Sequence record: PZ583740.1 | Direction: 5' to 3' (one strand) | DNA from: a phage | Length of the DNA: 27,851 nucleotides | Shown here: positions 1 through 27,851 of the stretch, piece after piece | How the letters are laid out: each line of letters starts with the position of its first letter | Position numbering within the stretch: position 1 is the stretch's first letter | The notes under the pieces: model-generated | The model's database searches: none | Seen by the model: only the letters and a program-made list of their open reading frames with translations | Told to the model about the DNA's origin: nothing | Made by a program: the position numbers and the translations under genes

Positions 1-419
1 TAACCGACCTCACCGCCTCGGTTGAGCGCAGCAGCATCATTACCTACATAAAGTGGATATTGTCCTGTGGGGTCAGAGAAGCCTTCGTTGGGATTTGCTT
101 TTTGTCTTGAGGCTGAACCATACGTACCAATAACAAGCCCGTTGAGTTTCCACTTGTCTAAAAAGTGACCATATACCTGAGTCCCTGGCACCATACCGGT
201 CATTGCAGTTTGAATACCAGAAACTGATGCAGATGATGTTGGCATCAGTACAGACATCCATGGCAGGTCTTCAGTTCTGATACCTTTTACAGGCCCTTGT
301 GATTTCTCATATGGATGCATACCCCATACACGGACACGGACTCGGCCTTGTTGAAGTGGGTCCATTCGGTCTTCGACAACACCGACGAACCAACTTACAT
401 TATCTGACATATTAATCAT
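1..419 (-). CDS. 5: Baseplate hub / tail lysozyme gp5, N-terminal part only (gene continues past window start)
   Basis: Reverse-strand translation from ATG at 417-419 gives MINMSDNVSWFVGVVEDRMDP...GFSDPTGQYP, matching the gp5 N-terminal domain as I recall it; start overlaps gene 53 stop (ATGA). Not in ORF track because no stop lies inside the window. Confidence 0.8.
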   Translation of the reverse strand, partial: MINMSDNVSWFVGVVEDRMDPLQQGRVRVRVWGMHPYEKSQGPVKGIRTEDLPWMSVLMPTSSASVSGIQTAMTGMVPGTQVYGHFLDKWKLNGLVIGTYGSASRQKANPNEGFSDPTGQYPLYVGNDAAALNRGGEVG

Positions 420-1018
420 AATGACTTCTCCATCTCACGGATTAATGCCGAAATAAATGATTCGATATCATTAGGGTCGATTATCTTTATTTCTCGTTTA
501 TATTCATTTTTACGAATAGCATCTTCATAGATATCTACTGCAGCTAATGGACCTTCATATTGTGGGTACAATTTATTCTTATCACCTTTATCATACCAGG
601 TGTACGGATTATCAGGATAAGAAACAAGATTCCAGAATTTTTCACCATCTTCATTTACATGATAAAGAACCTGATTACCACCTATATTCGAATAGCGTTG
701 AATTGATGCCTGATACGATGATTCTTGTGAACATATCCAACCATAATACGGGTCATAGATATCATTAAGCATAAGGAGAACCCAATAGAGTTGAGTATTA
801 CCATAGAGCTGATATGCAAGTTCTTCAGGTCTTGGAGCTCCAGCGATGTAATATGTTTTCGGTGTATAATTAACCGCAACCTTATCAAAATAGGCACGAT
901 AGTTTCTGAAGATGTCAGTCATCGGGATGCTTAAGACGTCTTCTTTCGTTAATGATGCCGAGTTTTTTCTGATTGTTTTAGCATCATAATCAATTGGGTT
1001 AAAAAATGAAAAAAGCAT
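416..1018 (-). CDS. 53: Baseplate wedge protein gp53
   Basis: Track ORF 416..1048; product MLFSFFNPIDYDAKT...YPQYEGPLAAVD resembles T4 gp53. ATG at 1016-1018 is preceded by GGAGG; the track's longer ORF begins at a TTG. Confidence 0.8.
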   Translation of the reverse strand: MLFSFFNPIDYDAKTIRKNSASLTKEDVLSIPMTDIFRNYRAYFDKVAVNYTPKTYYIAGAPRPEELAYQLYGNTQLYWVLLMLNDIYDPYYGWICSQESSYQASIQRYSNIGGNQVLYHVNEDGEKFWNLVSYPDNPYTWYDKGDKNKLYPQYEGPLAAVDIYEDAIRKNEYKREIKIIDPNDIESFISALIREMEKSL

Positions 1019-1030
1019 AAAGCCTCCATT

Positions 1031-1038
1031 TATAAATA
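1031..1038 (+). promoter_or_regulatory. T4-type late promoter (TATAAATA) for gene 4
   Basis: Exact TATAAATA 28 nt upstream of the gene 4 ATG, followed by GGAGG RBS. Confidence 0.55.
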
Positions 1039-1066
1039 AGTATATCAATATTTATTAGGAGGCTAT

Positions 1067-1519
1067 ATGGCATACTCCGGGAAGTGGCAGCCAAAAAACG
1101 TTGCCAAGTACAAAGGAGACTGGAAGAAAATCACATACAGGTCAAATTGGGAAAAATTTGTATTTAATTGGTTAGATAATCATCCAGATGTGATACAATG
1201 GGGCTCTGAGACCGTAATTATTCCATATTTCAGTAATGCGGATGGTAAAAAACGCAGATATTACATGGATATGTGGGTGAAATTCTCAAATGGACAACAG
1301 TTTTTCTTTGAGGTCAAACCCAAAAAGGAAACAAGGCCGCCAGCAAAACCAGTCAATACGACCGCTGCAAGTAAGAAGAGGTTTATGAACGAAATGTACA
1401 CTTGGGCCGTTAACAAGGATAAGTGGAAAGCAGCGCAGGCCGTAGCCGATAAAATGGGCATCCAGTTTAGATTGATTACTGAAGATGCGCTTAGAAAAAT
1501 GGGATATAAGGGTTTATAA
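1067..1519 (+). CDS. 4: Head completion protein gp4
   Basis: 150 aa, MAYSGKWQPKNVAKYKGDWKKITYRSNWEKF..., length and sequence match T4 gp4; divergent from gene 53 as in T4. Confidence 0.85.
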   Translation: MAYSGKWQPKNVAKYKGDWKKITYRSNWEKFVFNWLDNHPDVIQWGSETVIIPYFSNADGKKRRYYMDMWVKFSNGQQFFFEVKPKKETRPPAKPVNTTAASKKRFMNEMYTWAVNKDKWKAAQAVADKMGIQFRLITEDALRKMGYKGL

Positions 1520-2247
1520 TGTACGATTGTTCAGATTTTAACATCACAAATGGCGAGATAGTGGGACAAGGCGATTTTAATAAATCAAAAACTTTGATAT
1601 TTGTAAAGTGCTTTATATGTGAAGAAACATGCAAATACAAAGCAACTGTTTTAAAGCATAAGTTAAAAACAAAAAGTTGGTGTTCTAATTGTAATTTAAA
1701 ACGTTCTTATGGTGAAAGCAAATTAATATCTGAATTAGATGCAATCACAAGAATAAATTCCGTGAATCCATTGTATAGTTTTGATAAATGGGATACCACA
1801 TATTCAACTTTTACAAAATCAAAAGCCTATATAAAGTGTTCTACATGTTCAACCAGTTGGATTACAAATCTAAACAACTTTACAACAAAAAACAAAGGAT
1901 GTCCAAACTGTTGTCACAAAGGATTTAACGCAAAGAAACCTGCTATTGTTTATGTTAATAAAATAGAATATCCGGGCGGAACTGCTTTAAAGTATGGTAT
2001 AACTTCCAATCATGATTTTAGATTGTGGCAGCAAAATCATTTTTCCAAATGCATTAGTTCCAAATTATATTATCGAGAATTTGAACTGGGTGCACAAGCC
2101 AAAATGTTAGAATCCGCAATATCTGTATTATATATAAAAGACAGAGGTTATTTGAATAAAGATATTATGGTCGATGGCTATACAGAAACCTTACCATACT
2201 ATTTAAAAAATGATTTGATTAATTTTATAGAAGGATGGAAAGGATGA
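1519..2247 (+). CDS. Cys-rich putative endonuclease: N-terminal zinc-ribbon pairs plus GIY-YIG-like C-terminal half
   Basis: 242 aa. Two CxxC...CxxC units ([13 protein letters not shown]; CSTCS..CPNCC). C-terminal [33 protein letters not shown] resembles the I-TevI GIY...YVGSAKDFEKRWKRHF core. Start overlaps gp4 stop (TAATG), stop overlaps gp2 start (ATGA). Confidence 0.45.
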
Positions 2248-3071
2248 GTATTTTTACATTTATCAATGAATCTGCAGATAAACCAGGTCCGAAACCCAGT
2301 AAATCAGAACAACAATGGGTTGAAATAGGGGTTGAATTTTATACAGCAAAAGAAAAGGGAATGACCTCGAAGAAGTTTGCTGAAGAGAAAGGAATCAACT
2401 ATTCGACCTTTACCAAAAGCATGTCAAGATATCATTCGAGAATTCAGACTGCTTATAAAGTATCCAAGCTCAAAAAGAAACCTGCCGGTAAACTTACGAA
2501 GGCTGAACGTCAGCTGATAATGGTGAATAGCTTTAGAAAGAGCATAAGAGATAAGATTGCTAACGAAGGCGCTGCAAGCAACACCAAATCTGCCAGATGG
2601 TTCGCTGAGACAATTAAGAAATCAGTTCGGGGCCACGTAACGGCTAAACCTCAACCGGGTAAGATTTATGCTTATATCTATGATGCAAAGCATAAGGATA
2701 CTCTTCCGTACTGGGACAAATATCCGTTAATCATTTATCTTGGGCTAGGTAAGCACAATTTGATGTATGGTTTGAACTTGCACTATATTCCACCGAAGGC
2801 ACGTCAAGAGTTCCTTGAGGAACTTCTTAAGCAATATGCCAATACTCCTACGATTACGAACAAGACTCATCTGAAGATTGATTGGTCAAAAGTGAAGGGA
2901 TTTAAAGGGGCTGACCAGATGATTAAAGCATATATACCTGGCAATATAAAAGGTACTATCACTGAAATCAAGCCCAGCGACTGGGCAAATGTGGTATTAC
3001 TCCCCCTTCAGCAGTTTTTTTCAAAAGGCAAAAGATTTTCTTCACAGAAAGTATGGAGAAATTCACTTTGA
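2244..3071 (+). CDS. 2: DNA end-protector protein gp2
   Basis: Position between genes 4 and 3 as in T4; about 275 aa from ATG at 2244 (AAGGA upstream). Sequence recall for gp2 is weak, so the call rests largely on synteny and size. Confidence 0.65.
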
Positions 3072-3727
3072 ATTATCAGTTTATATATTCATCGTTAATT
3101 GAAAGGGCCCGTAACAGGGTCCTGATTTCATATAAAGAATCTCATCACATCATTCCGAAATGTATGGGTGGTTCAAATGCTCCGGATAACTTAGTCGATT
3201 TGACTCCCGAGGAACATTATGTAGCCCATCAACTATTGGTTAAAATATATCCTACAAATCCAGGTTTAAGTTTTGCTGCCACATCTATGAGTCAGTCAAG
3301 CAAGTATTTGAAACGCAATAATAAATTATTTGGCTGGTTAAGACGCAGACACGCTGACAATATTTCTAAAAGCCAAACCGGTAAAGTTTACTTTAATAAT
3401 GGTGTCAAATCGATAAAACTATTTCCATGGGAAGATGTTCCGGATGGGTTTGTCAAAGGAAGACATTACAGCCCAACCAAGGGTACAAAACATTCTCGCA
3501 ATAATGGACATTTTAAAAATAAAGAGATTCAGGACGAATTGAGAAAGCGCCGGTGGGAAAAAGATAGGCAAGAAATGTGTAAAAACTTCGGAGTTGATAC
3601 CATCGAGCAAGCTCGAGAGTTGGTCCTAGCATATAAAAAGGAATTGCATCCTCGATACTGGGTAAAGCCAATGTTGGAACGTTATCCGTTTATGACTAAG
3701 CTAAGACTTAACACATTAATAAAATAA
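3053..3727 (+). CDS. HNH homing endonuclease (free-standing)
   Basis: 224 aa with HNH motif [29 protein letters not shown]; inserted between genes 2 and 3, overlapping the gp2 3' end by 19 nt. Confidence 0.8.
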
Positions 3728-3812
3728 TCTATTATCGGTCAGTGTTATTGGTAAGGACAAAAGGTCTAGAACCATTATAACACTGATTGTTTTAAAGCAA
3801 ACAAGGTGCACT

Positions 3813-4412
3813 ATGTCAGGTTTATATAATCAAACTAACACGACTAACTTTATATTAGAGGTGAGCGATTCAAACCTCACACAGACCTTTAAACTCAACG
3901 TTCAAGACGTTACCCTCCCAGGAGTTCACATTCCAGTGACGGATGTCCCTGGGGGAACACAAGGTATAAATCGCTCCAGTCTTCCTGGTAGTACAATAGA
4001 ATTCGACCCGCTGATTGTTAACTTTCTGTGTGACAAAGACCTAAGAGCGTGGCTTGACATCTATAAATGGATGCTCTCGCTTAACAACTACATCACACAC
4101 GAATCAAAAGCATGGAATCCGAAGGGTCGTCCCGAAGCGGTCACGCTTCACATCTTAGATAACAACAAGGACAAAATTGTCATGTCAATCCATTACTATG
4201 GAGCATGGCCGTCCGACCTGTCAGAGATTCAGTATTCATATAAAGAAGATTCTGACCCGGCTATCATTGCAACAGCAACTTTTAACTTTAAGTCTTTTGC
4301 TGTAGAAATTGATGGTATAATAATAGAAGGTAGACCACAGATTGATAGTAATGCAGCAATGCAACAGGAAATCAGGTCTAAGTCAATGCATCCATCTATG
4401 AGAAACGTATGA
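3813..4412 (+). CDS. 3: Tail completion / sheath stabilizer protein gp3 (assigned mainly by position)
   Basis: 199 aa ORF between genes 2 and 1, stop overlaps gene 1 start (ATGA); RBS AAGGTG upstream. Confidence 0.55.
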   Translation: MSGLYNQTNTTNFILEVSDSNLTQTFKLNVQDVTLPGVHIPVTDVPGGTQGINRSSLPGSTIEFDPLIVNFLCDKDLRAWLDIYKWMLSLNNYITHESKAWNPKGRPEAVTLHILDNNKDKIVMSIHYYGAWPSDLSEIQYSYKEDSDPAIIATATFNFKSFAVEIDGIIIEGRPQIDSNAAMQQEIRSKSMHPSMRNV

Positions 4413-5085
4413 AATTAATTGCGATTGTGGGTAAAAAACGCAGTGGTAAAGATACGACTGCTGATTATGTTATTAGTCAAAACGGAACAAAGTGGCAGCT
4501 TGCTGGTCCGATTAAAGAAGCGCTTTATAAAGCGTGGATTCGTCAAGACCTGCCACACAATTTGACCCTGGAAAATTTTGATGGACAAGGTTACGACCGT
4601 GAAAAAACCTTAATAATGAACAACACCGAAGCTTATATTCTTCTGGTTGATGCTCTTGAATGGTTGAAACAACAATACAATCTTGACCTTCCGAATCCAG
4701 ATATGGTTCGTAAAATCATTGAATTTCACACACTAAATAATGTTGAGCCCTGGACAGTTAGACGTTTCATGCAGACCCTTGGAACTGATATTGTTTGTAC
4801 AGAGTTCGACAGCATGTTTTGGATTAAAACTTTTGCATGCGACTATCTTGACAACCTCTATTCTGGATATAAATATTACGTTGTCCCAGATGTTCGTCAA
4901 AAGAATGAACTTGATTCGCTTCGGGCGATGGGTGCTACAATAATCTTTGTAGAACGCGATGAAGCAAATCATTCTACTGATACACACATTACGGAAGCTG
5001 GACTTCCACCACTAGCTAGTGACATTGTTATTAAAAACGATGGCACACTCGAAGAACTTTTTGATAAAATTAATAAGGTAATATA

Positions 5086-5086
<1 letters not shown>
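4409..5086 (+). CDS. 1: Deoxynucleoside monophosphate kinase gp1
   Basis: 225 aa with P-loop GKKRSGKDTTAD; MKLIAIVGKKRSGKDTTADYVIS...LAGPIKEAL matches T4 gp1. Confidence 0.85.
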
Positions 5087-5776
<690 letters not shown>

Positions 5777-5777
<1 letters not shown>

Positions 5778-5806
5778 TGTACAAATGAGTGTAGGTGCAG
5801 TATTAT
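5777..5806 (+). promoter_or_regulatory. Sigma70/T4-early-like promoter (GTGTAC, 18 nt spacer, TATTAT) overlapping a 7-bp-stem palindrome
   Basis: GTGTAC at 5777-5782, TATTAT at 5801-5806; inverted repeat GTGTAGG (5789-5795) / CCTACAC (5810-5816); GGAG RBS then ATG at 5838. Confidence 0.35.
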
Positions 5807-5837
5807 GTTCCTACACCAATGAACAAACGGAGTTAAT

Positions 5838-6170
5838 ATGAACATCAAAACTTACAACGAGTTTTTAGCCGAATCCGCCATCAATGAGACCAAATCAATT
5901 GATGATAGTGAAGGCTCTCTGAAATTTGGTTTAACCAAAAACGCAGATGGTGTTTTCTTTCAGATTGGTAATGAACGTTTTCAAACGTCCAAATATTCCA
6001 AAGCTGCAGTTGAAGCTGTCCTGAAATCTGGTGGCAAGTGGAAAGGCAAAGAAGGTACTAAAGAAATTGGTATCGCTGTTGACGGTGGTATGGCTTATTT
6101 TAAAATTGGCGATGAACAATTTATTATGTCTGCTCGCGGACGTAAAGAACTGGCAAAACTTTATAAATAA
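5838..6170 (+). CDS. Internal protein (IP)-like, capsid-targeted small protein A
   Basis: 110 aa; N-terminus MNIKTYNEFLAE-S resembles the T4 capsid-targeting sequence MKTYQEFIAE with an L-x-E prohead-protease site; GGAG RBS. Confidence 0.7.
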   Translation: MNIKTYNEFLAESAINETKSIDDSEGSLKFGLTKNADGVFFQIGNERFQTSKYSKAAVEAVLKSGGKWKGKEGTKEIGIAVDGGMAYFKIGDEQFIMSARGRKELAKLYK

Positions 6171-6178
6171 GGTTTCTT

Positions 6179-6451
6179 ATGAAAACTTTCAATGAATTTT
6201 TCAACGAGTCACAATTGAATGAAGAAGTAAAAATTAGTAAAGCAGTCAAATCTATGATTGACAATATCAATCACCTGTATAGCATTGACTTGACTGACCA
6301 TATAACAATTGGTAACAAACGCAACTTTTTCGCGTTTGACATTTCAGAACTTGACCAGAACCAAATTAATAACATTGAGCGTTTTGCCAATGACAAGGGT
6401 CTCCGCCATGAGACAGCTGGTTATAAAAAATATGCAATTTATCTTAAATAA
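6179..6451 (+). CDS. Internal protein (IP)-like, capsid-targeted small protein B
   Basis: 90 aa; N-terminus MKTFNEFFNE-S; tightly linked to ORF A via conserved junction AAATAAGGTTTCTTATGAAAAC. Confidence 0.65.
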   Translation: MKTFNEFFNESQLNEEVKISKAVKSMIDNINHLYSIDLTDHITIGNKRNFFAFDISELDQNQINNIERFANDKGLRHETAGYKKYAIYLK

Positions 6452-6459
6452 GGCTTCAA

Positions 6460-6702
6460 ATGAAAACTTATCAAACATTTATAACAGAATCTTCCCATAG
6501 TATGGAAGTTAAACTTGGTCAAGCCCTTGCTGAAGCAGAGCGCCTGTTTGCACGTATCAAAGAACTTGCCGATTCTGTAGATGCATCATCTTTTAAAGGC
6601 GACCAGGGTAAAGTTAAAGCTCTCCTTGCTCTTTGTTCAGACGCGGGTGAAATTGCTAAGAACGGCACCAAGATGAAAAAACGCCTAGAAGATTTAAAAT
6701 AA
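6460..6702 (+). CDS. Internal protein (IP)-like, capsid-targeted small protein C
   Basis: 80 aa; N-terminus MKTYQTFITE-S; junction AAATAAGGCTTCAAATGAAAAC. Confidence 0.65.
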   Translation: MKTYQTFITESSHSMEVKLGQALAEAERLFARIKELADSVDASSFKGDQGKVKALLALCSDAGEIAKNGTKMKKRLEDLK

Positions 6703-6732
6703 GTGTACATGATGGGATAACTGTAGTATGAT
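6703..6732 (+). promoter_or_regulatory. Sigma70/T4-early-like promoter (GTGTAC, 18 nt spacer, TATGAT) overlapping palindrome TGGGATAA/TTATCCCA
   Basis: GTGTAC 6703-6708, TATGAT 6727-6732; 8-bp inverted repeat 6713-6720 / 6732-6739. Confidence 0.35.
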
Positions 6733-6757
6733 TATCCCATCAACTACTGGAGACCAC

Positions 6758-7012
6758 ATGAAAACTTATCAAGAATTTATTACTGAATCTGCAAATGCAA
6801 AAGTTGAGTTTGCTTATGTTGGTTCGCCGCGTGGCAGTTTTTCCAATGAGGAATTCCGTCGTTCACTGGACAATTTCATGCAGTTAAGTGCTGAAGTATC
6901 GCATGATGGTCGTTATGACATCGTTACTATTAGCGGTTCTGAAGACCTTATCAAAAAGTGGTACAAGCAGAAAGATGTTGAGATGCGTTACTATCGTATC
7001 CCTAAAAAATAA
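6758..7012 (+). CDS. Internal protein (IP)-like, capsid-targeted small protein D
   Basis: Track ORF 6728..7012 starts at an upstream codon; ATG at 6758 has a GGAG RBS and gives MKTYQEFITE-S (84 aa). Confidence 0.65.
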   Translation: MKTYQEFITESANAKVEFAYVGSPRGSFSNEEFRRSLDNFMQLSAEVSHDGRYDIVTISGSEDLIKKWYKQKDVEMRYYRIPKK

Positions 7013-7041
7013 GTGTACTTTTAAATGGGATAACGTATAAT
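7013..7041 (+). promoter_or_regulatory. Sigma70/T4-early-like promoter (GTGTAC, 17 nt spacer, TATAAT) overlapping palindrome TGGGATAA/TTATCCCA
   Basis: GTGTAC 7013-7018, TATAAT 7036-7041; inverted repeat 7026-7033 / 7041-7048; about 80 percent identical to the unit at 6700-6760. Confidence 0.4.
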
Positions 7042-7070
7042 TATCCCATCAACTACTGAGGGCCAAAAAA

Positions 7071-7292
7071 ATGAAAACGTATCAAGAATTTATTAACGAA
7101 GCTAAAATGCATGACGAATTGCCGATTCAATCTAAAACTTTTGATGGTACACTGAAGGATTTTAAAAAGTTGCCAAATGATAAATTGGCAAAACTTACAG
7201 GTTCTGTATCTGAAACAGGTGGTAAGGTTACTTTCTCTGCCCGTGGTATTGTCAACCTTAAAAAACTTTTGAAAGCCGTTGGTGCTGAATAA
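7071..7292 (+). CDS. Internal protein (IP)-like, capsid-targeted small protein E
   Basis: 73 aa; N-terminus MKTYQEFINE-A; GAGGG RBS. Confidence 0.65.
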   Translation: MKTYQEFINEAKMHDELPIQSKTFDGTLKDFKKLPNDKLAKLTGSVSETGGKVTFSARGIVNLKKLLKAVGAE

Positions 7293-7350
7293 AACAGTTA
7301 CTGGTCTAGTATATCATAACCTAGACCTATCAAAAAGTGAGGAGAATAAA

Positions 7351-7536
7351 ATGAAACGTTGTGAATTAATTAGAAATGTTACTGCCTTTGTTGCTGTTAC
7401 CACTTTTGGTTTTAGCATGTTTGCTGGCTTTATGTTGAATATGCTTTCAACTTCTGAGAATATAATCTCTTTAGTAGTTGCATTTTTAATTGGTTCAATC
7501 TCTTTCGTTATGGATAAAATCTCTAAAGGTGAGTAA
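7351..7536 (+). CDS. Small predicted membrane protein (two hydrophobic helices), function unknown
   Basis: ATG at 7351 preceded by strong GAGGAG RBS; 61 aa with hydrophobic stretches [23 protein letters not shown] and [17 protein letters not shown]. Track ORF 7279..7536 starts at an upstream TTG. Confidence 0.5.
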
Positions 7537-7550
7537 AATGTATAAAGTGT

Positions 7551-8519
7551 ATGCGGATTATCAGAAAGATTCGCCTGCAAGGCTTCACCAGCGGTGAATG
7601 GGTAGCTCGCGAGAAGATTCATGGTACCAACTTTTCATTAATCATTGAACAAGACAATGTGACATGTGCGAAACGCACTGGACCTATCCTGCCTGCAGAA
7701 GATTTCTATGGTTATGAAATTGTATTAAAGAATTATGCTGATTCTATTAAATCTGTGCAGAAACTTTTGCAGGATATTAATTACCAGGCATACCAGATTT
7801 ATGGTGAGTTTGCCGGGGCAGGTATCCAGAAGAATGTGGATTACGGTGATAAAGATTTTTATGTATTTGATATCCGCGTTACTAAAGAAGATGGTTTTGA
7901 ATCCGTCCTGACTGACACCTTGATGGAAGCATTCTGTATTATCCATAAGTTTAAGGTTGCACCGCGCCTGGCTACAGGTAGTTTTGAAGAATTAATTAAG
8001 CTCCCTAATGACCTGGATTCTGTTGTCCCTGATTACAATTTTACAGTGGATAACGCGGGTTTGACTACAGCAAATACCACTGATTTTGTTGCAAAGGTGG
8101 AAGGTAAAGTATTCACTGCCGAAGGATTTGTATTAAAACCTGATGTTCCTGCATGGTTACCTAACGGCGAGCGTGTAGCGATTAAATGTAAGAACTCTAA
8201 ATTCAGTGAAAAGAAAAAGTCTGATAAGCCTATTAAGGCTGCAGTGGTTCTGAGCCAAAATGATATGGATTTACTGTGGAATTTCACTGATTATGTGACT
8301 GTTAACCGTATCAACAATGTTATCAGTAAAATTGGGGAAGTAACACCGAAGGATTTTGGAAAGGTAATGGGGTTAACAGTCCAAGATATTCTGGAAGAAG
8401 CGGGGCGCGAAGGTCTTGAATTGTCCCTGACGGAAAATCCTGTTGAAGTTAAAAAGCAACTTATTGTAAATGTAAGAGAAACATTAAGACATGTTTGGAT
8501 TGCATTAGTTAGTGAATAA
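7551..8519 (+). CDS. rnlB: RNA ligase 2 (Rnl2 / gp24.1)
   Basis: 322 aa with nucleotidyltransferase motif [20 protein letters not shown] and strong overall similarity to T4 Rnl2; true 5' end uncertain (ATG with good RBS at 7538 is in another frame). Confidence 0.85.
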
Positions 8520-8547
8520 AAATAAAGGGCCTTGCGGCCCTTTTTTA
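8520..8547. terminator. Bidirectional rho-independent terminator between rnlB and gene 24
   Basis: Hairpin GGGCC-TTGC-GGCCC (8527-8540) flanked by an A-run upstream and T6 downstream; lies between convergent stops. Confidence 0.7.
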
Positions 8548-9825
8548 ATTTATTTCAGTCAGAACTTTAGGAAGTTTCACACCAAGCAGTACAGACATAT
8601 CTGAACGTCCTGCCATCAAATCCATATTTGTTGCATCAATAATACGAGCTTGTTTATCATCAGCAGTCACTGTATAAGGGTTAGCTGCTAACGCATAACG
8701 AACCATTAATGCAATAGACGGCTGCAAACTTTCTGGGTCAACGACAACTTTGAACGAACCAACATGTTCAGGGTCTTCCAGGTCAAGACCTTCGGTATAA
8801 GGTGCATAAAACAGTGAACCCACCATCTCTTTCCCACCGAAATCTTCTTTAACACCAACAGTCACATAATCAAATGGAGTGTTCGTATCGCAATAAAGCG
8901 GTAGACCATTATCCAAGAAACCATACGCATTATCGGAGAGATATTTCTCATCTTGTGGACGATGCTTCAACCAACCAGAACCAGCCAAAACTGCAGCTAC
9001 ACGCGTAGAAGCAACAACGTATGTTGCGGTGTAAGAAGTTGCCCGCTGAATATGGGAGACCATCTCACACATGATTTCGTACAACTTGCGTGAAGCTTCC
9101 GGAGAGTTGGTATAAGACAGGTCAATCAGGCCATCATCACAGAGTCCAGCAACTTTATAACGCTTGGAAACTGTTACCAGGGATTGCAGGATATCTTTGT
9201 TAATTTCATCAGCCATTTCGGTAGCTAACAGGTCTTCCAGGAAGTTTGGAGCGTCAAAACCATTTGCTTCCAGGTCCTGGGCCAGTTCCACTGTAACAGT
9301 GCTTTTCAGCTTACGAGATTTAACCGGAGCATTCCATTTGTTAACCAAAAATTTAGCTTCGGCAATTTCGACTTCCTGTGGTCCTTCAAAACGTTCGGTG
9401 ATTGCAGCTTCGGACATAATACGGATGGTCAATTTAACCATCGCTTCTTGAAGCTGGTCATACTCATCGCCCGTTGCTCCAGCAAATGGAGTTGCTACCA
9501 GCGCTTTATAAACTACATTTTCAAACTGGAACAAATCGTCTTTAGCATAAACTGCGCCAGCAACAAAAACCGGAATGGTCGCACGGTCTTTTGCTGATAC
9601 TGCACCAGAATAGGTTGCACCAGTCTGGAAAGATAATTCATCTTTCTGAGTCAGGTATTTAAGACCGTATAATGCCGCCAGTGGCTGGGATGTGCGCTGT
9701 TGTGCTACTAAATCGGTGTAAATCAGTTTAGTTGTAGCTCTGGTTAAAGCTACTAGATTCGGTCGACCAATCGAAGAACTTGTGGTCGTGGTCGACTCTT
9801 TTAAGAGTTCGTTAATTTTAGCCAT
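8545..9825 (-). CDS. 24: Head vertex protein gp24
   Basis: 426 aa, MAKINELLKESTTTTSSSIGRPNLVALTRATTKLIYTDLVAQQRTSQPLAALYG...; gp23-paralog fold; matches T4 gp24. Confidence 0.85.
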   Translation of the reverse strand: MAKINELLKESTTTTSSSIGRPNLVALTRATTKLIYTDLVAQQRTSQPLAALYGLKYLTQKDELSFQTGATYSGAVSAKDRATIPVFVAGAVYAKDDLFQFENVVYKALVATPFAGATGDEYDQLQEAMVKLTIRIMSEAAITERFEGPQEVEIAEAKFLVNKWNAPVKSRKLKSTVTVELAQDLEANGFDAPNFLEDLLATEMADEINKDILQSLVTVSKRYKVAGLCDDGLIDLSYTNSPEASRKLYEIMCEMVSHIQRATSYTATYVVASTRVAAVLAGSGWLKHRPQDEKYLSDNAYGFLDNGLPLYCDTNTPFDYVTVGVKEDFGGKEMVGSLFYAPYTEGLDLEDPEHVGSFKVVVDPESLQPSIALMVRYALAANPYTVTADDKQARIIDATNMDLMAGRSDMSVLLGVKLPKVLTEIN

Positions 9826-9850
9826 TGCTATTTCCTTTTGTGATATACTT

Positions 9851-9858
9851 TATTTATA
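9851..9858 (-). promoter_or_regulatory. T4-type late promoter (TATAAATA on minus strand) for gene 24
   Basis: Reverse complement of 9851-9858 is TATAAATA, 25 nt upstream of the gp24 ATG. Confidence 0.55.
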
Positions 9859-9864
9859 AAAGTT

Positions 9865-9894
9865 GTTTACAACCAGATTAAGATAAGACATAAT
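9865..9894 (+). promoter_or_regulatory. T4-early-like promoter (GTTTAC, 18 nt spacer, CATAAT) for the plus-strand 93-aa ORF
   Basis: GTTTAC at 9865-9870 and CATAAT at 9889-9894; AT-rich upstream. Confidence 0.4.
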
Positions 9895-9935
9895 GATTCC
9901 ATACTGAGTTAACAAACAAAACCTGGAGTTTAAAA

Positions 9936-10217
9936 ATGAACAAAGCAACTTTCCTTCTGAACACCTTTAAAAATCTGGAAATTGAAGTTATTGCCTTGGT
10001 CAACAAATACCCAAATGGTGTTAATGGTAATGCTCTGAACAAACTAGTTAAAAAATATGAAAACTTAGCATATGACACTGATTTCTGGTGGAATGGTAAT
10101 TATTCTACTCACACTAAAGATAAAAATGGTAACTGGTTGAAACTTCAAGAAAACAATGTTAACTTCAGAGACCTTATCAAGCGCCGGGTAGAAGTTCATT
10201 TAAATGGTATGGTATGA
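9936..10217 (+). CDS. Hypothetical protein, opposite-strand gene between head genes 24 and 23
   Basis: 93 aa ORF with GGAG RBS 8 nt upstream of ATG, own promoter-like element and a downstream hairpin terminator; no recognisable motif. Confidence 0.5.
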   Translation: MNKATFLLNTFKNLEIEVIALVNKYPNGVNGNALNKLVKKYENLAYDTDFWWNGNYSTHTKDKNGNWLKLQENNVNFRDLIKRRVEVHLNGMV

Positions 10218-10224
10218 AAACAAG

Positions 10225-10252
10225 AAAGGGACCTCAAGGGTCCCTTTTTATT
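10225..10252. terminator. Bidirectional rho-independent terminator after gene 23 and after the 93-aa ORF
   Basis: Hairpin GGGACC-TCAAG-GGTCCC (10228-10244) followed by T-run on plus strand and T-rich tract on minus strand. Confidence 0.7.
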
Positions 10253-10267
10253 TAACTTAATCTAGGA

Positions 10268-11827
10268 TTAAATTCCTTTAACATATACGCGGCGGAAGTA
10301 ACCGTTCAAGCCAAGGCTGTTAACGATGTCCGGCATGCCGTTCTGAATGCGCTTGGTCGGAGCCTGAGCAGCAGGGTCAGCAAACGGGTTGATACCGATA
10401 CCGTAACGGGTTTTGAAGCCCATAACCGGCTGGAAGTTTTTCGGGTCAGAACCACGCAGCGGGGTCAGTGCAACATATGGTGCGTAGTAGATACCAGCAT
10501 CCATTTCGTTAGCGCCTTTGTAACCGATGGTGAAGTAATCTGCACGAGCATACTGGTCGATATAGACACGGTATTTGCCACCCAGAACACCAGCGAACAC
10601 AGCTTTAGTGGTGTCAACGTTGAAACCTTTACCCAGACCCTGAGCAGCATAACTAACAGAAGTATCAACAGCAGCCAGCACGTTAACTACGTTACGGGAA
10701 GCGATGATGAAGTTACCTGCACCACGACCGGTCTGACGAGCGATTTCAGCGGCTTCTTTATCAATCTGGAACAGTAAAGCTTTGAAGCTTTCACCAGCCC
10801 AACGAGCACCACGGATATCAATCGGGTCCTGGAAGTCAAACACACCAGCTTTAGCGCCAACGGTGTTGGTCATACCAGATTTACCAACCTGAGCGGAGTA
10901 GTTAATCCAATCGATAACTTCACGGTTGATTTCCAGCATAATTTCGGTAGCCAGAATACCACTCAATTCGGCATCAGCATCCATACCATGAACAGCGCGC
11001 AGGTCCTGTGCCAGTTCGATGGAGTAGCTTGCTTTCAGCTGACGGGATTTAGCTTCGATAACTTGTTTATCGATACGGAAGCCCATTTCGTTCCACGGGT
11101 TATCAGTAGAACCGTTAAAGCCTTCCTGCAATTCGGCGATAGAAGTAGCCATACCTTCAGCGATTTCTGCCAACTTACCAGCTTCGAGCAGTTTGGTAAC
11201 TTCAGCGTCAAGTTTAGCAGCATCAGTAGCACCAGCATCAACGGTTACAGCTTCAACAGCCTGGTAGTGTGCAGAACCGGTTGCTTCGAAGAAGTGAGAA
11301 TAAATTTTACCAACTTCCAGAACTTTGCTTGCAGCCAGTGCTTCAAAAGTCTGAGCAGCGCCCTGACCAGAGAACATAGCGTTCGGAGCATACATCGGAT
11401 GGAAAGCTTCTTTAGCACCAGCAGCGACAGGGTCTTTACCGTATACTGCACGCAGTGCAAATACCTGGCCAGTCGGGTTGTTCAGAGGCTGTACGCCACA
11501 AATATCAAACGCAATCAGATGCGGGATAGCACGACGAACCATACCCATAACTGCCGGCCCAATCTGAGTTACTGCACCAGAGGTCTGGCCAGCAGCGATA
11601 TTGGTAGCATCATAACCATGGTCACCACCGATTTCAGCTTCGGTCAGGAAAGAACCAAATGCTTCGGAGATTTTTTCGTCACGGTATTCAGGAGCGGTCA
11701 GAATATCTTGTTCCTGGTTTTCAAAGATTTTAGCGATGATAGCTTGTTTAGAAGCACCAACGATTTCAGGAAGAGCTTCGTTTTCCAGCAGAGCGGACCA
11801 TTTTTGAACTAATGCATTCTTTTTCAT
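10268..11827 (-). CDS. 23: Major capsid protein gp23
   Basis: 519 aa; near-identical stretches to T4 gp23 (AIIAKIFENQE, GAVTQIGPAVMGMVRRAIP, DPKNFQPVMGFKTRYGIGINPF, YFRRVYVKGI). Confidence 0.95.
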   Translation of the reverse strand: MKKNALVQKWSALLENEALPEIVGASKQAIIAKIFENQEQDILTAPEYRDEKISEAFGSFLTEAEIGGDHGYDATNIAAGQTSGAVTQIGPAVMGMVRRAIPHLIAFDICGVQPLNNPTGQVFALRAVYGKDPVAAGAKEAFHPMYAPNAMFSGQGAAQTFEALAASKVLEVGKIYSHFFEATGSAHYQAVEAVTVDAGATDAAKLDAEVTKLLEAGKLAEIAEGMATSIAELQEGFNGSTDNPWNEMGFRIDKQVIEAKSRQLKASYSIELAQDLRAVHGMDADAELSGILATEIMLEINREVIDWINYSAQVGKSGMTNTVGAKAGVFDFQDPIDIRGARWAGESFKALLFQIDKEAAEIARQTGRGAGNFIIASRNVVNVLAAVDTSVSYAAQGLGKGFNVDTTKAVFAGVLGGKYRVYIDQYARADYFTIGYKGANEMDAGIYYAPYVALTPLRGSDPKNFQPVMGFKTRYGIGINPFADPAAQAPTKRIQNGMPDIVNSLGLNGYFRRVYVKGI

Positions 11828-11848
11828 GTGTTGTATAACCTTATTAAA

Positions 11849-12667
11849 TTAAGAAATTCGTGATGCTGCGAGAGCAGACAAGTCCGCGAAGGACAGGGTA
11901 GGCTTGGCGCCTTTTTCTTCAACTGCTTCTGAAATGTAATTCAGTGCCGCAGCATCGTCTACATTTTTATTTATAGCGGCTTCGGTGATTGGTTTGTCGG
12001 TGGGTTCTACCTGACCTTTAACCATTTCAACGATAGCGCCAATTTTGGTACCGAATGCATCAGAGTATTCCATGCCTTCTACCAGAGAACCAACTTTTTC
12101 TTTCTGAGATTCAGTCAGGTCTTTAGTTGCTTCAGTCAACGCAACTTCACGTTGGACATAATTGATATAAGCATCACGCTTAGAAACTTCTTCGAACAGG
12201 TTAGCGGTTTCTTCTTTCTGTTCAGCCAGTTCTTCCTGCATTTCTGCAACAACATCGACAGATTCTTCCGGAACAACAACGTTGTGCTCAACGAACAGTT
12301 CTTTCATGCCGGTGAACATGGATTCGAACAGGTCAGCTTTAATGCCACGGTCGACAGCCAGTTTATTTTCAGCAAGCCATTCTTTAGCAACGTGGTCCAG
12401 GAATTTAGCTGCAGATTCTTTCAGTTTTTTCTCTGCTTTTTCGTCGGATTCTTCTTTATTCTTTTCGACTTCTTCTTCAGCTTTTTCAGCGATGGCGTGA
12501 ATGTGAGATTCTGCCAGTTTGATGGCGTGTTGCTTGACGGTAGCTTCGAATACAGTGCCGAAGGTAGCTTTCGCTTCCGGGGACAAATTAACTGATTCGA
12601 AAATACTATCGAGAGCAACGGAAGCATCGATATTCTGAGCTTCAGAAATGAGTTGTTCTTTAAGCAT
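11849..12667 (-). CDS. 22: Prohead core scaffold protein gp22
   Basis: 272 aa, highly acidic coiled-coil-like protein between genes 21 and 23, as in T4. Confidence 0.8.
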   Translation of the reverse strand: MLKEQLISEAQNIDASVALDSIFESVNLSPEAKATFGTVFEATVKQHAIKLAESHIHAIAEKAEEEVEKNKEESDEKAEKKLKESAAKFLDHVAKEWLAENKLAVDRGIKADLFESMFTGMKELFVEHNVVVPEESVDVVAEMQEELAEQKEETANLFEEVSKRDAYINYVQREVALTEATKDLTESQKEKVGSLVEGMEYSDAFGTKIGAIVEMVKGQVEPTDKPITEAAINKNVDDAAALNYISEAVEEKGAKPTLSFADLSALAASRIS

Positions 12668-12696
12668 TTTGTAGTCCTGTTGTTAAGATATACATT

Positions 12697-12704
12697 TATT
12701 TATA
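12697..12704 (-). promoter_or_regulatory. T4-type late promoter (TATAAATA on minus strand) for gene 22
   Basis: Reverse complement of 12697-12704 is TATAAATA, 29 nt upstream of the gp22 ATG; overlaps gp21 stop codon. Confidence 0.5.
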
Positions 12705-13338
12705 ACGTCTTTAAAGCCTCTGCGAGAGCCATAAAGGCGTCATCGGCACTGGTATCGGCAACAGCCGTTTGTGATTCTGTAATCTGCTTTGGTTTGACCC
12801 AAGCGTCCGGAGCACTTGGCCCCCATACTGCGTCTACTCCAACCGTCAATTTAAAACCTTCATTAACGATGTTATAACCTTTTGCTGATTTAGTCAGGGA
12901 ACCAAGTCCACGACTAGATACGCCAGGAATCCAACCTGCTCTTATATTCGCAGCAAGTTTATCACCTGGACCATGGTCGCCTTCTATAATACGTGCGCGG
13001 CCATATACATCATTCCCTTTCCACCACATTTCCTCGATAATAATTGCTGCCTGCATAGGGTCAACGTTTGCACGAGGTGGATGGTTTAATTCTCCAAGAG
13101 ACTGCTTGGTTTCAACCTGTTCGACGATATAGTCCGCAACAGCTTTTTCCAAAATATGTTTAGGATAAAGTCGTTTATTACGGTTAACAACTTCAGCTTG
13201 TAGGAAAATACCTTCAATATAAAGTCCTGGCTTTAAACCGCTGCTGGAACCATCATGAGATTCCAACATCGGTACACCATCTTTAATTTCGCCCGGTTGA
13301 CCCCAGTGTTCGATTAGTAACTCTGGTTTCTGTTCCAT
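12700..13338 (-). CDS. 21: Prohead protease gp21
   Basis: 212 aa, [21 protein letters not shown]...; same length as T4 gp21 and matching sequence. Confidence 0.85.
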   Translation of the reverse strand: MEQKPELLIEHWGQPGEIKDGVPMLESHDGSSSGLKPGLYIEGIFLQAEVVNRNKRLYPKHILEKAVADYIVEQVETKQSLGELNHPPRANVDPMQAAIIIEEMWWKGNDVYGRARIIEGDHGPGDKLAANIRAGWIPGVSSRGLGSLTKSAKGYNIVNEGFKLTVGVDAVWGPSAPDAWVKPKQITESQTAVADTSADDAFMALAEALKTL

Positions 13339-13766
13339 TAATCAAGTCCGAATGCTTTACGCTTAGCTCGAGCTTTTTTGCGCTTGCGCTCTGCTCTGAT
13401 TTGCGTAGATGGGTTTGCTCTTTTCGTTTTAGTAGCCAGACGGGCAATTTGACGACGTTTAGCTTTAGAAAGACCGGTTGTTTGGAAAGCATTACGCTTA
13501 CGAGTAGCTAGGTCTTTTGTGCGGGTTAACTCACCGCGAGACGATACATGTTTAACGATAAATTCGTTAAGCTGAACACCTTCATTCAGAGCGCCGATAA
13601 CCGTTGCTTTTTCGTATTCACCGGCTGCAAACATGTTTTCTACAATAATATTTATATCGTCTTTTTCTAAGGCTTCGGATAATGAATCAAATTGTCCCTG
13701 AGCTTCTTCGGAAACACTTTCAATGTTTTCAAGAGTTAATTCGTAATCATCAGGGATAATAAACAT
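13338..13766 (-). CDS. 68: Prohead core protein gp68
   Basis: 142 aa with basic C-terminal tail; position between 67 and 21 as in T4. Confidence 0.7.
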
Positions 13767-13993
13767 TATTCATCGTCCTCATCGTCAGATTCTTTTTTGT
13801 CTTTCTTTTCTGCTTTGCCGTCGTCCTTGCCTTCATCTTCTTTAGGCTCTTCGCCTTCAATCATGATGGAACGTGCAATTTCAATCTTACGTTCTTCAAT
13901 CAAACTACCGCATACTGGGCCAATGTTTTCAGCAAAATATTTGCGAACGGCTACGAGGTCGTTTGATTTAATGGCTTCAAATAAATCATCCAT
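13766..13993 (-). CDS. 67: Prohead core protein gp67
   Basis: 75 aa with acidic C-terminus; position immediately downstream of gene 20 as in T4. Confidence 0.7.
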
Positions 13994-15567
13994 TAGAAAT
14001 CCTCTTCTTCTTCTTCAGGGTTTTGGAAACGAGCCTCTTTGGACTCCAATTCAATTTGCTTAGCTTCTTGATTAATTTCTTCATCAGACATCTGGAGGAA
14101 ATCCTTCATAGCCGTTTGATGTGAAATATATTTACCGATAAACGGTTCAGCCATCGTTAGCATATTGATTCTGCGTTCCATGATTTCTGCATCTTTCATT
14201 TCGGTGAAATAGCTATCACGGTTGAACGTAACTTTAATATTATTTAGTTCCTTGTCCCATTCCTCTTCTGAAATAATTTTTTTCAGGATAAGGTTTGTTT
14301 TAAGCGGGTCGAGGAAAACTTCTTCAAATTTATTCTGTAGCTGTCGAATCCATTTAGAGAAATTCAATTCATCGCGAGTAATTGTCGCACCTGCATCAAA
14401 CATAACGCCGCTGTTCTGGTCGTTAGGGATACGAGATAATGGAATTCGGAGCGCCTGATATAGGTTGTTCTTAAACCAGCGAACATCGTCCATATCCGAC
14501 ATGCCTTGTGCACCCGGGAGTGTATCAACTTCAGTGACTGCTTTACCATCACGACGTTGCAACCAATAGTCTTCTGTCATTGACATGTTGTGCTGTTGGT
14601 TTTTGATTTTACCCGTAGTTGCATCATATACGACACGGTTTTTCATCGTGTTCATAATATGTTGCATGTGTGCTGCTGCTTTACGAGACGGCATATTCCC
14701 GGTATCGATATAAAAGACTCGGCGGTCTGGGGCACGAGTTATACGATAAATGACTAAAGCATCTTCTAATAGTTTTAATTGGTTTGCAGGTTTAATTGCT
14801 CGTTGCAAGTATCCGATGATATTCTTGCCACAACAATCGAGTAATCCAGAATGCGCATATACAATCGCCGCACGAGGAATTTTTATTTTAGTACCTGCTT
14901 CATATATACGACCATCGGCACAATAACTTTCATGGCCAGTATCGTATACAAAATATTCTCTGTAACCGTCGACAATTTTTGTACCGTTTTCCATGCGTGT
15001 AACGATTTCACGGATGAACTGGATTTGTCTTGGGTCAAGGCGACGAAGTTCTTGAACTCCATCTTTAAGTTTTGATGGGTTGATAATTTTGTGGAAGAAA
15101 ATTCGAGAATCCACATACCAACGTTTAAAGTGGTCAGAACCTTTGCGCTCGAAATTAAGGAGGTTATTGACTTCCGAGAATTCTTCGAGGATTCGGTCTT
15201 TAATTTTCTGACTAAATTCGGTAGCATCAAGGTTAAGAGCTACAACATCTTTACCGTCTTCAAAAACGATAGCATCAGACACAATTTCTTGCACTGCGTT
15301 ATCAACTTCATAATTATTTAGTAAGTTGCGGTAGGTGTCAATTAATTCCCTGGTATTTTTTACTTCAGGTTCATTGCTCCCGAACATCTGTTGCATCAAT
15401 GCATTATACGGGACGTTTTGTTCTTGTGACTCAATTTCACGAGCCCCATCATCAAACTTCGGCCCGGTCATTGACTCTAAATTATTTTTTTCTTGTTGCT
15501 TATATTCTTGTTCATCTTCTTTAGCCCAAGGCTTAAGAAAATTTAGTATTGTGTTAAAACCTGCCAT
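13993..15567 (-). CDS. 20: Portal vertex protein gp20
   Basis: 524 aa; long stretches matching T4 gp20 ([58 protein letters not shown]). Confidence 0.9.
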
Positions 15568-15595
15568 TAGAGTCTCCGAAGTTTGTCTATTACTT

Positions 15596-15603
15596 TATTT
15601 ATA
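15596..15603 (-). promoter_or_regulatory. T4-type late promoter (TATAAATA on minus strand) for gene 20
   Basis: Reverse complement of 15596-15603 is TATAAATA, 28 nt upstream of the gp20 ATG; overlaps the stop of the upstream endonuclease gene. Confidence 0.5.
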
Positions 15604-16186
15604 TTGGAGTTCGGGTACAATTTTTATGATATCGAACAATCGCAGAGCGAGTGGACTCCGTACCACATACGGGACAAATTGCACGAGGTAAATTTAATGA
15701 TTTTCCTTTATTTGGATGTTCTTTACCAAACATAGGATTATTTTCACCGCTCATTGCTTTAGAATGGTCTGGTCGTTTTCTTCCTGATAATGCTTTGGAT
15801 TGTCTTGGACGTTTAACACCAGTATTGCTTTTATTTCTTTTATCGATAGATTCCTGTGTCCAAACCTTACCTTTCATCGACATACCAAAAAATCCATTTG
15901 GTTGAGCTAATGACATATTTATATAGTTTGGTGATTTAACCACATTGTATAATTTTTGTACTCGTAATTCTTCTTCAATAGCTTCTTCGTGCGTATTAAA
16001 TGTTTTTAAGATACGAGTTTTAAACAACTGAGGATTATCACGTAATTCATTTTTCCAAATGGTTTTATATTTTTTAGAACCAACGGAACCATGATAATTT
16101 TCAGTTATTCGTTGAATAGTTGTCGAGCCGATGTAACGACGGGGAAGGAGATTCCCCGTATATACTGTAAGATAAGTGCAATACAT
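15599..16186 (-). CDS. GIY-YIG homing endonuclease (Seg-like)
   Basis: 195 aa; N-terminal YLTVYTGNLLPRRYIGST (GIY...YIG), NUMOD3-like repeats (SGRKRPDHSKAMSGENNPMFGK), C-terminal CPVCG...HKNC zinc finger; GGAG RBS. Confidence 0.8.
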   Translation of the reverse strand: MYCTYLTVYTGNLLPRRYIGSTTIQRITENYHGSVGSKKYKTIWKNELRDNPQLFKTRILKTFNTHEEAIEEELRVQKLYNVVKSPNYINMSLAQPNGFFGMSMKGKVWTQESIDKRNKSNTGVKRPRQSKALSGRKRPDHSKAMSGENNPMFGKEHPNKGKSLNLPRAICPVCGTESTRSAIVRYHKNCTRTPI

Positions 16187-16232
16187 TCAAATTTCTCCAC
16201 TTCATTGTTTGAATGTATTTATTATGTCACAA

Positions 16233-16598
16233 TTATTCCCACCAGTCAATTGCGAACGTCGCTTCGAACGTCTCAATCTCATTATTGGAGTCCCAATCCA
16301 TCTGGACTTCCCCAACGTTGGTTGGCCACATGCCGGTAATAACAACTTCTTTCGTAACGGTCTTGCCATCACGATGGAACTGGCGGACAGTAGCGGTTTT
16401 CTTATAATCAGCAGGAGCTGCACCGGTGATTTCGTTAGTCATACCGTGACACAGATTTTGCCAATCAACAATTGCTTGACGAACTTTATGAGCATCGTCG
16501 TTATAAATCGTAATAGTCCAGTCATCAAATGTACGGTCACCCGCCACGTTGATTTTACGGTTCATGTAACCGACCGGAACTTTTTCTACAATGCCGAT
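16233..16598 (-). pseudogene. 19: Tail tube protein gp19, 5'-truncated fragment (about 42 N-terminal codons missing)
   Basis: In-frame region ...IGIVEKVPVGYMNRKINVAGDRTFDDWT...NEIETFEATFAIDWWE matches T4 gp19 residues ~43-163; an in-frame TAA at 16599-16601 and the gp11 stop at 16636 leave no room for the N-terminus. Confidence 0.6.
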
Positions 16599-16635
16599 TT
16601 ATCGCTAATGTGTTTTAGCGTGTTAGTCGTTGTCA

Positions 16636-17301
16636 TTACGATACTCGCTTATAATGGTAAAGTGAAATTGCGCCATTTGCTGTGCCACCTGATAATGTCT
16701 GGGTTGAAGTTCCAAGATATTCCCATGAACCATAACCACCGCGCGGTTGCTGTGTAATAGTCTGGCTAAGCGTACAACCATATTGAGTGAAAGGTACAAA
16801 ATTATGGTTTTGGTAGTCGTTATATGTAATATTTAATATAGACTGGTCCACACTATCAATTGCAGAGCTTGACACAATTAAACTATCAGCAACAGCCGTC
16901 AGCAAAGCATCGTTAACCTTGGAAGCAACTAATACAGCCGAATCCCCGACAATAACCTCAACTGGAATACCAAAAATGAAAAATAAAACAGTATCACCAA
17001 CCCCAGCACCAGAAATAGAACCGGTGAATTTAATTTTATCCGACTGGCTGATTGCTGCCGGAGAAAGGTTATTTGTATTAGTAATTACACTACCAACTGG
17101 AAGCTCGTATCGAAATGCGATATCATCTATTGCGCTCTGAACTGTTGGGTAAAAAATACCTTCGGTTGTCTGTGTTGCGGATGGGCCGCCGATTGCTCGT
17201 TGACCCATAACAGCCGTAATATTTTTTGATGTATTTTGAAATTCTAAGCAACTAGCAAGGCGGGAAATTACTCCAGCCTTTTTATTCGTTAATGTTTTCA
17301 T
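16636..17301 (-). CDS. 11: Baseplate wedge / short-tail-fibre attachment protein gp11
   Basis: 221 aa, M..NKKAGVISRLA...YHYKRVS matches T4 gp11 start and end; start overlaps gp10 stop. Confidence 0.8.
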   Translation of the reverse strand: MKTLTNKKAGVISRLASCLEFQNTSKNITAVMGQRAIGGPSATQTTEGIFYPTVQSAIDDIAFRYELPVGSVITNTNNLSPAAISQSDKIKFTGSISGAGVGDTVLFFIFGIPVEVIVGDSAVLVASKVNDALLTAVADSLIVSSSAIDSVDQSILNITYNDYQNHNFVPFTQYGCTLSQTITQQPRGGYGSWEYLGTSTQTLSGGTANGAISLYHYKRVS

Positions 17302-19112
17302 TAAGCAATCCTTACCCAGCGATGAGCAATCAAATATGGAGGCATTGTATAAACCGGTTGAGCTTGAGGGTCTTGTGCCTGATTAATGGTGGCTTTATCT
17401 TCTCTGTATTTGGTATAAGCTGGACCTTGTGCATCTGGGTCTACCTGGCAACCGCCGACAACAATCGGACCATTATCATCAACAACTAATACTTTCTCAT
17501 CGGTTTCAAGTTTAGGTACGTTTATATCTTTAATATGAACTTCAACACTACCACCTGTGCCGCCTGCCGTCGCTTGTGGGTTACCACCAGAATCCAGGTC
17601 ATTATTGTTTGTATGGAAGTTTGAGGCAGGGTCGTCCGACCAGGCAACGATTACACGTTCTTTCAAACGTTTCCATGAACCGAATCCCATATAAGTAACC
17701 GGGTTATTCGGGTTAACCGTATTTTCGTAAATTGTACCGACCGGATAGAATAATTCAAAGATAGCGCCAACAGAAGATGGAACAACTTCCTGAAGACCGA
17801 CTGGTTCAACGTTCGGTGCAAACGGATTATCAAAATCTGTAATACGTACACGACCAGTTAAGCTCAATGTATTTCCCTGAGAAACATAAAGAGTGTCAGT
17901 CTCATCACGGATTTCATCCATGGTCATAGTTGTGCCGATATCGTTATTGTACCAAATGACCGACAGAATATCACCGTCTTCAAATTCACGATAAATGCTA
18001 ATACCTTCGATGCGGTTGTCATCATCAAATTGCAGCAAATAATCCTGGGTTGATTCAGACCAACTGCCACCATTTGCGCTACATTCTGCCGCAGTGGAAC
18101 CTTGCGCACCTTCGCAATAAAATACTGGAGTTCCTGCAGTCCCGGCTTGGTGTTGTAAAATACTGTTAATGAATACCTGACATGCATTTGGGTTAATTGG
18201 ACTACCCGGAGAAATACCAAGTTCTTCAATTGTAAAGGTGTGTTTGGTTGTCAAATCCGTAACAATCAAAGAACCATTAATTGTTGTTTCTTTGGTCCTG
18301 TCCTGACTACGAACAAGTACATCACGACGATTATACGAACTACGCCATTGTGCAATGCCATCATTAAATGTTCGGATGATAACCGTATCACCTTCAGCGC
18401 ATGGCATTTTCAGACGGATGCTTTTACCATCAAGCGCAACGATTTCACCAGGGTTTGCACCAGGGGAACCAAATTCAGCATTCACCGGGTCGAAAATATC
18501 ATCTTTACCATAAAACAGGTCGTTACCACGATGTTTGACTTCTAAGTTCGATACGCTATACGGAATAGCACCAAACACATTGATAAAGTCAGTTTGTCCT
18601 TCGGTAGCAATAAACTGTTGGGATGCAACTGTAGCAACGTCGTTATTTGAAATTTTATCGACTTGTTTATTATCGATATATTCCCAACGACCTGGTGAAC
18701 AATATACAAGTTCAAGGTCGGCTAAGTTGCGTTTAATTTCTACTGGATTTGGTGAGCCTTTAATCGTATCCCCGACTGCAGGAACAATTGTCACCGGGTT
18801 GATTTGCCAGGTAGCAAACACATCACGCAATCGAATTACATAATTGTATTCTTGAGTTGTTCCTTTCGGGAGGACGACTCGAACCGCACCGGCTGATGTA
18901 TCGATGGTATAGCTTCGACCCATAACAGCAGACAACTCGGTGCCTTCTTGTGTAGTCCAAGTTTTCCATGCACCAGCCGCATGAGGATTTTCACCATCAC
19001 CCAGCTGATAATAAAGGTCGTCAAAGTTATTGTTTATTTTTTGACCGCCGAGACGAAGGTAATCACCAGTACCATCATCAACCATATTGCCAATTTTTAA
19101 ATTCTGTTTCAT
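17301..19112 (-). CDS. 10: Baseplate wedge protein gp10
   Basis: 603 aa, MKQNLKIGNMVDDGTGDYLR...NPNNPVTYMGFGSWK...NNDLDSGGNP...AHRWVRIA matches T4 gp10. Confidence 0.9.
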   Translation of the reverse strand: MKQNLKIGNMVDDGTGDYLRLGGQKINNNFDDLYYQLGDGENPHAAGAWKTWTTQEGTELSAVMGRSYTIDTSAGAVRVVLPKGTTQEYNYVIRLRDVFATWQINPVTIVPAVGDTIKGSPNPVEIKRNLADLELVYCSPGRWEYIDNKQVDKISNNDVATVASQQFIATEGQTDFINVFGAIPYSVSNLEVKHRGNDLFYGKDDIFDPVNAEFGSPGANPGEIVALDGKSIRLKMPCAEGDTVIIRTFNDGIAQWRSSYNRRDVLVRSQDRTKETTINGSLIVTDLTTKHTFTIEELGISPGSPINPNACQVFINSILQHQAGTAGTPVFYCEGAQGSTAAECSANGGSWSESTQDYLLQFDDDNRIEGISIYREFEDGDILSVIWYNNDIGTTMTMDEIRDETDTLYVSQGNTLSLTGRVRITDFDNPFAPNVEPVGLQEVVPSSVGAIFELFYPVGTIYENTVNPNNPVTYMGFGSWKRLKERVIVAWSDDPASNFHTNNNDLDSGGNPQATAGGTGGSVEVHIKDINVPKLETDEKVLVVDDNGPIVVGGCQVDPDAQGPAYTKYREDKATINQAQDPQAQPVYTMPPYLIAHRWVRIA

Positions 19113-19981
19113 TATACCGGTACTCCGATTGTTTGGGCGGAAATTACTTTAATAGCGAGCTTCATGGCAGTGGGTGAGCTTATAGCCGCCTGAATGATAT
19201 CCTGGTTATCAATTCTAAAATCGATGGCATATATCTCATCTTCTTCATTAGTTTGTCCACGTCTGATTACAGCGTATTCTGTGCTATATACCTTGCGGTC
19301 CTTAAGGTCGATGTAAAGTAATATTTCTGATGCTTTGTATTTAGTTTCGTCTGTTGAAATAGCTGTCAGCATCAATTTGATAGTTTTATAATCTGCGCGG
19401 AAAGCAAGTGGAATATCACGAACAACCGAGCTCATATTGTATGTTTTGTCGAGCAATACAGATTGGTTGCCAAACATACTTTCAATTTTGTAGTCCCAGG
19501 TCCCTACGCCGTTAGCATCGTCAATACACCACAATGTAATTTTTGTATAAGGCTGAGTAAATTTCATTTTGTTCGTTGCAGCAGTCAGGAATGAATCCGT
19601 GCCTTGTAGTTCAACTTCCAGAGGCAACGAGGTGGATAATGAACCATTGGAGTTAATAAAGATAACACCTTCGCCTGCTTTACCTTTTGCAATTCTTGCA
19701 GTGATAACACCTTCGGCAGTATTGACATCTCGCATAGAACCGAGAGCAACAGTCGAGTTCCATTCGATGATATTTGTGGCTTTTTGATAGTAGCCAGTCG
19801 CATGAAGTACCTGGGAGTTTTCTCCATTGTTCACAGAGTACAGACGCTGGTCGCCGAATGTATTATACAAACTGTCTAAATCCACGTTCAGTTTACGACC
19901 GCCTTCATATAGAATATCACCGGTGCTGGCGTTACCAATCTCGCCGATGTCTACTAATAATTTTGGGGTTTGATTAATCAT
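19112..19981 (-). CDS. 9: Baseplate wedge / long-tail-fibre socket protein gp9
   Basis: 289 aa, ...GEIGNASTGDILYEGGRKLN...HATGYYQK matches T4 gp9. Confidence 0.85.
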   Translation of the reverse strand: MINQTPKLLVDIGEIGNASTGDILYEGGRKLNVDLDSLYNTFGDQRLYSVNNGENSQVLHATGYYQKATNIIEWNSTVALGSMRDVNTAEGVITARIAKGKAGEGVIFINSNGSLSTSLPLEVELQGTDSFLTAATNKMKFTQPYTKITLWCIDDANGVGTWDYKIESMFGNQSVLLDKTYNMSSVVRDIPLAFRADYKTIKLMLTAISTDETKYKASEILLYIDLKDRKVYSTEYAVIRRGQTNEEDEIYAIDFRIDNQDIIQAAISSPTAMKLAIKVISAQTIGVPV

Positions 19982-20008
19982 AGGTAAGCCTCGTTATTGA
20001 TATAGCTA

Positions 20009-20016
20009 TATTTATA
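20009..20016 (-). promoter_or_regulatory. T4-type late promoter (TATAAATA on minus strand) for gene 9
   Basis: Reverse complement of 20009-20016 is TATAAATA, 27 nt upstream of the gp9 ATG, with a GAGG RBS between. Confidence 0.55.
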
Positions 20017-20020
20017 GAAT

Positions 20021-20045
20021 AAAAAAGGGACCCGAAGGTCCCTTG
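20021..20045 (-). terminator. Rho-independent terminator immediately after gene 8
   Basis: On minus strand GGGACC-UUCG-GGUCCC followed by U6 (plus-strand A-run 20021-20026); sits just upstream of the gene 9 late promoter. Confidence 0.6.
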
Positions 20046-21050
20046 TTAGAATTCAAAAATAATGTTAACTTCTTCTGTCTGGTCCATTGCACGAATAATC
20101 GGTGGGCGGTTTTCCATATAAATCATTTCCCCGGAATGACGGTCCAAATCAATTGCATCGTAGTATTCTTTGATTGCTTTGATATTTGGGTCATTAGGAT
20201 GTACTTTAACTTCAAGTGGGTTGGATATAATCGACAGCTGGCGGAAGCCTTTGTTCCCTGGAAGACTGAACTCTGGGAAATAAATGGAATCCATAAATGC
20301 TTTAAATCTGATTGTATATCCTTTGATTCTGTATATTAAACCGAAATCATCTTGTTGCCAGCTGATATTGTCTTTGTAACCCCAACGTGATGGGTCTTCT
20401 TCAATTTCTTCAGGCCATGGAACAACAATATATTCGTTAGTACAACGGTTGATGGATACATCAGGTGGAATCTCATACAAATATTCCCAGAGATAACCAT
20501 CGCCCATATCGACTCGTCCTTCTGTATCACCAGTCCCAGCTGGAGCTCTCGTCGAGTTATATTCTGCAGTCCATTTACCACCGAGTTTTAAACACTCTTC
20601 TTTATTGATAATAGAATAAATGGAGCAGGTCCCAACATCAGGAACATCTACACAGCGATAAACCATCCAACCTTTACCAACATCAGTTCGGTTATACGGA
20701 GCACTGTTAGCTACAACAATTTCCCCTACCTGGAAGTTAAGCGGATTGGGATATCTGATATCGCCCCAGTCTTTACGTGGGACAACACAATCAAGCATTG
20801 ACTTATAAACTTTGACTGCACCCATCATATTTGTCCAAGTATCTTCAACACCTTGTGCCGTATCAACCGGATAAGGCGGGGCGAACCCCGGGTCATTCTC
20901 ATTTGATGCCCAGGGTTCAGCACGACCGAATGTTACATACATCGTATTCTGGTCGGGCTCGTTGCCAATCATTTTATAAAAGTTATACATTTTTTCAGTT
21001 CGAAATTTCGAGGTAATTATCGAACGATAAACTACAGATGAATTATTCAT
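20046..21050 (-). CDS. 8: Baseplate wedge protein gp8
   Basis: 334 aa, MNNSSVVYRSIITSKFRTEKM...CTNEYIVVPWPEE...GEMIYMENRPPII matches T4 gp8. Confidence 0.9.
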   Translation of the reverse strand: MNNSSVVYRSIITSKFRTEKMYNFYKMIGNEPDQNTMYVTFGRAEPWASNENDPGFAPPYPVDTAQGVEDTWTNMMGAVKVYKSMLDCVVPRKDWGDIRYPNPLNFQVGEIVVANSAPYNRTDVGKGWMVYRCVDVPDVGTCSIYSIINKEECLKLGGKWTAEYNSTRAPAGTGDTEGRVDMGDGYLWEYLYEIPPDVSINRCTNEYIVVPWPEEIEEDPSRWGYKDNISWQQDDFGLIYRIKGYTIRFKAFMDSIYFPEFSLPGNKGFRQLSIISNPLEVKVHPNDPNIKAIKEYYDAIDLDRHSGEMIYMENRPPIIRAMDQTEEVNIIFEF

Positions 21051-24000
21051 TTACCTTTACCTGTGTGGGGTCTTTCGGGTCGCGTGGATTACCAATATCA
21101 TCCTTAAGACGTTGATTAACCAAATTGCGCCAGTTCGCAAAAGTCACGGCAGACTGGTCAAACAATGGACTGTATTTTTTACGACGTTCAGACGGGAGAG
21201 TCCCATGAAAATCTGAAAAATCGTTTTCGGCGTCATAATCTGCTGGTAATGGGAACGGTAAACCTGCGTTAGGAGCAATATTATATACTGCTTCGCCTGT
21301 AACAGCATTATGCTCAATGTTTCCATCGGCTCCAATAACTGCGATACGGTCACACCATTCTGACGGAATACCCGACGACCAACGATAGTTGTTCAGTTTA
21401 TTGATAATGGTTTCTGTGTGTTTTAATGACAGACCAGCATTAACAAACATTGTCAATAATGTAATTCCAACGAATCCAAATCCAACCGGATGAACAAATC
21501 GCAATACGTCATTACGATAACGAGATGTCGGGAGACTTGATTTAATGGTCATTACATAGTAAGAACGATTTCGGTTGATATAATCGATGTTATTGCTAAG
21601 TAATTCTTTCCCGCGAACGCCCTGAACAATCATGCCTTCAAAGGAAGTCCTTTCGGATTTAATTTCTTGCCCAACAATAAAGCGACCAAGCAAGTTATGA
21701 ATCGTGATACGCCATCTCAATTTACCCTGTTTGTAGTCACGCTCCATATAGGTAACGTTACTGCGGCCAGTTGATGTGTAAATTGTTTGCCCAACAATAT
21801 CTTCGCTGATATTATCGGATTCGACGATTATGTCATACTCGGTTCCGTTCTTGGATTCAATATCGATTTCAACGTCTTCATTATATAACAATTTGAACAA
21901 AAATTTATAGGATGCTTCAGTCCCCTTAGTTGCCCAAAAATCAGACTGTCTTGCTTCAAAGAAACGAACTACTTCGTCGCGCTTGGTCTTTGACAAATAT
22001 ATGTTTCTTTTGTACATTTCGCTCCAAAGGTATTCCCATGCATCTTCCTCGCGCGGGTACTGGTTGCGAATTAAGTTCAAAAGGTTGTTATAATATGTAC
22101 CAGAGCCATCACTGATAAACTGCAAATAATATTCACAGAATTTTTCGAAGTTGCTATCCTGGAGCAAATAACTATCCGGAACCATCTTTGTTAAAAGAGG
22201 ACGCAAGTCCGGGTCTTTCTCTTGTTCATCATTATCCGGGGTCCATGGAATATCATGTTCCTGGTTCTGTAATTCTGCAGTGAACATAACTTCTTTCGGT
22301 TTCCAGATTAATCTAACTTCATCACGCATACGATAGTCGAATTCAAAATAACCAATAAGCTCACCAGTATTTTTATGTAACATAATACCCGAGGCATATT
22401 TTTTAAAGCCATTGAATTCGATGTTAGGAGAAGTAACTTTCACTTGACCTTTATTCCAGTATTCGTGCACAATACGTTCAGGGGATGAACCACCAAAGGT
22501 ATCGATAATCTTTTGATACAGCATGTCATTATATACAACCAGAGCTCTGTCTGATGTGGTAATCCAACAACGAGTATCATCACGGCGAGACCAGTTAAAG
22601 AACGGTTCAGCGTAATATGACATACGTCCAGGTTTAAACTCTTCCCAACCTGAATCTTTATTCGACCTAAAACTCATCATCAAATAATGCTTGTCATGTA
22701 TCCATTGTTCATCATACACATATTTGACTGCTTCGTTAACTTCTTCAGGATACTTAGCAGGGAGTTCGGTATCTGGCTCAACGGAATAACGGAAGTTACT
22801 TGAACTGATAAAAAGTTCAATTCCATCAGTTGACATGCTTGTGTAACCATGTTCAATACGGCGACGTTCATCCTCTGTATTACCAAAAACTCGTGTCCAT
22901 GTATCGGTATCGGTATTTAATTTATAAACGCCCTTTGATAATGAATCGACAACGTTTTCAGGCTTAGTCGGGTCTTGGCGTTCTTCCTTTACTTCACCCG
23001 TGATTAATGCAAACACTTCACCGTCAATTGAATCCATCTTGTAACAAACAGCTTTTGGGTTGCCGCTTATTGTGCTATATCCAGCTTCAAATAATTTTTC
23101 ACCGAATGTTGGAGAGTTAGGGTCATTATCAATTGGAGCATCAGAAGATTTAGCTTTGTATACACGGTCGCGGCCAGCAACGTAAATCATGGAATCGGTC
23201 GTAGTAATTGCTTCGGCAATTGTTGAGATATACGCCGGAAGTCTTGCGTATGTGCCAAATATTTCAATATCAAATCCGAGATTGATATCTGAACCAATTT
23301 TTGCAAATGTTATATCCTGAGAACTGAATCGAACATCATCAGCAGACCATCTTATGTCACTTGATTTACGACCGTAAAAAATTCGGTCATATCCGAGTAC
23401 ATAAGTTGTCGTATCTGATTGATAATAAATTGTGCGCGATACTGGGTTACCGATACGGTCATTAAACAATTTTACATAATACCAGTTCTGCCCTTTATCA
23501 TTGGAGACTTTGACAGTTGTCTGGAATCGTTCAAACAAATACAGTACACCACCGAGTTCAGCAATCATCGTACGATTAACATCGTTACATACTGGCTGAA
23601 TACTACCCTGAATTTCGTGATATTGGTCTTCTTTTAATACATAGTTTGAAATTGAAGACAAATGAGAATAGGCAGGAGTAAAGCTAAAATCTTCAGACAT
23701 CAGCGATGCCATAATTGCATCATTATTAAAGTTGATATAAGCCTGGTTATTGTTTGTGAATTTTTCTTCGATGAATTTATTTGTTAATGTAAACTCACGC
23801 ATGTGTTCAAATGTGTATGCGTTAGTTGCAAAGGTTTCAAATTCTTCGGTATAAACCCAATCAGATTGTTCAAAACCCATTGCTGCAACAGCAACACGCA
23901 TTTTGTAAAATGATACTGGACGAATAAAATCTTGTTCGAACCATTCATTGTCTGGAGTATAACCTAAATTCCTCCATAACAGATTTTCTTCTGGAATAGC

Positions 24001-24141
24001 AACACCATTTTCTTTTGTCGGAGCAATCTCAACAAAATAATAAAAGTTGGCGCCAACATTATCCCATTTTATGCTAACCTGGTTAGCAGATAGTTTATCA
24101 ATCCGTAAGCTGGTTACATAAGGGGCTTTAACACTCATCAT
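21043..24141 (-). CDS. 7: Baseplate wedge initiator gp7
   Basis: About 1032 aa from MMSVKAPYVTSLRIDKLSANQ... with AAGGAAA RBS; long matches to T4 gp7 (DVRFSSQDITFAK, YYAEPFFNWS, RNLIRNQYPREE). Track ORF extends upstream to a non-ATG start. Confidence 0.9.
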   Translation of the reverse strand: MMSVKAPYVTSLRIDKLSANQVSIKWDNVGANFYYFVEIAPTKENGVAIPEENLLWRNLGYTPDNEWFEQDFIRPVSFYKMRVAVAAMGFEQSDWVYTEEFETFATNAYTFEHMREFTLTNKFIEEKFTNNNQAYINFNNDAIMASLMSEDFSFTPAYSHLSSISNYVLKEDQYHEIQGSIQPVCNDVNRTMIAELGGVLYLFERFQTTVKVSNDKGQNWYYVKLFNDRIGNPVSRTIYYQSDTTTYVLGYDRIFYGRKSSDIRWSADDVRFSSQDITFAKIGSDINLGFDIEIFGTYARLPAYISTIAEAITTTDSMIYVAGRDRVYKAKSSDAPIDNDPNSPTFGEKLFEAGYSTISGNPKAVCYKMDSIDGEVFALITGEVKEERQDPTKPENVVDSLSKGVYKLNTDTDTWTRVFGNTEDERRRIEHGYTSMSTDGIELFISSSNFRYSVEPDTELPAKYPEEVNEAVKYVYDEQWIHDKHYLMMSFRSNKDSGWEEFKPGRMSYYAEPFFNWSRRDDTRCWITTSDRALVVYNDMLYQKIIDTFGGSSPERIVHEYWNKGQVKVTSPNIEFNGFKKYASGIMLHKNTGELIGYFEFDYRMRDEVRLIWKPKEVMFTAELQNQEHDIPWTPDNDEQEKDPDLRPLLTKMVPDSYLLQDSNFEKFCEYYLQFISDGSGTYYNNLLNLIRNQYPREEDAWEYLWSEMYKRNIYLSKTKRDEVVRFFEARQSDFWATKGTEASYKFLFKLLYNEDVEIDIESKNGTEYDIIVESDNISEDIVGQTIYTSTGRSNVTYMERDYKQGKLRWRITIHNLLGRFIVGQEIKSERTSFEGMIVQGVRGKELLSNNIDYINRNRSYYVMTIKSSLPTSRYRNDVLRFVHPVGFGFVGITLLTMFVNAGLSLKHTETIINKLNNYRWSSGIPSEWCDRIAVIGADGNIEHNAVTGEAVYNIAPNAGLPFPLPADYDAENDFSDFHGTLPSERRKKYSPLFDQSAVTFANWRNLVNQRLKDDIGNPRDPKDPTQVKVNE

Positions 24142-24169
24142 GGTTTCCTTAAAAAGCCTCCGAAGAGGC

Positions 24170-26116
24170 TTATAGTGTAATTGGTTCAAGGTCAATCTTT
24201 GTATATTGAGGACGAAGGCCATTCTCAAATACAATCAGTGAACCATCTTGCGTGTATATATTATCTTGGTTAGGACTTGCATAAAGTTCGATTGATTGAA
24301 CTTCAAAGCGCTCGGAGGTCAATCCAATCGCGGCGATATCCCAAAAAATATAATCAGAGTAATAGTCAATTTCGCCAATTGCGTAATAAACTGTTTGGTC
24401 AGCCGGAGCTTCCATTTTATTAAAGTCATCTTGTAGGTAAGGCTGAATGTTTACGTTTTCAATAACATCGCCTGGACGGAATGGACCAATTACCATTTTA
24501 CCATCACCACGAGAATCTTTATCAGTTGCAACAATGCGAACGTTATAGGCTTCACCCGTGGTCGGAACAAATTCAAATTCACTTGATTCGACTGAACGGT
24601 TGCCATACTGGTTATAGTATTTAATGCCGGATTCTGGAGTCTTAAAGAAGTTCAGGACTTCACGCACCATCGAAATGGTTGCAGATGAACCAAGAATACT
24701 ATGGTCAGTATTATCCACATACGTAAGCATTTTTGACTTAGCAAAACTTCTGTTAAAGATTTCAACTTCATCGATATAATAACGGTCAATCTGATTAATG
24801 ATTTGTGCTTGCAACCATTGTTCAGATTCTTGTAATTTGTTCAGCGCATAAGATACTTTGATATTATGTTTAAGAAACAAATAATCCGGAGAAATTACCG
24901 AGGGTGTAATTGTTGATACGTTGAACTCACTAAGATAGTTCTGGATGTCCTCACGCTGCACTGCAGTGAGATACAAGCCCGATTTAGGCTTAACTGATAT
25001 AAACGCATACCCAGGCTTATTTGCGTCTGTAAACGTCTGTACGGCTTGCACGATTGAACCAAATCTTTCAGATACGAAGGTATCATAATCTGTTCCGGTG
25101 ACAGCACGCATCTGCGCTTCACGTTTAACAACAGCCAGTTCACGGATACGTTCGATATCTTCTGGGTCACCGCCGCCATCGGCACCGACATAATCAGGGT
25201 CGTTGTTGTAGTTTTCAGTAATTTTATCCACTGTGATATAAGACAAAGTATCGGCATAACTGAAATCAACAGCACCGTTTGCATCTGCCCCTGAGGTGCG
25301 AAGATATTCAATAACAATTGTCGAATCTTGCACAGGTTTGAGACCGCCAATATAGTTGGCTTCCATAACGCCGCCGGCTACGGATTTGGTGGATTCACCT
25401 TCACCGAAGAAAAATTCAGTATAGTCATCGATTGTTTCACGCATATAAAATATGGTGGAAGTCGAACCAGCATGGACCATTGATTTGTTCGTCCAGTCAA
25501 CCCACTCAACACCGTTCACATATAACTTAACTTCTTTGCGGTCGATATCCGGGTCGCGAATAAGAATAGGTTGTTTCGGGTCATATAAAAGTTCTGTACG
25601 AATAATACGACCCTGGGCTAGAGATACAATCGGAAGGTATTGGTTGTTAATATCTTTAACCGCAATAACGTTTTCCGTGGTAACAAAAACATAAGGGTCA
25701 GCTGATGTATCACGAGCATAGGCCAGGAATTTAGTTCCTCGTGGGATTTCGATATTCGATGGTTGCAGAGCATGAGAACATGTCAGCATAACCGAAGTCT
25801 TTGCGGCCGAACGTGAAGATGGAAGATATCCATTATCCTGTGCCGCCTGAACAACCGAAGACCTTAAGTTTGCAGTTCCGATAAATGATTCGTAAACTGC
25901 CGTGTTAGCAAACTGTTGCATATACAATGTATTGTATGCAAGCATATCAATCAGGATATTCATTCGCGAACCGACGAAATCATAATCCTTAAATTCATCC
26001 TGGCTTGATAACCAGTCGATGATGTTCTTTTTAATTTCTTCAAACGTAGCTCCCACAAATACTTTTGGGATAGCGTTAACGGTTCTTGTTAATTGGTAAT
26101 TCGTAGGAGTAGCCAT
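24170..26116 (-). CDS. 6: Baseplate wedge protein gp6
   Basis: 648 aa, [22 protein letters not shown]...GADGGGDPEDIERIRELA...SLIVFENGLRPQY matches T4 gp6. Confidence 0.9.
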   Translation of the reverse strand: MATPTNYQLTRTVNAIPKVFVGATFEEIKKNIIDWLSSQDEFKDYDFVGSRMNILIDMLAYNTLYMQQFANTAVYESFIGTANLRSSVVQAAQDNGYLPSSRSAAKTSVMLTCSHALQPSNIEIPRGTKFLAYARDTSADPYVFVTTENVIAVKDINNQYLPIVSLAQGRIIRTELLYDPKQPILIRDPDIDRKEVKLYVNGVEWVDWTNKSMVHAGSTSTIFYMRETIDDYTEFFFGEGESTKSVAGGVMEANYIGGLKPVQDSTIVIEYLRTSGADANGAVDFSYADTLSYITVDKITENYNNDPDYVGADGGGDPEDIERIRELAVVKREAQMRAVTGTDYDTFVSERFGSIVQAVQTFTDANKPGYAFISVKPKSGLYLTAVQREDIQNYLSEFNVSTITPSVISPDYLFLKHNIKVSYALNKLQESEQWLQAQIINQIDRYYIDEVEIFNRSFAKSKMLTYVDNTDHSILGSSATISMVREVLNFFKTPESGIKYYNQYGNRSVESSEFEFVPTTGEAYNVRIVATDKDSRGDGKMVIGPFRPGDVIENVNIQPYLQDDFNKMEAPADQTVYYAIGEIDYYSDYIFWDIAAIGLTSERFEVQSIELYASPNQDNIYTQDGSLIVFENGLRPQYTKIDLEPITL

Positions 26117-26793
26117 TATTCTGAATCCTGTTTAAATTGTTTTATCATTTTGTCATAAGCCGTATTTGGAAATCCGTTTTCAATGGCCAATCGTGTCATT
26201 TTTCTCCAACCTGGCTTATCATTTTCTTTCCATAATTTGAATAAAATATCATATGATTGCCAAATGGGGTGTTTTCTATTATTAAGTTTGCATAGGTCAA
26301 TAACAGATTGAGGTCTTGGTCTTTTATATAAAGGATGCTCTTCTCCTCTAACAAAAACCCTCGGTTTTGGAGGTAGCTTAGGTTTTCTCCTTTTGGCCAT
26401 AGCTTTTTCAAAATTTTCAATATGTTCTTTACTTCTAGGTGGCTTTGGCCTACCCTTCATTTTGTCTGATGTTTGCTTTTTTGAAGATTCCTTATGCTTT
26501 CTTCCTCGCATACTTCCTTTGCCACCCAAATCTATATTATAATATCTATCATCATAAATTATAGATTCGTCTACTAAAAATTCTTCGTAGTCGTAAGCTT
26601 CATCTTCAGTATCAAAAAATTTTATTATTTTTGTCTCAAACGAATCCTTTCCATATTTTTTATAAGCCTTTTTGATAAGCTCCCCTGTGCCGTAATATCC
26701 ATCAAACATATCGTCAGTAGAATGTTTGCCTATATACTTTTTACCATTTTCTAGGTTTGTAGTTACATATACAAAATTAAATTCTTTGTTCAT
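26116..26793 (-). CDS. GIY-YIG homing endonuclease (Seg-like)
   Basis: 225 aa; N-terminal [18 protein letters not shown] (GIY-YIG), basic NUMOD-like central region; start overlaps gp5.4 stop, stop overlaps gp6 start. Confidence 0.75.
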
Positions 26794-27083
26794 TTTATGA
26801 ACACCTTCCCTGAAGCTTGTGCGACAGTATCACCACATGAAATCGGGTCTGCCATTTGAACAGCTTTCTTACCGGTAACAAATACTTTTGATGTGCGCGG
26901 TTGTGTTACTCCACCGTGAGTTTCATATGGTTTTTTAATTTCGGTATGCTCGGTAATAGGGTCTCCGGCAACTAACACCGGAATTCCCCCGGTGAATACT
27001 TTACCTTGAGTTGCATTAATTACAGTCGGTGGCCATGCTTCGTGGCCTGCTGTAACACATTGATTGAAACTTAATCCAGCCAT
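26790..27083 (-). CDS. 5.4: Baseplate spike tip protein gp5.4 (PAAR-like)
   Basis: 97 aa, same length and position as T4 gp5.4. Confidence 0.65.
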
Positions 27084-27604
27084 TAATCCCTCGTGTATAC
27101 GTATGAACGCAGTTTATCTGCCCATCTTGACCAGTTACCAACGATAGTTTTTGTGTAAACTTTTGTCATTGTCTTTCTTACTGGAGCAGGAGGTGGGTCG
27201 GTCTCATTACCTGCACGGCTATTACTGCCACCAGAGCTCCCTGTGTCTCCGCCAGAGCTCTCTTCTTGAAAGTCATAGGTTAGGGTTACCGTGTATGAAA
27301 AGACCTTCTGGAGGCTCGCTGGGGCCCTCCAGAGATACAATTGAGTACTCTTATCGGTAGGAAGGTCTTCCCATGAACCGGCAGTTTTGAATTCATCGTT
27401 AAGTCGGTATTTAAGCGCATCATCTGCAAATCCGAACACGGATTCATAAACACCATAAAGATGATTACCCTCAACATTAACGCCAGGGGTGGCCTCATAT
27501 TCAGTTATATTTATTTCGACTAATGTTTCGTTTGTTTCTAATTGAGCTGTAAACGTAACATCGATTGAGGCTCCTTCCATGGAGTCTCCTAGGTCAGTGC
27601 TCAT
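27083..27604 (-). CDS. 5.1: gp5.1-like protein
   Basis: About 173 aa from ATG at 27602-27604 ([11 protein letters not shown]...); position directly downstream of gene 5 as in T4. Track ORF starts further upstream inside the gene 5 3' end. Confidence 0.55.
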
Positions 27605-27614
27605 TGGAAGTATA

Positions 27615-27851
27615 TTAGCCAATGTCAATCCTCGAACCATCAATAGTATATTGACCAGATGCAATAGAACTCATTGTTGACATTGTTTCGGACCAATTGC
27701 CAGCCACGGTCATATCAACGTTTCCATTAACGGACCATTTGACATTACCATTTACCGTATAATCATGGTTACCTTCGACAAGAGTTTTTGCGTCACCTTT
27801 AACAGTTATTTCAGCATTACCTTCGACCAGAATACTTACATTACCTTTGAC
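27615..27851 (-). CDS. 5: Baseplate hub / tail lysozyme gp5, C-terminal beta-helix part only (gene start lies beyond window end)
   Basis: Reverse-strand translation VKGNVSILVEGNAEITVKGDAKTLVEGNHDYTVNGNVKWSVNGNVDMTVAGNWSETMSTMSSIASGQYTIDGSRIDIG-stop shows the VxGxxxxx repeat of the gp5 needle; stop at 27615-27617. Confidence 0.8.
   Translation of the reverse strand, partial: VKGNVSILVEGNAEITVKGDAKTLVEGNHDYTVNGNVKWSVNGNVDMTVAGNWSETMSTMSSIASGQYTIDGSRIDIG

Follow-up and report, generated by a model that had tools for sequence, protein, structure and literature searches.

A Gaprivervirus sequence with gene 5 split across its ends is most likely a composite of three pieces of one phage genome

Results

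Gene 5 at the two ends of the window

The stretch of DNA analyzed here (the window; 27,851 bp) begins and ends inside gene 5, which encodes the baseplate hub and tail lysozyme (Table 1). At the left end, the translation of the minus strand from position 419 to position 3 matches the Pfam profile Gp5_OB with an E-value of 3.3e-49, over the curated cut-off, and it agrees at 138 of 139 positions with residues 1-139 of Escherichia phage DK-13 gp5, a protein of 580 aa. The window's left end cuts this fragment at the base equivalent to position 86795 of Escherichia phage vB_EcoM_RZ (RZ), and gene 53 and gene 5 overlap by the usual 4 nt. At the right end, the frame that runs from 27851 down to 27615 is open from its first base for 78 codons, followed by a stop; the remaining two frames are stop-rich. 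This fragment matches the Pfam profile Gp5_C (E = 2.7e-14, again over the cut-off) and is identical to residues 503-580 of DK-13 gp5 at all 78 positions. Downstream of it lie 5.1, 5.4, a homing endonuclease of the GIY-YIG type and gp6. The original prediction for this DNA had placed the gp5 N-terminus at the left end (417-419 down to 1) and the C-terminal beta-helix at the right end (27615-27851), with 5.1, 5.4 and 6 following in T4 order; our searches bear out each of these assignments, with the endonuclease lying between 5.4 and 6.

Together the two fragments hold 217 of the 580 codons of gene 5, in agreement with the earlier estimate of about 220 of some 575. The missing middle, which the prediction had proposed to locate, was found at RZ 86796-87882. 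It comprises 1,087 bp and encodes residues 140-502, including the lysozyme domain, and with it the sum closes: 419 + 1,087 + 237 = 1,743 nt, or 580 codons and a stop. The central lysozyme domain of gp5 (Pfam Phage_lysozyme, PF00959), which intact relatives carry, is absent from the window. It had also been stated correctly that the two fragments would not join in frame; if the window ends are abutted, a TAG comes directly after gp5 residue 139. Gene 5 is not one continuous ORF between 53 and 5.1 here, and its two fragments lie 27.2 kb apart.

The gp5 of T4 consists of an OB-fold, a lysozyme domain and a triple-stranded beta-helix. The window keeps the OB-fold and the beta-helix, which are 99-100% identical to those of intact 580-aa Gaprivervirus gp5, and the T4 gene neighborhood 53, 5, 5.1, 5.4 and 6 is kept around the two fragments. 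Unlike in T4 gp5, however, one part stands at each end of the window and residues 140-502 are missing. We considered DNA repeats of the gp5 beta-helix, or an oriE iteron array, as a cause of the breaks in gene 5 and rejected both: TRF detected no DNA-level tandem repeat in gene 5, and no oriE iteron array in the window or in gene 5 of RZ.

Table 1. Blocks, junctions and selected genes of the window, with their positions
Feature	Position in window	Strand	Details
Block A	1-7564		7,564 bp; RZ 86795->79891; 98.6-99.0% identity to RZ; one 658-bp insertion at 3066-3723; contains the gene 5 5' part, 53, 4, an endonuclease ORF, 2, a homing endonuclease, 3, 1, 57A, 57B, internal-protein-like small ORFs, trna.4 and trna.3 codons 1-9
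Block B	7565-16595		9,031 bp; RZ 118722->110266; 98.1-98.3% identity to RZ; insertion at 15586-16232; contains truncated rnlB, 24, a small ORF, 23, 22, 21, 68, 67, 20, an HNH homing endonuclease and the last 120 codons of gene 19 (Phage_T4_gp19 model positions 38-133)
Block C	16596-27851		11,256 bp; RZ 98473->87883; 97.7-98.3% identity to RZ; one 674-bp insertion at 26118-26791; contains the first 41 nt of gene 12, 11, 10, 9, 8, 7, 6, a GIY-YIG homing endonuclease, 5.4, 5.1 and the gene 5 3' part
Gene 5, 5' fragment	1-419	-	Baseplate hub/tail lysozyme; ATG at 419-417; codons 1-139 plus 2 nt
Gene 53	416-1018	-	Baseplate wedge, intact; Phage_gp53, E = 5.8e-74; directly upstream of gene 5, as in T4
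phrog_681 endonuclease	1519-2247	+	Between genes 4 and 2
phrog_655 homing endonuclease	3053-3727	+	Between genes 2 and 3; absent from RZ, present in fPSFA and P479
Junction J1	7564/7565		trna.3 codon 9 abuts rnlB at base 3 of codon 18; blunt, with 0 bp microhomology
Chimeric ORF	7551-8519	+	322 aa; RNA_ligase and T4_Rnl2_C matches; resembles a complete RNA ligase 2 gene
HNH/NUMOD3-type homing endonuclease	15599-16186	-	phrog_10820, phrog_314; between gene 20 and gene 19
Junction J2	16595/16596		Blunt join of gene 19 codon 44 to gene 12 nt 41; 0 bp microhomology
GIY-YIG (SegE-like) homing endonuclease	26116-26793	-	Between 5.4 and gene 6, with a few-base overlap with both; absent from RZ
5.4/PAAR	27083->26790	-	Profile match
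5.1	27580->27083	-	phrog_1168
Gene 5, 3' fragment	27615-27851	-	Codons 503-580 plus stop; C-terminal beta-helix; cut at the window's right end (RZ 87883)

Three blocks of one Gaprivervirus genome

A megablast search against 50,697 phage records identified the window as sequence of Gaprivervirus, a T4-like genus of the Tevenvirinae. The closest relatives were RZ (NC_070780.1; Straboviridae, Tevenvirinae, Gaprivervirus) and its relatives DK-13, P479 and TH41, while SP18, the type member of the genus, matched block B at 97.6%. Pairwise blast against RZ gave about 98% identity in three colinear blocks in one common orientation, each reverse-complemented relative to the RZ record. With identities of 97.7-99.0% overall and with gene synteny to RZ (Gaprivervirus arezed), all three blocks belong to this genus.

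All of the 27,851 bases except three homing-endonuclease insertions align to RZ, and within each block the gene content and order are identical to those of RZ. The blocks abut in the window, whereas in RZ gaps of 1,087 bp and 11,792 bp lie between them. On the strand given by the window, the real genome runs from B through 11,792 bp holding genes 19.1, 18, 17, 16, 15, 14, 13, wac and 12 to C, and from C across the 1,087 bp of central gene 5 to A. The window thus has the order A-B-C as against A', C', B' on the RZ plus strand, the intervening DNA is absent from it, and it covers only about 16% of a genome of about 170 kb. Compared with its relatives it jumps twice in its interior, from trna.3 to rnlB and from the middle of gene 19 to the start of gene 12; these two discontinuities, at 7564/7565 and 16595/16596, had no place in the original prediction. 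In short, the window consists of three pieces that are not neighbors in the single T4-like phage genome from which they come, set end to end.

Away from the cuts, all genes are intact and of the same length as their RZ counterparts, with the sole exception of gp67. This prohead core protein (13766-13993, minus strand) has 75 aa in the window and is 11 codons, or about 33 nt, shorter in frame; it has 83-86 aa in RZ, SP18, P479 and two metagenome contigs. The difference is probably an ordinary length polymorphism. Scans of the window for tRNAs, Rfam families and composition returned nothing relevant.

Homing endonucleases

Each of the three insertions relative to RZ corresponds to one free-standing homing endonuclease. 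We considered whether these insertions could be further artificial joins and rejected the idea, as each endonuclease is found at the same site in natural relatives. In all, four mobile-endonuclease ORFs lie in the 27.9 kb of the window. At the site of the phrog_681 endonuclease, some relatives carry a 215-aa ORF instead (annotated as a homing endonuclease in P479) and others carry nothing.

The HNH/NUMOD3-type endonuclease is rare and occurs in no Gaprivervirus record of the phage collection. At the DNA level its nearest match (74% identity) is the HNH gene that adjoins the tail-tube gene of Pectobacterium phage PM2 and Kosakonia phage 305, and a 41-mer taken from it had no exact match in the viral, metagenome and genome contig collections. 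Two Logan contigs, DRR831830_483 and SRR30726806_262400, carry the exact protein at the same site. For the GIY-YIG endonuclease, the exact protein is present at this site on 10 metagenome contigs, and segA is annotated within the matching region of VR26.

Sequence at the junctions

Every best record listed in the megablast search of the 50,697 phage records (15-25 per query) breaks at both J1 and J2, and none of the matches listed covers either junction. All of the cuts are intragenic, and J1 lies within a codon. The trna.3 frame stops 10 codons past J1 and the gene 12 frame stops 3 codons past J2. Alignments to the references abut at the junctions with zero overlap. When the window was compared with the RZ reference continuing on each side, no microhomology (0 bp) was present at J1 or J2 or where the two window ends would meet if joined, and within 300 bp to either side in the RZ reference the longest repeat common to any two break flanks was 9 nt. 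Ligation of restriction fragments, which would leave a common site, was considered and rejected: neither a common motif nor a restriction site was found at the six cut sites.

Terminal overlap had been suggested as a check on circularity. We found none: no suffix of the window equals a prefix, and the longest word common to its first and last 1 kb is 10-11 nt. The junction sequences were also missing from all collections searched. The 40-mers across J1 and J2 had no exact match in IMG/VR viral contigs, the 40-mer across J1 had none in JGI metagenome contigs or GTDB genome contigs, and 600-bp junction-spanning sequence had no match in complete E. coli genomes or PLSDB plasmids.

The join at J1 creates an ORF that resembles an entire RNA ligase 2 gene (Table 1). 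Its first 5 codons start from an out-of-frame ATG in trna.3, in block A, and the rest is rnlB from codon 18, so that the true N-terminal 17 codons of rnlB are missing. An index of 153 billion genes holds no record of its exact product. This 322-aa ORF is a fusion that the junction produced artefactually. Exact-protein look-up also returned no record for the gp7 of the window.

Arrangement in natural relatives

The arrangement of the same genes was examined in related phages. The complete Gaprivervirus genomes of RZ, P479 and SP18 follow the standard order of T4, and each has a single gene 5, located between 53 and the following gene. Gene 5 is a single ORF of 580 aa in RZ, P479, DK-13 and three metagenome contigs, and of 596 aa in SP18. 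The exact gp53 of the window occurs on 6 natural contigs (DK-13 and five metagenome or Logan contigs), each with gene 5 after it; gene 5 is complete, at 580 aa, in the 2 that are long enough, and in the other 4 it is cut by the end of the contig. It is likewise continuous in the contigs that carry the exact GIY-YIG endonuclease.

The same holds at the other breaks. The alignment of two Logan contigs with the window ends at position 16595, beyond which the contigs proceed through the remainder of gene 19 to 19.1 and gene 18; in both, an intact gene 19 stands beside the exact homing endonuclease that the window has between genes 19 and 20. A 72-kb metagenome scaffold with an identical portal protein shows the standard arrangement across gene 19 and rnlB. 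The exact gp53, gp20 and two homing endonucleases of the window were found only on normally arranged contigs, which are 85-99.9% identical to the window at the nucleotide level; none of the contigs that share exact proteins with the window is the same strain. At each break point that they cover, the relatives are continuous.

We also asked where the break points lie with respect to variation among the relatives, and found that they are not at conserved/variable boundaries. Contig ends produced by a mixture of strains would tend toward such transitions, and this origin of the breaks was rejected on that ground. The 23-kb partial record of Shigella phage fPSFA was examined as a possible second stitched record and rejected as such; it is a plain contiguous excerpt.

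The neighborhood of gene 5 is a hot spot of variation in Gaprivervirus. P479 has an extra ORF of 636 nt between 53 and 5 (32862-33497), and in SP18 a 2-kb ORF annotated as similar to RB43ORF205w replaces 5.1/5.4 (9250-11313). Many short-read metagenome contigs of related phages terminate inside gene 5, and within single samples these ends fall at about codon 160, at codons 218-241 and at codons 462-466. Co-occurring strain variants are the likely cause of these contig ends, which no DNA repeat explains.

Discussion

The division into three blocks, their blunt junctions and the undisturbed arrangement in relatives are demonstrated. From these we infer that the window is an artefactual composite, a reading to which we give a probability of about 85%: three arbitrarily cut pieces of one Gaprivervirus genome, abutted without common sequence. 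The joining would have taken place in silico, as contigs or slices were concatenated, or in vitro, as a blunt-ligation chimera, rather than in the phage; software, a submitter or library chemistry could have been responsible. The original prediction had offered a mis-joined contig or deliberate concatenation of segments as one possibility, and three non-adjacent blocks abutted bluntly fit that description. The pieces, of 7,564, 9,031 and 11,256 bp, would have been cut at arbitrary positions from one T4-like genome and then abutted, whether as concatenated contigs or slices or through blunt-ligation chimerism in a library. Setting block A before B and C would bring the two cut faces of gene 5 to the outer ends and so mimic a rotated circle; the window looks like a circle because A has been placed ahead of B and C, whereas A really follows C after the middle of gene 5. 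The split gene 5 at the window ends is therefore most likely due to cutting and pasting, not to biology. The composite is no biological feature, and genes 5, 19, 12, rnlB and trna.3 are simply truncated in it. Because the sequence away from the cuts is undamaged, with 97.7-99% identity to viable phages, the truncations bear no sign of evolutionary age, and since the breaks do not sit at conserved/variable boundaries and gene 5 has no tandem repeat, the cut positions look arbitrary.

Chimeric or concatenated sequences, such as multi-contig drafts without Ns and blunt-ligation chimeras, show the same blunt mid-gene joins, with nothing shared at the joins and flanks that are otherwise flawless. 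Random chimerism, in comparison, does not require the shared orientation and cyclic order that the pieces of the window have. Under random shuffling, these would agree with the real genome with a chance of about 1/8. They are expected from successive deletions of a circular or concatemeric molecule, and ordered slicing of one record gives the same result. The lengths of the pieces are monotonic, ascending in the window and descending in the orientation of the RZ record. This is weak evidence for a concatenated contig list (p about 1/3). About 56% of random joins would be blunt and free of microhomology by chance, and its absence here is thus only mildly diagnostic.

One rival reading is that of a complete or near-complete circular contig whose opening point lies inside gene 5, a situation known from T4-type genomes with terminal redundancy. 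It would account for gp53 and the 5' part of gene 5 at one end and the 3' part of gene 5, 5.1, 5.4 and 6 at the other, all on the same strand, and the original prediction had described the window as arranged like a rotated circle or a circularly permuted contig. In arbitrarily opened assemblies of T4-type genomes, which are circularly permuted and terminally redundant, a gene split across the record ends is indeed commonplace; the DK-13 record opens between 5.4 and 6. Such records, however, contain the whole genome of about 170 kb, are colinear, and have ends that abut or overlap, and none of this is true of the window. Its ends are 1,087 bp apart in RZ, out of frame and without overlap, its interior makes two jumps with respect to T4-like genomes, and it amounts to about 16% of such a genome. 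The internal junctions refute simple circular permutation, unless those junctions are real, and we regard it as extremely unlikely. Another rival is a mis-join by a de Bruijn or overlap assembler, which would have passed through repeats shared by distant parts of the genome and built a chimeric, pseudo-circular contig. In its favor, gene 5 often contains the ends of metagenome contigs of related phages, and assemblies are thus commonly fragmented there. A mis-join of that kind nevertheless needs a shared k-mer of at least k-1 bases, and the sequences at J1 and J2 share 0 bp, with at most 9 nt within 300 bp, as judged from the RZ reference. We consider an assembler error of this type very unlikely.

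Two further readings take the joins as real. The window could be a true deletion derivative, a helper-dependent mini-T4 of 27.85 kb, circular or tandemly repeated, that was opened at the deletion junction in gene 5. It would have arisen by three homology-independent deletions (1.09 kb, 11.8 kb and about 130 kb), would be packaged by the headful as multimers, and would keep head genes 20-24, baseplate genes 53 and 6-11 and the neighborhood equivalent to oriE. Deletions from a circularly permuted genome would leave A, B and C in precisely this order and orientation, and every gene retained is intact. The T4 replication origin oriE adjoins repEA, in the neighborhood of gene 5 (PMC3016281), and by analogy a mini-genome might retain an origin, the oriE equivalent near gene 5. 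Against this, TRF detected no iteron array in the window or in gene 5 of RZ, the window holds no replication or packaging gene, and neither terminal overlap nor any other sign of circularity is present. Illegitimate deletions usually use short repeats, and microhomology is absent at all three junctions. The junction 40-mers are also missing from the viral, metagenome and genome collections searched, and we know of no described precedent for a T4-like mini-genome. On balance a mini-genome, the one biological alternative that deserves to be retained, is very unlikely. The window could also be a plain excerpt of a viable phage whose late-gene region is truly rearranged, but only the existence of the sequence speaks for this. 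The joins truncate three essential genes, 5, 12 and 19, and the standard order is found in every complete Gaprivervirus genome and natural contig examined. A genome limited by the headful has little room for second intact copies of genes. Such a phage is exceedingly improbable.

Should the joins prove real, against expectation, the window would be the first helper-dependent T4-like mini-genome to our knowledge, though nothing favors that over an artefact. The main value of the present analysis is as a caution for anything else reported from the window. Adjacency across 7564/7565 or 16595/16596 is not biological, and inferences that rely on either should be discarded. Genes 12 to 19.1 and the lysozyme domain of gp5 seem to be lacking, but this too is non-biological, and inferences drawn from it should likewise be dropped. 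The truncated gene 19, the 41-nt stub of gene 12 and the split gene 5 are not to be read as pseudogenes, as domain shuffling or as a compact phage-derived element.

Follow-up and report, generated by a model that had tools for sequence, protein, structure and literature searches.

Phage genes in which zinc fingers precede a T5orf172 domain were described by Netter 2021 (PMC8096241) and Barth 2023 (PMC10055350, also PMC10448857). Those that combine CapR, DUF723 or DUF4379 fingers with a following T5orf172 domain are regarded as putative homing endonuclease genes (HEGs) located at the boundaries of genetic exchange in ICP1 and other phages (PMC8096241; PMC10055350), and according to Barth et al. 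T4 itself possesses no T5orf172 genes (PMC10055350). The T5orf172 domain of the ICP1 origin-directed nuclease Odn (Gp88) is a proven nuclease, the activity of which is abolished by the substitution E180A (PMC8263062); in the cited literature we found no experimental demonstration of homing by a gene of the T5orf172 class. Here we report on an ORF encoding 242 amino acids between genes 4 and 2 of a Gaprivervirus (Tevenvirinae), a T4-type coliphage, represented by a window of 27,851 nucleotides (the whole stretch of DNA that was analysed, PZ583740.1). In our view this ORF is probably a free-standing homing endonuclease gene of the T5orf172/CapR class, a GIY-YIG nuclease subfamily in which the DNA-binding module comes first.

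Like ICP1 gp174, gp165, gp121, gp53 and gp130, the ORF couples putative N-terminal Cys4 fingers to a predicted C-terminal domain of the T5orf172/GIY-YIG clan, and like the ICP1-type HEGs it is sporadic among close relatives, lies beside essential late genes and occupies the edge of an exchanged block. It differs from them in scoring below the Pfam cut-offs when taken alone, in residing in a T4-type coliphage and in having exactly two fingers, whose spacings (CxxC-20-CxxC and CxxC-17-CxxC) deviate from the CxxC-24/26-CxC reported for CapR. T5.141 is a direct homologue (36% identical over residues 86–227, E 8e-17); together with PHROG 681 and with the RB49 ORF239c-like genes, JSE gp134 and Lw1 gp206 it shares the architecture and the location between conserved late genes, but these genes occupy other insertion sites and vary in finger number, and no biochemical characterisation of them is reported in their records or in the cited literature. 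Odn resembles the ORF in its C-terminal T5orf172 domain, which has the catalytic Arg and Glu and is devoid of the helix-1 His/Tyr (PMC8263062).

I-TevI and the T4 Seg proteins are the canonical GIY-YIG homing endonucleases. In I-TevI and the T4 Seg proteins the nuclease is N-terminal, the reverse of the order in the ORF, and NUMOD/HTH modules are found in place of tandem Cys4 fingers; neither BLASTP nor hhalign of the family profile against single sequences detected any similarity between the ORF and I-TevI or Seg. A preliminary description of the locus had singled out this reversed domain order, and relative to I-TevI and Seg it is indeed reversed; it is nevertheless no anomaly, because binding-module-first is the rule in the T5orf172 subfamily (PMC8096241, PMC10055350). 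SLX1 and At-HIGLE, structure-specific nucleases of the URI/GIY-YIG type, have only the fold in common with the ORF; as repair enzymes of eukaryotes they work with an SLX4 partner and bear a RING/PHD finger at the C-terminus.

Position and expression of the ORF

The mechanical ORF list and our reading of the sequence define an ATG-initiated frame on the plus strand (Table 1). Its upstream neighbour (1067..1519) encodes the head completion protein gp4 (PHROG 218, 3.2e-61) and its downstream neighbour the DNA end protector gp2 (PHROG 429, 1.8e-78), and the divergent gp53 lies at 416..1048. Both junctions are formed by overlapping codons: the ATG of the ORF (1519–1521) has one base in common with the gene 4 stop TAA (1517–1519), giving TAATG at 1517–1521, and the stop TGA (2245–2247) overlaps the gene 2 start ATG (2244–2246) as ATGA at 2244–2247. 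This gene 2 start is the same as that of ORF-less relatives, in which the gp2 N-terminus reads MSIFTF. In T4 (NC_000866) gene 2 (76061–76885) and gene 4 (76885–77337) abut with no gene between them. The preliminary description had reported a 242-residue ORF wedged between the two genes by overlapping start and stop codons and lacking a counterpart in T4, and both statements are confirmed. GenBank records list the ORF as a ‘hypothetical protein’, RefSeq simply as an ‘endonuclease’.

Table 1 Coordinates of the features at the gene 4/gene 2 locus of the window
Feature	Position	Strand	Basis
T4-type late promoter box TATAAATA, upstream of gene 4	1031..1038	+	Pattern search and context
Divergent gene 4 allele, left part of exchanged block 1084–2231	1084..1518	+	VR20 comparison, allele survey
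AAGGG, Shine-Dalgarno-like sequence within the end of gene 4, 6 nt 5' of the ORF ATG (putative function)	1508..1512	+	Sequence reading
Putative free-standing homing endonuclease gene, 242 aa	1519..2247	+	ORF list, sequence, PHROG 681, relatives, AF2
Predicted zinc finger 1, residues about 12–58 (C31, C34, C55, C58)	1552..1692	+	Cys positions, AF2, family conservation
Predicted zinc finger 2, CapR/DUF4379 type, residues about 86–134 (C107, C110, C128, C131)	1774..1920	+	Sub-cut-off DUF4379 match, homologue P0002, conservation
Predicted GIY-YIG-clan (T5orf172/MUG113-like) nuclease domain, residues about 140–240	1936..2238	+	Family models, fold, motif residues
AGGATGGAAAGGATGA, copy of the 3' terminus of the original gene 4 plus the ribosome-binding region of gene 2	2232..2247	+	Identical to VR20/VR7 gene 4/2 junction

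The ORF is real and not a chance reading frame, since it has a full-length homologue of 69% identity, 1097 cluster representatives and a predicted structure with a mean pLDDT of 90.5. Its place in a late structural operon and its translational coupling to genes 4 and 2 are what one would expect of a conserved morphogenetic accessory gene, but such a gene would not be absent from T4 and most Gapriverviruses, a pattern by which this explanation is already refuted; nor does a spurious ORF accord with a large family containing nuclease-clan domains, an atypical GC content and a high-confidence fold. We therefore regard either version of this explanation as scarcely credible.

A pattern search of the window for T4-type late promoter boxes returned 10 matches against 2.4 expected. 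The box that precedes gene 4 is the only one upstream of the ORF, and none is found at 1039–4867; a late box directly upstream of the ORF is absent, so that an independent promoter was not found. The gene 4 box probably serves all three genes (gene 4, the ORF and gene 2), and the ORF is likely to be expressed late along with its two neighbours. A tRNA scan of the window was empty.

Putative tandem fingers and a predicted GIY-YIG-clan domain

Twelve cysteines are distributed over the ORF product (residues 4, 31, 34, 38, 55, 58, 107, 110, 128, 131, 132 and 178), and its four CxxC motifs make up two Cys4 units, C31/C34 with C55/C58 and C107/C110 with C128/C131. The two pairs of CxxC motifs that had been described in the N-terminal half are confirmed, and the zinc-ribbon-like character attributed to them holds with a qualification, the ORF giving a weak DUF4379 match and its relatives matching CapR and DUF4379. 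Finger 1 is predicted by AF2 to consist of three strands and a helix (E12-17, E26-31, E37-41, H42-50), followed by a helical linker at residues 56–82; C55 and C58 hardly vary across the family, and the N-terminal fingers of relatives match DUF4379/CapR. For finger 2, residues 100–133 of the ORF align with DUF4379 (PF14311, ‘probable treble clef zinc finger’) at 20.8 bits (E 4.6e-4), under the cut-off of 24.5, and at the aligned finger of the 69% identical homologue P0002 both CapR (PF21817, 30.6 bits) and DUF4379 (27.2 bits) pass. A search of the PDB sequences with the family profile matched the DUF4379 protein 6sga_Fd (E 0.0013). Compared with one another by BLASTP the two fingers are not significantly similar (E 1.9). 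On the strength of the Cys4 pattern and of the relatives, both fingers are putative zinc- and DNA-binding modules.

The C-terminal half had been described as GIY-YIG-like. The family models and the predicted fold uphold this description, but the ORF alone does not: neither the complete ORF nor residues 138–242 gave a Pfam nuclease match even at E ≤ 10, be it to GIY-YIG (PF01541, cut-off 22.6 bits), T5orf172 (PF10544, cut-off 20) or MUG113 (PF13455, cut-off 22.3), and an NCBIfam scan of the ORF matched no nuclease family. The nuclease assignment therefore rests on the relatives and on the predicted fold. A profile search without any nuclease match had been named in the preliminary description as grounds for abandoning its reading, and, taken literally on this one sequence, the Pfam result would have failed it.

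For the family as a whole, membership of the domain in the GIY-YIG clan is clear. Residues 144–210 of P0002 score 19.5 bits with T5orf172 and 15 with MUG113, whereas the majority consensus of the C-terminal domains reaches 27.5 bits with T5orf172 (cut-off 20), 24.4 with MUG113 (22.3) and 20.9 with GIY-YIG (22.6). Two relatives, P0059 (25.3 bits) and P0094 (24.4 bits), exceed the GIY-YIG cut-off of 22.6 in the homologous region, where they also pass that of T5orf172. In a family alignment of 32 sequences with an average identity of about 27%, DUF4379 is matched by 27 of the 32 members, CapR by 22, MUG113 by 16, T5orf172 by nine and GIY-YIG by five (E ≤ 0.01 for MUG113 and T5orf172), and the nuclease-clan matches fall where residues about 140–230 are homologous.

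The candidate catalytic residues are Y145, K158-Y159-G160, R168, E198 and the motif G220-Y-T-E223-T224. Invariant in all 32 sequences are C128 and C131 of finger 2 together with Y145, K158, G160, R168, G191, E198, G220, E223 and T224, a set that covers the strand-1 Tyr, the strand-2 x-Y-G, the helix-1 Arg and the helix-2 Glu of GIY-YIG enzymes; Y159 is present in the ORF, and its position is occupied by Y, F, I or V in relatives. An equivalent of I-TevI Asn90 (N90) near the C-terminus was not identified in the ORF, which has instead the invariant G-x-T-E-T motif around E223 that we take to be typical of T5orf172 domains. Where I-TevI has the helix-1 His (H31; His/Tyr in this position), the ORF has a Gln, Q172, four residues after R168, and several relatives have His. 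The 33-residue peptide that had previously been aligned with the catalytic core of I-TevI is present at residues 143–175. The residue-level alignment itself is not supported statistically: hhalign of the C-terminal domain profile against I-TevI residues 1–99 yields a probability of about 1%, as it does against the Seg-like protein of P479, and the pairing of ‘NHF’ with ‘RHF’ is probably off by two, the helix-1 His corresponding to Q172 and not to H174.

The AF2 model of the whole protein, built with the family alignment and having the above mean pLDDT of 90.5, comprises two beta3-alpha finger modules joined by helices and then an alpha/beta domain, which when modelled alone reaches a pLDDT of 96.7 and a pTM of 0.88. 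In the model the core of this domain is folded as in GIY-YIG enzymes, with a beta-hairpin that carries the two Tyr motifs followed by helix, strand and helix, and matches SLX1, UPF0213, I-TevI, UvrC and Eco29kI. BFVD structural neighbours at TM 0.7–0.9 are named ‘CapR homology domain-containing’, ‘T5 Orf172 DNA-binding domain-containing’, ‘GIY-YIG domain-containing’ and ‘homing endonuclease’. The C-terminal domain profile run against the PDB found the UPF0213 GIY-YIG protein 1ywl at a weak E of 0.099, with Tyr, Gly-Thr, Arg and Glu in register, and Foldseek with the three-domain full-length model against the PDB returned only noise. The C-terminal half is accordingly predicted, from sequence relatives and modelled structure, to be a GIY-YIG-clan domain closest to T5orf172/MUG113; the ORF is a divergent member, with the fold and the core motif residues of the clan and with scores that, when it is taken alone, miss the Pfam cut-offs for GIY-YIG, T5orf172, MUG113, CapR and DUF4379, each of which is passed within the family.

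The ORF might be a domesticated or decayed endonuclease whose fingers bind DNA and which no longer cuts, for instance a late-gene regulator like PLE CapR or like I-TevI in its role as an autorepressor, an explanation that we consider improbable. Precisely this kind of derivative of the finger type is found in CapR (PMC8096241), but CapR is wholly without a nuclease domain, whereas the ORF has kept a full one with every family-invariant residue and a very confident fold. The ORF does score under its relatives against the nuclease models, and it does have Q172 in place of the helix-1 His that some of them possess; Odn, however, likewise lacks the helix-1 His/Tyr and yet is active (PMC8263062). 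Finally, the ORF is missing from most close relatives, which argues against a conserved regulatory role.

Distribution of homologues and the exchanged gene 4 block

PHROGs places the ORF in family 681, ‘endonuclease’ (2.5e-29). A word-indexed homologue search gave only two proteins, and an exhaustive search of representatives was needed; with HMMER it produced 1097 cluster representatives at E ≤ 1e-3. One homologue is 69% identical over the full length (E 2e-106). By tblastn against 50,697 phage records the ORF is found at 100% amino-acid identity only in Escherichia phages RZ and DK-13 and Shigella phage fPSFA (four records), and this 4/2 junction holds a single 69% identical homologue in Yersinia phage MHG19. 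In about a hundred other records there are homologues at 24–36% identity at other junctions between conserved late genes: T5.141 lies between the tail assembly chaperone and tape measure genes, JSE gp134 between genes 2 and 3, and Lw1 gp206 between genes 14 and 15. Homologues also occur in RaK2-like jumbo phages and Aeromonas phages, and the T4-type phages that possess one include JSE, Lw1, RB16, Phi1 and MHG19. The ORF is absent from T4, VR20, VR7 and at least 16 listed Gapriverviruses. Gene 4 runs straight into gene 2 through an ATGA overlap, without any insertion, in VR20, VR7, VR26, SP18 and many others of the genus. Comparison of the gene 4 to gene 2 interval in relatives, as the preliminary description had proposed, hence reveals a sporadic gene and not a conserved syntenic one.

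The composition and the conservation of the ORF set it apart from its surroundings. Its GC content is 29.8% against about 40% for the flanks and the window. The window region is 97.8–99.4% identical to fPSFA, RZ and DK-13; the ORF is identical to those of fPSFA and RZ over all 729 nt and differs from that of DK-13 by 2 nt, whereas the flanks are 96.5–99.8% identical to the ORF-bearing relatives (up to 3.5% divergence). Relative to fPSFA the flanks differ by 2.9%, from which about 21 differences would be expected in the ORF, and none were found (Poisson P about 7e-10).

Comparison with the ORF-less VR20 delimits an exchanged block (1084–2231) that has sharp edges and carries the ORF at its end. 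No mismatches are found at 981–1083 (103 bp), 129 mismatches at 1084–1519 (about 436 bp, almost all of gene 4), and again none at 2232–2305 (74 bp), gene 2 being only about 4.5% divergent; the block is about 71% identical to VR20. The last 16 nt of the ORF, AGGATGGAAAGGATGA, encode its final codons GWKG and the stop. Because in ORF-less phages these 16 nt constitute the 3' end of gene 4 and the start region of gene 2, the ORF ends with the GWKG and stop of gp4 itself, and the insert therefore keeps the translation and initiation signals of gene 2. On either side of the MHG19 homologue the junction sequence stands as a perfect direct repeat of 18 bp, AGGATGGAAAGGATAATG.

The gene 4 allele that accompanies the ORF is only about 72% identical in nucleotides and 77% in protein to that of ORF-less relatives. 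At an identity of at least 89% it is found in only seven records, each with an endonuclease gene directly downstream, which is either this ORF (RZ, DK-13, fPSFA) or a Seg-like gene (P479, P8, PSD2001); all other Gapriverviruses are 72–74% identical to the allele of the window. The Seg-like gene is unrelated to the ORF, encodes a 215-residue GIY-YIG/NUMOD3 protein and occupies the same 4/2 site, and the gene 4 linked to it is a synonymously diverged copy of the window's allele.

A mobile insertion, as had been proposed from the wedged-in position, is strongly supported by these sequence comparisons, namely by the pattern of presence and absence, the low GC content, the identity above that of the flanks and the exchanged flanking block. 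The block could also have arisen through ordinary recombination with a divergent donor and not through the repair of an endonuclease cut.

The same footprints bear on whether the ORF is a weapon, that is, a site-specific nuclease serving, as ICP1 Odn does, to attack host DNA, satellites or rival phages and not to spread itself. In Odn a T5orf172 nuclease has been turned on a satellite (PMC8263062), and the exclusion of a competitor's markers and homing are mechanistically one act. For this new target, however, Odn acquired a RepA_N domain, whereas the ORF keeps the standard finger array of putative HEGs. The PADLOC defence models gave no meaningful match to the ORF. The insertion footprint, the linked allele and the occurrence of a different HEG at this site all suggest that its target lies in the homologous phage locus. 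For these reasons we think a weapon rather unlikely.

A proposed homing cycle and its implications

The course that we infer for the putative homing endonuclease gene, from expression through cleavage activity and target position to homing, would begin at the promoter at 1031, from which the ORF would be transcribed late along with genes 4 and 2; its translation would be coupled to the stop of gene 4. A long DNA site would be read by the pair of N-terminal Cys4 fingers and their helical linker, and the GIY-YIG-like domain (Y145, Y159, R168, E198, E223) would cut or nick near it. When two phages infect the same cell, the enzyme would attack the relative that lacks the ORF in its gene 4/gene 2 region, and recombinational repair from the ORF-bearing genome would copy the ORF and the adjacent gene 4 allele (co-conversion) into the cut genome; this linked allele would itself be resistant to cutting. 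Since the right flank is identical from 2232 onwards in genomes with and without the ORF, the site by which self and target are distinguished would have to include gene 4 sequence to the left.

The putative homing endonuclease gene belongs to a type that is already on record; it is a good example of that type and otherwise an ordinary selfish element. The analysis provides a reasoned function for a gene annotated as a ‘hypothetical protein’ or simply an ‘endonuclease’. It further shows that T4-type coliphages, besides the classical Seg and Mob genes, harbour genes of the T5orf172/CapR type, which had been known mainly from ICP1, T5-like and Aeromonas phages; this locus and the homologues in JSE, Lw1, RB16, Phi1 and MHG19 together show that the class is established in T4-type phages. 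The 4/2 locus represents a clean natural case of a nuclease gene at the edge of an exchanged allele of an essential gene, gene 4, and the most interesting point is the tight linkage of this divergent allele to two alternative endonuclease genes at one site.

A more tentative proposal, to which we give somewhat less than even credence, is that the ORF and the divergent gene 4 allele move jointly as a two-gene cassette, whose endonuclease would cut within gene 4 of ORF-less Gapriverviruses, with the linked allele immune and the site contested by the unrelated Seg-type endonuclease. Close phages with and without the ORF have been isolated on E. coli hosts, and homing by this class of enzyme is therefore directly testable. 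If the two-gene cassette is real, RZ or DK-13 crossed with VR20 or VR7 would constitute a tractable E. coli system in which homing, target choice and allele replacement could for the first time be demonstrated directly for an enzyme of the T5orf172 class.

Segment order of the window

The order of segments in the window departs from that of the complete genome of the related phage RZ, and the two are not collinear (see the table for the corresponding stretches). The breakpoints, at 7564/7565 and 16595/16596, fall within genes: rnlB is short by about 18 codons, the tail tube gene is reduced to 110 aa, and gp12 is also cut. Genes 12 to 18 are absent from the window, and gene 5 holds both of its ends, 1.1 kb apart. 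The window has the appearance of a contig that was mis-assembled or concatenated, or of a defective genome. With 23 kb, fPSFA, the nearest record, is itself partial. The rearranged order leaves the locus comprising gene 4, the zinc-finger/T5orf172-like endonuclease ORF and gene 2 unaffected, and this locus is collinear in RZ, DK-13 and fPSFA.

Coordinates of putative endonuclease genes, repeat-bearing stretches and segments matched to RZ
Feature	Genome	Coordinates	Strand	Site or RZ counterpart	Evidence
Putative mobile endonuclease gene, HNH-type, MobB-like, 224 aa	window	3053-3727	+		PHROG 655, 2.4e-56; weak Pfam HNH
ORF, 195 aa	window	15599-16186	-		homing endonuclease PHROGs 10820/314, 3e-32 and 5e-26
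ORF, 225 aa	window	26116-26793	-		homing endonuclease PHROG 314, 1.9e-42
Seg-like endonuclease gene, 215 aa	Escherichia phage P479	1720-2367			NUMOD3 24.2 bits; GIY-YIG 21.1 bits, just below cut-off
Zinc-finger/T5orf172-like family member, 380 aa	Krischvirus JSE	1338-2480		between genes 2 and 3	
Repeat-bearing stretches	Yersinia phage MHG19	2476-2504 and 3204-3232, approximately			
Segment	window	1-7564		86795->79891	
Segment	window	7565-15585		118722->110668	
Segment	window	16233-16595		110628->110266	
Segment	window	16596-26117		98473->88952	
Segment	window	26792-27851		88942->87883	

Boundaries of the insertion between genes 4 and 2

In Yersinia phage MHG19 a perfect direct repeat of 18 bp, AGGATGGAAAGGATAATG, flanks the 69% homologue of the ORF. 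The repeat combines the end of gene 4 with the start codon of the gene that follows; it marks the MHG19 insertion as a junction duplication. The left copy in the window has diverged together with the gene 4 allele. On the right-hand side, gene 2 begins at an upstream ATG at 2235 (MERMSIF...), within the endonuclease ORF, in the mechanical ORF list and in RZ as annotated by RefSeq. It begins at the ATG at 2244 (MSIFTF...) in the relatives devoid of the ORF and in the fPSFA and DK-13 entries of GenBank. The insertion has probably produced the start at 2235 as an artefact. The product of gene 4 itself, the head completion protein gp4 (1067-1519, + strand), matches the Pfam domain Tn7_TnsA-like_N ('TnsA-like endonuclease N-terminal'; 1.9e-22), and in one record the protein goes under the name 'head completion nuclease'.

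Putative endonuclease genes around genes 4, 2 and 3

The 4/2 junction of other Gapriverviruses (P479, P8 and PSD2001) is occupied by a 215-aa Seg-like gene. BLASTP found no similarity between the ORF and the P479 protein; they are unrelated genes at one site. The gene 4 allele upstream of the Seg-like gene is 98% identical to that of the window in protein but only 90% in DNA, against about 99% in the flanks. The two endonuclease-linked alleles of gene 4 thus differ by an excess of synonymous changes, for which separate donors or escape from cleavage are possible causes.

Between genes 2 and 3 the window carries a second putative mobile endonuclease gene, the HNH-type gene. VR7, VR25, P479 and fPSFA also have this gene; RZ, DK-13 and VR20 lack it. 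Directly beside the HNH-type gene, the 3' end of gene 2 (about 2990-3071) contains a cluster of mismatches to VR20 and VR7, the pattern expected of a co-conversion tract. Two further ORFs, of 195 and 225 aa, bring the putative mobile endonuclease genes in the window to four; RZ has neither, and one adjoins the portal and tail-tube genes while the other lies between gp6 and gp5.4.

Whereas an HNH gene holds the 2/3 junction in the window, in phage JSE the same position is held by a member of the ORF's own zinc-finger/T5orf172-like family. The stretch of genes 4, 2 and 3 therefore seems to be a landing zone in which different endonuclease families settle recurrently.

Follow-up and report, generated by a model that had tools for sequence, protein, structure and literature searches.

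The MotA/AsiA middle promoters of phage T4 combine a MotA box, (a/t)(a/t)(a/t)TGCTTtA, with a TAtaaT element at a distance of 12 ± 1 bp (PMC2988021, Hinton's review). Two of them, PuvsY and P34i, belong to the replication origins oriF and oriG, each of which combines a MotA middle promoter with a downstream unwinding element; no middle promoter is known near oriE (PMC3016281). Hairpins are used differently at the T4 e, soc and I-TevI genes, where they sequester the ribosome-binding site (RBS) and early read-through transcripts are untranslatable, a switch mechanism that is well known in T4 (PMC3014915). Promoter-early stem-loops (PeSLs) carry an early promoter and a terminator on the same strand and occupy hyperplastic regions (PMC4122927). 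Finally, RNase III hairpins of the T7 type lie between the cistrons of polycistronic phage mRNA.

We compare these systems with an element located between genes 2 and 3 in a stretch of phage DNA of 27,851 nucleotides (sequence record PZ583740.1), the whole of which is referred to as the window. Like PuvsY and other T4 middle promoters, the window site has a MotA box and a TATAAT at 13 bp, with the core seen in the uvsY and rnlB homologues; unlike them it opposes all flanking genes, has no ORF downstream and is overlapped by a hairpin-forming inverted repeat. With P34i/oriG and PuvsY/oriF it shares an orphan character, an orientation antisense to late genes (P34i is inside gene 34) and a similar -10-proximal sequence, but it is intergenic rather than inside a gene and its downstream GC, a measure that does not discriminate here, gives no evidence of an unwinding element. 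The hairpin resembles those of e, soc and I-TevI in being placed in a late-gene leader of a T4-type phage, yet its stem holds no RBS and its 5′ arm no late promoter. Since there is no late-promoter motif inside the hairpin, the classic T4 e/soc-type switch does not apply. The likeness to PeSLs is that of a small intergenic composite of promoter and stem-loop adjoining a gene-insertion site, but here the putative promoter is MotA-type (with a 15-bp gap to a poor -35), is on the opposite strand and occurs in a core late-gene spacer. The interrupted stem of about 20 bp between cistrons of a polycistronic phage mRNA recalls the T7-type RNase III hairpins, although the window hairpin is a predicted fold and the account of T4 post-transcriptional control in PMC3014915 omits RNase III. 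What appears to be new is an unlisted, strongly conserved, backward-facing middle-promoter motif; the MotA/AsiA promoter type itself is already known.

The gene 2-3 spacer and its minus-strand motif

The window is closest to T4-type phages of the genus Gaprivervirus (VR7, VR20, VR25, SP18, RZ and P479), with 94-99% identity. The genes around the element are as follows.

1067-1519, plus strand: gp4, head completion
1519-2247, plus strand: endonuclease-like ORF
2235-3071, plus strand: gp2, DNA-end protector
3053-3727, plus strand: MobB-like homing endonuclease ORF
3813-4412, plus strand: gp3, tail completion (gene 3)
4409-5086, plus strand: gp1, dNMP kinase

A sequence-only reading had drawn attention to a 9-bp inverted repeat in the gap between the endonuclease ORF (3053-3727) and gene 3 (3813-4412), and had correctly put the length of this spacer at 85 nt. 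Upstream of gene 3 the late-promoter motif TATAAATA has a sole plus-strand copy, at 1031, before gene 4; there is none on this strand between 1038 and 4868, and none within or after the hairpin. Following the paradigm of PMC3014915, gene 4, the ORF at 1519-2247, gene 2, the endonuclease gene and gene 3 would thus constitute one late transcription unit, in which the hairpin is intercistronic. The window as a whole contains 10 copies of TATAAATA against 2.4 expected. They are found on the plus strand at 1031, 4868 and 6162 and on the minus strand at seven sites from 9851 to 20016, a distribution that indicates a late-gene strand switch inside the window.

Read on the minus strand, the hairpin loop, the 3′ arm and 13 nt beyond it make up a candidate middle promoter that faces away from gene 3. 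Its parts, and the gene 3 signals beside it, are listed here.

3804-3808 and 3813-3815, plus strand: gene 3 Shine-Dalgarno (SD) sequence AGGTG and start codon ATG, both outside the hairpin
3793-3802, minus strand: putative MotA box GTTTGCTTTA, a pattern and matrix match to the consensus wwwTGCTTtA (PMC2988021), abutting the gene 3 SD on the other strand
3780-3792, minus strand: 13-bp promoter spacer, conserved in length and not in sequence
3774-3779, minus strand: TATAAT, a sigma-70-type -10 hexamer, invariant in 11 of 11 lineage representatives
3767, minus strand: predicted transcription start, an A 6 nt after the hexamer, in register with the mapped T4 promoters, where this distance is mostly 6

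The consensus for a MotA box near -30 is matched at 3802-3793 and the pattern TGCTTnA-N11-14-TAnnnT exactly at 3799-3774, both on the minus strand. PuvsY of T4 starts at the A equivalent to position 3767 of the window. For scoring, a matrix comprising MotA box, spacing and -10 element was derived from 31 of the 58 mapped T4 middle promoters (PMC2988021, Table 1). Scored by leave-one-out, these 31 promoters centre on a median of 15.8 bits (interquartile range 10.7-17.6) and reach 21.3 at most; with 20.4 bits the window site ranks first among the 55,630 positions of the two strands. The second- and third-best matches in the window are both sensibly placed. One, on the plus strand at 4288-4321 (4316, 19.0 bits), is in the 3′ end of gene 3 and upstream of gene 1, like P1 of T4; the other, also on the plus strand at 7433-7466 (7461, 20.3 bits), precedes an ORF at 7551-8519. 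The phage VR7, of the same genus and 94% identical here, encodes motA (VR7_gp276) and asiA (VR7_gp268), two genes that lie outside the window. A plus-strand sigma-70 match, TTAACA-16-TATTAT, returned by the promoter scan was rejected as native because its -35 is supplied by the endonuclease insert.

We infer promoter activity from this sequence match, and we caution that some good consensus matches in T4 reportedly yield no transcript (a result attributed to Stoskiene et al. 2007). Downstream of the putative promoter there is no gene-sized ORF, merely ORFs of 41-63 amino acids antisense inside coding genes. A terminator-like, G+C-rich hairpin, GCCCAGTCGCTGGGC followed by TTGATTT, is present at 2972-2986 on the minus strand, inside the 3′ end of gene 2. 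Its equivalent in RZ (L001, 1273-1287) could end an antisense RNA of about 145 nt in phages that carry no insert; this antisense terminator inside gene 2 is absent in T4 and the match is at chance frequency.

How far does the motif extend among relatives? All Gaprivervirus genomes found share the 85-nt spacer at 97.6-100% identity. In relatives with gp3 80%, 71%, 54% and about 50% identical the sequence ACCATTATAC stays constant while the stem arms change; on the minus strand this constant block reads G-TATAAT-GG, with TTTGCTTTA 13 bp before. In 41 of 58 loci encoding a gp3 homologue, the minus-strand site before gene 3 falls among the best three of about 7,000 positions, and in 24 it is the best; the 13-bp spacing is kept in nearly all loci. 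Loci in which genes 2 and 3 overlap (Klebsiella-type), or whose synteny differs (RB49-like, Proteus-type), do not have the site. Over 11 lineage representatives the top-base frequency is 1.00 in the -10 hexamer, 0.76 in the MotA box, where GCT is invariant, and 0.49 in the spacer, a column pattern to be expected of a bipartite protein-binding site and not of an RNA helix. Conservation of the putative site spans T4, Gaprivervirus, Dhakavirus, Mosigvirus and Karamvirus-like phages. One distant relative (L044, approximately 1331-1470) has two tandem-spaced copies of GGGCAAAGCGTTGCTTTATTATA upstream of gene 3.

In T4 itself the gene 2-3 spacer contains AATGCTTTA-13-TATAAT on the clockwise strand at 75,988. 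This site scores 21.8 bits and so outscores the neighbouring mapped promoters P1 (20.2) and P57A (18.1). Across the T4 genome, sites of at least 17 bits number 25 on the usual strand as opposed to two clockwise, which are those of the gene 2-3 spacer and the modA-srd spacer. The table of 58 mapped T4 middle promoters does not include the gene 2-3 site and has nothing near 76.0 kb or 11.9 kb (PMC2988021), the GenBank T4 records show no promoter feature at either clockwise site, and a search of the available literature found no T4 TSS or antisense map. The sequence GGTATAATGnnTCTAAGyCC occurs exactly four times in T4, at the two clockwise sites and at the mapped PuvsY and PnrdC.7. The modA-srd copy (NC_000866, 11,850-11,900, plus strand; L061) is a backward consensus middle promoter by its sequence and, with 23.0 bits, the best in the T4 genome. 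A paralogue of about 45 nt of the gene 2-3 block, it directly follows the modA stop, has no hairpin and is not among the mapped promoters. A scan of viral contigs returned this copy only from relatives 98-100% identical, too close to gauge conservation.

Copies are also present in the window's own lineage. The VR7 homologues of PuvsY and PrnlB carry a 17-nt core, TATAATGGTTCTAGACC, identical to that of the window minus-strand site, and a BLAST search with the spacer gives a second match in each complete Gaprivervirus genome. The core differs by genus (TCTAGACC here, TCTAAGTCC in T4) and is common to the copies within one genome. Just after the -10 there is a near-palindromic box, contained in TATAATGGTTCTAGACC in VR7 and the window and in TATAATGrnTCTAAGyCC in T4. 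It is found at 3764-3779 (minus strand) in the window, at 1189 and 8491 in L072, and at 115385, 53339, 75986 and 11883 in T4. That the box is alike within a genome and different between genera suggests concerted evolution or a factor-binding site.

The hairpin in the window and in relatives

The positions given for the original repeat, 3740-3748 for CAGTGTTAT and 3777-3785 for ATAACACTG, are all right, as is the 28-nt interval, but the perfect repeat is of 10 bp (3739-3748 / 3777-3786) and so longer than the 9 bp noted. The folding of the RNA, which had been proposed as a check, predicts a stable structure, a composite hairpin of 54 nt at 3736-3789. The outer stem is of 13 bp, including two G.U pairs, and there are two inner helices of 4 bp, 3749-3752/3771-3774 and 3755-3758/3764-3767.

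3736-3748, plus strand: 5′ arm of the outer stem, CGGTCAGTGTTAT, from the fold; contains the earlier 9-mer at 3740-3748
3749-3776, plus strand: the 28-nt 'loop', with the two inner 4-bp helices and the conserved block GGTCTAGAACCATTATA
3777-3789, plus strand: 3′ arm of the outer stem, ATAACACTGATTG; on the minus strand it corresponds to the promoter spacer and the first 3 nt of the -10 hexamer

The hairpin has a ΔG of -23.9 kcal/mol compared to -13.4 ± 2.6 kcal/mol for shuffled sequences (z = -4.0), none of the 200 shuffles being as stable. It ranks 14-15 among 11,118 sliding 60-nt windows on both strands, and is kept in the minimum free energy (MFE) and centroid folds of a 261-nt context. The fold of the minus strand is weaker, at -20.6 kcal/mol and z = -3.65. 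The bare repeat is at chance: perfect inverted repeats of at least 9 bp with loops of 3-40 nt number six in the window against 4.2 ± 2.0 in dinucleotide shuffles. The weight is carried by the extended structure and by conservation, not by the 9-mer. The stem ends at 3789, 15 nt upstream of the SD at 3804-3808, with the ATG at 3813, and the description of the repeat as just before the RBS was accurate. A tail, AUUGUUUU, follows the stem in the window only; a U-run after the stem is absent in JS98-like phages, T4 and RB69, and a terminator scan did not flag the hairpin as an intrinsic (rho-independent) terminator. Rfam covariance models searched over 3000-4500 with E up to 10 gave nothing relevant, the sole match being a spurious snoRNA (E = 6.6) elsewhere in the region.

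The junction in phages that carry no insert, a second comparison that had been proposed, also contains the repeat, which is identical in 30+ Gaprivervirus genomes. Neither lack of a stable structure nor absence from relatives, then, speaks against the repeat, which folds stably and recurs in them. Hairpins are present in nearly all Tevenvirinae spacers, with differing stem sequences. In the window, JS98-like, L025 and L026 lineages the hairpin encloses the -10 block, the stems being CGGTCAGTGTTAT/ATAACACTGATTG, CCCGGCCAGT/ACTGGCCGGG and CCCAGTTT/AAACTGGG. In T4, RB69, L028 and L041-46 it is positioned between the gene 2 stop and the block, at +7 to +58 for T4 and RB69. The L019 hairpin surrounds the MotA box and has a T-run at its end. 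As the position varies between clades, a single shared hairpin mechanism is not established. The length of stem totals approximately 17-21 bp, with internal loops, in every lineage, and the z-scores of several lineages are modest at -0.1 to -1.6.

On which strand does the structure form? Lineages with G.U pairs favour the gene-sense fold (-28.0 as opposed to -17.6 kcal/mol in L041, -29.5 and -15.7 in L042, -23.2 and -19.4 in T4), with L008, where a C.A in the stem favours the other strand, as a counter-example. When 29 spacers were folded the gene-sense fold was the more stable in 12, with mean z of -1.49 against -1.05, and the window in a 116-nt context gives -23.5 kcal/mol for the gene-sense strand and -26.4 for the minus strand. 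In the window-type arrangement the backward promoter would transcribe one arm only, so that gene-sense RNA (or DNA) is the sole candidate to form the hairpin across all arrangements. Given the inconsistent strand preference over the 29 spacers, the sense-strand case rests mainly on this point about the transcribed arm.

Mismatches are tolerated at two stem positions. In the JS98-like set, which aligns cleanly, pairing is kept in 94% of cells and one stem position passes through the series A-U to G.U to G-C. There is one compensatory pair, a number equalled in 75 of 500 shuffles and so not significant. The RNAalifold pair table for nine spacers was unusable because MAFFT put the window-type rows out of register. 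We consider that the hairpin is probably, though not provably, selected. In Serratia-type relatives (L016 and L017, approximately 1440-1500) a CAGGG by the gene 3 SD has two potential partners, a CCCTG upstream, in which case the -10 block is enclosed, and a CCCTG downstream that overlaps the SD, and this is possibly an alternative-structure arrangement.

Possible functions of the element

On balance we think it somewhat more probable than not that the native gene 2-3 spacer holds a conserved middle promoter, antisense or orphan, and that a hairpin formed between cistrons of the sense mRNA overlaps it. A few minutes post infection, AsiA-remodelled and MotA-recruited sigma-70 RNA polymerase would start at about 3767 on the minus strand and run toward lower coordinates, entering the late cistrons upstream from their 3′ end in the antisense direction, first the endonuclease gene and then genes 2 and 4. 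With no ORF downstream the product would be a non-coding antisense RNA and/or convergent transcription, and it might damp pre-late read-through expression of the upstream late genes. The late polycistronic mRNA, originating at the TATAAATA at 1031, would carry the plus-strand copy of the element. There the sequence 5′ of the promoter block is predicted to pair with the promoter spacer region to give the 54-nt hairpin, most likely acting on mRNA stability or processing, with a loop that holds a stretch complementary to the 5′ end of the putative antisense RNA.

T4 transcription is among the best-mapped of systems, yet a site that scores above most mapped middle promoters is unlisted, faces the wrong way and occupies a core late-gene spacer. 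If the promoter fires it would add either antisense control of late genes with timing set by MotA or a further promoter of the origin type, and either outcome bears on two questions that Kreuzer and Brister leave open: which of the T4 origins work through R-loops, and what oriE is driven by. A stronger proposal, speculative and in our judgement rather unlikely, is that an active backward promoter represents an unrecognised conserved function of the Tevenvirinae, be it a MotA-timed antisense RNA or a third R-loop origin promoter, with a +1-box subclass (TCTAGACC/TCTAAGTCC). As an antisense device it would keep late genes 2 and 4 silent up to the point where late transcription takes over, the second copy in T4 shutting off modA and modB; as an origin, a promoter related to those of oriF and oriG would supply the 'missing' middle promoter near oriE. 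The evolution of the +1 box in concert within each genome hints at a trans-acting factor.

It is unlikely, if not negligibly so, that only the sense-strand hairpin matters, the motif being silent or cryptic and the stem acting as a 3′-end stabiliser of the late 4-2-3 mRNA, as an RNase III- or RNase E-type site, or as a leaky terminator. The fold is stable both alone and in context, and an interrupted stem of about 17-21 bp, which with internal loops is the geometry of phage T7 RNase III sites, recurs in every lineage. In the window AUUGUUUU follows the stem, Acinetobacter-type relatives have a canonical stem and T-run at the same place, and the T4 site is not among the mapped promoters. Such an explanation, however, does not account for TATAAT and GCTT at a fixed 13-bp spacing being the most conserved feature while stems turn over, nor for a core equal to that of the uvsY and rnlB promoter homologues. 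The terminator variant also has to contend with the absence of a flag from the terminator scan and of a U-tract in the JS98-like phages, T4 and RB69.

Could the backward promoter be the promoter of an R-loop origin, or a recombination hotspot, of the oriF/oriG type? Its transcript would remain hybridised and prime a clockwise leading strand through genes 2, 4, 53 and 5. The sequence is consistent with the required middle-mode promoter, PuvsY (the oriF promoter) has the exact core of the T4 gene 2-3 site, and P34i (the oriG promoter, which reads GTATAATGGTCCCAGAG) is a further case of an orphan middle promoter that runs antisense to a late gene. The T4 site is 3.3 kb from the annotated oriE and points at it, but such proximity is within chance, and the same core is found in the ordinary gene promoters PnrdC.7 and VR7 PrnlB. 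Downstream composition and duplex stability are also ordinary for T4 promoters: GC is 0.28 in the window and 0.32 at the T4 site, compared to a mean of 0.324 ± 0.056 over all mapped promoters, with oriF at 0.30 and oriG at 0.38, values at which neither GC nor nearest-neighbour energy discriminates. To our knowledge oriF and oriG are the only T4 origins to have emerged from plasmid screens, which we count against the origin explanation, and we hold it to be decidedly unlikely.

The sequence-only reading had offered control of gene 3 translation by the hairpin, and this, whether direct or in the manner of the T4 e/soc/I-TevI switches, we consider very improbable. The hairpin is 15 nt upstream of the SD, but SD and AUG are unpaired with it in MFE and centroid folds alike, TATAAATA is absent within or after it, and in T4 and RB69 the hairpin is even farther from the gene 3 start. 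With the gene 3 RBS unpaired and no late promoter inside the hairpin, translational control is unsupported.

The homing-endonuclease insert

The gene upstream of the spacer had been called an HNH gene. Assignment to the homing endonucleases, on the plus strand, holds (phrog_655, E = 2.4e-56) but the HNH family match is weak, and the VR7 annotation is MobB-like. Many relatives do not have about 660 bp at this position. In RZ and SP18, which carry no insert, the distance from gene 2 to gene 3 is likewise 85 nt and the spacer is identical at every base. The junction reads ...GGAGAAATTCA | TAATCTATTATCGG... in the phages with no insert and ...GGAGAAATTCA | 659 bp | TAATCTATTATCGG... in those with it, which defines the insert as 3066-3724.

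3066-3724, plus strand: 659-bp homing-endonuclease insert, from alignments; outside the element, marking its boundary
3725-3736, plus strand: conserved TAATCTATTATC, kept in the JS98-like, T4 and RB69 spacers; the TAA at 3725-3727 is the native gene 2 stop

That the insertion left the repeat behind as a scar or by-product, or that the repeat is due to chance, is scarcely credible: it adjoins a mobile gene and the 9-bp repeat alone is at chance frequency, but the insert-less RZ, SP18 and VR20 carry the same 85-nt spacer and the same hairpin, the insert boundary (3724/3725) is 12 nt upstream of the start of the stem, the extended structure is an outlier at z = -4 and the block is conserved across genera. 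The proposal that it is a remnant of the endonuclease insertion is thereby refuted, and there is a lesson for annotation in that a hairpin beside a homing endonuclease is not necessarily part of the mobile element.

A related insert occupies the same insertion point in a Dhakavirus-like locus (L012), so that the conserved TAATCTATTATC junction is probably the homing site, into which the endonuclease would have homed repeatedly. The endonuclease ORF terminates on the native gene 2 TAA (3725-3727) and may start at the ATG at 3053, inside native gene 2 sequence. Insertion alters the C-terminus of gp2 from ...RNS* to ...RNSL*.

The ORF at 1519-2247, between genes 4 and 2, is also mobile-looking, with a match to the phrog_681 endonuclease (E = 2.5e-29) and a weak match to the DUF4379 treble-clef family. 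VR7 and SP18 have no equivalent and genes 4 and 2 abut there; RZ has the 3′ part, and in P479 a 'homing endonuclease' ORF occupies the same position.

Follow-up and report, generated by a model that had tools for sequence, protein, structure and literature searches.

Promoter-early stem-loops (PeSLs), named by Arbiol et al. 2010 (PMC2839356) and Comeau et al. 2014 (PMC4122927), are found in RB49/phi1, PST/T4 and nt-1/KVP40 in the order stop codon, AT-rich stretch, -35, -10, stem-loop, Shine-Dalgarno sequence (SD) and ATG. In phi1/RB49 the stem-loop, as defined in PMC2839356, most commonly lies between -35 and -10 or overlaps -10; PMC4122927 extended PeSLs to T4/PST. The reporter assays (promoter, terminator/attenuator) and the inverse PCR for mini-circles concern phi1/RB49 elements only, and the sole terminator assay in that paper used a G/C-rich stem of phage phi1 (PMC2839356). 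According to the description given there, PeSL-like stem-loops, AT-rich and located on early promoters of T4, had been seen by Repoila et al. 1994 at the two internal-protein (IP) loci; Arbiol et al. class such IP-locus elements as analogues, not homologues, of PeSLs. Promoters inside a hairpin are also known from T4 e, soc, 49 and I-TevI (PMC3014915), where the structure likewise forms only in upstream-derived transcripts.

The window, that is, the whole stretch of phage DNA analysed (27,851 nt, record PZ583740.1), contains the locus studied at about 5,777-7,350 (Table 1). Sequence similarity and gene order identify it as an ipI-type internal-protein locus from a T-even phage, flanked by 57B (Acb1) and trna.4; the synteny 57A-57B-ip genes-trna.4 is that of VR26 and T4, and positions 5302-7564 are 98.5% identical to Gaprivervirus vB_EcoM_RZ. 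The 57B homologue is the first gene 5' of the locus, and the trna.4 homologue forms its downstream border. ORFs B-E match PHROGs of internal head or virion proteins. The capsid-targeting sequence (CTS) motif MKT(Y/F)(Q/N)EF opens ORFs A-E, in ORF A in the resembling form MNIKTYNEF and in ORFs D and E as MKTYQEFITES and MKTYQEFINEA, respectively. For ORF D, the earlier ATG at 6728 given in the ORF list was rejected because it lies inside the -10 hexamer, and the SD position fits the ATG at 6758. By these homologies, the genes between the elements are internal-protein cassettes, a point absent from the preliminary description of this DNA. ORFs A and B are only 8 nt apart, and the late promoter motif at the stop codon of ORF A is a predicted promoter that likely gives rise to late read-through transcripts across ORFs B-E and hairpins E2-E4.

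Table 1. Genes and putative regulatory elements of the internal-protein locus (positions of the window).
Feature	Position	Strand	Basis or location	Parts
57B homologue (anti-CBASS Acb1)	5322..5777	+	Pfam Acb1, E=1.7e-59; synteny with VR26 and T4 57B	
E1, promoter-embedded stem-loop	5775..5837	+	Between 57B homologue and ORF A	Stop TAG 5775-5777; GTGTAC 5777-5782; -10 TATTAT 5801-5806, in loop; arms GTGTAGG 5789-5795 / CCTACAC 5810-5816; SD GGAG 5829-5832; ATG 5838
ORF A, 110 aa	5838..6170	+	phrog_3966, E=6e-34	
T4-type late promoter motif TATAAATA (putative)	6162..6169	+	Motif scan; overlaps ORF A stop codon	
ORF B, internal head protein (ip9-like)	6179..6451	+	phrog_7673, E=2.5e-56; VR26 annotation	
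ORF C, internal head protein (ip5-like)	6460..6702	+	phrog_3499, E=6.6e-41; VR26 annotation	
E2, promoter-embedded stem-loop	6700..6757	+	Between ORF C and ORF D	Stop TAA 6700-6702; GTGTAC 6703-6708; -10 TATGAT 6727-6732; arms (11 bp) TGATGGGATAA 6710-6720 / TTATCCCATCA 6732-6742; SD GGAG 6749-6752; ATG 6758
ORF D, internal virion protein	6758..7012	+	phrog_8111, E=1.9e-13; SD position	
E3, promoter-embedded stem-loop	7010..7070	+	Paralogous copy of E2; between ORF D and ORF E	Stop TAA 7010-7012; GTGTAC 7013-7018; -10 TATAAT 7036-7041; arms (9 bp) ATGGGATAA 7025-7033 / TTATCCCAT 7041-7049; SD GAGG 7058-7061; ATG 7071
ORF E, internal virion protein	7071..7292	+	phrog_8765, E=1.3e-20	
E4, stem-loop with decayed promoter	7290..7350	+	Between ORF E and trna.4 homologue	Degenerate -35 AGTTAC 7296-7301 only, -10 absent at correct spacing; arms GGTCTAG 7303-7309 / CTAGACC 7321-7327; SD GAGGAG 7339-7344; RegB-type site GGAGAATAAAA 7341-7351
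trna.4 homologue, 61-aa membrane protein	7351..7536	+	phrog_1692, E=1.8e-33; annotations	

All four palindromes noticed in the preliminary description were confirmed at their positions, as was the layout recurring before ORFs A, D and E (stop codon, GTGTAC, 17-18 nt, TAT(T/G/A)AT, ribosome-binding site). In E1-E3, the TAG or TAA lies within 0-1 nt of GTGTAC, with which the TAG of the 57B homologue shares one base, and the stop codons have A/T-rich flanks (TTTAAAGTAG, TTTAAAATAA and AAAAAATAA). The -10 is enclosed by perfect stems of 7-11 bp, whose two arms fill the spacer and the -10-to-+1 stretch with the hexamer in the loop, and a GGAG or GAGG SD is found 6-9 nt 5' of each ATG. The layout is of the T-even early-promoter type: E1 (TGTACA-17-TATTAT) and E2 (TGTACA-17-TATGAT) score 9/12 in the consensus scan, E3 reads GTGTAC-17-TATAAT, and the upstream regions of T4 ipI and trna.4 share the design. 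The sigma-70 consensus scan itself returned 18 sites against 14.1 +/- 3.4 expected and is uninformative alone. Within about 60 nt, each element would combine five parts: the stop codon of the gene before it, an inverted repeat, a T4-type early promoter (GT[G/T]TAC, 17-18 nt, TAnnnT), an SD of the GGAG type and the first codons of the following ip gene, which encode the conserved CTS. Like PeSLs, the elements are intergenic, with a stem-loop overlapping the promoter and an SD plus start codon at the 3' end; sigma-70-type boxes about 17 nt apart are predicted in E1-E3 and are missing from E4. The segment overlapping the SD of E4 fits the RegB consensus GGAGRAYARAA (PMC3014915).

The palindromes correspond to the described PeSL-like cassettes and therefore add a further example of a known element type, one already in the literature that the preliminary description did not recognise. 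The order of parts is that of the PeSLs of RB49/phi1, PST/T4 and nt-1/KVP40 (PMC2839356, PMC4122927), and these too lie at indel or replacement boundaries in hyperplastic regions. The RB49/phi1 PeSLs differ in having G/C-rich stems (GGGG...CCCC) and near-consensus TTGACA/TATAAT promoters, whereas the stems of E1-E4 are short and AT-rich; according to a figure legend in PMC4122927, the PST stem-loops are located just 5' of the promoter, whereas the stems in the window straddle the -10. Closest are the elements of Repoila et al. as PMC2839356 describes them, which occupy the same locus type (57B-trna.4), pair T4-type early promoters with stem-loops that are AT-rich and vary in size, adjoin variable ip genes and, like those described here, were proposed to confine ip shuffling to the locus. 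T4's own ipI element (GTTTAC-N18-TACTAT with stem GATGAGGTA/TACCTCATC) and trna.4 element (stem ATAGGGT/ACCCTAT) align with E1-E4; the lineage of the window differs in its -35-like box, GTGTAC instead of GTTTAC, and has its own stems.

Folding of the four regions as RNA gave hairpins of -7.8 to -14.5 kcal/mol (E1, -12.9; E2, -14.5; E3, -9.1; E4, -7.8). When the longest perfect inverted repeat of each spacer was compared with those of 5000 dinucleotide shuffles, p values of 0.055, 0.0004, 0.003 and 0.047 were obtained for E1 to E4, respectively; z-scores for folding of the whole spacers were modest (-2.3, -2.3, -1.1 and -0.9). Perfect repeats of at least 7 bp occurred in 3.75% of 58-nt tiles over the whole window and in 4/4 long spacers of the locus. 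As E2 and E3 are homologous copies, the window provides three independent stems, not four. Rfam covariance models gave no match at E up to 1 on either strand of positions 5000-8000.

A survey of the regions 5' of CTS-bearing and trna.4 genes (84 loci) showed that promoters of T4 and about 45 relatives carry the embedded-hairpin design before ipI, ipII, ipIII and trna.4, with stems of 14 bp and 8 bp at T4 ipII and ipIII, respectively. E1 is kept in VR20, VR26 and RZ, in the last with a stem of 9 bp (GTGTAGGTG/CACCTACAC). Since the position of the 5' arm and the loop length (6-18 nt) vary between families, there is no single column structure, and a partner-swap test was used instead of column-wise covariation. 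Among 26 non-redundant IP/trna.4 promoters, a perfect stem of at least 7 bp straddling the -10 was present in 38% of cognate and 5.4% of swapped pairs; for 34 T4 early-promoter-like elements, the corresponding values were 26% and 3.1%. The excess over partner-swap controls in the two data sets is about 8-fold, up to 40-fold. About 60% of the IP/trna.4 promoters have no such stem, and the hairpin is therefore common, not obligatory.

The preliminary description had proposed that the position of the hairpin is kept while its sequence differs, and the related T-even loci bear this out: pairing is conserved, 33 distinct perfect stems of at least 7 bp occupy the same position in T4-type phages, and compensatory changes are present. 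Examples are AGGGCTAT/ATAGCCCT versus AGGGTTAT/ATAACCCT and ATAGGGT/ACCCTAT versus ATGGGGT/ACCTCAT; C-G is replaced by T-A between L022-type and L044-type stems, A-T by G-C between the T4 trna.4 type and L020, and G-C by T-A between the L007-type trna.4 element and E4. Upstream of trna.4 in T4 and L028, the 5' arm is shifted within the spacer with complementarity retained, and in L015 a hybrid stem (GTGTAGGGATA/TATCCCTACAC) joins the arms of E1 and E2. Where a lone mismatch stands between pairs, it is G.T or T.G in six cases and A.C in one, with a further G.T in E2 of RZ, a bias that is based on about eight related observations. Embedded hairpins and canonical upstream terminators occurred together in 0/62 cases against 12/175 (Fisher p=0.04, uncorrected for relatedness). 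The G.T bias, the retention of the E4 stem and the mutual exclusion of hairpin and terminator are hints of selection on the sense RNA.

Positions 6467, 6804 and 7326 are the breakpoints of homology to VR26, VR20 and L004; the first two are located in CTS codons and the third inside E4. The same element is followed by different ip genes in different phages, as at the gene-replacement boundaries in hyperplastic regions that characterise PeSLs; the counterpart of E2, for example, precedes different ip genes in VR20 and VR26. Comparison of these genomes shows that promoter, hairpin, SD and CTS codons together form a conserved cassette, which serves as the homology patch for ip swaps between phages. 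E4 resembles both the ip-type and the trna.4-type elements of L007, and it was considered that it may be an L007-type ip promoter moved 3' of ORF E via mini-circle integration.

From promoter geometry only, transcription is predicted to start about 7 nt past the -10, which places the start within the 3' arm or shortly beyond it, a point likewise absent from the preliminary description; RNA from the embedded promoter would therefore lack the 5' arm and could not form the hairpin. Only RNA that started at early or late promoters further upstream would contain the full hairpin, which in such RNA most likely would mark the cistron boundary; it may weakly attenuate transcription or make it pause, and may also protect the 3' end left when RegB or RNase E cuts 12-17 nt downstream, at the GGAG or in the A-rich leader. 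The PeSL papers favour an attenuator or RNA-stability role, which is plausible for these AT-rich stems. The arms would occupy the spacer and the -10-to-+1 stretch, two segments that sigma-70 does not recognise by sequence, and the stem would therefore be free to vary if both arms change together. Literature searches gave no usable T4 start-site or Term-seq maps and no usable earlier remarks on T4 early promoters having dyad symmetry. We infer that E1-E4, in the T-even internal-protein locus, are probably PeSL-like elements that combine a boundary hairpin of read-through RNA with a homology patch for ip swaps. A wider reading, offered tentatively and perhaps too broad, is that the embedded hairpin might be a general read-through-RNA signal of T-even phages, carried by about a quarter of T4 early promoters. 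On this reading it would be under promoter-independent selection, as the E4 stem kept after decay of the promoter suggests, might define stable 3' ends of each small cistron together with RegB or RNase E cleavage at the nearby GGAG, and would have become an SD-sequestering switch in L029 and L010.

The inverted repeat could act as DNA instead, its cruciform or hairpin targeting cassette recombination, with endonuclease VII or another recombination protein as candidate user, or exposing the -10 for promoter opening. The mosaic breakpoints do fall at the elements, the majority of stems are perfect Watson-Crick palindromes, as DNA structure needs, and Arbiol et al. (PMC2839356) mapped one mini-circle crossover within the loop of a stem-loop and speculated on a stem-binding recombination protein. 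However, breakpoints 6467 and 6804, being in CTS codons, are outside the stems, so that plain homology suffices for the exchange, and DNA hairpin energies of just -3.8 to -8.7 kcal/mol are poor for cruciform extrusion. The far greater tolerance of imperfect arms for G.T than for A.C is the expectation for sense RNA, not DNA, and the E4 stem, retained without a usable promoter, speaks against promoter opening. A DNA-level role is therefore considered unlikely.

It is decidedly unlikely that the palindromes are functionless, arising from promoter recombination and template-switch correction and tolerated in unconstrained promoter positions. T4 corrects quasi-palindromes by template switching, which could maintain arm complementarity without selection. 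The arms are indeed located exactly where the promoter accepts any sequence, and both the hybrid stem in L015 and the share of related promoters without a strong stem agree with such an origin. Against it are the 8- to 40-fold excess over partner-swapped controls, the more than 30 unrelated stems at one position, the 5' arm that moved within the trna.4 spacer with its complementarity kept, and the survival of the E4 stem after promoter decay.

A translational discriminator of the T4 gene e/soc/I-TevI type, in which read-through RNA hides the ribosome-binding site and only RNA from the embedded promoter is translated, fits the geometry of a promoter inside a hairpin. In L029 and L010, a helix of 13 to 17 bp pairs the promoter spacer with the trna.4 GGAG and leader and is lost in the embedded-promoter transcript, by the mechanism reviewed in PMC3014915; sequestration of the SD as in gene e is confined to these relatives. 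T4 e, soc, 49 and I-TevI have late promoters and a 3' arm that covers the ribosome-binding site, whereas the window elements are of early type with the SD outside the hairpin, 12-17 nt 3' of every 3' arm; when 110-nt segments were folded, it stayed unpaired or joined no more than a 3-bp mini-helix. Sequestration of the gene e type was rejected for the window elements on this ground, and since IP proteins must be made late, via late-transcript read-through, such a role is very improbable here.

The suggestion that a dimeric DNA-binding protein regulates the early promoters with the palindromes as its operators can practically be dismissed: a dyad centred on the -10 is a classical operator position, but complementarity is conserved and not sequence, loops range from 6 to 18 nt, and the three unrelated stems of the locus and at least 33 among relatives offer no common recognition sequence, so that more than 30 stems could not be read by one protein, and the E4 stem has outlasted its promoter. 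Thus, of the preliminary interpretation as a whole, the conservation of structure and the early-promoter layout stood and the operator did not. Rho-independent terminators resemble E1-E4 as intergenic stem-loops right after a stop codon; however, the AT-rich stems of E1-E4 have no U-tract, the sequences 3' of them (CAATGAAC, ACTACTGG, CAACTACT and TATCAAAA) contain no T-run and the terminator scan flagged none, and these are therefore not canonical intrinsic terminators. A true bidirectional terminator is found elsewhere in the window, at 8524-8543. RNase III sites were likewise rejected, as stems this short are unsuited to that enzyme.

For T4 and the IP loci, the present analysis adds the partner-swap enrichment, the compensatory changes, the G.U preference and the hairpin/terminator exclusion, and notes that the arms coincide exactly with the sequence-free segments of the promoter. 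The sharing of the same 40 nt by a promoter and an RNA structure is already part of the PeSL literature. The same literature also holds what the elements help to explain, namely how injected anti-defence ip proteins are swapped between T4-type phages as ready-to-express cassettes.

Four intergenic inverted-repeat elements, E1–E4, were located by reading positions 5400–7800 and by an inverted-repeat search and an exact motif listing (table). The preliminary description had placed palindromes in a recurring promoter-like layout upstream of ORFs A, D and E and a fourth, GGTCTAG/CTAGACC, upstream of a small membrane ORF; all of the palindromes and the layout were confirmed, and the arms of E2 proved longer than given there. 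The observation is correct and non-random. A perfect repeat of at least 7 bp occurred in just 3.75% of 58-nt tiles over the whole window. E2 and E3 represent one element in two copies, so that the window holds three independent stems. In E4 the perfect stem is kept and the promoter boxes have decayed, the motif listing returning only a -35-like box, without a -10 at the correct spacing.

Inverted-repeat elements of the window, with the energy of the minimal RNA hairpin and the probability of the longest perfect repeat in 5000 dinucleotide shuffles per spacer
Element	Gap	-35-like box	-10-like box	5' arm	3' arm	Other features	Energy (kcal/mol)	p
E1	57B homologue / ORF A	GTGTAC 5777-5782	TATTAT 5801-5806 (in loop)	GTGTAGG 5789-5795	CCTACAC 5810-5816	TAG stop 5775-5777; GGAG 5829-5832; ATG 5838	-12.9	0.055
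E2	ORF C / ORF D	GTGTAC 6703-6708	TATGAT 6727-6732	6710-6720 (11 bp)	6732-6742 (11 bp)	GGAG 6749-6752	-14.5	0.0004
E3	ORF D / ORF E	GTGTAC 7013-7018	TATAAT 7036-7041	7025-7033 (9 bp)	7041-7049 (9 bp)		-9.1	0.003
E4	ORF E / small membrane ORF	AGTTAC		GGTCTAG 7303-7309	CTAGACC 7321-7327		-7.8	0.047

The region 5302–7564 shares 98.5% identity with Escherichia phage vB_EcoM_RZ (RZ; Gaprivervirus) and is also near DK-13, VR26, VR20 and SP18; the annotated records of VR26 and T4 have the order gp1, 57A, 57B, internal-protein (IP) genes, trna.4. The 57B homologue is an Acb1 anti-CBASS protein, the PHROG matches of ORFs B–E are internal head/virion proteins, and the membrane ORF downstream of E4 is trna.4. 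All five of ORFs A–E begin with MKT(Y/F)(Q/N)EF (in ORF A after Met-Asn-Ile), which is the capsid-targeting sequence (CTS) of T4 internal proteins. The true start of ORF D is at 6758, the upstream ATG at 6728 falling within the -10 box. At 6162–6169, 10 nt ahead of ORF B, a late-promoter motif, TATAAATA, overlaps the ORF A stop codon, and late transcripts would therefore traverse E2, E3 and E4; further copies lie at 4868–4875 (within gene 1) and 1031–1038. Within trna.4 (7440–7466), a MotA-box-like ATGCTT suitably spaced from TATAAT may serve the genes normally downstream as a middle promoter.

The same design was found in T4 and its relatives, surveyed through 28 loci collected via the 57B protein, 53 via a CTS-coding DNA pattern, and the T4 early regions. 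In the T4 IP locus with ipI, the layout GTTTAC-N18-TACTAT is present twice, upstream of ipI (stem GATGAGGTA/TACCTCATC) and of trna.4 (ATAGGGT/ACCCTAT), and the other T4 IP locus has a 14-bp stem before ipII and an 8-bp stem before ipIII. The 102 distinct regions that precede CTS genes, and the 26 that precede trna.4, show many unrelated stems at one position of their promoter-bearing elements (AGGTCTATAG/CTATAGACCT, TGATAGAA/TTCTATCA, AGGGCTAT/ATAGCCCT and GATAGGGTA/TACCCTATC, for example), with 51 distinct perfect stems of at least 6 bp, 33 of these of at least 7 bp. In every case examined the 5' arm lies in the promoter spacer and the 3' arm between the -10 and a conserved ATCAA just downstream, the -10 itself being within the loop or at the border of loop and 3' arm. 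The arms thus occupy parts of the promoter left unread by sigma-70, which explains how the stem sequence can vary at a fixed position. A small hairpin, CCACA-AGGA-TGTGG, recurs within the spacers of several early promoters (T4 2434, 50949 and 167062, and locus L019), its 3' arm being the TGTGG that precedes the -10. Perfect repeats of 7–14 bp straddling the -10 are common at early-promoter motifs of T4 outside the IP loci (AF158101; L084, L085, L030, L086), by position near motB, gene 41/dmd, mobD.2, 30.7 and cd.2/cd.3.

The suggestion that structure is under selection at this position was supported by compensatory changes in related loci and by a partner-swap test. Compensatory arm changes distinguish AGGGCTAT/ATAGCCCT from AGGGTTAT/ATAACCCT, ATAGGGT/ACCCTAT from ATGGGGT/ACCTCAT, and, upstream of trna.4, GGGCT.../...AGCCC of locus L007 from GGTCT.../...AGACC of E4. 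Upstream of trna.4, the 5' arm adjoins the -10 in locus L028 and lies seven bases farther 5' in T4, with complementarity in both. Since registers differ among families, each spacer was joined to the downstream segment of a different promoter as a control. Perfect stems straddling the -10 were present in 38.5% of 26 non-redundant IP/trna.4 promoters versus 5.4% after swapping (at least 7 bp), and in 34.6% versus 2.8% (at least 8 bp); for 34 T4 early-promoter-like elements the values were 26% versus 3.1% and 14.7% versus 0.36%, respectively. With an excess in both sets, the embedded stem-loop is a real feature that extends beyond the IP loci and is under selection or, at the least, active maintenance.

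Arbiol et al. (2010) defined promoter-early stem-loops (PeSLs) in phi1/RB49: behind a stop codon and an AT-rich stretch come a sigma-70-like promoter and a stem-loop, which usually falls over the -10 or in the -35/-10 interval, and then a Shine-Dalgarno (SD) sequence and ATG. One element was shown to act as a promoter and as a terminator/attenuator, and neighbouring PeSLs recombined to give mini-circles (PMC2839356). According to these authors, Repoila et al. had earlier observed PeSL-like sequences at the T-even IP loci; they class these weaker, AT-rich, variable-size stem-loops on T4 early promoters as analogues, not homologues. Comeau et al. (2014) extend PeSLs to T4/PST and repeat the link to IP loci (PMC4122927). 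At the sequence level, the window elements show every PeSL feature examined. For this type of locus the feature has been described before, in phages almost the same as the present one.

E1–E4 lack a T-run after the stem and none was flagged by a terminator scan of the window; they are therefore not canonical intrinsic terminators. Where rnlB and gene 24 converge, that scan found a perfect G/C-rich hairpin, AAAGGGCC TTGC GGCCCTTT (8524–8543), which has T-runs on both strands and looks like an intrinsic terminator acting in both directions. A gene e-type SD-sequestering hairpin and the operator of the preliminary description both failed their tests for the window elements, which matched no Rfam family.

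Homology with VR26, VR20 and one other relative continues across E2 into ORF D, where it ends after 45 nt, at 6804; it also ends at 6467, where ORF C encodes the CTS, and restarts at 7326 inside E4. E2-type elements stand upstream of different ip genes in different phages. These breakpoints and the reuse of E2 are the cassette shuffling already proposed for such loci. The stem of a promoter element in locus L015, GTGTAGGGATA/TATCCCTACAC, resembles a hybrid of the E1 (GTGTAGG) and E2 (GGGATA) arms and suggests recombination between different elements. At 7564/7565, the left side is colinear with RZ 82153->79891 and ends at trna.3 codon 9, and the right side corresponds to RZ 118722->117586, where rnlB without about 25 codons is followed by minus-strand gene 24. 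This junction is absent from all 50,697 phage records searched, and it shows no microhomology beyond 1–2 nt. The order 118722|79891, read forward, is the pattern left by a tandem duplication or a circle (about 38.8 kb), or else by a misassembly or a chimera.

Promoter geometry places the predicted start site about 7 nt past the -10, in or directly after the 3' arm, so that RNA from the embedded promoter would be unable to form the hairpin, which would arise solely in transcripts begun at early or late promoters farther upstream. Mismatches flanked by pairs comprise six G.T and one A.C, and the RZ copy of E2 has one further G.T. An embedded hairpin and a canonical upstream terminator never occurred together (0/62 versus 12/175, p=0.04, in 237 unique elements with kinship ignored). 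From the G.T bias, including the RZ copy, the stem retention in E4 and this exclusion, we lean towards a role in sense RNA. Three of the four downstream genes have GGAG in their SD, and the ribosome-binding region of trna.4, GGAGAATAAAA (7341–7351), matches in full the RegB cleavage consensus GGAGRAYARAA (PMC3014915). The best reading is a boundary hairpin that would attenuate read-through and, once RegB or RNase E cuts 12–17 nt downstream, shield the new 3' end of the preceding cistron. A gene e-like switch based on an early promoter is seen in two relatives (L029, 5789–5880; L010, 5669–5760), where a 13–17 bp helix pairs the -35/spacer region (TTTACATCTCCATTTG) with the trna.4 leader and SD (CAAATGGAGATGTAAA) and is predicted to be absent from the embedded-promoter transcript. 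Read-through RNA would there mask the ribosome-binding site and embedded-promoter RNA would not; the read-through-only logic would thus be able to become a translational switch.

Follow-up and report, generated by a model that had tools for sequence, protein, structure and literature searches.

Credit for the variable ip locus of T-even phages and for the leader shared by its products, Ip4–Ip10, is said to belong to Repoila et al., in 1994. The internal proteins (IPs) encoded by these phages are viewed in review as diverse defence proteins with only the capsid-targeting sequence (CTS) in common (PMC3012670), and in T4 each of Ip1, Ip2 and Ip3 blocks a different GmrSD (PMC12373910). Lysines of the T4 internal proteins are also in contact with the phosphates of the DNA and may make packaging faster (PMC3012670). 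Assays of ip4-10, a series that includes Ip5, Ip6 and Ip9 by name, against eight GmrSD systems gave no reproducible inhibition (PMC12373910, Supplementary Fig. 9). According to PMC9026906, experiments showed that targeting of IPIII depends on two CTS residues, an aromatic one at position 4 and a Phe at position 7 (citing Mullaney & Black 1996), and its processing on positions 8 (I/L) and 10 (Glu), the L/I-x-E site of gp21. In the T4 record, IPII and IPIII begin with MKTYQEFIAE followed by A, while IPI, starting with MKTF (F at position 4) and having an atypical leader of 19 residues, is packaged all the same. Furthermore, T4-type phages carry PeSL (promoter-early/stem-loop) cassettes, with a published T4/PST consensus of TTTACW-N17-TAYWAT (Arbiol 2010; Comeau 2014, PMC4122927).

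The phage analysed here is a Gaprivervirus (Tevenvirinae), and the 27.8-kb stretch of its DNA that was available, hereafter the window, is ~98.5% identical to Escherichia phage vB_EcoM_RZ (RZ). Five + strand ORFs of 110, 90, 80, 84 and 73 aa each open with a T4-type CTS, and all five genes, here called IPa to IPe, lie in the known ip hyperplastic locus between 57B (Acb1) and trna.4, the same two genes that flank T4 ipI. We regard the array, with a probability of about three in four, as an ipI-type hyperplastic locus of Gaprivervirus with five ip genes, whose products would be CTS-packaged, cut by gp21, injected and probably directed against host defences. The relevant features are as follows.

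5322..5777, + strand: gene 57B, Acb1 (anti-CBASS nuclease; Pfam Acb1, E 1.7e-59), left edge of the ip locus
5776..5836, + strand: cassette 1, PeSL-like, promoter-like TGTACA-17-TATTAT, hairpin -16.3 kcal/mol (z -3.0)
5838..6170, + strand: IPa, 110 aa, leader MNIKTYNEFLAE then S, predicted mature body ~98 aa, pI 9.3
6162..6169, + strand: T4 late-promoter motif TATAAATA, 10 nt before the start codon of IPb
6179..6451, + strand: IPb, 90 aa, leader MKTFNEFFNE then S, Ip9 orthologue
6460..6702, + strand: IPc, 80 aa, leader MKTYQTFITE then S, Ip5-family internal protein
6700..6757, + strand: cassette 2, PeSL-like, TGTACA-17-TATGAT, hairpin -17.3 kcal/mol (z -2.6), beginning at the IPc stop codon
6758..7012, + strand: IPd, 84 aa, leader MKTYQEFITE then S, divergent Ip6-family internal protein
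7010..7070, + strand: cassette 3, PeSL-like, GTGTAC-17-TATAAT, hairpin -9.8 kcal/mol
7071..7292, + strand: IPe, 73 aa, leader MKTYQEFINE then A, internal protein
7293..7350, + strand: hairpin (-9.5 kcal/mol) and Shine-Dalgarno spacer leading to trna.4, where the IPe cassette has its right recombination boundary
7351..7536, + strand: Trna.4, 61-aa membrane protein (phrog_1692, E 1.8e-33), right edge of the ip locus
11849..12667, - strand: gp22 scaffolding core protein, presumed CTS docking partner (synteny with the RZ 'head scaffolding protein')
12700..13338, - strand: gp21 prohead protease (Pfam Peptidase_S77, E 1.3e-101), presumably the enzyme that cleaves off the leaders

Gene 57B is positioned as in T4, and Trna.4 carries the same annotation in VR26 and T4. 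Acb1, an anti-CBASS gene, immediately adjoins the array, which speaks for this reading. An initial annotation of the window had listed the five consecutive ORFs with these lengths and coordinates, placed gp21 at 12700..13338 and likened the array to the ipI locus; all five ORFs are present on the + strand, the protease is where it was said to be, and the locus assignment agrees with the flanking genes. The cognate gp21 and gp22 are thus encoded by the same phage. Because the window is a non-colinear mosaic, with junctions at 7564|7565 and 16595|16596 that may reflect an assembly chimera and leave the array itself unaffected, gp21 is no real neighbour of the five genes: in RZ, which is colinear, the protease lies ~32 kb from the array. 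IPI, IPII and IPIII of T4 share with the present proteins the N-terminal CTS, the ipI locus, its flanking cassettes and the gp21/gp22 machinery, but T4 has one gene at this locus as against five here.

The leader is specific to these genes within the window. A loose motif, KT[YFW]xxF[ILFVM]xE, finds five matches in the six-frame translation of the window, all of them these five ORFs, as against a mean of 0.005 matches per mononucleotide shuffle (200 shuffles). Leader codons 2-11 have a mean pairwise identity of 67% (aa) and 72% (nt), compared with 11% and 36% in the ten codons that follow, a sharp drop at the predicted cleavage site. K2, T3, F7 and E10 are invariant; position 4 reads Y, F, Y, Y, Y from IPa to IPe and position 7 is F in five of five, in keeping with the targeting determinants of IPIII, and of the processing determinants E10 is kept in all five leaders and I/L8 in four (L, I, I, I), IPb having F. 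In IPa, two extra residues stand ahead of K and the predicted cut falls after Glu 12, not 10. The initial annotation was thus right to describe a decapeptide leader followed by S (four proteins) or A (IPe) and to compare it with T4 MKTYQEFIAE, which recurs in IPII and IPIII. Its term "paralogs" applies to the leader only, since the bodies, correctly called unrelated to each other, each belong to a different PHROG family and show no significant BLASTP similarity in any pair (best E-value 0.22).

Sequence and structure searching of the bodies, which had been proposed alongside, placed four of the five (IPb, IPc, IPd and IPe) in PHROGs named internal head or virion protein and matched none to a known anti-defence protein, by sequence or by fold (Pfam/NCBIfam, PDB and fold comparisons). 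No family in Pfam or NCBIfam reached threshold for any of the five proteins, and PDB sequence searches (five single-sequence, one profile) yielded nothing meaningful. Four of the five array genes are already named internal head or virion proteins in RZ, and GenBank already contains all five with protein identities of 98-100%. The internal-protein reading accordingly agrees with what is published and with how near-identical phages are annotated, and the array is a rediscovery of the long-known variable T4-like IP locus, real but ordinary.

As with Ip4-Ip10 of T-even phages, the locus is polymorphic and the leader alone is held in common, and three members of that series, Ip9, Ip5 and Ip6, find their match here. 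IPb, named ip9 in VR26, is 79% identical to RB15 Ip9 (phrog_7673, internal head protein, E 2.5e-56) and has a generic alpha/beta fold in its AF2 model (pLDDT 78). IPc (phrog_3499, internal head protein, E 6.6e-41) is named ip5 in VR26 and occurs in 497 phage records. IPd (phrog_8111, internal virion protein, E 1.9e-13) is a divergent subtype, ~44% identical to T6 Ip6, with 33% identity between its body alone and VR26 Ip6 (E 1e-8); 15 phage records are at least 90% identical to it and 231 lie below 60%. Its 84-aa start at 6758 is preceded by a GGAG Shine-Dalgarno sequence and leaves the CTS N-terminal; an alternative start, ATG 6728 (94 aa), is the RefSeq annotation in RZ. IPe (phrog_8765, internal virion protein, E 1.3e-20) occurs in 108 phage records, only five of them at least 99% identical, and is not found in VR26, UPEC07, UPEC01, SP18 or EAWsc9. 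Its naming is inconsistent across records ('Ip9' in IME08), and an assignment to DUF7412 (E 0.0024, residues 1-34 only, below the Pfam cut-off) was rejected.

As to the intergenic regions, the array is divided up by three promoter/hairpin cassettes that have their homologues on either side of T4 ipI. Cassette 1 begins at the 57B stop codon and precedes a GGAG Shine-Dalgarno sequence; like cassette 3, whose -10 element sits inside the hairpin loop, it aligns with the T4 cassettes; cassettes 2 and 3 are direct repeats of each other (D5 and D9). IPa, IPb and IPc have no cassette between them and keep the leader nonetheless. The T4 late-promoter motif found ahead of IPb occurs 10 times in the window against 2.4 expected. 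Breakpoints between related phages sit in the CTS codons and in the promoter/hairpin cassettes: a comparison of six Gaprivervirus loci puts them at 6473 (within the IPc leader, 14 nt in), 6804 (just past the IPd leader), 7076 and 7095 (the IPe start) and 7326, where homology with relatives resumes. With leader codons and cassettes both serving as recombination substrates, close relatives come to carry different gene sets. The cassettes resemble PeSLs in combining an early-promoter-like element with a stem-loop, in lying where genes meet within a hyperplastic region, and in having the indel breakpoints of close relatives in or next to them. They differ in that the -35 of these putative promoters is (G)TGTAC(A/T) rather than TTTACW and one -10 (TATGAT) is off consensus, and in that the leader codons here form a second recombination substrate.

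This arrangement bears directly on whether the common N-terminus might be a translation-initiation and recombination cassette only, heading early accessory proteins of an ordinary kind, with no packaging and no injection. The leaders do stand directly 3' of conserved promoter/hairpin/Shine-Dalgarno cassettes and do contain breakpoints, so that DNA-level homogenisation contributes to their similarity. Such an account is nevertheless highly improbable given conservation at the peptide level, where 23 of the 56 differing leader codon pairs are synonymous and four residues are invariant, the persistence of the leader in IPa, IPb and IPc, its retention by orthologues in distant genera, and the correspondence between the kept residues and those that direct IPIII targeting and cleavage (PMC9026906). 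Moreover, a Kagunavirus siphophage has an Ip9-body homologue without the leader, which is what a tag peculiar to T4-type heads would predict. The array could also be heterogeneous, IPc, IPd and IPe being full IPs and IPb and IPa being targeted but unprocessed, cut elsewhere or decaying. IPb reads FFNE|S, whereas position 8 is I in every non-Gaprivervirus Ip9 orthologue, and a second candidate site, L-N-E|E, lies 5 residues downstream (L-N-E at residues 13-15); VR26 Ip9 has L at targeting position 7; and IPa opens with MNI-KTY in this phage, with MSV-KTY in SP18 and with MKTY elsewhere, its orthologues in other genera lacking the two-residue extension. The bodies of both proteins are, however, intact and highly conserved within Gaprivervirus (at least 98% identical for IPa and at least 95% for IPb, in 34 records each), and T4 IPI is packaged despite its own departures from the consensus, which makes this heterogeneity quite unlikely.

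A further possibility, which we consider unlikely although less so, is that all five proteins are packaged as generic basic cargo without a specific target in the host, serving to neutralise DNA charge and to help packaging or ejection; relaxed constraint, instead of an arms race, would then lie behind the variable locus. A pI of 8.8-9.8 makes four of the five mature bodies basic, the lysine-phosphate contacts reported in T4 would suit such a role, the fold predicted for IPa (see below) is mostly seen in nucleic-acid-binding proteins, and no target emerged for ip4-10 in the GmrSD assays. Against this, all three T4 IPs are specific GmrSD inhibitors, IPb is non-basic (pI 6.8), and the body families are well conserved across genera, with 33 invariant columns in the IPa family alignment and a mean column identity of 84% in the Ip9 family; such conservation points to selection for a folded protein with a function and not for charge alone.

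The reading of the array as a set of injected, probably anti-defence IPs implies a sequence of events that is modelled on T4. Each product would be made with an N-terminal CTS of consensus MKTYQEFIxE, which would dock it on the gp22 scaffolding core during prohead assembly; gp21 would then cut after Glu 10 (12 in IPa), and the small mature proteins that result (63-98 aa, most of them basic) would stay alongside the DNA inside the head. The mature IPs would be ejected into the cell together with the DNA and could therefore act before phage gene expression, most likely, by analogy with T4 Ip1, Ip2 and Ip3, in disarming host defences that attack the incoming DNA. The array itself would have been built and reshuffled by recombination at the leader codons and the promoter/hairpin cassettes. 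A literature search found no virion proteomics of any Gaprivervirus.

As to the target, the anti-GmrSD precedent on which the initial annotation drew is sound for T4, where Ip1, Ip2 and Ip3 each block one GmrSD (PMC12373910). The bodies of these T4 inhibitors, each acting on a specific GmrSD, are not homologous to the five described here: only the leader aligns, and no body homology to T4 IPI*, IPII or IPIII was found (IPa against the IPIII body, E 0.063). An apparent homology between IPa and T4 IPIII (81 residues, E 4.6e-6) proved to be leader-driven and was discarded, the E-value rising to that same 0.063 once the leaders were removed. Moreover, Gaprivervirus is reported to be without hmC synthase and known glycosyltransferases, so that GmrSD may not be the target and extrapolation from GmrS/GmrD is weak; the single established IP target class may thus not apply to this genus.

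In relatives IPa has no annotation beyond hypothetical, and it bears no Ip name in any record examined. Judged by its leader, it is recognisably an IP, in a family with the CTS throughout: every member keeps it, across several phage genera, in a search for CTS-less relatives that covered phage records, a word-indexed protein search and IMG/VR only. Its mature body is an internal tandem duplication, and a model of moderate confidence (pLDDT 76.7, built from 12 sequences) joins two beta-beta-beta-beta-alpha repeats into one domain, with a predicted Whirly/PUR-like fold. The fold resembles that of MRP1/MRP2, the plant Whirly proteins PBF-2/StWhy2, Pur-alpha and SsgA-like proteins at 8-13% sequence identity, a resemblance for which no membership is claimed and which is no guarantee of nucleic-acid binding. 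SsgB, for one, is not known to bind nucleic acid. Searches for PUR, Whirly and SsgA profile membership returned no Pfam match at E<=0.1 and no PDB match (phmmer, profile search). It is conceivable, although we think it rather doubtful, that IPa founds a packaged and injected Whirly/PUR-like family that binds single-stranded nucleic acid at DNA entry, and that the Gaprivervirus IPs are aimed beyond the glucosyl-hmC-specific GmrSD. IPa would then differ from Ip1, which binds a restriction enzyme, by binding nucleic acid instead; if true, it might shield the incoming DNA end or sequester the nucleic-acid trigger of a defence system.

It is for IPa that the analysis adds most, namely its status as an IP and a predicted fold like that of nucleic-acid binders. 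The array is of practical use as a parts list: five compact proteins that are probably delivered ahead of the genome. The only published screen for targets of ip4-10 came out negative, and the five remain reasonable candidates for anti-defence screens, especially in this genus.

Positions 5300-7600 are 98.5% identical to Escherichia phage vB_EcoM_RZ (RZ; Gaprivervirus, Tevenvirinae), and the array lies between gene 57B (Pfam Acb1, E 1.7e-59) and trna.4, the position occupied by ipI in T4. The five consecutive small ORFs with a near-identical leader described in the initial annotation were recovered with matching coordinates and lengths, and their bodies fall into five different PHROGs:

5838-6170, + strand: IPa, 110 aa, leader MNIKTYNEFLAE, then S; PHROG 3966, unknown function
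6179-6451, + strand: IPb, 90 aa, leader MKTFNEFFNE, then S; PHROG 7673, internal head protein
6460-6702, + strand: IPc, 80 aa, leader MKTYQTFITE, then S; PHROG 3499, internal head protein
6758-7012, + strand: IPd, 84 aa, leader MKTYQEFITE, then S; PHROG 8111, internal virion protein
7071-7292, + strand: IPe, 73 aa, leader MKTYQEFINE, then A; PHROG 8765, internal virion protein

A loose leader motif, sought in six frames across the whole window, matched five times, each time at an IP ORF (chance mean 0.005, 200 shuffles). Among the five, leader codons 2-11 share 67% amino-acid and 72% nucleotide identity, falling to 11% and 36% over the ten codons past the leader, and the likeness stops sharply where cleavage is predicted. 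The earlier view that the bodies are unrelated was upheld by pairwise comparison, in which no significant likeness was found (lowest E-value 0.22), and the recommended sequence search of the bodies returned no Pfam, NCBIfam or PDB match for any of the five, four being placed in internal head or virion PHROGs.

Judged by published criteria applied to the sequence, the leader is a bona fide T4-type capsid-targeting sequence (CTS). The proposed match to MKTYQEFIAE holds, as IPII and IPIII begin with exactly these residues, followed by A, in the T4 record, where the 19-residue leader of IPI opens with MKTFKEF. Work on IPIII by truncation and amber suppression found the first 10 residues to be enough, with targeting dependent on residues 4 and 7 and processing on residues 8 and 10 (PMC9026906). 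Y/F4, F7 and E10 are kept in all five leaders, and position 8 is I or L in four of them and F in IPb. Gaprivervirus Ip9 leaders are off consensus at experimentally important positions: the one in the window (6179-6208) has F at position 8, and that of phage VR26 (2878-2907 of its locus, L002) additionally has L at position 7, MKTYQEFI being retained by all other Ip9 orthologues. Start codons also seem mis-set in public records for IPd, which in RefSeq is 94 aa long and starts within the upstream hairpin (window 6728-6757; 4428-4712 of comparison locus L001), and for IPa, given as 121 aa in VR26 (L002 2504-2869) and SP18 (L006 1092-1457); with the shorter starts, a GGAG Shine-Dalgarno sequence is present and the CTS falls at the N-terminus or close to it.

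The processing machinery is represented by the scaffolding core protein gp22 and the prohead protease gp21 (Pfam S77, E 1.3e-101), both encoded in the window. The initial annotation was right about the presence of gp21; its apparent nearness to the array arises only from the mosaic joins, the window being colinear with no relative and consisting of three RZ-like blocks:

1-7564: block 1, RZ 86795 to 79891
7565-16595: block 2, RZ 118722 to 110266
16596-27851: block 3, RZ 98473 to 87883

The joins (7564/7565 and 16595/16596) are blunt, without microhomology, and interrupt trna.3/rnlB and gp19/gp12; the IP array lies wholly within block 1 and is unaffected. The window's start and end fall 1087 nt apart inside gp5, as if the blocks formed a circle of about 28.9 kb, and a chimeric assembly or spliced window seems likelier than a viable rearranged phage. 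Four further ORFs resemble the traffic in mobile endonucleases that characterises T4-like genomes, the first three lying in sequence without alignment to RZ:

3053-3727, + strand: 224-aa ORF between genes 2 and 3, no Pfam match
15599-16186, - strand: 195-aa ORF between genes 19 and 20, no Pfam match
26116-26793, - strand: 225-aa GIY-YIG/SegE-like homing endonuclease between gp5.4 and gp6
1519-2247, + strand: 242-aa ORF between genes 4 and 2, common to RZ and there annotated 'endonuclease', with only a sub-threshold treble-clef zinc-finger match in the window

RefSeq labels RZ ORF1 hypothetical and ORFs 2-5 internal head or virion proteins; VR26 calls its IPb and IPc homologues ip9 and ip5 and has ip6 at the IPd position. 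IPb is 79% identical to RB15 Ip9, and IPd, taken without its leader, shares 33% identity with VR26 Ip6 (E 1e-8). Phage records number 194 for IPb, 497 for IPc, 246 for IPd (only 15 at ≥90% identity), 108 for IPe (only 5 at ≥99%) and 56 for IPa, the last from Gaprivervirus and, at 48-63% identity, from T4-like phages that infect Edwardsiella, Citrobacter, Serratia, Pectobacterium, Salmonella and Erwinia.

IPa is built of two mutually homologous halves (hhalign probability 95%, E 3.9e-8), and its AlphaFold2 model (mean pLDDT 76.7, body 82-89) comprises two beta-beta-beta-beta-alpha units and superposes at TM 0.77 on the PEi26 orthologue as modelled independently in BFVD. A Whirly/PUR-like repeat fold is predicted, a resemblance of fold only; a Pfam scan and PDB profile search gave no sequence-level membership in those families. 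The IPb model (pLDDT 78) has a generic alpha/beta fold with uninformative structural matches. A leaderless, apparently frameshifted homologue of the IPb (Ip9) body occurs in the siphophage Kagunavirus BCH953P1 (L008 2537-2773; 43% identity), and the last ~75 residues of an 849-aa protein without Pfam domain in Agtrevirus SW16-7 (Ackermannviridae; L009 191-2740) match this body weakly (31% identity, E 1e-4), a hint that a broader pool of phage genes supplies IP bodies. Ip7 of Escherichia phage OLB35 (P0032, alignment A3) has only its C-terminal ~35 residues in common with Ip9 (80% identity) and a different N-terminal part, so IP bodies themselves can be mosaic.

The IPa/IPb/IPc gaps are 8-nt spacers (TAAGGyTTCnnATG), with a T4 late-promoter motif, TATAAATA, at 6162-6169. 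Three putative promoter/hairpin cassettes were mapped:

5776-5836: cassette 1, GTGTAC-17 nt-TATTAT, hairpin -16.3 kcal/mol, then GGAG Shine-Dalgarno
6700-6757: cassette 2, GTGTAC-17 nt-TATGAT, hairpin -17.3 kcal/mol, then AACTACTGRRG Shine-Dalgarno region
7010-7070: cassette 3, GTGTAC-17 nt-TATAAT, hairpin -9.8 kcal/mol, then AACTACTGRRG Shine-Dalgarno region

Each begins exactly at a stop codon and holds its -10-like hexamer in the hairpin loop. They resemble PeSL elements (T4/PST consensus TTTACW-N17-TAYWAT; PMC4122927) and align with the pair of cassettes on either side of T4 ipI, which fold just as well (-17.4 and -17.9 kcal/mol); across window and T4 copies the stem sequence varies and base pairing is preserved. 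IP gene sets differ among six Gaprivervirus loci, with Ip6 replacing IPd, a 92-aa IP, IPe present or absent, and a 99-aa ORF with leader MQTFHEFLVE. The latter, followed by N and lying between Ip9 and the next IP in UPEC01 (L005 1761-2060) and EAWsc9 (L007 1763-2062), is probably another internal protein by its variant CTS, and the EAWsc9 label 'homing endonuclease' looks wrong.

Homology among the six loci breaks at 6473 (14 nt inside the IPc leader), 6804 (directly after the IPd leader), 7076 and 7095 (IPe start) and 7326; together with the differing gene sets, these breakpoints mark leader codons and cassettes as recombination substrates. That the leader is a mere initiation or recombination cassette is nevertheless very improbable, 23 of 56 differing leader codon pairs being synonymous, which argues for selection on the leader peptide itself. 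Partial decay of IPa or IPb is decidedly unlikely, F8 in the IPb leader being a point in its favour. IPa keeps its CTS in 11 of 11 homologues, with 33 invariant columns in the family.

The best-supported explanation, to which we give a probability of about 0.75, is that the CTS would direct each IP to the scaffold, gp21 would cut after the Glu closing the leader, and the mature protein would be stored with the DNA and co-injected along with it, active at once and most likely against host defences. The steps from targeting to co-injection are inferred from T4 (PMC3012670; PMC9026906), and the anti-defence step from Ip1-3, which each block a different GmrSD (PMC12373910). A simple GmrSD reading is weakened, since further GmrSD systems were not reproducibly inhibited by ip4-10 (PMC12373910), Gaprivervirus reportedly lacks hmC synthase and known glycosyltransferases, and no body of IPa-IPe resembles a known inhibitor in sequence and model comparisons. 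A role as generic DNA-binding cargo is unlikely.

Repoila et al. (1994) are credited with the hypervariable ip locus, in which non-homologous bodies follow one leader and for which an anti-defence role is proposed. The locus and leader are attributed to Repoila in PMC3012670 and restated in PMC12373910 and PMC9026906; the array phenomenon is established knowledge, and these very genes are already deposited and mostly annotated. Modest additions are the recognition, by sequence, of IPa (phrog_3966, 'unknown function') as a putative IP family, its predicted fold, and the explicit mapping of cassettes and breakpoints.

T4-like phages of Citrobacter (L014, L015) and Salmonella carry the IPa homologue beside the endolysin gene rather than 57B, at what is in T4 the ipII/ipIII-type locus, which indicates that the family moves between the two ip loci. 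Directly 5' of the array, 57B (5322-5777, + strand), still 'RNA ligase' or 'hypothetical' in several RefSeq records, is the anti-CBASS nuclease Acb1. The ip array would therefore belong, as it does in T4, to a small neighbourhood of counter-defence genes.

Follow-up and report, generated by a model that had tools for sequence, protein, structure and literature searches.

An internal-protein gene array in a Gaprivervirus phage varies cassette by cassette, with breakpoints in repeats of intergenic unit and leader

The region at ca. 5775-7350 of the analyzed DNA (27,851 nucleotides of a phage, record PZ583740.1; hereafter "the window") is an internal-protein (IP) array of the ipI type; the phage is a Gaprivervirus, i.e. 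a VR7/SP18-like T4-type coliphage. When the window was compared with 19 related Gaprivervirus genomes (20 in all), the arrays were found to differ by whole genes, and the breakpoints lay inside repeats made up of an intergenic unit and the leader of the gene that follows it. Exchange of cassettes at these unit-plus-leader repeats by the phage's homologous recombination is probably the process at work in this locus. Gain, loss, and swapping of IP genes at repeats have already been described for T-even phages (Repoila 1994; Arbiol 2010). The present case adds a natural series within one genus (12 array types, with repeats that range from 95% identity over 88 bp down to microhomology); the mechanism proposed in 1994 and 2010 is left unchanged.

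The locus and its genes

All features described here lie on the + strand. The array is bracketed on the left by gene 57B (5322-5777), which encodes an Acb1 anti-CBASS phosphodiesterase (Pfam Acb1, E = 1.7e-59), and on the right by a Trna.4 homologue (7351-7536), which encodes a 61-aa membrane protein (phrog_1692). Both borders are conserved. The name 57B is given by the annotation of VR7, VR26, and SP18, and Trna.4 by that of VR7, VR26, and RB15; notes in the RB15 record give the same two borders for its IP genes. In every annotated locus fetched, the neighbors were dNMP kinase, 57A, 57B/Acb1, Trna.4, and Trna.3, and no recombinase gene was annotated in the locus. The closest relative of the window phage was RZ (98.4%). 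An Rfam scan of 5600-7700 (E <= 1) returned no match, and the hairpins described below do not correspond to a curated RNA family. An odd join between 7564 and 7565 had no match in exact-match scans of IMG/VR and JGI metagenome contigs.

The array contains five ORFs in the order A, Ip9, Ip5, Ip6-like, and Ip8-like, and a capsid-targeting leader opens all five. ORF B (6179-6451; 90 aa; MKTFNEFFNE/S, the slash marking the leader end) is Ip9: it matched the internal head protein family phrog_7673 (E = 2.5e-56), was 79-83% identical in amino-acid sequence to Ip9 of RB15 and KIT06, and has counterparts labeled ip9 in the annotation of VR7 and VR26. ORF C (6460-6702; 80 aa; MKTYQTFITE/S) is Ip5 (phrog_3499, internal head protein, E = 6.6e-41; 86% aa identity to RB15 Ip5). 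ORF D (6758-7012; 84 aa; MKTYQEFITE/S) matched the internal virion protein family phrog_8111 (E = 1.9e-13) and is a divergent allele of Ip6; the Ip6 allele itself, designated d, occurs in relatives. An in-frame ATG at 6728, inside the -10 element of the C/D spacer, gives rise to the 94-aa version of D annotated in RZ. ORF E (7071-7292; 73 aa; MKTYQEFINE/A) is Ip8-like (phrog_8765, internal virion protein, E = 1.3e-20), with 79.5% aa identity to Ip8 of RB15 and 78% to a Klebsiella phage IP. The Ip9, Ip5, and Ip8 proteins of RB15 were thus 79-86% identical to B, C, and E, respectively. Homology to named IPs was found for B-E, all of which fell into PHROG internal head or virion families; ORF A (5838-6170; 110 aa; MNIKTYNEFLAE/S), present in 20/20 genomes, matched only phrog_3966 (unknown function). 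A search of Pfam found no family for A-D and a sub-threshold match to DUF7412 for E.

N-termini resembling the capsid-targeting sequence MKTYQEFIAE were present in C, D, E, and B. That of A is two residues longer, and its capsid-targeting-like character makes ORF A a candidate for an unrecognized internal protein. The motif at which the gp21 prohead protease cleaves at the leader end is (L/I)-x-E. Putative motifs of this type close the leaders of C and D (ITE/S), E (INE/A), and A (LAE/S); in B (FNE/S), an F takes the place of the L/I.

The first-pass annotation of this DNA had proposed a conserved 30-nt leader at each 5' end. This description suits C, D, and E, whose leaders were mutually alike at 24-27/30 bases; it is looser for B (19-22/30 against those three), and the leader of A, which is longer by two codons, has diverged further. 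Two variants of the leader occur on D; one has the same protein sequence as that of E. The 33-nt leader DNA matched IP genes in 426 phage records, including T2 and JS98, most of them at 94-97% nucleotide identity.

The leader could be shared if the genes were tandem paralogues that had been duplicated in place and had then diverged, the conserved ends being the slow parts of one ancestral gene. The N-terminal leader is indeed common to all of the genes, homology between D and d can be detected (34% aa identity, E = 2e-7), and nearly the same unit follows X, C, Y, and D (X and Y being cassettes present in relatives). However, the leader-less bodies had no significant similarity to one another save for D/d, and bodies A-E fall into different PHROG families. 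In other genera the bodies are found singly or reordered (Ip5-Ip9-Ip7-Ip8 in RB15; E alone in Klebsiella phages). An origin by tandem duplication was rejected on the grounds that the bodies are unrelated, and it is accorded next to no probability.

Long spacers: a predicted promoter and a hairpin

The recurring unit of ca. 55 nt reads as a T4-type early promoter, consisting of GTGTAC, 17-18 nt, and TATNAT. The -10 element lies in the loop of a 7-11-bp hairpin, and a Shine-Dalgarno sequence then follows (CAACTACTGGAG as the ribosome-binding site). In the 57B/A unit (5775-5837), GTGTAC (5777-5782), an 18-nt spacer, and TATTAT (5801-5806) are followed by a GGAG Shine-Dalgarno sequence, and the hairpin arms GTGTAGG (5789-5795) and CCTACAC (5810-5816) surround the -10 element. 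The promoter scan matched at 5778-5806, and the unit was conserved in 20/20 genomes. Its RNA fold had a free energy of -16.3 kcal/mol (z = -2.46), and the 7-bp Watson-Crick stem around the -10 element had p = 0.011. The C/D unit (6700-6757) has GTGTAC at 6703-6708, an 18-nt spacer, TATGAT at 6727-6732, and then the CAACTACTGGAG Shine-Dalgarno region; the arms TGATGGGATAA (6710-6720) and TTATCCCATCA (6732-6742) lie on either side of the -10 element. Here the promoter scan matched at 6704-6732, the fold was -17.3 kcal/mol (z = -2.6), and the stem was 11 bp (p < 0.0002). In relatives, a unit of this type also trails X, C, Y, D, and d. In the D/E unit (7010-7070), GTGTAC (7013-7018) is separated by 17 nt from TATAAT (7036-7041), and the arms ATGGGATAA (7025-7033) and TTATCCCAT (7041-7049) form a 9-bp stem (p = 0.0012), with a fold z-score of only -0.78. 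The E/Trna.4 spacer (7290-7350) has arms GGTCTAG (7303-7309) and CTAGACC (7321-7327), a 7-bp stem (p = 0.016), and a terminal GAGGAGAATAAAATG; no convincing -35/-10 pair was found in it.

Thus, stems of 7-11 Watson-Crick pairs were present in 4/4 long spacers (p <= 0.016 each), with arms that vary between units and genera. The test was made per unit against shuffles; the distance of the arms from the -10 element varies between units, so fixed-column covariation was unsuitable. By free energy, the D/E and E/Trna.4 hairpins were not significantly below shuffles (z = -0.78 and -1.19), and the fold z-scores were convincing for 57B/A and C/D alone. In RB15, KIT06, and one Klebsiella phage, the layout of the unit was alike and the arm sequences were different.

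The predicted early promoter (GTGTAC, 17-18 nt, and TATTAT, TATGAT, or TATAAT) occurs in 3/4 long spacers. In T4, early promoters have GTTTAC as their -35 element, at -36 to -31 (PMC1524935); GTGTAC differs from it by a single mismatch. In a sigma-70 scan, the region was not enriched in promoter-like sites compared to shuffles (10 vs. 7.6), so that the grounds for predicting promoters are the T4-type consensus, a spacing that stays constant, and conservation.

The C/D and D/E junctions had been described as sharing a unit of roughly 60 bp at about 80% identity, which was fair but slightly generous: the spacers themselves agree at 47/65 positions (72%, with gaps), and at 74/95 (78%) when the 30-nt leader is included. 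The core TTATCCCATCAACTACTG is exact in both copies. As a separate observation, a terminator-like sequence is seen in TH44 and EAWsc9, whose alternative X/C spacer reads GGGGATAATTATCCCCTTTTT.

Short junctions: A/B and B/C

The A/B junction (6165-6186), AAATAAGGTTTCTTATGAAAAC, comprises a Lys codon, TAA, an AAGG Shine-Dalgarno sequence, an 8-nt spacer, and ATGAAAAC; this architecture was invariant in 20 genomes. The B/C junction (6446-6467), AAATAAGGCTTCAAATGAAAAC, has an 8-nt spacer of the A/B type and forms the left edge of the array's variable part; relatives have cassette X after B at this position. The near-identity of the two junctions that had been noted earlier was borne out (19/22 bases). 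With up to three mismatches allowed, the 22-base junction occurred at two sites only in the window and at none in 100 shuffles; exact runs were no longer than 10 nt. Both are stop/Shine-Dalgarno/start spacers, which would couple translation within one transcript. The span 6150-6480, to which the conserved junctions had been assigned, takes in ORF B and these two 8-nt spacers; the 60-bp units fall outside it, in a locus that extends over ca. 5775-7350.

The sequence TATAAATA at 6162-6169 agrees exactly with the late-promoter consensus of T4 (that of PMC1524935); it overlaps the last codons of A and ends 10 nt 5' of the B ATG. This predicted late-promoter-like match was kept in 20/20 genomes. 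The window contains 10 matches to the consensus (2.4 expected), all co-oriented with the genes.

The A/B junction was the same in function and position in 20/20 genomes, and genes A and B were likewise invariant; A/B is therefore not an exchange point in this genus. These junctions lend themselves to the view that junction likeness stems only from constraint on promoter, ribosome-binding, and targeting signals, that the cassettes change by illegitimate or microhomology-mediated events, and that the repeats have no special role in recombination. The Lys codon, stop, Shine-Dalgarno sequence, and ATGAAAAC fully account for A/B and B/C, A/B was never a boundary in the 20 genomes, and X and E are bordered by just 8-14 nt of common sequence. 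For the locus as a whole, this explanation is unlikely in light of the cassette comparisons below, and of a leader that is kept at 94-97% nucleotide identity across genera while the bodies are unrelated.

Cassette variation across the genus

Alignment to relatives had been suggested as the check on whether ORF bodies occur as discrete cassettes. They do: the 20 genomes fall into 12 array types, with bodies present or absent as whole units and breaks in the unit or leader. A and B are invariant, and X, C, Y, D/d, and E are variable; C was found in 10/20 genomes and E in only 4/20. The order X<C<Y<D<E is fixed, and change within the genus consists of insertion, deletion, and replacement, not reordering, which was encountered only in comparison to the Tequatrovirus RB15. 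Divergence spread evenly over the array would have spoken against cassettes; it was instead mosaic by cassette. For example, P479 (array ABXY) is 99.0% identical to the window in the left flank, and MN01, with the same array as the window, is 92.2% identical in D and 99.5% in E.

All of the megablast breakpoints fell in a junction unit or leader, which argues against functional constraint as the sole cause of the likeness. In window coordinates they lie at 6749 (Shine-Dalgarno sequence), 6467-6473 and 7080 (leader start), and 6792-6804 (leader end). Matches stop at 6467-6473 in 11 of the listed records, all of which have X instead. One position, with identical units on both sides, is taken by D in some relatives and by d in others.

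The clearest cases were those of TH15, VR7, and TH22, in which a variable cassette (Y or C) lies between 87-88-bp repeats of 92-95% identity that include exact runs of 67-73 bp. TH54 has the array of TH15 without Y, and VR25 that of TH22 without C. The cassettes lost in these sisters are exactly the ones between long repeats, an outcome that functional constraint does not account for. Nor does it account for the unit variants GGAGACAACATG and GGAGCTACTAATG, which are reassorted relative to both adjoining cassettes.

Short homologous sequence had been claimed to flank every ORF body. In the window, this holds unevenly for D (78% over 95 nt, longest exact run 19), B (74% over 43 nt, run 10), and C (longest run 15), and it fails for A (39%) and E (53%, run 6), which are essentially without a flanking repeat. 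The repeats are degenerate in the window, and a usable pair surrounds D only. The X and E indels in relatives were bordered by 8-14 nt of microhomology and not by a long repeat; a long repeat is thus not needed for all events.

All of the presence/absence patterns could come from repeated deletion of a full ABXCYDE ancestor. Exchange between genomes is required only by the D/d replacement and the mosaic identities.

Proposed mechanism

Each IP would be loaded into the prohead by its leader of 10-12 residues (MKTYQEFIxE), which the prohead protease would then remove. Unit and leader together form a direct repeat of up to ca. 88 bp to the left and right of a cassette. Homologous recombination by the phage itself, either within one genome or between co-infecting relatives, probably crosses over in these repeats, and whole genes would be deleted, inserted, or replaced as a result. 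Each survivor would still have its promoter, ribosome-binding site, and targeting signal. In this scheme, we infer homologous recombination as the mechanism, as well as the activity of the promoters and the role of the hairpins. The first-pass annotation had likewise proposed that bodies are exchanged by homologous recombination between phages. The cassette-wise variation and the breakpoints in repeats support that proposal in part; it is limited by A/B, which is no exchange point in this genus, by the fixed order of the cassettes within the genus, and by X and E, which are bordered by microhomology only.

The hairpins could themselves be structure-specific recombination sites, either attC-like or in the form of cruciforms cut by endonuclease VII, that serve a dedicated pathway. 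An inverted repeat does occur at one place in every long spacer, with arms that differ by unit and genus. Furthermore, Arbiol 2010 (PMC2839356) speculates on a specific DNA-binding protein for the stems of PeSLs (promoter-early stem-loops) and reports that PeSL mini-circles were detected in RB49 and phi1. However, breakpoints were also located outside the hairpin (6749; 6467-6473; 7080; 6792-6804), no recombinase is annotated in the annotated loci fetched, and the stems of RB15 are weak. A dedicated pathway is very improbable on this evidence. A broader version is also unlikely, though less so: the hairpin around the -10 element may have been selected as a structure-specific element, and ORF A would then be an unrecognized IP. 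Such an element might be a cruciform or single-stranded-DNA hairpin that attracts junction-resolving or strand-invasion machinery, or a switch that couples the promoter to upstream read-through. If this were true, the IP locus would amount to an integron-like cassette system that has no integrase and in which the hairpins set the rate of exchange.

Nearby homing endonucleases were also considered as the main agents of exchange, acting through double-strand-break repair and co-conversion, with the repeats marking tract ends. Two endonuclease-like ORFs are located 2-4 kb upstream (1519-2247 and 3053-3727) and are variably present in relatives, and in T4 the inheritance of the tRNA/ipI region is known to be biased by SegB, which lies close by (as cited in PMC4122927). 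On the other hand, array type does not follow the gp2/gp3 endonuclease, which is present in VR7, VR25, and P479 and absent from VR26, SP18, VR20, and P896, and the cassette contents of these groups overlap. Intragenomic losses of single cassettes between long repeats would also go unexplained, and there is scarcely any likelihood that homing is the main route. Homologous recombination at the unit-plus-leader repeats is retained as the preferred reading.

Comparison with known systems

Integron attC arrays resemble the IP array in having short unrelated ORFs, an imperfect inverted repeat after each, and content that varies between close relatives. Unlike integrons, each IP cassette has its own predicted promoter, and the breakpoints are not confined to the hairpin. 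No integrase or attI was annotated in the locus in the annotated loci fetched. The exchange of IP cassettes is best explained by general homologous recombination as opposed to the integron mode.

PeSLs are known from RB49/phi1, PST/T4, and nt-1/KVP40 (Arbiol 2010, PMC2839356; Comeau 2014, PMC4122927). Like the units, they are short repeats of promoter and stem-loop that border small non-essential genes in hyperplastic regions, and they have been proposed as patches of homology for the insertion, deletion, and replacement of cassettes. Their promoter has a sigma-70 consensus, whereas that of the units is predicted to be of the T4-early type: the -35 element is GTGTAC and not TTGACA, and the sigma-70 scan gave 9/12 for two units and missed the third. 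The PeSL stem-loop is G/C-rich (GGGG...CCCC) and lies apart from the promoter, and it has been shown to act as a transcription terminator. In the units, hairpin and promoter overlap, the loop end of the hairpin is A/T-rich, and no T-run follows; a terminator scan found no terminator in the spacers.

T4 Ip1, Ip2, and Ip3 resemble A-E in their N-terminal capsid-targeting sequence, small size, and variable loci, and Ip1-3 are non-essential. Internal proteins are injected along with the DNA. In T4, Ip1-3, the only three to have been studied to date, each inhibit a different GmrSD type IV restriction enzyme (PMC12373910; PMC3012670). It follows from injected proteins that each disarm a different GmrSD enzyme (PMC12373910) that a locus that swaps ready-to-express, ready-to-package genes of the anti-restriction type may be read as a host-range toolkit. 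The A-E bodies are mutually unrelated and belong to no Pfam family, and no function is transferable to them from Ip1-3. In practical terms, the series provides defined phage pairs with which recombination can be measured as a function of repeat quality, and a list of candidate anti-defense proteins (A, X, Y, D, and E).

The closest precedent is the T-even IP-locus system of Repoila, Tetart, Bouet, and Krisch (1994, EMBO J 13:4181), for which record Z35082.1 of phage RB15 served as the example. By the account in Arbiol 2010 (PMC2839356), Repoila 1994 saw PeSL-like elements, each consisting of a T4 early promoter and an AT-rich stem-loop, at two variable IP loci. Arbiol 2010 regards the IP-locus elements as analogues of PeSLs, not homologues, and proposes that they drive IP plasticity, a proposal repeated in Comeau 2014 (PMC4122927). 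The inference drawn for T-even phages, as these accounts present it, is like that drawn here, i.e. that the elements underlie IP plasticity. In the window, too, the elements adjoin IP genes that differ between related phages (12 types in 20 genomes). RB15 and the window have in common the slot between 57B and tRNA.4, the capsid-targeting leader, the Ip9, Ip5, and Ip8-like cassettes, and a spacer layout in which a -35 element, 18 nt, and a -10 element between inverted-repeat arms precede ATCAACTACTGAGGAG...ATG. They differ in the -35 element (GTGTAC/GTATAC in the window, GTTTAC in RB15), the -10 element (TATAAT-like vs. TACTAT), and the stems, which are longer and perfect (7-11 bp) in the window and weak or G-U rich in RB15. 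Ip9 is bordered by 8-nt spacers in the window and by full units in RB15, Ip9 precedes Ip5 in the window and follows it in RB15, and cassettes A, X, and Y are absent from the Ip genes of Z35082.1. Cross-genus dS, compared in order to tell recent transfer from vertical descent, was saturated for C; for B (ca. 1.0) and E (0.6-0.9) it lay below that of the flanks, which is no more than suggestive in short genes whose synonymous sites are near saturation.

Gene layout and identity of the locus

Megablast matches to window positions 5780-7340 and 1-25000 were Gaprivervirus genomes (VR7/SP18-like T4-type coliphages), the closest being vB_EcoM_RZ (98.4-98.5% identity), followed by vB_YenM_P8 (98.2%). 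On the + strand, gp4, gp2, gp3, gene 1 (dNMP kinase, 4409-5086), 57A (5086-5322) and 57B (5322-5777) precede five small ORFs, designated A-E, and Trna.4 (7351-7536), which encodes a small membrane protein, lies 3' of them. All five ORFs open with a capsid-targeting leader ending in (L/I/F)-x-E. ORF A (5838-6170, 110 aa) was assigned to a PHROG family of unknown function, B (6179-6451, 90 aa) and C (6460-6702, 80 aa) each to an "internal head protein" family, and D (6758-7012, 84 aa) and E (7071-7292, 73 aa) each to an "internal virion protein" family. For B, C and E, the counterparts in phage RB15 are Ip9, Ip5 and Ip8, respectively, at 79-86% protein identity; D represents a diverged Ip6 allele (34% identity, E = 2e-7). 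The PHROG families, the RB15 identities and the leaders together identify this as the ipI-type internal-protein (IP) locus.

The N-terminus of ORF A (MNIKTYNEFLAE, followed by S) is a capsid-targeting-like leader with two additional residues and an LxE cleavage motif. In public records the ORF is called hypothetical or, in EAWsc9, "profilin". It is an invariant member of the array in 20/20 genomes and has a 74%-identical DNA match in Edwardsiella phage PEi26; judged from its sequence, it may encode an internal protein that has gone unrecognised. For ORF D, the RZ annotation uses a 94-aa long form, extended by 6728-6757, that begins at an in-frame ATG within the -10 element TATGAT. The start at 6758, which is preceded by GGAG and followed by MKTYQEF, is plausibly the better one. 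The IP cassettes directly adjoin another counter-defence gene, as the product of 57B is Acb1, an anti-CBASS nuclease (Pfam, E = 1.7e-59).

Cassette arrays in Gaprivervirus

The 57B-Trna.4 interval was taken from 19 Gaprivervirus genomes and set against that of the window (20 in all). With X and Y denoting cassettes found in relatives and d an Ip6 allele that alternates with D, 12 array types were distinguished: ABCDE (window, P8, MN01, RZ), ABCD (UPEC07), ABCd (VR26, TH40), ABXCD (EAWsc9), ABXCd (TH22), ABXCYD (TH44), ABXYD (UPEC01, TH15), ABXYd (VR7, VR20, TH57), ABXD (TH54), ABXd (VR25), ABXY (P896, P479) and AB(x pseudogene)Y (SP18). Thus, whole ORF bodies were present or absent as cassettes, as the first-pass annotation had anticipated. 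A and B were constant in all 20 genomes, while X, C, Y, D/d and E came and went in a fixed order; the shuffling that had been proposed therefore does not extend to reordering within the genus. With their leaders removed, the ORF bodies showed no significant similarity to one another, D and d excepted.

A single unit of ca. 55 nt was found 3' of X, C, Y, D and d, irrespective of the next gene. The 3' end of X differs in TH44 and EAWsc9, where the X/C spacer carries a G/C stem and T-run (GGGGATAATTATCCCCTTTTT) resembling an intrinsic terminator in place of the promoter-hairpin unit; TH22 keeps the standard unit there. In SP18, cassette X (between B and Y) is a decayed pseudogene, recorded as a misc_feature with no intact ORF, and cassettes can therefore disappear through decay, not just by clean excision.

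Junction sequences

The similarity claimed for the C/D and D/E junctions was confirmed: the spacers are 72% identical (47/65, gapped), rising to 78% (74/95) with the leader, and they have an exact 18-mer in common (TTATCCCATCAACTACTG). The C, D and E leaders agree at 24-27 of 30 bases. Although the junctions are as previously described, the interval assigned to them (6150-6480) holds only B and two 8-nt spacers. The long spacers share one design, in which GTGTAC, 17-18 nt and TATTAT (57B/A), TATGAT (C/D) or TATAAT (D/E) are followed by CAACTACTGGAG and ATG; E/Trna.4 has no convincing -35/-10 pair. In T4 early promoters the -35 element, GTTTAC, occupies -36 to -31 (PMC1524935), which gives the same 18-nt spacing. 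Inverted-repeat arms flank the -10 hexamer on either side, and the perfect Watson-Crick stems have 7 (57B/A), 11 (C/D), 9 (D/E) and 7 (E/Trna.4) pairs (each p≤0.016 versus shuffled flanks); in free energy, only 57B/A (z = -2.5) and C/D (z = -2.6) stand out. No T-run was found 3' of the stems in the long spacers, a terminator scan of the spacers returned none, and they had no Rfam match. RB15 and KIT06 (both Tequatrovirus) and one Klebsiella phage have the same design with GTTTAC, 18 nt and TACTAT, but their hairpin arms are unlike those of the window and often weaker.

The A/B and B/C junctions are, as had been noted, nearly identical (19/22 bases), and no further window site was found at ≤3 mismatches (shuffles: 0/100). 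In both, a Lys codon and a stop are followed by AAGG, a short spacer and ATGAAAAC; these junctions would be translational-coupling spacers inside one transcript. Within A/B, at 6162-6169, lies an exact TATAAATA, the T4 late-promoter consensus (PMC1524935), which overlaps the last codons of A, ends 10 nt 5' of the B ATG and is kept in 20/20 genomes. The window has 10 copies (2.4 expected), all co-oriented with the genes. A late transcript beginning at this putative promoter would cover C-E and leave B with nearly no leader.

Breakpoints and divergence

Megablast matches ended at 6467-6473 (start of the C leader), 6749 (Shine-Dalgarno sequence of the C/D unit), 6792-6804 (end of the D leader) and 7080 (start of the E leader). 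On both sides of Y in TH15 and VR7, and of C in TH22, lie repeats 87-88 bp long that are 92-95% identical and include exact runs of 67-73 bp; the arrays of TH54 and VR25 look like the matching deletion products of cassettes so flanked. At the borders of X and E, the shared sequence is only 8-14 nt. Among the window's cassettes, D alone has a reasonable repeat pair; the window array should therefore be relatively stable, which fits the occurrence of ABCDE in four sampled genomes.

Divergence from the window was mosaic by cassette, not evenly spread. The left flank of P479 (ABXY) is 99.0% identical; MN01, with the window's own array, is 92.2% identical in D and 99.5% in E; and TH44 is 99.2% identical in D and 93.4% in C. 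Because of these mosaic identities and the replacement of D by d between identical units, exchange between diverged genomes, beyond deletion alone, is required.

Cassettes also occur singly outside the genus: A in an Edwardsiella phage, B in Tequatrovirus and Citrobacter phages, C in T2, AR1 and RB3, and E in Klebsiella phages. DNA identity to these copies is 77-83% for B, C and E versus 63-77% for flanking core genes; dS is below that of the flanks for B and E and saturated for C, and is only suggestive. The order in RB15 is 57B-Ip5-Ip9-Ip7-Ip8-tRNA.4, with Ip5/Ip9 reversed relative to the window.

Proposed mechanism and relation to published work

The unit and leader would together form a portable homology patch for crossovers. 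They would double as an expression and packaging signal, so that any crossover inside them would give a working gene. In Arbiol 2010 (PMC2839356), Singer 1982 is cited for <50 bp of homology sufficing in T4-type recombination. The homology patch is the best reading of the sequence comparisons; like it, promoter activity, the hairpin role and the recombination events are inferred. The earlier proposal of exchange at the junctions thus holds for unit plus leader but not for the A/B spacer, as A and B are constant.

According to Arbiol 2010, Repoila et al. 1994 described "PeSL-like sequences" (PeSL, promoter-early stem-loop) at the two variable T-even IP loci; these elements pair T4 early promoters and AT-rich, weaker stem-loops, are analogues, not homologues, of PeSLs, and are a possible cause of IP plasticity. 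Comeau 2014 says the same. The RB15 record, from the 1994 work, has the anatomy of the window. Given these accounts and that anatomy, the present finding is a rediscovery of an already known phenomenon. In the literature examined, no published account of it in Gaprivervirus was found. Gaprivervirus differs from the RB15 type in its -35 element (GTGTAC), in its longer, perfect stems, and in the joining of Ip9 to its neighbours by 8-nt spacers.

Other features of the window

A blunt join without microhomology was observed at 7564/7565. The sequence to its left is the opening 25 nt of the Trna.3 homologue; to its right, rnlB (RNA ligase 2) begins at about nt 55 and so is without its first ca. 18 codons. 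The two sides are 38.8 kb apart in RZ, and in the window the segment end precedes the segment start. Such an arrangement would be expected if a 38.8-kb segment had circularised or been duplicated in tandem, or if the end of a linear contig had been joined to its start. A 30-mer spanning the join was absent from IMG/VR and JGI metagenome contigs.

Two endonuclease-like ORFs break up the conserved gp4-gp2-gp3 block. A 242-aa ORF (1519-2247; phrog_681, endonuclease) between gp4 and gp2 is missing in VR26, SP18, VR20 and P896. The 224-aa homing endonuclease (3053-3727; phrog_655, MobB-like) between gp2 and gp3 is missing in the same four genomes and present in VR7, VR25 and P479.

Follow-up and report, generated by a model that had tools for sequence, protein, structure and literature searches.

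A trna.4 ortholog beside a non-native junction, most likely of assembly or concatenation origin, in a Gaprivervirus-like phage sequence

Introduction

The block of genes for internal proteins (IP) and the block containing rnlB and gp24 are normally far apart in relatives of phage T4, and in the genome of Escherichia phage vB_EcoM_RZ (RZ) they are separated by 38.8 kb. In the window, by which we mean the whole 27,851-nt stretch of phage DNA analysed here (PZ583740.1), an array of IP-like genes is instead followed closely by a small open reading frame (ORF) and then by DNA homologous to rnlB. What is this small ORF, and does its position between two normally distant blocks reflect an evolved gene order? 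The original prediction, made from the letters of the sequence, had offered two answers: that the ORF specifies a small early protein of the 24.2/24.3 type, or that it is a novel gene created at a recombination junction.

Results

The small ORF matches T4 trna.4 over its full length

The last of the five IP-like (internal head/virion protein) genes occupies positions 7071-7292 on the forward strand and matches the profile phrog_8765 ('internal virion protein', E=1.3e-20). Its N-terminus (MKTYQEFINEA) is similar to those of the other four IP-like genes, and the gene is 99.5% identical to its counterpart in RZ. A 61-codon ORF had been reported less than 60 nt beyond this gene, and this description holds: the ATG at position 7351 lies after a 58-nt spacer, is preceded by the sequence GGAGAA, and opens a reading frame on the same strand that ends at 7536. 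The product was also said to contain two hydrophobic helices, and both are evident. Hand-computed Kyte-Doolittle means over 19 residues are ~1.7 for residues 10-28 and ~2.0 for residues 37-55 (a 15-residue profile was also made), and a single-sequence AlphaFold2 model with a pLDDT of 75 places helices at residues 3-32 and 38-59 with a five-residue loop between them.

Searching with the 61-aa product, as had been suggested, gave a clear identification. The profile phrog_1692 aligned with residues 1-61 of 61 (E=1.8e-33), and tblastn found matches in 980 of 50,697 phage records, with coverage of at least 80% in 977. The full-length profile match and the matches in 980 records show that the ORF is a real gene and not a chance ORF. 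Using BLASTP, T4 Trna.4 aligned with the product over its full length and without gaps, with 40 of 61 residues identical (66%, E=7e-29), and 'Trna.4' is the label that this gene carries in the annotations of RZ, VR5 and T4. The T4 protein (NP_049748, PHROG 1692, described as a 'conserved hypothetical predicted membrane protein') is likewise 61 aa long with two hydrophobic helices; the N-terminal MKRCELIRN and C-terminal VMDKISKGE are identical in the two proteins, and the genes share the same Shine-Dalgarno and start context. The RZ protein differs from that of the window at a single residue (98.4% identity). Across six orthologs the invariant residues fall at the two ends, namely M1, K2, R3, C4, E5, I7 and N9 (MKRCE.I.N) and M54, D55, K56 and I57 (MDKI), and the helices vary. 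Neither Pfam nor NCBIfam yielded a family for the 61-aa protein, and with no match in either database the labels 'DUF2929' and 'prohead core protein' given to it in some GenBank records are unsupported. Our literature search for Trna.4 and Trna.3 returned only false matches.

The position of the ORF is also that of trna.4. The gene order in T4 is 3, 1, 57A, 57B (Acb1), ipI, trna.4, trna.3, trna.2 and then the tRNA genes, and the order around trna.4 is kept, with a variable number of IP genes, in RZ and P8 (Gaprivervirus), VR5 (Dhakavirus), CkP1 (Karamvirus) and pKp20 (Jiaodavirus). Thus trna.4 lies directly downstream of IP genes in five genera of Tevenvirinae (Tequatrovirus, Gaprivervirus, Dhakavirus, Karamvirus and Jiaodavirus). 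In the window the upstream neighbour is again an IP gene and the downstream neighbour is again the start of trna.3, although here trna.3, which in T4 is the normal downstream neighbour, is cut after 26 nt at a breakpoint. By homology and position, then, the ORF at 7351-7536 is a complete ortholog of T4 trna.4, a known, conserved and uncharacterised gene with two predicted transmembrane helices, in its native place. The proposal of a novel gene at a recombination junction does not survive this identification, as the gene is a conserved IP-gene neighbour in T4, RZ, VR5, CkP1 and pKp20.

Assignment to the early genes of the rnlB neighbourhood, the other proposal, fares no better. The small size of the ORF and its nearness to rnlB, a nearness seen in the window only, would fit a gene of the 24.2/24.3 type. 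However, BLASTP produced no alignment, at E<=100, between the ORF product and RZ gp216 or gp217, the small ORFs upstream of rnlB. With respect to the breakpoint described below, moreover, the ORF belongs to the IP half and follows the same order as the IP locus in every relative, the start of rnlB is absent, and the match is to T4 trna.4. We regard this assignment as having next to no chance of being correct.

The spacer ahead of trna.4 is colinear with relatives and carries a deletion in an early-promoter element

A check of read support had been proposed for the spacer between the last IP-like gene and the ORF (7293-7350, forward strand). When aligned to RZ, VR5, T4, CkP1 and pKp20 the spacer is colinear with all of these relatives and contains no breakpoint; the break lies further downstream, between 7564 and 7565. 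The spacer holds a 7-bp inverted repeat (GGTCTAG...CTAGACC) and the Shine-Dalgarno sequence GGAGAA. The predicted fold of the hairpin is -9.5 kcal/mol with a z-score of -1.03, so that its stability is not significant, and it is not terminator-like.

In T4 the counterpart of this spacer is an early-promoter element, TTTACA-N17-TACTAT, and VR5, pKp20 and CkP1 have similar elements. The window and RZ have both lost the -35 element ahead of trna.4 through a deletion of 4 nt. A scan with the early-promoter consensus TTTACW-N17-TAYWAT, taken from PMC4122927, found no match at 7293-7350, and across the window as a whole it found four matches against 2.4 expected, which is no enrichment. Cassettes that combine a promoter, a stem-loop and a Shine-Dalgarno sequence, comparable to the PeSL cassettes described in PMC4122927, stand ahead of the genes of the IP array and, in T4, ahead of trna.4 as well; trna.4 of the window has no such complete cassette. 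Because its early promoter carries the 4-nt deletion, trna.4 of the window is probably transcribed by read-through from the IP genes.

A blunt breakpoint joins trna.3 to rnlB 28 nt after trna.4

The window departs from its relatives at 7564|7565 (J1), a point 28 nt past the trna.4 stop codon and 4 nt outside the interval that the original prediction had flagged, and it is because of this breakpoint that the ORF adjoins rnlB. Upstream of the break lie the start codon and first 26 nt only of trna.3 (7539-7564, forward strand; MYKVYADYQ...), which match the 5' end of P8 ORF055 and RZ gp172 and are identical to both until 7564, where the sequences diverge. P8 ORF055 is 53% identical to T4 Trna.3. 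Beyond the break the trna.3 start runs out of frame into rnlB DNA, generating a chimeric ORF of 19 codons (7539-7597). Comparison with RZ using blastn assigned window positions 3724-7564 to RZ 83731-79891 and positions 7565-15585 to RZ 118722-110668, so that RZ 79891 is joined to RZ 118722, two points 38.8 kb apart, in the orientation of a tandem duplication or a circle. The join is blunt: when the three sequences were aligned and the parental flanks compared, the parents had 0 nt in common and there were no inserted bases or filler.

Adjacency of the IP and rnlB loci as a normal arrangement in related phages was looked for and was found in none of 50,697 phage genomes. All megablast matches of positions 5800-8600 to the phage collection were split, with query positions 1-1765 matching the ip/trna.4 locus and positions 1766-2801 matching rnlB/gp24 elsewhere in the same genomes; 804-870 phage matches all end exactly at 7564|7565, from either side, and no record among the 50,697 genomes spans the join. 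With a 251-nt query centred on the join each half was 100% identical to several phages, none of them spanning it. An exact search for a 27-mer across the join found no occurrence in IMG/VR, JGI metagenomes or GTDB genomes, and megablast of positions 7000-8200 found no match among complete E. coli genomes or PLSDB plasmids. Nor was a strain-specific 40-mer of trna.4, which would report the unrearranged parent, present in IMG/VR, JGI metagenomes or GTDB genomes, and the exact proteins specified by the truncated rnlB and by trna.4 are not on record in the assembly index. The empty 40-mer, region and exact-protein searches mean that the strain is new to the collections searched, in which neither the junction nor the unrearranged parent was recovered.

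The original prediction was thus right that a junction is present here and that the adjacency is not the normal order, but the junction lies downstream of the ORF, in trna.3 and rnlB, and it looks non-native, of the kind that assembly or concatenation would leave.

The rnlB gene lacks its 5' end

It had also been stated that rnlB follows the ORF. DNA homologous to rnlB does follow, but it begins only at 7565, is not intact, and is separated from the ORF by the trna.3 start at 7539-7564. The gene (RNA ligase 2; 7565-8519, forward strand) lacks its first 53 nt, corresponding to 17 codons and 2 nt, and homology begins at nucleotide 54. Several comparisons agree on this: the rnlB coding sequence of SP18 begins 53 nt ahead of its match to the window; TIGR02307 scores 329.4 bits (cut-off 197) from profile position 16; phrog_548 aligns from position 18; and the T4 Rnl2 chain 2hvq_A aligns from residue 17 (E=2.6e-141). 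Both PF09414 and PF18043 match the remainder, which thus has the nucleotidyltransferase and C-terminal domains of the family, and the ligase motif EKIHGTN of T4 RNA ligase 2 (rnlB/gp24.1; PDB 2HVQ and 1S68) is present.

A complete Rnl2 N-terminus with its own start codon was not found in the window. Unlike the T4 gene, rnlB here is without its first 17 codons and 2 nt, its own start and its ribosome-binding site, and it stands out of frame behind the trna.3 start. The sole in-frame ATG, at 7551, lies in DNA derived from trna.3 and has no Shine-Dalgarno sequence. As drawn, rnlB would be expressed poorly or not at all: ribosomes initiating at the trna.3 ATG would translate 19 codons before terminating, and translation in the rnlB frame would have to rely on an ATG with no Shine-Dalgarno sequence and would yield a protein missing 17 N-terminal residues.

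The 3' end of rnlB shows no such disturbance. The gene is convergent with gp24 over a shared terminator, as in relatives, and a bidirectional terminator hairpin between the two genes (8524-8543) was found on both strands in the arrangement seen in SP18 and RZ. This terminator is native.

A second blunt breakpoint removes essential genes

A second breakpoint (J2) lies at 16595|16596, where RZ 110266 is joined to RZ 98473. The resulting fusion is out of frame: on one side gp19 is without its 5'-terminal 129 nt, and on the other only the initial 41 nt of gp12 are left. Missing at this point are 11.8 kb of sequence (RZ 98474-110265) containing gp12, wac, gp13, gp14, gp15, gp16, gp17, gp18 and the 5' end of gp19. 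As at the first breakpoint, the join is blunt with 0 nt common to the parental sequences, and the phage collection contains no record that spans it. Alignments with some relatives that carry a gp12 of the DK-13 type had pointed to a 19-nt microhomology at this join; it proved to be a weak, gapped resemblance (GAACnTTTT), and direct alignment gives a blunt join.

Both ends of the window lie inside gp5, 1,088 bp apart in RZ coordinates, so that the genes cut in the window are gp5, gp12, gp19, rnlB and trna.3. The window contains no terminal repeats that would indicate a circular contig, and no Ns. It falls into three segments of 7,564, 9,031 and 11,256 nt, which share the same orientation, change monotonically in length (descending when the reverse strand is read), and stand in an order that is a cyclic rotation of the RZ reference order. 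The same orientation together with a monotonic length order would be expected by chance for three segments in ~1/12 of cases, which is suggestive only. In sum, the window corresponds to 38.8 kb of a Gaprivervirus genome like that of RZ, cyclically permuted, with part of the interior deleted and with at least two blunt mid-gene breakpoints.

The underlying sequence is that of a natural phage strain

RZ is the closest relative of the window (~98.5% identity), and the differences between the two are those expected of natural variation. Across 21 genes, 204 of 240 differences fall at third codon positions, and 201 of the codon changes are synonymous as against 30 non-synonymous; in rnlB itself the figures are 10 and 2. 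The overwhelmingly synonymous character of these differences rules out synthetic noise as the origin of the sequence, and it indicates that the underlying genome belongs to a real phage strain, is under purifying selection, and has cut genes that are otherwise intact. The window also differs from RZ by three free-standing homing endonuclease inserts (3053-3727, 15599-16186 and 26116-26793), each of 650-675 bp and each at a gene boundary; these are ordinary differences from RZ.

The joins are most likely not the product of phage evolution

The genes gp5 and gp12 to gp19 are indispensable to a T4-type phage, and a phage genome with the sequence of the window could not be viable. This order is incompatible with a viable T4-type phage, and the genes that are cut show no other decay, from which we infer that the junction did not evolve as an arrangement of genes. 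We nonetheless considered a viable and novel T4-like lineage in which the IP block has moved beside rnlB and the small ORF serves as a junction or linker gene. The adjacency itself, seen in the window only, would suit such a lineage, as would the description of IP loci as hyperplastic regions subject to modular shuffling (PMC4122927). Yet rnlB is short by 53 nt, trna.3 is cut after 26 nt and out of frame, the second break deletes the essential genes gp12 to gp19 while cutting gp19 and gp12, the arrangement is absent from all relatives, and the small ORF is the conserved trna.4 and no linker. The shuffling described for the region, furthermore, takes place at intergenic promoter/stem-loop cassettes and not within genes (PMC4122927). 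These facts leave a viable novel lineage with very little credibility, slightly more than we grant a 24.2/24.3-type gene.

Two kinds of natural rearrangement offer a standard of comparison. Documented in vivo rearrangements of T4 use homologies of 2-10 bp and respect the headful size (PMC9391042). Among the segmental amplifications and deletions reported there (Hp17, and dmd-tifA with compensating deletions) a tandem amplification resembles the first join in topology and a deletion resembles the second; however, those events preserve the essential genes and the headful size, whereas in the window essential genes are lost, a repeat unit of 38.8 kb or the absence of 131 kb is implied, and both joins have 0 nt of homology. 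With regard to PeSL-mediated shuffling, the IP array of the window is also a hyperplastic locus of the type treated in the literature (PMC4122927, and Repoila 1994 cited there), but the first join lies outside any such cassette and inside two coding sequences, and its partner, rnlB, belongs to a conserved structural region. The homology of 2-10 bp, the viable genome and the independent occurrence that would mark natural recombination are lacking at both joins. Judged by their sequences, the two blunt mid-gene joins fit neither the amplification and deletion pattern of T4 nor that of cassette shuffling.

Could the joins nevertheless be real and have formed in vivo? They might belong to a defective 'mini-genome' of ~29 kb, a circle or tandem concatemer holding the late structural region only, that arose by illegitimate end-joining and would be propagated by recombination-dependent replication and headful packaging with a helper phage. 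Several observations accord with such an element. The first join has tandem-duplication or circle topology, and the three segments plus the 1,088-bp gap in gp5 close a circle in reference order; all segments are ~98-99% identical to one relative, as expected of a single parental genome; the joins are free of Ns and adaptor sequence; and T4 readily generates amplifications and deletions (PMC9391042). On the other hand, the junctions of T4 rearrangements carry microhomology of 2-10 bp (PMC9391042) in contrast to the 0 nt found at both joins, the junction was not found in the public phage, virome, metagenome and bacterial genome collections searched, and from a closed circle an assembler would normally recover the missing 1,088 bp of gp5. 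It also counts against such an element that, to our knowledge, no defective element of this kind has been described for T4-type phages. We consider it unlikely, if not negligibly so, that the joins are real in this sense, and the fully specified form, a helper-dependent Gaprivervirus mini-genome of ~29 kb carrying late structural genes and the IP/Acb1 block only, strikes us as distinctly improbable. If it were true, T4-type phages would have their first described example of a defective, parasitic derivative, and the 61-aa gene would still be an ordinary trna.4.

The reading that we favour, and to which we attach good though not full confidence, is that a known gene stands beside a non-native junction that came most likely from assembly or concatenation, either by abutting separate pieces without spacers or by assembling a chimeric template. 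Misassembly at repeats by de Bruijn or overlap methods is excluded, as no sequence is common to the parents at either join; for the same reason an artefact would have to be a concatenation or a chimeric template. The joins would most likely have been made after the phage was harvested, and candidate causes are that contigs, or the reference intervals that had coverage, were strung together with no spacers, that a library molecule was chimeric, or that some other step in the handling of the sequence was responsible. The adjacency of the IP and rnlB loci is thus most likely not a biological feature.

Implications for annotation and for Trna.4

The main value of this analysis is one of quality control, in that the adjacency of the IP genes to rnlB should not be taken as evidence of a new gene order or of a junction gene. 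Annotated as it stands, the window would appear to have lost gp12 to gp19, to encode a shortened RNA ligase 2 wrongly begun at 7551, and to contain a spurious ORF of 19 codons. It is best handled as an RZ-like Gaprivervirus that is otherwise normal and is represented by three colinear pieces.

Trna.4 itself, found in 980 records and five genera, is conserved very widely among T-even phages as a small predicted membrane protein; its strikingly invariant tails are predicted to be cytoplasmic, and it is a reasonable target for knockout or interaction studies. Its likeliest form would be a hairpin of two helices inserted in the inner membrane, with the N- and C-termini facing the cytoplasm and with the invariant tails (MKRCE.I.N and MDKI) as the parts through which it acts, and it would presumably be produced early in infection with the transcript of the tRNA region. 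The suggested topology is in keeping with an N-terminal tail that carries three positive charges and a short putative periplasmic loop, STSEN.

A second breakpoint and the order of the segments

Comparison with Escherichia phage vB_EcoM_RZ (RZ), the closest relative, revealed a second blunt breakpoint at window positions 16595-16596, an out-of-frame fusion between gp19, which lacks its initial 129 nt, and the 41 nt that open gp12. Relative to RZ, 11.8 kb are missing at 16595|16596, comprising gp12, wac, gp13-gp18 and the 5' end of gp19, and none of the phage records that we searched crosses this join. The three segments of the window are monotonic in length (7,564, 9,031 and 11,256 nt), and their order is that of the reference rotated cyclically, resembling a circle or a tandem repeat. 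Positions 1 and 27851 both fall inside gp5, corresponding to RZ 86795 and 87883, which are 1,088 bp apart; the window sequence contains neither terminal repeats nor Ns.

At the first breakpoint (7564|7565), a chimeric 19-codon ORF (7539-7597, plus strand) begins at the start of trna.3, which has a good Shine-Dalgarno sequence (GGTGAG), and continues into rnlB DNA in a different reading frame. Gene-calling programs may instead annotate RnlB with a spurious start at 7551.

Other genes and inserts in the window

Just 5' of trna.4, the gene for a small, 61-aa predicted membrane protein, an early-promoter-like element (GTTTAC-N17-TACTAT) is found in T4 (2016-2091 of the sequence compared, L005), VR5, pKp20 and CkP1. 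In both the window (7293-7350) and RZ the -35 element carries a 4-nt deletion, and a 7-bp inverted repeat replaces the element of the other phages. Labels of trna.4 orthologs are inconsistent among GenBank relatives (L001 ORF054; EAWsc9), ranging over "prohead core protein", "DUF2929 domain-containing protein", "putative membrane protein" and "unknown function"; a Pfam scan of the trna.4 product gave no support for the first two.

Upstream lie five plus-strand genes resembling those for internal head proteins (IP; 5838-7292), whose near-identical N-termini are capsid-targeting sequences of the MKTYQEFI.E type. A cassette of upstream and 5' sequence is repeated within the array (6696-6799 versus 7006-7111, 78% identity). 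The array is a typical hyperplastic IP locus. The preceding gene 57B homolog (5322-5777, plus strand) matches the Pfam family of the anti-CBASS nuclease Acb1 at E=1.7e-59. In several GenBank relatives it is called "RNA ligase" or "hypothetical protein".

Three inserts of ~650-675 bp, absent from RZ and all at gene boundaries, each encode a free-standing homing endonuclease: at gp2/gp3 (3053-3727, plus strand; phrog_655), at gp20/gp19 (15599-16186, minus strand; phrog_10820/314, with a NUMOD3 motif) and at gp6/gp5.4 (26116-26793, minus strand; SegE-like GIY-YIG). Between gp24 and gp23, on the strand opposite to them, is a conserved 93-aa ORF of unknown function (9936-10217, plus strand; phrog_6003, E=3.6e-47), also found in RZ and SP18 and preceded by a near-consensus early promoter (9866-9894).

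Follow-up and report, generated by a model that had tools for sequence, protein, structure and literature searches.

A small opposite-strand gene with an early-type promoter between capsid genes 24 and 23 of a T-even phage

Layout of the gap between genes 24 and 23

The window, meaning the whole stretch of phage DNA that was analysed (27,851 nucleotides), carries genes 24 and 23 on its minus strand. The interval from the start of gene 24 to the stop of gene 23 covers exactly positions 9826-10267 (442 bp, 32% GC), with the stop codon of gene 23 at 10268-10270. It contains one long ORF only, which encodes 93 aa on the plus strand and runs from an ATG to a TGA (Table 1). The preliminary description had placed here an ORF opposed to the head genes, with a GTTTAC/CATAAT promoter-like element, a GGAG ribosome binding site and a bidirectional terminator, and each of these features was found in its place.

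The interval is 99.6-99.7% identical to that of Escherichia phage DK-13, Shigella phage SP18 and vB_EcoM_RZ, all members of Gaprivervirus; by its sequence, the source phage is assigned to this genus (SP18/RZ-like). The small ORF lies in a contiguous block (7565-15585) with 98.3% identity to vB_EcoM_RZ. Beyond the limits of this block, collinearity between the window and its closest relative breaks down, which has no effect on the finding for the small gene.

Table 1. Features in and around the gap between genes 24 and 23 (positions in the window).
Feature	Position	Strand	Basis
Gene 24, capsid vertex protein, 426 aa (left border)	8545..9825	-	ORF list; annotated gp24 in SP18, RZ, VR7
Predicted T4-type late promoter of gene 24, TATAAATA	9851..9858	-	Read in sequence
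Predicted -35 element GTTTACA, sigma-70/T4-early type	9865..9871	+	Promoter scan; invariant in 11 aligned relatives
Predicted -10 element CATAAT	9889..9894	+	Promoter scan; alignment of relatives
Shine-Dalgarno GGAG, 7 nt 5' of the ATG	9925..9928	+	Read in sequence; invariant in relatives
CDS, 93 aa, phrog_6003 / RB69ORF188c family	9936..10217	+	ORF list, homologues, profile match
GC-rich hairpin with T-runs on both strands, predicted bidirectional intrinsic terminator	~10223..10249	both	Folding and scan
Gene 23, major capsid protein, 519 aa (right border)	10268..11827	-	ORF list; relatives' annotation

In terms of promoter structure, the scan reported TTTACA (9866-9871) and CATAAT with a 17-nt spacer, which matches the sigma-70 consensus at 10 of 12 positions. 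The same stretch, read as GTTTAC-N18-CATAAT with GTTTAC at 9865-9870, fits the T4 early geometry, its two elements falling at -36 to -31 and -12 to -7. In T4 the early -35 consensus is GTTTAC at -36 to -31 (PMC1524935). Defined by this -35 box and a TAnnnT-type -10 at -12 to -7, the element qualifies as a T4-type early promoter, with a -10 that departs from TATAAT at position 1 (C, not T). Transcription would start near position 9901, as predicted from this geometry.

We aligned the gap in 11 phages of three genera. The GTTTACA box and the GGAG are invariant in this alignment, whereas the sequences of the 17-nt spacer and of the 5' UTR can no longer be recognised as related. Gaprivervirus has CATAAT as its -10 hexamer; Dhakavirus and Mosigvirus have TACTAT there, at unchanged spacing, and a fourth T-even lineage (L014) has GTGTACA, TATTAT and GGAG in the same order. 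Since the signals are kept while the spacer diverges, we argue that they work.

The gene 24 late promoter, TATAAATA when read from 9858 to 9851, precedes the start of gene 24 by 25 nt. The late and early promoters stand back-to-back, only 6 nt separating the former from the -35 box of the latter, and the late-promoter block TTTATTTATAAA is invariant in all 11 relatives from the three genera.

The hairpin starts six bases after the stop codon of the small ORF. The plus-strand fold has -17.0 kcal/mol (z -3.8) and is followed by the U-tract UUUUUAUUU, and the minus-strand fold has -16.5 kcal/mol (z -2.9) and is followed by UUUCUUGUUUUC. A stable GC hairpin with a U-tract is therefore present on both strands, as expected of a bidirectional intrinsic terminator, and we take it as the predicted terminator common to the small ORF and gene 23. 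The stem shows a compensatory change between genera (GGGACC...GGGTCCC versus GGGAGAC...GTCTCCC). In Dhakavirus and Mosigvirus the U-tract follows the hairpin on the gene 23 strand only. Because it is missing there on the small-gene strand, termination of the small-gene transcript in these two genera may be less efficient, or leaky. As for known RNA families, a search of the gap gave only sub-threshold matches to terminator-type sRNA models.

The arrangement itself is not new. For the orthologue in phage RB69, an early promoter (Pe:109605; HMM score 29.9, minus strand) and a late promoter that overlaps it (Pl:109573, on the plus strand), both at the corresponding sites, and a terminator written as "23-><-RB69ORF188c" (109234-109251) were all predicted in 2006 (PMC1524935 and its supplements; Nolan et al. 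2006). The gene is also already annotated as a hypothetical protein in more than 200 phage genomes, and small early ORFs without an assigned function are common in T-even genomes, so that the feature is routine. We regard it as an ordinary T-even accessory gene, of which the protein is the only uncharacterised part.

The protein family and its predicted fold

The 93-aa protein belongs to phrog_6003, a family without an assigned function (hmmscan E 3.6e-47, residues 1-90 against positions 1-90 of a profile of 90). It is 100% identical to SP18_gp189 and 36% to the RB69-type protein, and VR7ORF190c and RB69ORF188c are of the same family. In SP18 and VR7 the gene product carries the annotation "similar to JS98 ORF173c" and is listed as hypothetical, and the orthologue in PhAPEC2 is given as "similar to RB69ORF188c". 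A literature search with the locus names of the family returned no matches.

Homologues were found by tblastn in 238 phage records, with identities from 100% down to 34%. These range from 92-100% in Gaprivervirus and 56-64% in Dhakavirus to about 36% in Mosigvirus and 34% in ABPH49, an Acinetobacter phage with the label Vequintavirinae. In all T-even records that we inspected, the gene occupies the 24/23 gap and runs opposite to the two head genes (SP18, VR7, VR25, VR26, UPEC07, VR5, Bp7, PSD9, PhAPEC2, moskry and AV110). Two metagenomic T-even contigs have it at the same position, with proteins 31% and 57% identical to that of the window.

As for coding status, an ORF of at least 93 aa arose in 0.7% of 5000 dinucleotide shuffles of the 442-bp gap. 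Taken alone this result is suggestive and not decisive; the comparative evidence decides. By the Nei-Gojobori method, dN/dS is 0.05-0.31 overall, which indicates purifying selection. The values are 0.08-0.31 within Gaprivervirus, 0.06-0.12 within Dhakavirus and 0.10-0.17 between these two genera, and 0.32 against Mosigvirus, where dS is saturated. A non-coding interval in close relatives, which the preliminary description had named as fatal to its claim, is thus not what the 238 records and their dN/dS show. A chance open frame in a non-coding, AT-rich spacer could draw on the base composition of the gap and on the shuffles that reach this length, but it is already refuted by dN/dS well below 1, full-length homologues at 31-64% identity, a confidently predicted fold and a conserved ribosome binding site, and we leave it next to no chance. 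We are very confident that the gene is real, autonomously expressed and protein-coding. That its expression is early is probable, judging by the type of promoter. Our literature search for transcript data (RNA-seq or 5'-end) on phages that carry a family gene, and for proteomic or genetic data on any family member, returned none.

Beyond the T-even phages, two profile searches of a 5.8-billion-sequence set gave 25 proteins (P0001-P0023 and P0025), all on phage-like contigs. One of these homologues (P0017) bears the JGI name "NADPH-dependent curcumin reductase CurA", an evident mis-annotation. An exhaustive phmmer search of 1.8 billion representatives gave 5 matches. Among them, a 1633-aa Ig-repeat surface protein was set aside. 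Its hairpin-like repeat (W-P-D-G-T-T-S-T-T-x-D-E-S-G-N-W) was judged to be a short beta-hairpin or compositional motif and no sign of homology, since the Mosigvirus members of the family do not have this motif. Another match, a 160-aa fragment, is chimeric, and the others are members of the family.

The distant homologues reside in phages of about 140 kb that are Vequintavirinae-like, within arrays of small, unannotated genes on the same strand, bracketed by GC hairpins. We looked for functional annotation among their neighbours in these arrays and found none. These homologues lie away from capsid genes. They have no promoter of their own, so the promoter is a property of the T-even slot rather than of the gene. 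In all, the family appears confined to this slot in Gaprivervirus, Dhakavirus, Mosigvirus and one more T-even lineage, and to the arrays of the ~140-kb phages. Such a distribution is typical of early accessory genes. The host range is narrow (phages of Escherichia and Shigella).

The protein has 10.9 kDa and a pI of 9.4 (9.5-9.8 in other lineages), with a net charge of +4 to +6 in every lineage. Inspection by eye revealed no apparent signal peptide or membrane segment. In a 19-sequence alignment, M1, K3, F6, N30-G31-N32, A45 and Q71 are invariant, and L14, L21 and N35 are nearly so. With this alignment AlphaFold2 returned a model of high confidence (mean pLDDT 93.7, pTM 0.80), in which helices 3-24, 31-48 and 77-91 are predicted together with a beta-hairpin (52-61 / 67-71). 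In this model the invariant NGN occupies the loop between the first two helices. The W- and N-rich peptide quoted in the preliminary description, WWNGNYSTHTKDKNGNW, was quoted correctly; it covers residues 52-68 and corresponds to the predicted hairpin. The Gaprivervirus protein differs from the Dhakavirus and Mosigvirus versions by 4-5 extra C-terminal residues.

A homology and structure search of the product had been proposed as a check, and it ended in an orphan family. Foldseek against BFVD found only another family member, A0A346FIP4 (ABPH49-type), with a TM score of 0.86 at 32% identity, which confirms a conserved fold in the family. Relatives outside the family were found neither among solved structures nor in BFVD, and a sequence-profile search of the PDB had no match with E below 0.1. 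The model showed no structural match to DNA-binding folds (HTH, winged helix, HU/IHF). The earlier remark that the product has no recognisable motif also holds: when three divergent members and the full set of 19 aligned members were scanned against Pfam, NCBIfam and PADLOC, the matches were scattered, inconsistent and below threshold (DUF5380, DUF4859, Ca_bind_SSO6904), and the PADLOC defence-protein models matched none of the three divergent members.

The slot across T4-like genera

The gene is missing from most T4-like genera, and the basic lytic cycle therefore does not require it. The gap measures only 83-93 bp in Tequatrovirus teqhad, Jiaodavirus, Karamvirus, Muldoonvirus and Slopekvirus, with the late promoter followed directly by the hairpin and no GTTTACA. 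The empty gap of Gelderlandvirus has 98 bp and a possible TTTTACA remnant. The GTTTACA box is absent from the empty gaps of all six genera, and the gene 24 late promoter is found in the empty gaps of other genera as well as in T4. Other phages have a different cargo, with a 504-aa opposite-strand ORF in Tegunavirus phiR1-RT and two small same-strand ORFs in Krischvirus.

In T4, as stated in the preliminary description, the gap contains segD, and we confirmed this in the T4 sequence. The gene encodes a 223-aa free-standing GIY-YIG homing endonuclease on the strand opposite genes 23 and 24. Its frame is built in the same way: the late promoter of gene 24 is followed by ATTTACA-N17-TATTAT, at the homologous position, and by GGAG, and past segD lies a GC hairpin common to it and gene 23. 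The antisense layout that the preliminary description stressed is thus present but not special to this phage, as segD is likewise on the opposite strand and similarly framed; antisense is the usual state of an occupied slot. The -35 box of segD reads ATTTAC, in contrast to GTTTAC in the window phage. The presence of a promoter-like element 5' of segD contrasts with the literature, where this gene is described as promoterless and barely transcribed (PMC2988022; Edgell et al.), and the A in place of G in its -35 box may account for this reported lack of its own promoter. A kinship of the 93-aa protein to SegD was considered and dropped: hhalign of the family profile against SegD gave a probability of 0.6%, there is no Pfam match, and the protein is not a GIY-YIG/SegD-like member.

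To judge from this comparison, the 23/24 gap is a recurrent insertion site, or hot spot. The inserted cassette comprises promoter, ribosome binding site and ORF, with the pre-existing hairpin of gene 23 serving as its terminator. The gap behaves like a pre-wired expression slot whose content changes by genus (empty, phrog_6003, segD or the 504-aa ORF), and it is of interest for the question of how essential late operons come to house accessory genes and homing endonucleases.

As for divergence, the ORF has changed much faster than its neighbours: it is 34% identical to its PhAPEC2 counterpart, while gp23, gp24 and gp22 are 83.5%, 67% and 71% identical to theirs. Against VR5, dS is 0.33-0.44 for genes 22 and 23 (0.33 for gene 23) and 1.7-2.2 for the ORF and gene 24. 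This contrast points to a mosaic boundary near the gene 23 terminator, with the ORF sharing the deeper history of gene 24. Host-interaction genes usually show what we see here: an accessory distribution, fast divergence between lineages with purifying selection inside each, occurrence in two coliphage groups that are unrelated, and a promoter of the early type.

Possible role of the product

Taken as a whole, the locus is best explained as a self-contained early unit encoding a host-directed accessory protein, an explanation that we favour with moderate confidence. The host RNA polymerase would transcribe the unit in the first minutes of infection, ahead of the shut-off of sigma-70 promoters, and the hairpin would keep transcription from continuing into gene 23 in antisense orientation. 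We picture the product as a small, basic bundle of three helices from which a beta-hairpin projects, devoid of any catalytic motif. It would most likely bind a host macromolecule stoichiometrically, as a host-takeover or counter-defence accessory factor, and would not be a virion or assembly component. We put forward the host-directed binding factor only tentatively, and infer the binding or inhibitor role by analogy with small early T-even proteins.

An alternative reading is a nucleic-acid-binding regulator, that is, a small basic DNA or RNA binder that would modulate phage or host expression, or the nucleoid, early in infection. T4 MotB and DsbA are models for it. The basic pI (9.4-9.8) and positive charge seen in every lineage, the early type of the promoter, and a size and helical-bundle-plus-hairpin shape compatible with such a role in the AlphaFold2 model all speak for this, but no DNA-binding fold was matched, and we consider it unlikely. 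The unit could also be mainly regulatory, with the peptide secondary: early transcription starting at the promoter in 9865-9894 would occlude the abutting late promoter of gene 24 or interfere with it, or the RNA would be antisense to gene 23 at its 3' end. The 6 nt between the -35 box and the opposed late promoter are in line with occlusion, read-through antisense to gene 23 is conceivable where the plus-strand hairpin has no U-tract (Dhakavirus and Mosigvirus), and T4 has a similar promoter-like element with another cargo gene. Yet the CDS is under purifying selection at the protein level, the plus-strand terminator is good in the window phage, six genera do without any such promoter in the gap, and the family also occurs outside the slot, in the ~140-kb phages that do not have this promoter; for a mainly regulatory unit the prospects are poor.

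The location suggests a head-morphogenesis accessory, for example a chaperone or regulator for gp23 and gp24. Synteny with both genes is strict in four T-even lineages, and the ORF shares the history of gene 24 and not that of gene 23 (dS saturated for the ORF and gene 24, against 0.33). We find such a role very unlikely, as the gene is on the opposite strand and has a sigma-70 promoter instead of a late one, is not found in most T4-like genera with this capsid, has homologues in the ~140-kb phages that are not close to capsid genes, and gives way to unrelated cargo in the slot of T4 and Tegunavirus.

Lastly, one of the distant-homologue arrays includes a T7 gp0.6-like gene close to the family member, and T7 gp0.6 is a binder of MreB. 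Such a neighbour would fit an orthologue of "Emp" of Mosigvirus phage AV110, in which case the function would already have been reported. A preprint that deals with early-expressed small AV110 proteins describes Emp as an early elongasome-modulating peptide that inhibits MreB-dependent peptidoglycan synthesis (bioRxiv 10.64898/2026.09.14.751387). AV110 has an 89-aa orthologue of our protein (WPK33856.1) in the same slot. However, term probes of the preprint text (bioRxiv 10.64898/2026.09.14.751387) for "capsid", "RB69", "WPK33856", "89 amino", "89-amino" and "89 aa" returned nothing, which would be unlikely if Emp had 89 aa and lay between capsid genes. An identity of the two is, in our view, highly improbable.

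Returning to the host-directed accessory protein, a bolder version can be formulated, which as a whole we consider rather unlikely. The phrog_6003 protein would represent an unrecognised fold class of early effector, a three-helix bundle with an aromatic beta-hairpin and an invariant N-G-N helix cap, that binds and neutralises a specific Enterobacterial target, for instance a housekeeping machine or a defence system. T-even and rV5-like coliphages would have exchanged it among themselves, and in the T-even phages it would be parked in a pre-wired expression slot, with an early promoter and a shared terminator, that homing endonucleases of the segD type also use. With its good conservation, confidently predicted fold and narrow host range, this orphan family is tractable for host-takeover or counter-defence screens.

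In terms of known systems, the closest relatives of the window gene are RB69ORF188c, VR7ORF190c, JS98 ORF173c and SP18_gp189, which agree with it in position, strand, promoter, ribosome binding site and terminator. It differs from the Dhakavirus and Mosigvirus versions in the terminator, as only Gaprivervirus has the plus-strand U-tract. For the proposed role, the comparison is with small early accessory proteins of T4 expressed from sigma-70 early promoters, such as AsiA, Arn, Dmd and MotB. No similarity in sequence or fold to these proteins was detected. The 93-aa protein resembles them in size (about 60-160 aa), promoter of the GTTTAC class, accessory spread and fast divergence. These T4 proteins act by binding and not by catalysis, and for the 93-aa protein binding is suggested by analogy. 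Genes of the AsiA, Arn, Dmd and MotB type reside in early-gene clusters, whereas the 93-aa gene stands alone within the late head operon.

Joints and insertions relative to vB_EcoM_RZ

Sequence comparison with vB_EcoM_RZ, the closest relative, reveals that collinearity is broken at two points in the window, 7564/7565 and 16595/16596. At the first, rnlB minus its first 53 nt is joined to the beginning of a small ORF that comes from the vicinity of the tRNA region. At the second, gene 19 (nt 363) is joined to gene 12 at about nt 40, and because of this fusion genes 12, wac, 13, 14, 15, 16, 17 and 18 are absent. The transition is abrupt in both cases, and neither joint shows microhomology. A genome carrying the two could not be viable, which points to an assembly that is chimeric or was edited, or else to a genome that is defective.

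Compared to the same phage, there are also three insertions of ~650-680 bp each (window 3066-3723, 15586-16232 and 26118-26791), with one ORF apiece. These look like insertions of the free-standing homing-endonuclease type, placed between essential genes.

ORFs of the three insertions and the hairpin next to gene 24 (window positions)
Feature	Position	Strand	Description
Hairpin AAAGGGCCTTGCGGCCCTTT	8524-8543	both	bidirectional, terminator-like; between convergent rnlB and gene 24
ORF of insertion 3066-3723	3053..3727	+	224 aa; Pfam: no match
ORF of insertion 15586-16232	15599..16186	-	195 aa; Pfam: no match
ORF of insertion 26118-26791	26116..26793	-	225 aa; GIY-YIG / SegE-like

Mosaic boundary beside gene 23

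The 93-aa plus-strand ORF between genes 24 and 23 lies at the edge of a mosaic boundary when the phage is compared with Dhakavirus VR5 (L002). Genes 22 and 23 have a dS of 0.33-0.44, with 98.5% protein identity for gp23, whereas dS is saturated for the ORF and gene 24 (1.7-2.2) and gp24 is only 70% identical. The change falls at window about 10220-10270, between gene 23 and the ORF. This disparity in dS implies recombination or gene conversion whose breakpoint lies close to the terminator of gene 23.

As for gene 24, the window phage has a single copy (8545-9825), in contrast to the two tandem paralogues found beside the 23/24 slot in VR5, in Gelderlandvirus NP4 (L017) and in the metagenomic T-even contigs L014 and L026. 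The terminator-like hairpin on the other side of gene 24 agrees with the "24-><-rnlB" terminators predicted for RB69.

Remote matches of the ORF protein

The 1633-aa metagenomic protein P0024, a surface protein with Ig-like repeats, gives eight matches to residues 30-68 of the query (summed E 6e-8). They arise because its repeat motif VTWPDGTTSTTTVDESGNWHTK resembles the query hairpin FWWNGNYSTHTKDKNGNWLK, which probably reflects a beta-hairpin sequence motif in common rather than homology.

A distant family member is present in a small-gene array on the ~35-kb contig L028 (790-972). Other members of this array are a T7 gp0.6-like gene (PF26851), a gene with a Phage_g100 domain and one with DUF7222, a composition that fits an early host-takeover gene block.

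The 23/24 slot in other phages

In the Salmonella phage NP4 the 23/24 gap (L017 2633-2728) is empty, with ATTGTTTTACATC directly after the late promoter. This sequence may be a leftover of the -35 box of the slot after loss of a cargo gene. The slot of Tegunavirus phiR1-RT, a Yersinia phage, is filled by g177, a 504-aa opposite-strand ORF (L023 2674-4188). It is unrelated to the window ORF and has its own promoter-like sequence and flanking hairpin.

Lastly, T4 contains ATTTACA-N17-TATTAT and GGAG upstream of segD (L016 1234-1323, corresponding to T4 107233-107322). According to a passage in a 2010 review, a segD-specific promoter was not findable bioinformatically in T4 (PMC2988022). The position of the element is homologous to that of the conserved GTTTACA promoter of the window phage, and it may represent an early promoter that is weakened or cryptic.

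Follow-up and report, generated by a model that had tools for sequence, protein, structure and literature searches.

The open reading frame (ORF) located between genes 20 and 19 in the analysed stretch of phage DNA (27,851 nucleotides of the record PZ583740.1, hereafter the window) is, with a probability of about 85%, a free-standing Seg (GIY-YIG) homing endonuclease gene, which belongs to an unnamed lineage specific to the 19|20 spacer of Straboviridae. The source of the window is a T4-like coliphage of the Gaprivervirus group, 98% identical to phage RZ. The ORF is flanked by the gene 20 portal ORF, whose product shows 99.8% amino acid identity to that of RZ over the first 466 residues, and by a remnant of gene 19 (110-aa ORF, 16233-16565). 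The sequence-only reading had placed in this interval a complete ORF with GIY-YIG, NUMOD3 and zinc-finger elements, and this was confirmed by the ORF listing and by domain and fold evidence. It had also held that T4 has no endonuclease gene at this site, which proved correct: in T4 the interval from the end of gene 19 (101123) to the start of gene 20 (101207) contains no ORF. A homing endonuclease at 19/20 is absent from the compilation in Table 1 of PMC2988022, and a literature search found no described endonuclease at 19/20. The gene sits in the interval from the stop of gene 19 to the start of gene 20, outside any intron or intein; in relatives, genes 19 and 20 are both complete. An Rfam scan of positions 15300-16700 gave zero matches and no intron. 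It is an ordinary mobile element, already known at the same spot in other phage genera.

Features of the window around the 19|20 spacer (positions in the 27,851-nt window)
Feature	Position	Strand	Details
Gene 20 (portal), intact, downstream of the cassette	13993..15567	-	Pfam Portal_T4, E 1e-191
Stretch without blastn alignment to the RZ allele	15586..16232	-	647 nt (RZ: 39 nt); blastn of window against RZ and spacer comparison
Gene 20 late promoter TATAAATA	15596..15603	-	Overlaps endonuclease stop TAA (15601-15599)
Endonuclease ORF, free-standing Seg-type GIY-YIG homing endonuclease (probable)	15599..16186	-	195 aa, ATG start, 34.5% GC; ORF listing, PHROG/Pfam/NCBIfam matches, structure model and fold searches
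C-terminal zinc knuckle	15611..15685	-	C171-x2-C174-x12-H187-x2-C190; predicted beta-beta-alpha
Basic linker with NUMOD3-like DNA-binding repeats	15707..15829	-	aa ~120-160; Pfam NUMOD3 at aa 142-157
Divergent GIY-YIG catalytic domain (predicted)	15902..16186	-	aa 1-95; Y9, Y18-I-G20, E73, N90 invariant
Internal TATAAATA	15916..15923	-	Inside endonuclease ORF, from codons Y88-I89-N90
Hairpin (predicted)	16181..16218	-	5' arm 16218-16208; loop with SD GGAG (16198-16195); 3' arm 16191-16181 with AUG (16186-16184)
Endonuclease's own late-promoter box AATAAATA (predicted)	16216..16223	-	One mismatch to TATAAATA; 8 nt after gene 19 stop
Gene 19 (tail tube) remnant	16233..16595	-	Last 363 nt, codons 44-163 plus stop; N-terminal 129 nt missing
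Junction J2	16595..16596	.	Gene 19 nt 130 abuts gene 12 nt 41; blunt, out of frame

The catalytic domain was recognised mainly through its predicted fold and profile alignment. In the AlphaFold2 model, residues 1-95 (pLDDT ~97) adopt the alpha/beta fold of GIY-YIG nucleases, and structure searches matched GIY-YIG. Alignment of the family profile with T4 SegE by hhalign gave 92.6% probability over the catalytic domain, and the catalytic positions of the family fell on the SegE motifs. Residues Y9, Y18, G20, E73 and N90 were invariant across 103 family sequences, and position 26 held arginine in 29 of the 31 closest orthologues, and arginine or lysine in 84 of the 103 sequences. The protein also matched PHROG 10820 (E 3e-32) and PHROG 314, annotated as homing endonuclease (E 5e-26). 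Pfam searches with the single protein returned GIY-YIG with an E value of 0.028 (15.1 bits, below the gathering threshold of 22.6; PF01541 / PF19835) and NUMOD3 with 0.0016, both below the curated cut-offs. Since the Pfam GIY-YIG and SegE_GIY-YIG models reached E <= 0.01 in just 3-4 of the 103 family members, GIY-YIG membership and the catalytic assignment rest on fold prediction and profile-profile alignment, which point to a divergent version of the domain. The fold was established via structure prediction because a single-sequence search of PDB sequences gave noise only and a search with the family profile reached just the NUMOD3 stretch of I-TevI.

The remainder of the protein appears to be devoted to DNA binding. 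NUMOD3 was detected in 86 of the 103 family members, and the family profile matched the I-TevI DNA-binding domain 1I3J (E 0.008). In the C-terminal knuckle, C171, C174 and H187 were invariant among the 31 closest orthologues, with C190 or H189 as the fourth ligand; the model shows strands at 168-170 and 177-179 and a helix at 180-186, and some family members gave C2H2-type zinc-finger Pfam matches. No C-terminal helix-turn-helix was found: the model ends with the knuckle (aa 168-186), and neither the protein nor its 103 relatives had a Pfam match to such a motif. Similarly, no HNH (beta-beta-alpha-Me) family match was obtained for the protein or for any of the 103 relatives. The public labels of the orthologues are 'HNH endonuclease', 'hypothetical protein' and 'putative intron endonuclease'; the first of these, used in RefSeq, is a misnomer for proteins that have no HNH match and whose predicted fold matches GIY-YIG.

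Eight other Straboviridae genera (Moonvirus, Dhakavirus, Mosugukvirus, Lazarusvirus, Karamvirus, Jiaodavirus, Kanagawavirus and Chrysonvirus) have orthologues with 52-78% amino acid identity in this spacer, each beside an intact 163-aa gp19, and orthologues on metagenomic contigs were likewise located between gene 19 and gene 20. They include Moon YP_009146620, QL01 YP_009202902, PM2 YP_009211611, Kosakonia 305 YP_010650148 and Konradin YP_009885359, among others, all of the same family and at the same locus and orientation as the gene of the window, which differs from them in being the first seen in Gaprivervirus if unannotated SRA assemblies are left aside. Three SRA-derived Gaprivervirus contigs do carry the gene. 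In two independent assemblies a 100% identical protein is encoded beside an intact 163-aa gp19, with the genes in the normal order 13-14-15-16-17-18-19.1-19-HEG-20, and the same holds for a 98% variant in a 77-kb contig. No Gaprivervirus isolate record in the phage collection encodes the endonuclease, and a scan of IMG/VR for relatives found no close orthologue, the best hit being partial and 56% identical. Phages RZ and SP18 lack the gene and have a 57-nt 19|20 spacer. Comparison of this interval in relatives, proposed by the sequence-only reading, thus gave a divided answer: the same gene stands beside an intact gene 19 in many of them, but not in all, the closest isolates being without it. 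The 201-aa ORF between genes 18 and 19 of RZ ('gp19.1') was compared with the endonuclease as a candidate paralogue and is not one.

Several observations pointed to transfer of the gene. Its presence or absence is polymorphic within two genera; in Karamvirus, 7 records are carriers and ~25 are non-carriers, with flanks 93-98% identical. The endonuclease was closest to those of Moon, Entb_43 and KP13MC5-5 (78, 74 and 72% amino acid identity), though their gp20 proteins are just 76-77% identical to that of the window, while QL01, PM2 and Kosakonia 305 have gp20 identities of 83-87% and endonuclease identities of just 62-65%. The similarity ranking of the endonuclease therefore conflicts with that of gp19 and gp20. 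In three comparisons, 2, 1 and 7 mismatches were counted over the 588 nt of the ORF and 20, 30 and 33 over 1163 nt of flanking sequence, so that the ORF was less diverged than its surroundings (Fisher p 0.012, 7e-5 and 0.028), and the GC content of the ORF was 34.5% against 40.0% for the window. The dN/dS values of 0.08-0.24, which are rough because synonymous divergence between genera is saturated, suggested that the gene is under purifying selection. The ranking conflict, the lower divergence than the flanks, the low GC content and the apparent purifying selection together fit homing, and the first two combined with the presence/absence polymorphism indicate recent mobility. No co-conversion tract was detected: gene 19/20 sequences near the cassette or J2 had no cluster of carrier-specific substitutions over a background divergence of 1-3%, and no variants in the gene 19/20 coding flanks were common to carriers alone.

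The gene 20 late promoter overlaps the stop codon of the endonuclease, as the sequence-only reading had noted. Such TATAAATA boxes occur ten times in the window, where 2.4 would be expected, and all of them lie on the strand of the local genes; the Shine-Dalgarno sequence of gene 20 is GGAG at 15577-15574. RZ and SP18, which lack the endonuclease, have the same TATAAATA box followed by AAGT directly after the gene 19 stop, and the 647-nt stretch that does not align with RZ includes this retained promoter box (15592-15603). The RZ spacer contains a UUCG hairpin that is missing from the 19|20 spacer of the window. In two genera this hairpin of the empty spacer has been lost from carrier alleles, the one hint of where the enzyme may cut. 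A further TATAAATA within the coding region is present in QL01, PM2, Kosakonia 305 and L007 and absent from Moon, Entb_43 and KP13MC5-5; it may serve as a second gene 20 promoter or may result from the coding sequence. Endonuclease genes that contain promoters for the genes downstream of them have been described (PMC2988022).

At the other edge of the cassette, the box AATAAATA precedes the endonuclease. This one-mismatch variant occurs at chance frequency in the window; a perfect TATAAATA was found at the homologous position in QL01, PM2, Kosakonia 305, Konradin and avDM12. The orthologues share this upstream box and, with the exception of Konradin, also have a late-promoter box at their stop codon or beyond it. 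In the window, the box 16223-16216 shares its final 3 nt with the 5' arm of a predicted hairpin, which has a stem of 11-12 bp and a folding energy that ranged from -9.6 to -15.9 kcal/mol with the choice of segment (z -2.4 to -2.6). Conservation of the hairpin was assessed by folding each sequence individually with shuffles, because the arms of different clades are nearly identical or else too different to be aligned. The hairpin was recovered in 9 of the 9 sequences folded (z -2.0 to -4.0), with the AUG paired in eight and the Shine-Dalgarno sequence in one (KP13MC5-5). In Konradin and KP13MC5-5 the arm sequences differ yet still pair. A tenth orthologue, avDM12, is the exception: its hairpin makes no contact with the ribosome-binding site. 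In T4, late transcription starts ~6 nt after the box; if this spacing applies, the box is placed so that the transcript would lack the 5' arm, the geometry of the I-TevI, segB and mobE type. The same promoter and hairpin architecture has been described for these three genes (PMC2988022). The upstream arrangement is thus predicted to be translational control of this type, conserved in the orthologues. It would give no early-versus-late timing as it does for I-TevI, because the upstream genes 18 and 19 are themselves late; at most, it limits dosage.

We infer nuclease activity, a target site, homing events, promoter use and translational control, which may combine as follows. In a mixed infection with a relative lacking the gene, the enzyme would cut in the unoccupied 19|20 spacer or close to it, and the ~0.65-kb cassette would then be copied by recombinational repair, with the carrier genome as template. 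With the cassette would come a weak late promoter of its own, immediately behind the gene 19 stop. The hairpin, whose 5' arm overlaps that promoter, would lock the start codon, so that the endonuclease would remain untranslated on the abundant read-through mRNA of genes 18-19 and only the short transcript from the cassette's own promoter would be translated. Retention of the gene 20 late promoter at the 3' edge, over the stop codon, would preserve portal expression. The putative target, a candidate at this stage, is the UUCG hairpin and the gene 20 late-promoter region, and a cut in the empty allele is predicted to fall no more than a few tens of bp from the TAA-GTATAAATA-UUCG hairpin segment.

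The truncation of the adjoining gene 19 belongs to a larger pattern in the window. The remnant is 98% identical to gp19 of RZ (RZ sequence L004 8595-8957), and its 110-aa ORF matches just positions 39-133 of the 134-position Pfam Phage_T4_gp19 profile. At J2, which lies 363 nt from the endonuclease cassette, ~11.8 kb are missing relative to RZ, comprising genes 12, wac, 13-18, 19.1 and the start of 19. A second blunt junction (J1, 7564|7565) lies ~8 kb away and has no endonuclease gene beside it, and both ends of the window fall inside gene 5, 1087 nt apart. The window thus consists of three reference-collinear blocks that share one orientation and follow the reference in cyclic order, each ~98% identical to one reference phage. 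No microhomology was found at J1 or J2. The 32-mer across J2 was absent from all four public contig collections tried, including IMG/VR and metagenome and genome contigs; the 30-32-nt sequences spanning J1 and J2 were absent from IMG/VR; the J2 region had no match in plasmid or E. coli genome collections; and neither the rnlB fusion ORF nor the truncated gp19 ORF had a record in the collections searched. Most likely, the three-block window is a concatenation or assembly artefact, and the gene 19 truncation is separate from the endonuclease.

We consider it rather unlikely that both junctions are real in vivo deletions unrelated to the endonuclease, the window then being part of a ~29-kb defective Gaprivervirus mini-genome, circular or concatemeric. 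The co-oriented blocks in cyclic order, with ends 1087 nt apart within one gene, the picture that a segment cut from a circle or tandem repeat would give, speak for such a molecule, as does the ~98% identity of every block to a single reference phage, and junctions without shared k-mers are unlike a de Bruijn-graph misassembly. However, neither of the two junctions and neither of the fusion ORFs was present in any public collection searched, and separate contigs ordered by reference and joined without Ns would look alike. Illegitimate recombination in T4 usually proceeds via short homologies, and none is present here.

A different doubt concerns the ORF itself, which could be a decayed or domesticated relic without a mobile nuclease role, for instance a DNA-binding regulator of the gene 20 promoter. 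Pfam scarcely recognises its strongly divergent GIY-YIG domain, the lineage stays at one locus across distant genera, two late-promoter boxes flank the cassette, and I-TevI doubles as repressor of its own late promoter (PMC2988022). We nevertheless hold this to be improbable, given that the canonical catalytic positions are conserved throughout the 103 sequences (with R/K26 in the proportion given above) and that the presence/absence polymorphism, the low divergence relative to the flanks and the ranking conflict indicate recent mobility. Within the reading of the gene as a homing endonuclease, it is possible that the 19|20 lineage is a distinct Seg subfamily that targets the UUCG hairpin and the portal late promoter and also represses that promoter.

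The sequence-only reading had raised the possibility that endonuclease activity contributed to the gene 19 rearrangement, that is, that a cut inside gene 19 followed by faulty repair produced the truncation and the junction at 16595|16596. The break does sit in the gene adjoining the cassette, and the cleavage sites of free-standing Seg enzymes can lie apart from the genes that encode them, the targets of SegF, SegG and SegE lying in the neighbouring genes 56, 32 and uvsW (Table 1 of PMC2988022), so that a cut 363 nt into gene 19 is not absurd. Against this, the identical protein, near-identical variants and all the orthologues examined, in eight genera, stand beside an intact gene 19. J2 is blunt, has zero microhomology and lies 363 nt from the cassette; J1 lies beside no endonuclease gene and the gene 5 ends form a third discontinuity, and a single cut cannot account for all three. 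The missing genes 12, wac and 13-18 are essential, and a genome without them would not be viable. Gene 19 near the break shows no consistent difference between carriers and non-carriers. Moreover, carriers of a homing endonuclease gene are as a rule protected from the enzyme they encode. A link between the truncated gene 19 and the endonuclease is therefore not supported, and we regard such a cut as very improbable. Equally far-fetched is a combination in which J2 is a real in vivo deletion endpoint at a distant endonuclease site ~360 nt from the gene and the window part of a ~29-kb replicating or packaged mini-genome, although this, if true, would be a case in which a homing endonuclease rearranged the genome of a T4-like phage on a large scale. 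The truncated gene 19 should accordingly not be taken as an endonuclease-driven rearrangement, the window being a three-block mosaic.

The practical value of the finding is modest. The Seg-type lineage at 19|20 is spread over at least nine Straboviridae genera and has been consistently mislabelled and never characterised; the existence of carrier and non-carrier alleles within single genera makes the target at an essential structural-gene junction directly testable.

Among known systems, the gene resembles SegE and the other members of the SegA-E group in being free-standing, intergenic, co-oriented with its neighbours and sporadic among close relatives, and its product shares with them an N-terminal GIY-YIG domain with the Seg signature (Y-x-Y...YIG...G-Y-x-G-S). 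SegE is its best T4 match (35% identity over 125 aa, E 3e-7), the other Segs matching at E >= 0.005, and the endonuclease is the orthologue of no T4 Seg. It differs from the Seg enzymes in occupying the 19|20 spacer, which is empty in T4, in ending in a C2HC zinc knuckle and in having a divergent catalytic domain below Pfam cut-offs. With I-TevI it has in common the modular layout of nuclease, flexible linker, NUMOD3-type element and zinc finger, and a hairpin that contains a late promoter and sequesters the start of translation (PMC2988022). In contrast, I-TevI is intron-encoded, whereas the gene of the window is intergenic and has no intron; the zinc finger of I-TevI is of the Cys4 type, lies in the linker and is followed by a helix-turn-helix, whereas that of the window is C2HC, lies at the extreme C-terminus and is followed by no predicted helix-turn-helix; and sequence similarity between the two is confined to the NUMOD3 stretch. 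A parallel in regulatory arrangement is offered by segB and Aeh1 mobE, free-standing endonuclease genes with a hairpin-sequestered ribosome-binding site and a late promoter that lets late transcripts escape (PMC2988022). Unlike in those systems, the read-through transcripts from genes 18 and 19 would already be late, and the hairpin would limit the amount of enzyme and not its timing. The promoter-in-hairpin conserved among the orthologues, with avDM12 as the exception described above, would be a further example of the solution found in I-TevI, segB and mobE.

The window comes from a T4-like coliphage of the genus Gaprivervirus, with about 98% DNA identity to Escherichia phage vB_EcoM_RZ (RZ). 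Since the ORF listing and Pfam matches placed gene 20 downstream of the endonuclease ORF and a partial gp19 upstream, the position, strand, neighbours and gene 19 truncation described in the sequence-only reading are real; further upstream, gp11 and gp10 are encoded instead of gp18. No intron-like RNA was detected around the gene, which is therefore free-standing. T4 indeed lacks a gene at this site: its spacer measures 83 nt and contains no ORF, and no homing endonuclease is placed there in a review table of T4 homing endonucleases (PMC2988022).

Coordinates of blocks, genes and expression signals in the window
Feature	Position	Strand	Remarks
Block collinear with RZ	1-7564		RZ gene 5 (start) to internal-protein genes; 658-nt HNH endonuclease insertion, 3066-3723
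Block collinear with RZ	7565-16595		RZ rnlB to 3' 363 nt of gene 19; carries the 19/20 endonuclease cassette
Block collinear with RZ	16596-27851		RZ gene 12 nt 41, back through genes 11-6, to gene 5 end; second GIY-YIG insertion, 26118-26791
HNH-type (mob-like) homing endonuclease ORF, 224 aa	3053-3727	+	between genes 2 and 3; PHROG 655, E 2e-56
Gene 20 (portal), intact	13993-15567	-	downstream of endonuclease ORF; Pfam Portal_T4, E 1e-191
Gene 20 late-promoter box TATAAATA	15603-15596	-	overlaps endonuclease stop codon; 29 nt upstream of gene 20 ATG
Endonuclease ORF, 195 aa	ATG at 16186, TAA at 15599-15601	-	
Hairpin 3' arm TTTGAATGTAT	16191-16181		contains start codon; perfect complement of 5' arm
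Hairpin 5' arm ATACATTCAAA	16218-16208		last three bases of upstream box and next eight
Box AATAAATA upstream of endonuclease gene	16223-16216	-	8 nt past gene 19 stop
ORF of 110 aa	16233-16565		upstream of endonuclease ORF; matches only C-terminal two-thirds of gp19 (tail-tube protein)
SegA/SegE-like GIY-YIG ORF, 225 aa	26116-26793	-	between 5.4 (PAAR) and 6; TIGR01453, E 8e-14

Pfam matches of the protein to GIY-YIG (E 0.028) and NUMOD3 (E 0.0016) were both below the curated cut-offs, and the gathering score was not reached. Stronger support came from matches of the protein to PHROG 10820 (E 3e-32) and PHROG 314 ("homing endonuclease"; E 5e-26), and from alignment of the family profile with T4 SegE (92.6% probability across the catalytic domain). 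In BLASTP, too, SegE was the top T4 match (35% over 125 aa, E 3e-7), the remaining T4 Segs and I-TevI/II giving much weaker matches. A search of a 5.8-billion-protein collection returned 215 relatives, and in an alignment of 103 of them Y9, Y18, G20, S21, Y31, G33, S37, E73 and N90 were invariant, and most sequences had R or K as residue 26; by sequence these residues form the GIY...YIG...R...E...N pattern of the superfamily and the Seg-type G-Y-x-G-S motif. The alignment-based AlphaFold2 model had a mean pLDDT of 85.7 (about 97 for residues 1-95). NUMOD3 was present in 86 of the 103 relatives, and the family profile matched the I-TevI DNA-binding domain (1I3J). The C-terminus, CPVC-x12-HKNC, was modelled as a beta-beta-alpha knuckle; among the 31 closest orthologues, C171, C174 and H187 never vary, and the fourth ligand is C190 or H189. 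The GIY-YIG/NUMOD3/zinc-finger assignment made from the sequence was thus upheld by the PHROG matches, the SegE profile alignment, the model and the conserved CxxC...HxxC finger. Since no HNH family matched any of the 103 members, the label "HNH endonuclease" given to several orthologues in RefSeq (NC_027331, NC_028847, NC_028940, NC_049479 and NC_070776) is wrong; the annotated start in Konradin (MPRRYIG...) is apparently about 13 codons too short. In every testable respect the gene looks like a free-standing homing endonuclease gene of the Seg (GIY-YIG) type, for which cleavage and homing are predicted: this holds for the fold and catalytic residues of its product, for the DNA-binding region with NUMOD3 and a zinc finger, for the location between genes and for the sporadic distribution. 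It differs from I-TevI in lacking the helix-turn-helix, and none of the T4 Segs is orthologous to it.

The genomic placement of the orthologues was the most informative result. Proteins with 52-78% amino acid identity are encoded at the identical place, between an intact gene 19 of about 163 codons and gene 20, in phages of eight other genera and also in large metagenomic contigs; HX01 has a paralogue of lower identity (42%), which adjoins gene 39 instead. By sequence, the gene is an orthologue of these unnamed and mis-annotated genes. Within Gaprivervirus, it was found in none of the isolate genomes of the phage collection, the spacer of RZ and SP18 being 57 nt, so the comparison of relatives proposed earlier gave a divided answer: the gene stands beside an intact gene 19 in other genera, and Gaprivervirus isolates lack it. 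Two SRA-derived Gaprivervirus contigs encode a 100% identical protein, and a third contig, of 77 kb, encodes a 98% variant; all three show the normal order 13-14-15-16-17-18-19.1-19-HEG-20 (HEG being the endonuclease gene), with gene 19 intact.

Orthologues between genes 19 and 20, with amino acid identities to the window
Phage	Genus	Endonuclease	gp20
Citrobacter phage Moon	Moonvirus	78%	77%
Entb_43	Karamvirus	74%	77%
KP13MC5-5	Jiaodavirus	72%	76%
QL01 / Bp7	Dhakavirus	65% (QL01)	87% (QL01)
PM2	Mosugukvirus	64%	85%
Kosakonia phage 305	Kanagawavirus	62%	83%
Konradin	Lazarusvirus (subfamily Twarogvirinae)		
Aeromonas phage avDM12	Chrysonvirus		

Several features point to mobility of the gene. 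The similarity ranking of the endonuclease disagrees with that of its flanks. Among Gaprivervirus carriers, mismatches in the ORF numbered 2, 1 and 7 for every 588 nt, against 20, 30 and 33 per 1163 nt in flanking genes 19 and 20 (Fisher p 0.012, 7e-5 and 0.028). Its GC content is 34.5% (window, 40%; neighbours, 39-46%), and dN/dS values of 0.08-0.24 between genera, where dS is saturated, point to purifying selection. In Karamvirus, the gene is present in seven records and absent from about 25, the flanks being 93-98% identical. The boundaries are precise: aligned to RZ, window 15586-16232 (647 nt) replaces 39 nt, and the new DNA begins right after the gene 19 TAA, leaving promoter box TATAAATAAAGT of gene 20 in place. 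Missing is a GC-rich UUCG hairpin, ATGAGGCTTCGGCCTCAT, located 3' of the box in RZ and SP18 (empty spacers: RZ, L004 8556-8594; SP18, L002 ~3269-3325; CC31, L076 401-460). The hairpin adjoins the late promoter of gene 20. In Gaprivervirus it follows the box; in Karamvirus a similar hairpin precedes the box in the empty allele (CC31) and is missing from the carrier allele. The QL01/PM2/Kosakonia subclade retains the hairpin. Its loss in carrier alleles of Gaprivervirus and Karamvirus hints that the target or immunity determinant may lie in this spacer, with the hairpin itself as a candidate.

The sequence-only reading had also suggested that the endonuclease contributed to the truncation of gene 19. 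By alignment, the window consists of three blocks collinear with RZ, and both its ends (1 and 27851) fall within gene 5, of which 1087 nt present in RZ are absent between them. Because of these ends, the shared orientation and the cyclic reference order of the blocks, the window resembles a slice of a circle or tandem repeat of about 29 kb, or a reference-ordered scaffold joined without Ns. Both junctions, J1 (7564/7565) and J2 (16595/16596), are blunt, inside coding sequences and free of microhomology; at J2, about 11.8 kb with genes 12, wac and 13-18, which are essential, are missing. Carrier contig L005 matches the window at 97.9% up to 16595, where the match ends and the contig continues into the rest of gene 19. 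The junction sequences and fusion ORFs were present in none of the collections searched. We consider a join of separate blocks, by reference-ordered scaffolding or on a chimeric template, most likely (probability about 0.7). A real defective mini-genome, which the circle-like layout would fit, is a less probable alternative. Breakage by the endonuclease is highly improbable, since the identical protein is encoded beside an intact gene 19 in two contigs, and orthologues likewise. At J1, a small ORF homologous to RZ PP428_gp172 contributes its first 26 nt, which run into rnlB at about nt 54; the join forms a 322-aa fusion ORF (7551-8519) and skips about 131 kb of the circular map relative to RZ.

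Other elements were observed in the window and its relatives. The 224-aa HNH-type ORF is absent from RZ and has 97-99% nucleotide identity in P479, VR25, UPEC07 and others. The 225-aa GIY-YIG ORF (41% identity to T4 SegE, 32% GC), also absent from RZ, occurs in VR26 (annotated segA) and CLB_P2; its 5.4/6 site differs from that of T4 segC (5.1/5.3). RZ has gp19.1 (201 aa; also in L005 and L006), without similarity to endonucleases, between genes 18 and 19, and a SegF-like endonuclease between genes 13 and 14; these regions (L004 9282-9887 and 15971-16606) fall in the J2 gap and so are absent from the window. In L007 (77-kb Logan SRR28497688 contig), gene 17 (large terminase; 2593-6557) is in three pieces (297/240/369 aa), split by ORFs of 199 aa (TnsA-like/endonuclease I-like matches) and 236 aa (no match), and an extra gp24-like gene follows gene 24.

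Ten copies of the T4 late-promoter consensus, TATAAATA, were counted in the window, where 2.4 would be expected, and each lies on the strand of the local genes. The overlap of the gene 20 late promoter with the endonuclease stop codon was confirmed, and a box lies at or just past the stop codon in most orthologues, Konradin being the exception. Upstream of the endonuclease gene, AATAAATA by itself is at chance frequency in the window; in QL01, PM2, Kosakonia 305, Konradin and avDM12, however, the homologous position is occupied by a perfect TATAAATA. Within the ORF, codons Y88-I89-N90, which include that of the catalytic Asn (N90), create another perfect TATAAATA (15916-15923, minus strand); QL01, PM2, Kosakonia 305 and L007 have this box in their DNA as well, but Moon, Entb_43 and KP13MC5-5 do not. 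The hairpin at the start codon, with the Shine-Dalgarno GGAG in its loop, folds more stably than shuffled sequences do (z -2.4 to -2.6), and an equivalent was predicted in 8/8 orthologues folded alongside (z -2.0 to -4.0). In these nine sequences the AUG is paired in eight and the Shine-Dalgarno in one (KP13MC5-5); Konradin and KP13MC5-5 keep the pairing with quite different arms, and avDM12, a tenth orthologue, has a strong hairpin leaving the ribosome-binding site untouched. T4 late transcripts start about 6 nt past the box, and one from the gene's own box would be without the 5' arm; on abundant gene 18-19 mRNA the hairpin would block endonuclease translation. Since the upstream genes are themselves late, it would limit the amount of endonuclease, not its timing. 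What is new is limited to the occurrence in Gaprivervirus and to the recognition of a lineage specific to the 19/20 site with conserved, predicted promoter-in-hairpin control. The gene 20 box at the endonuclease stop matches the "embedded promoter" layout known for several T4 seg and mob genes, and the promoter-in-hairpin arrangement is the same as that described for I-TevI, segB and Aeh1 mobE (PMC2988022).
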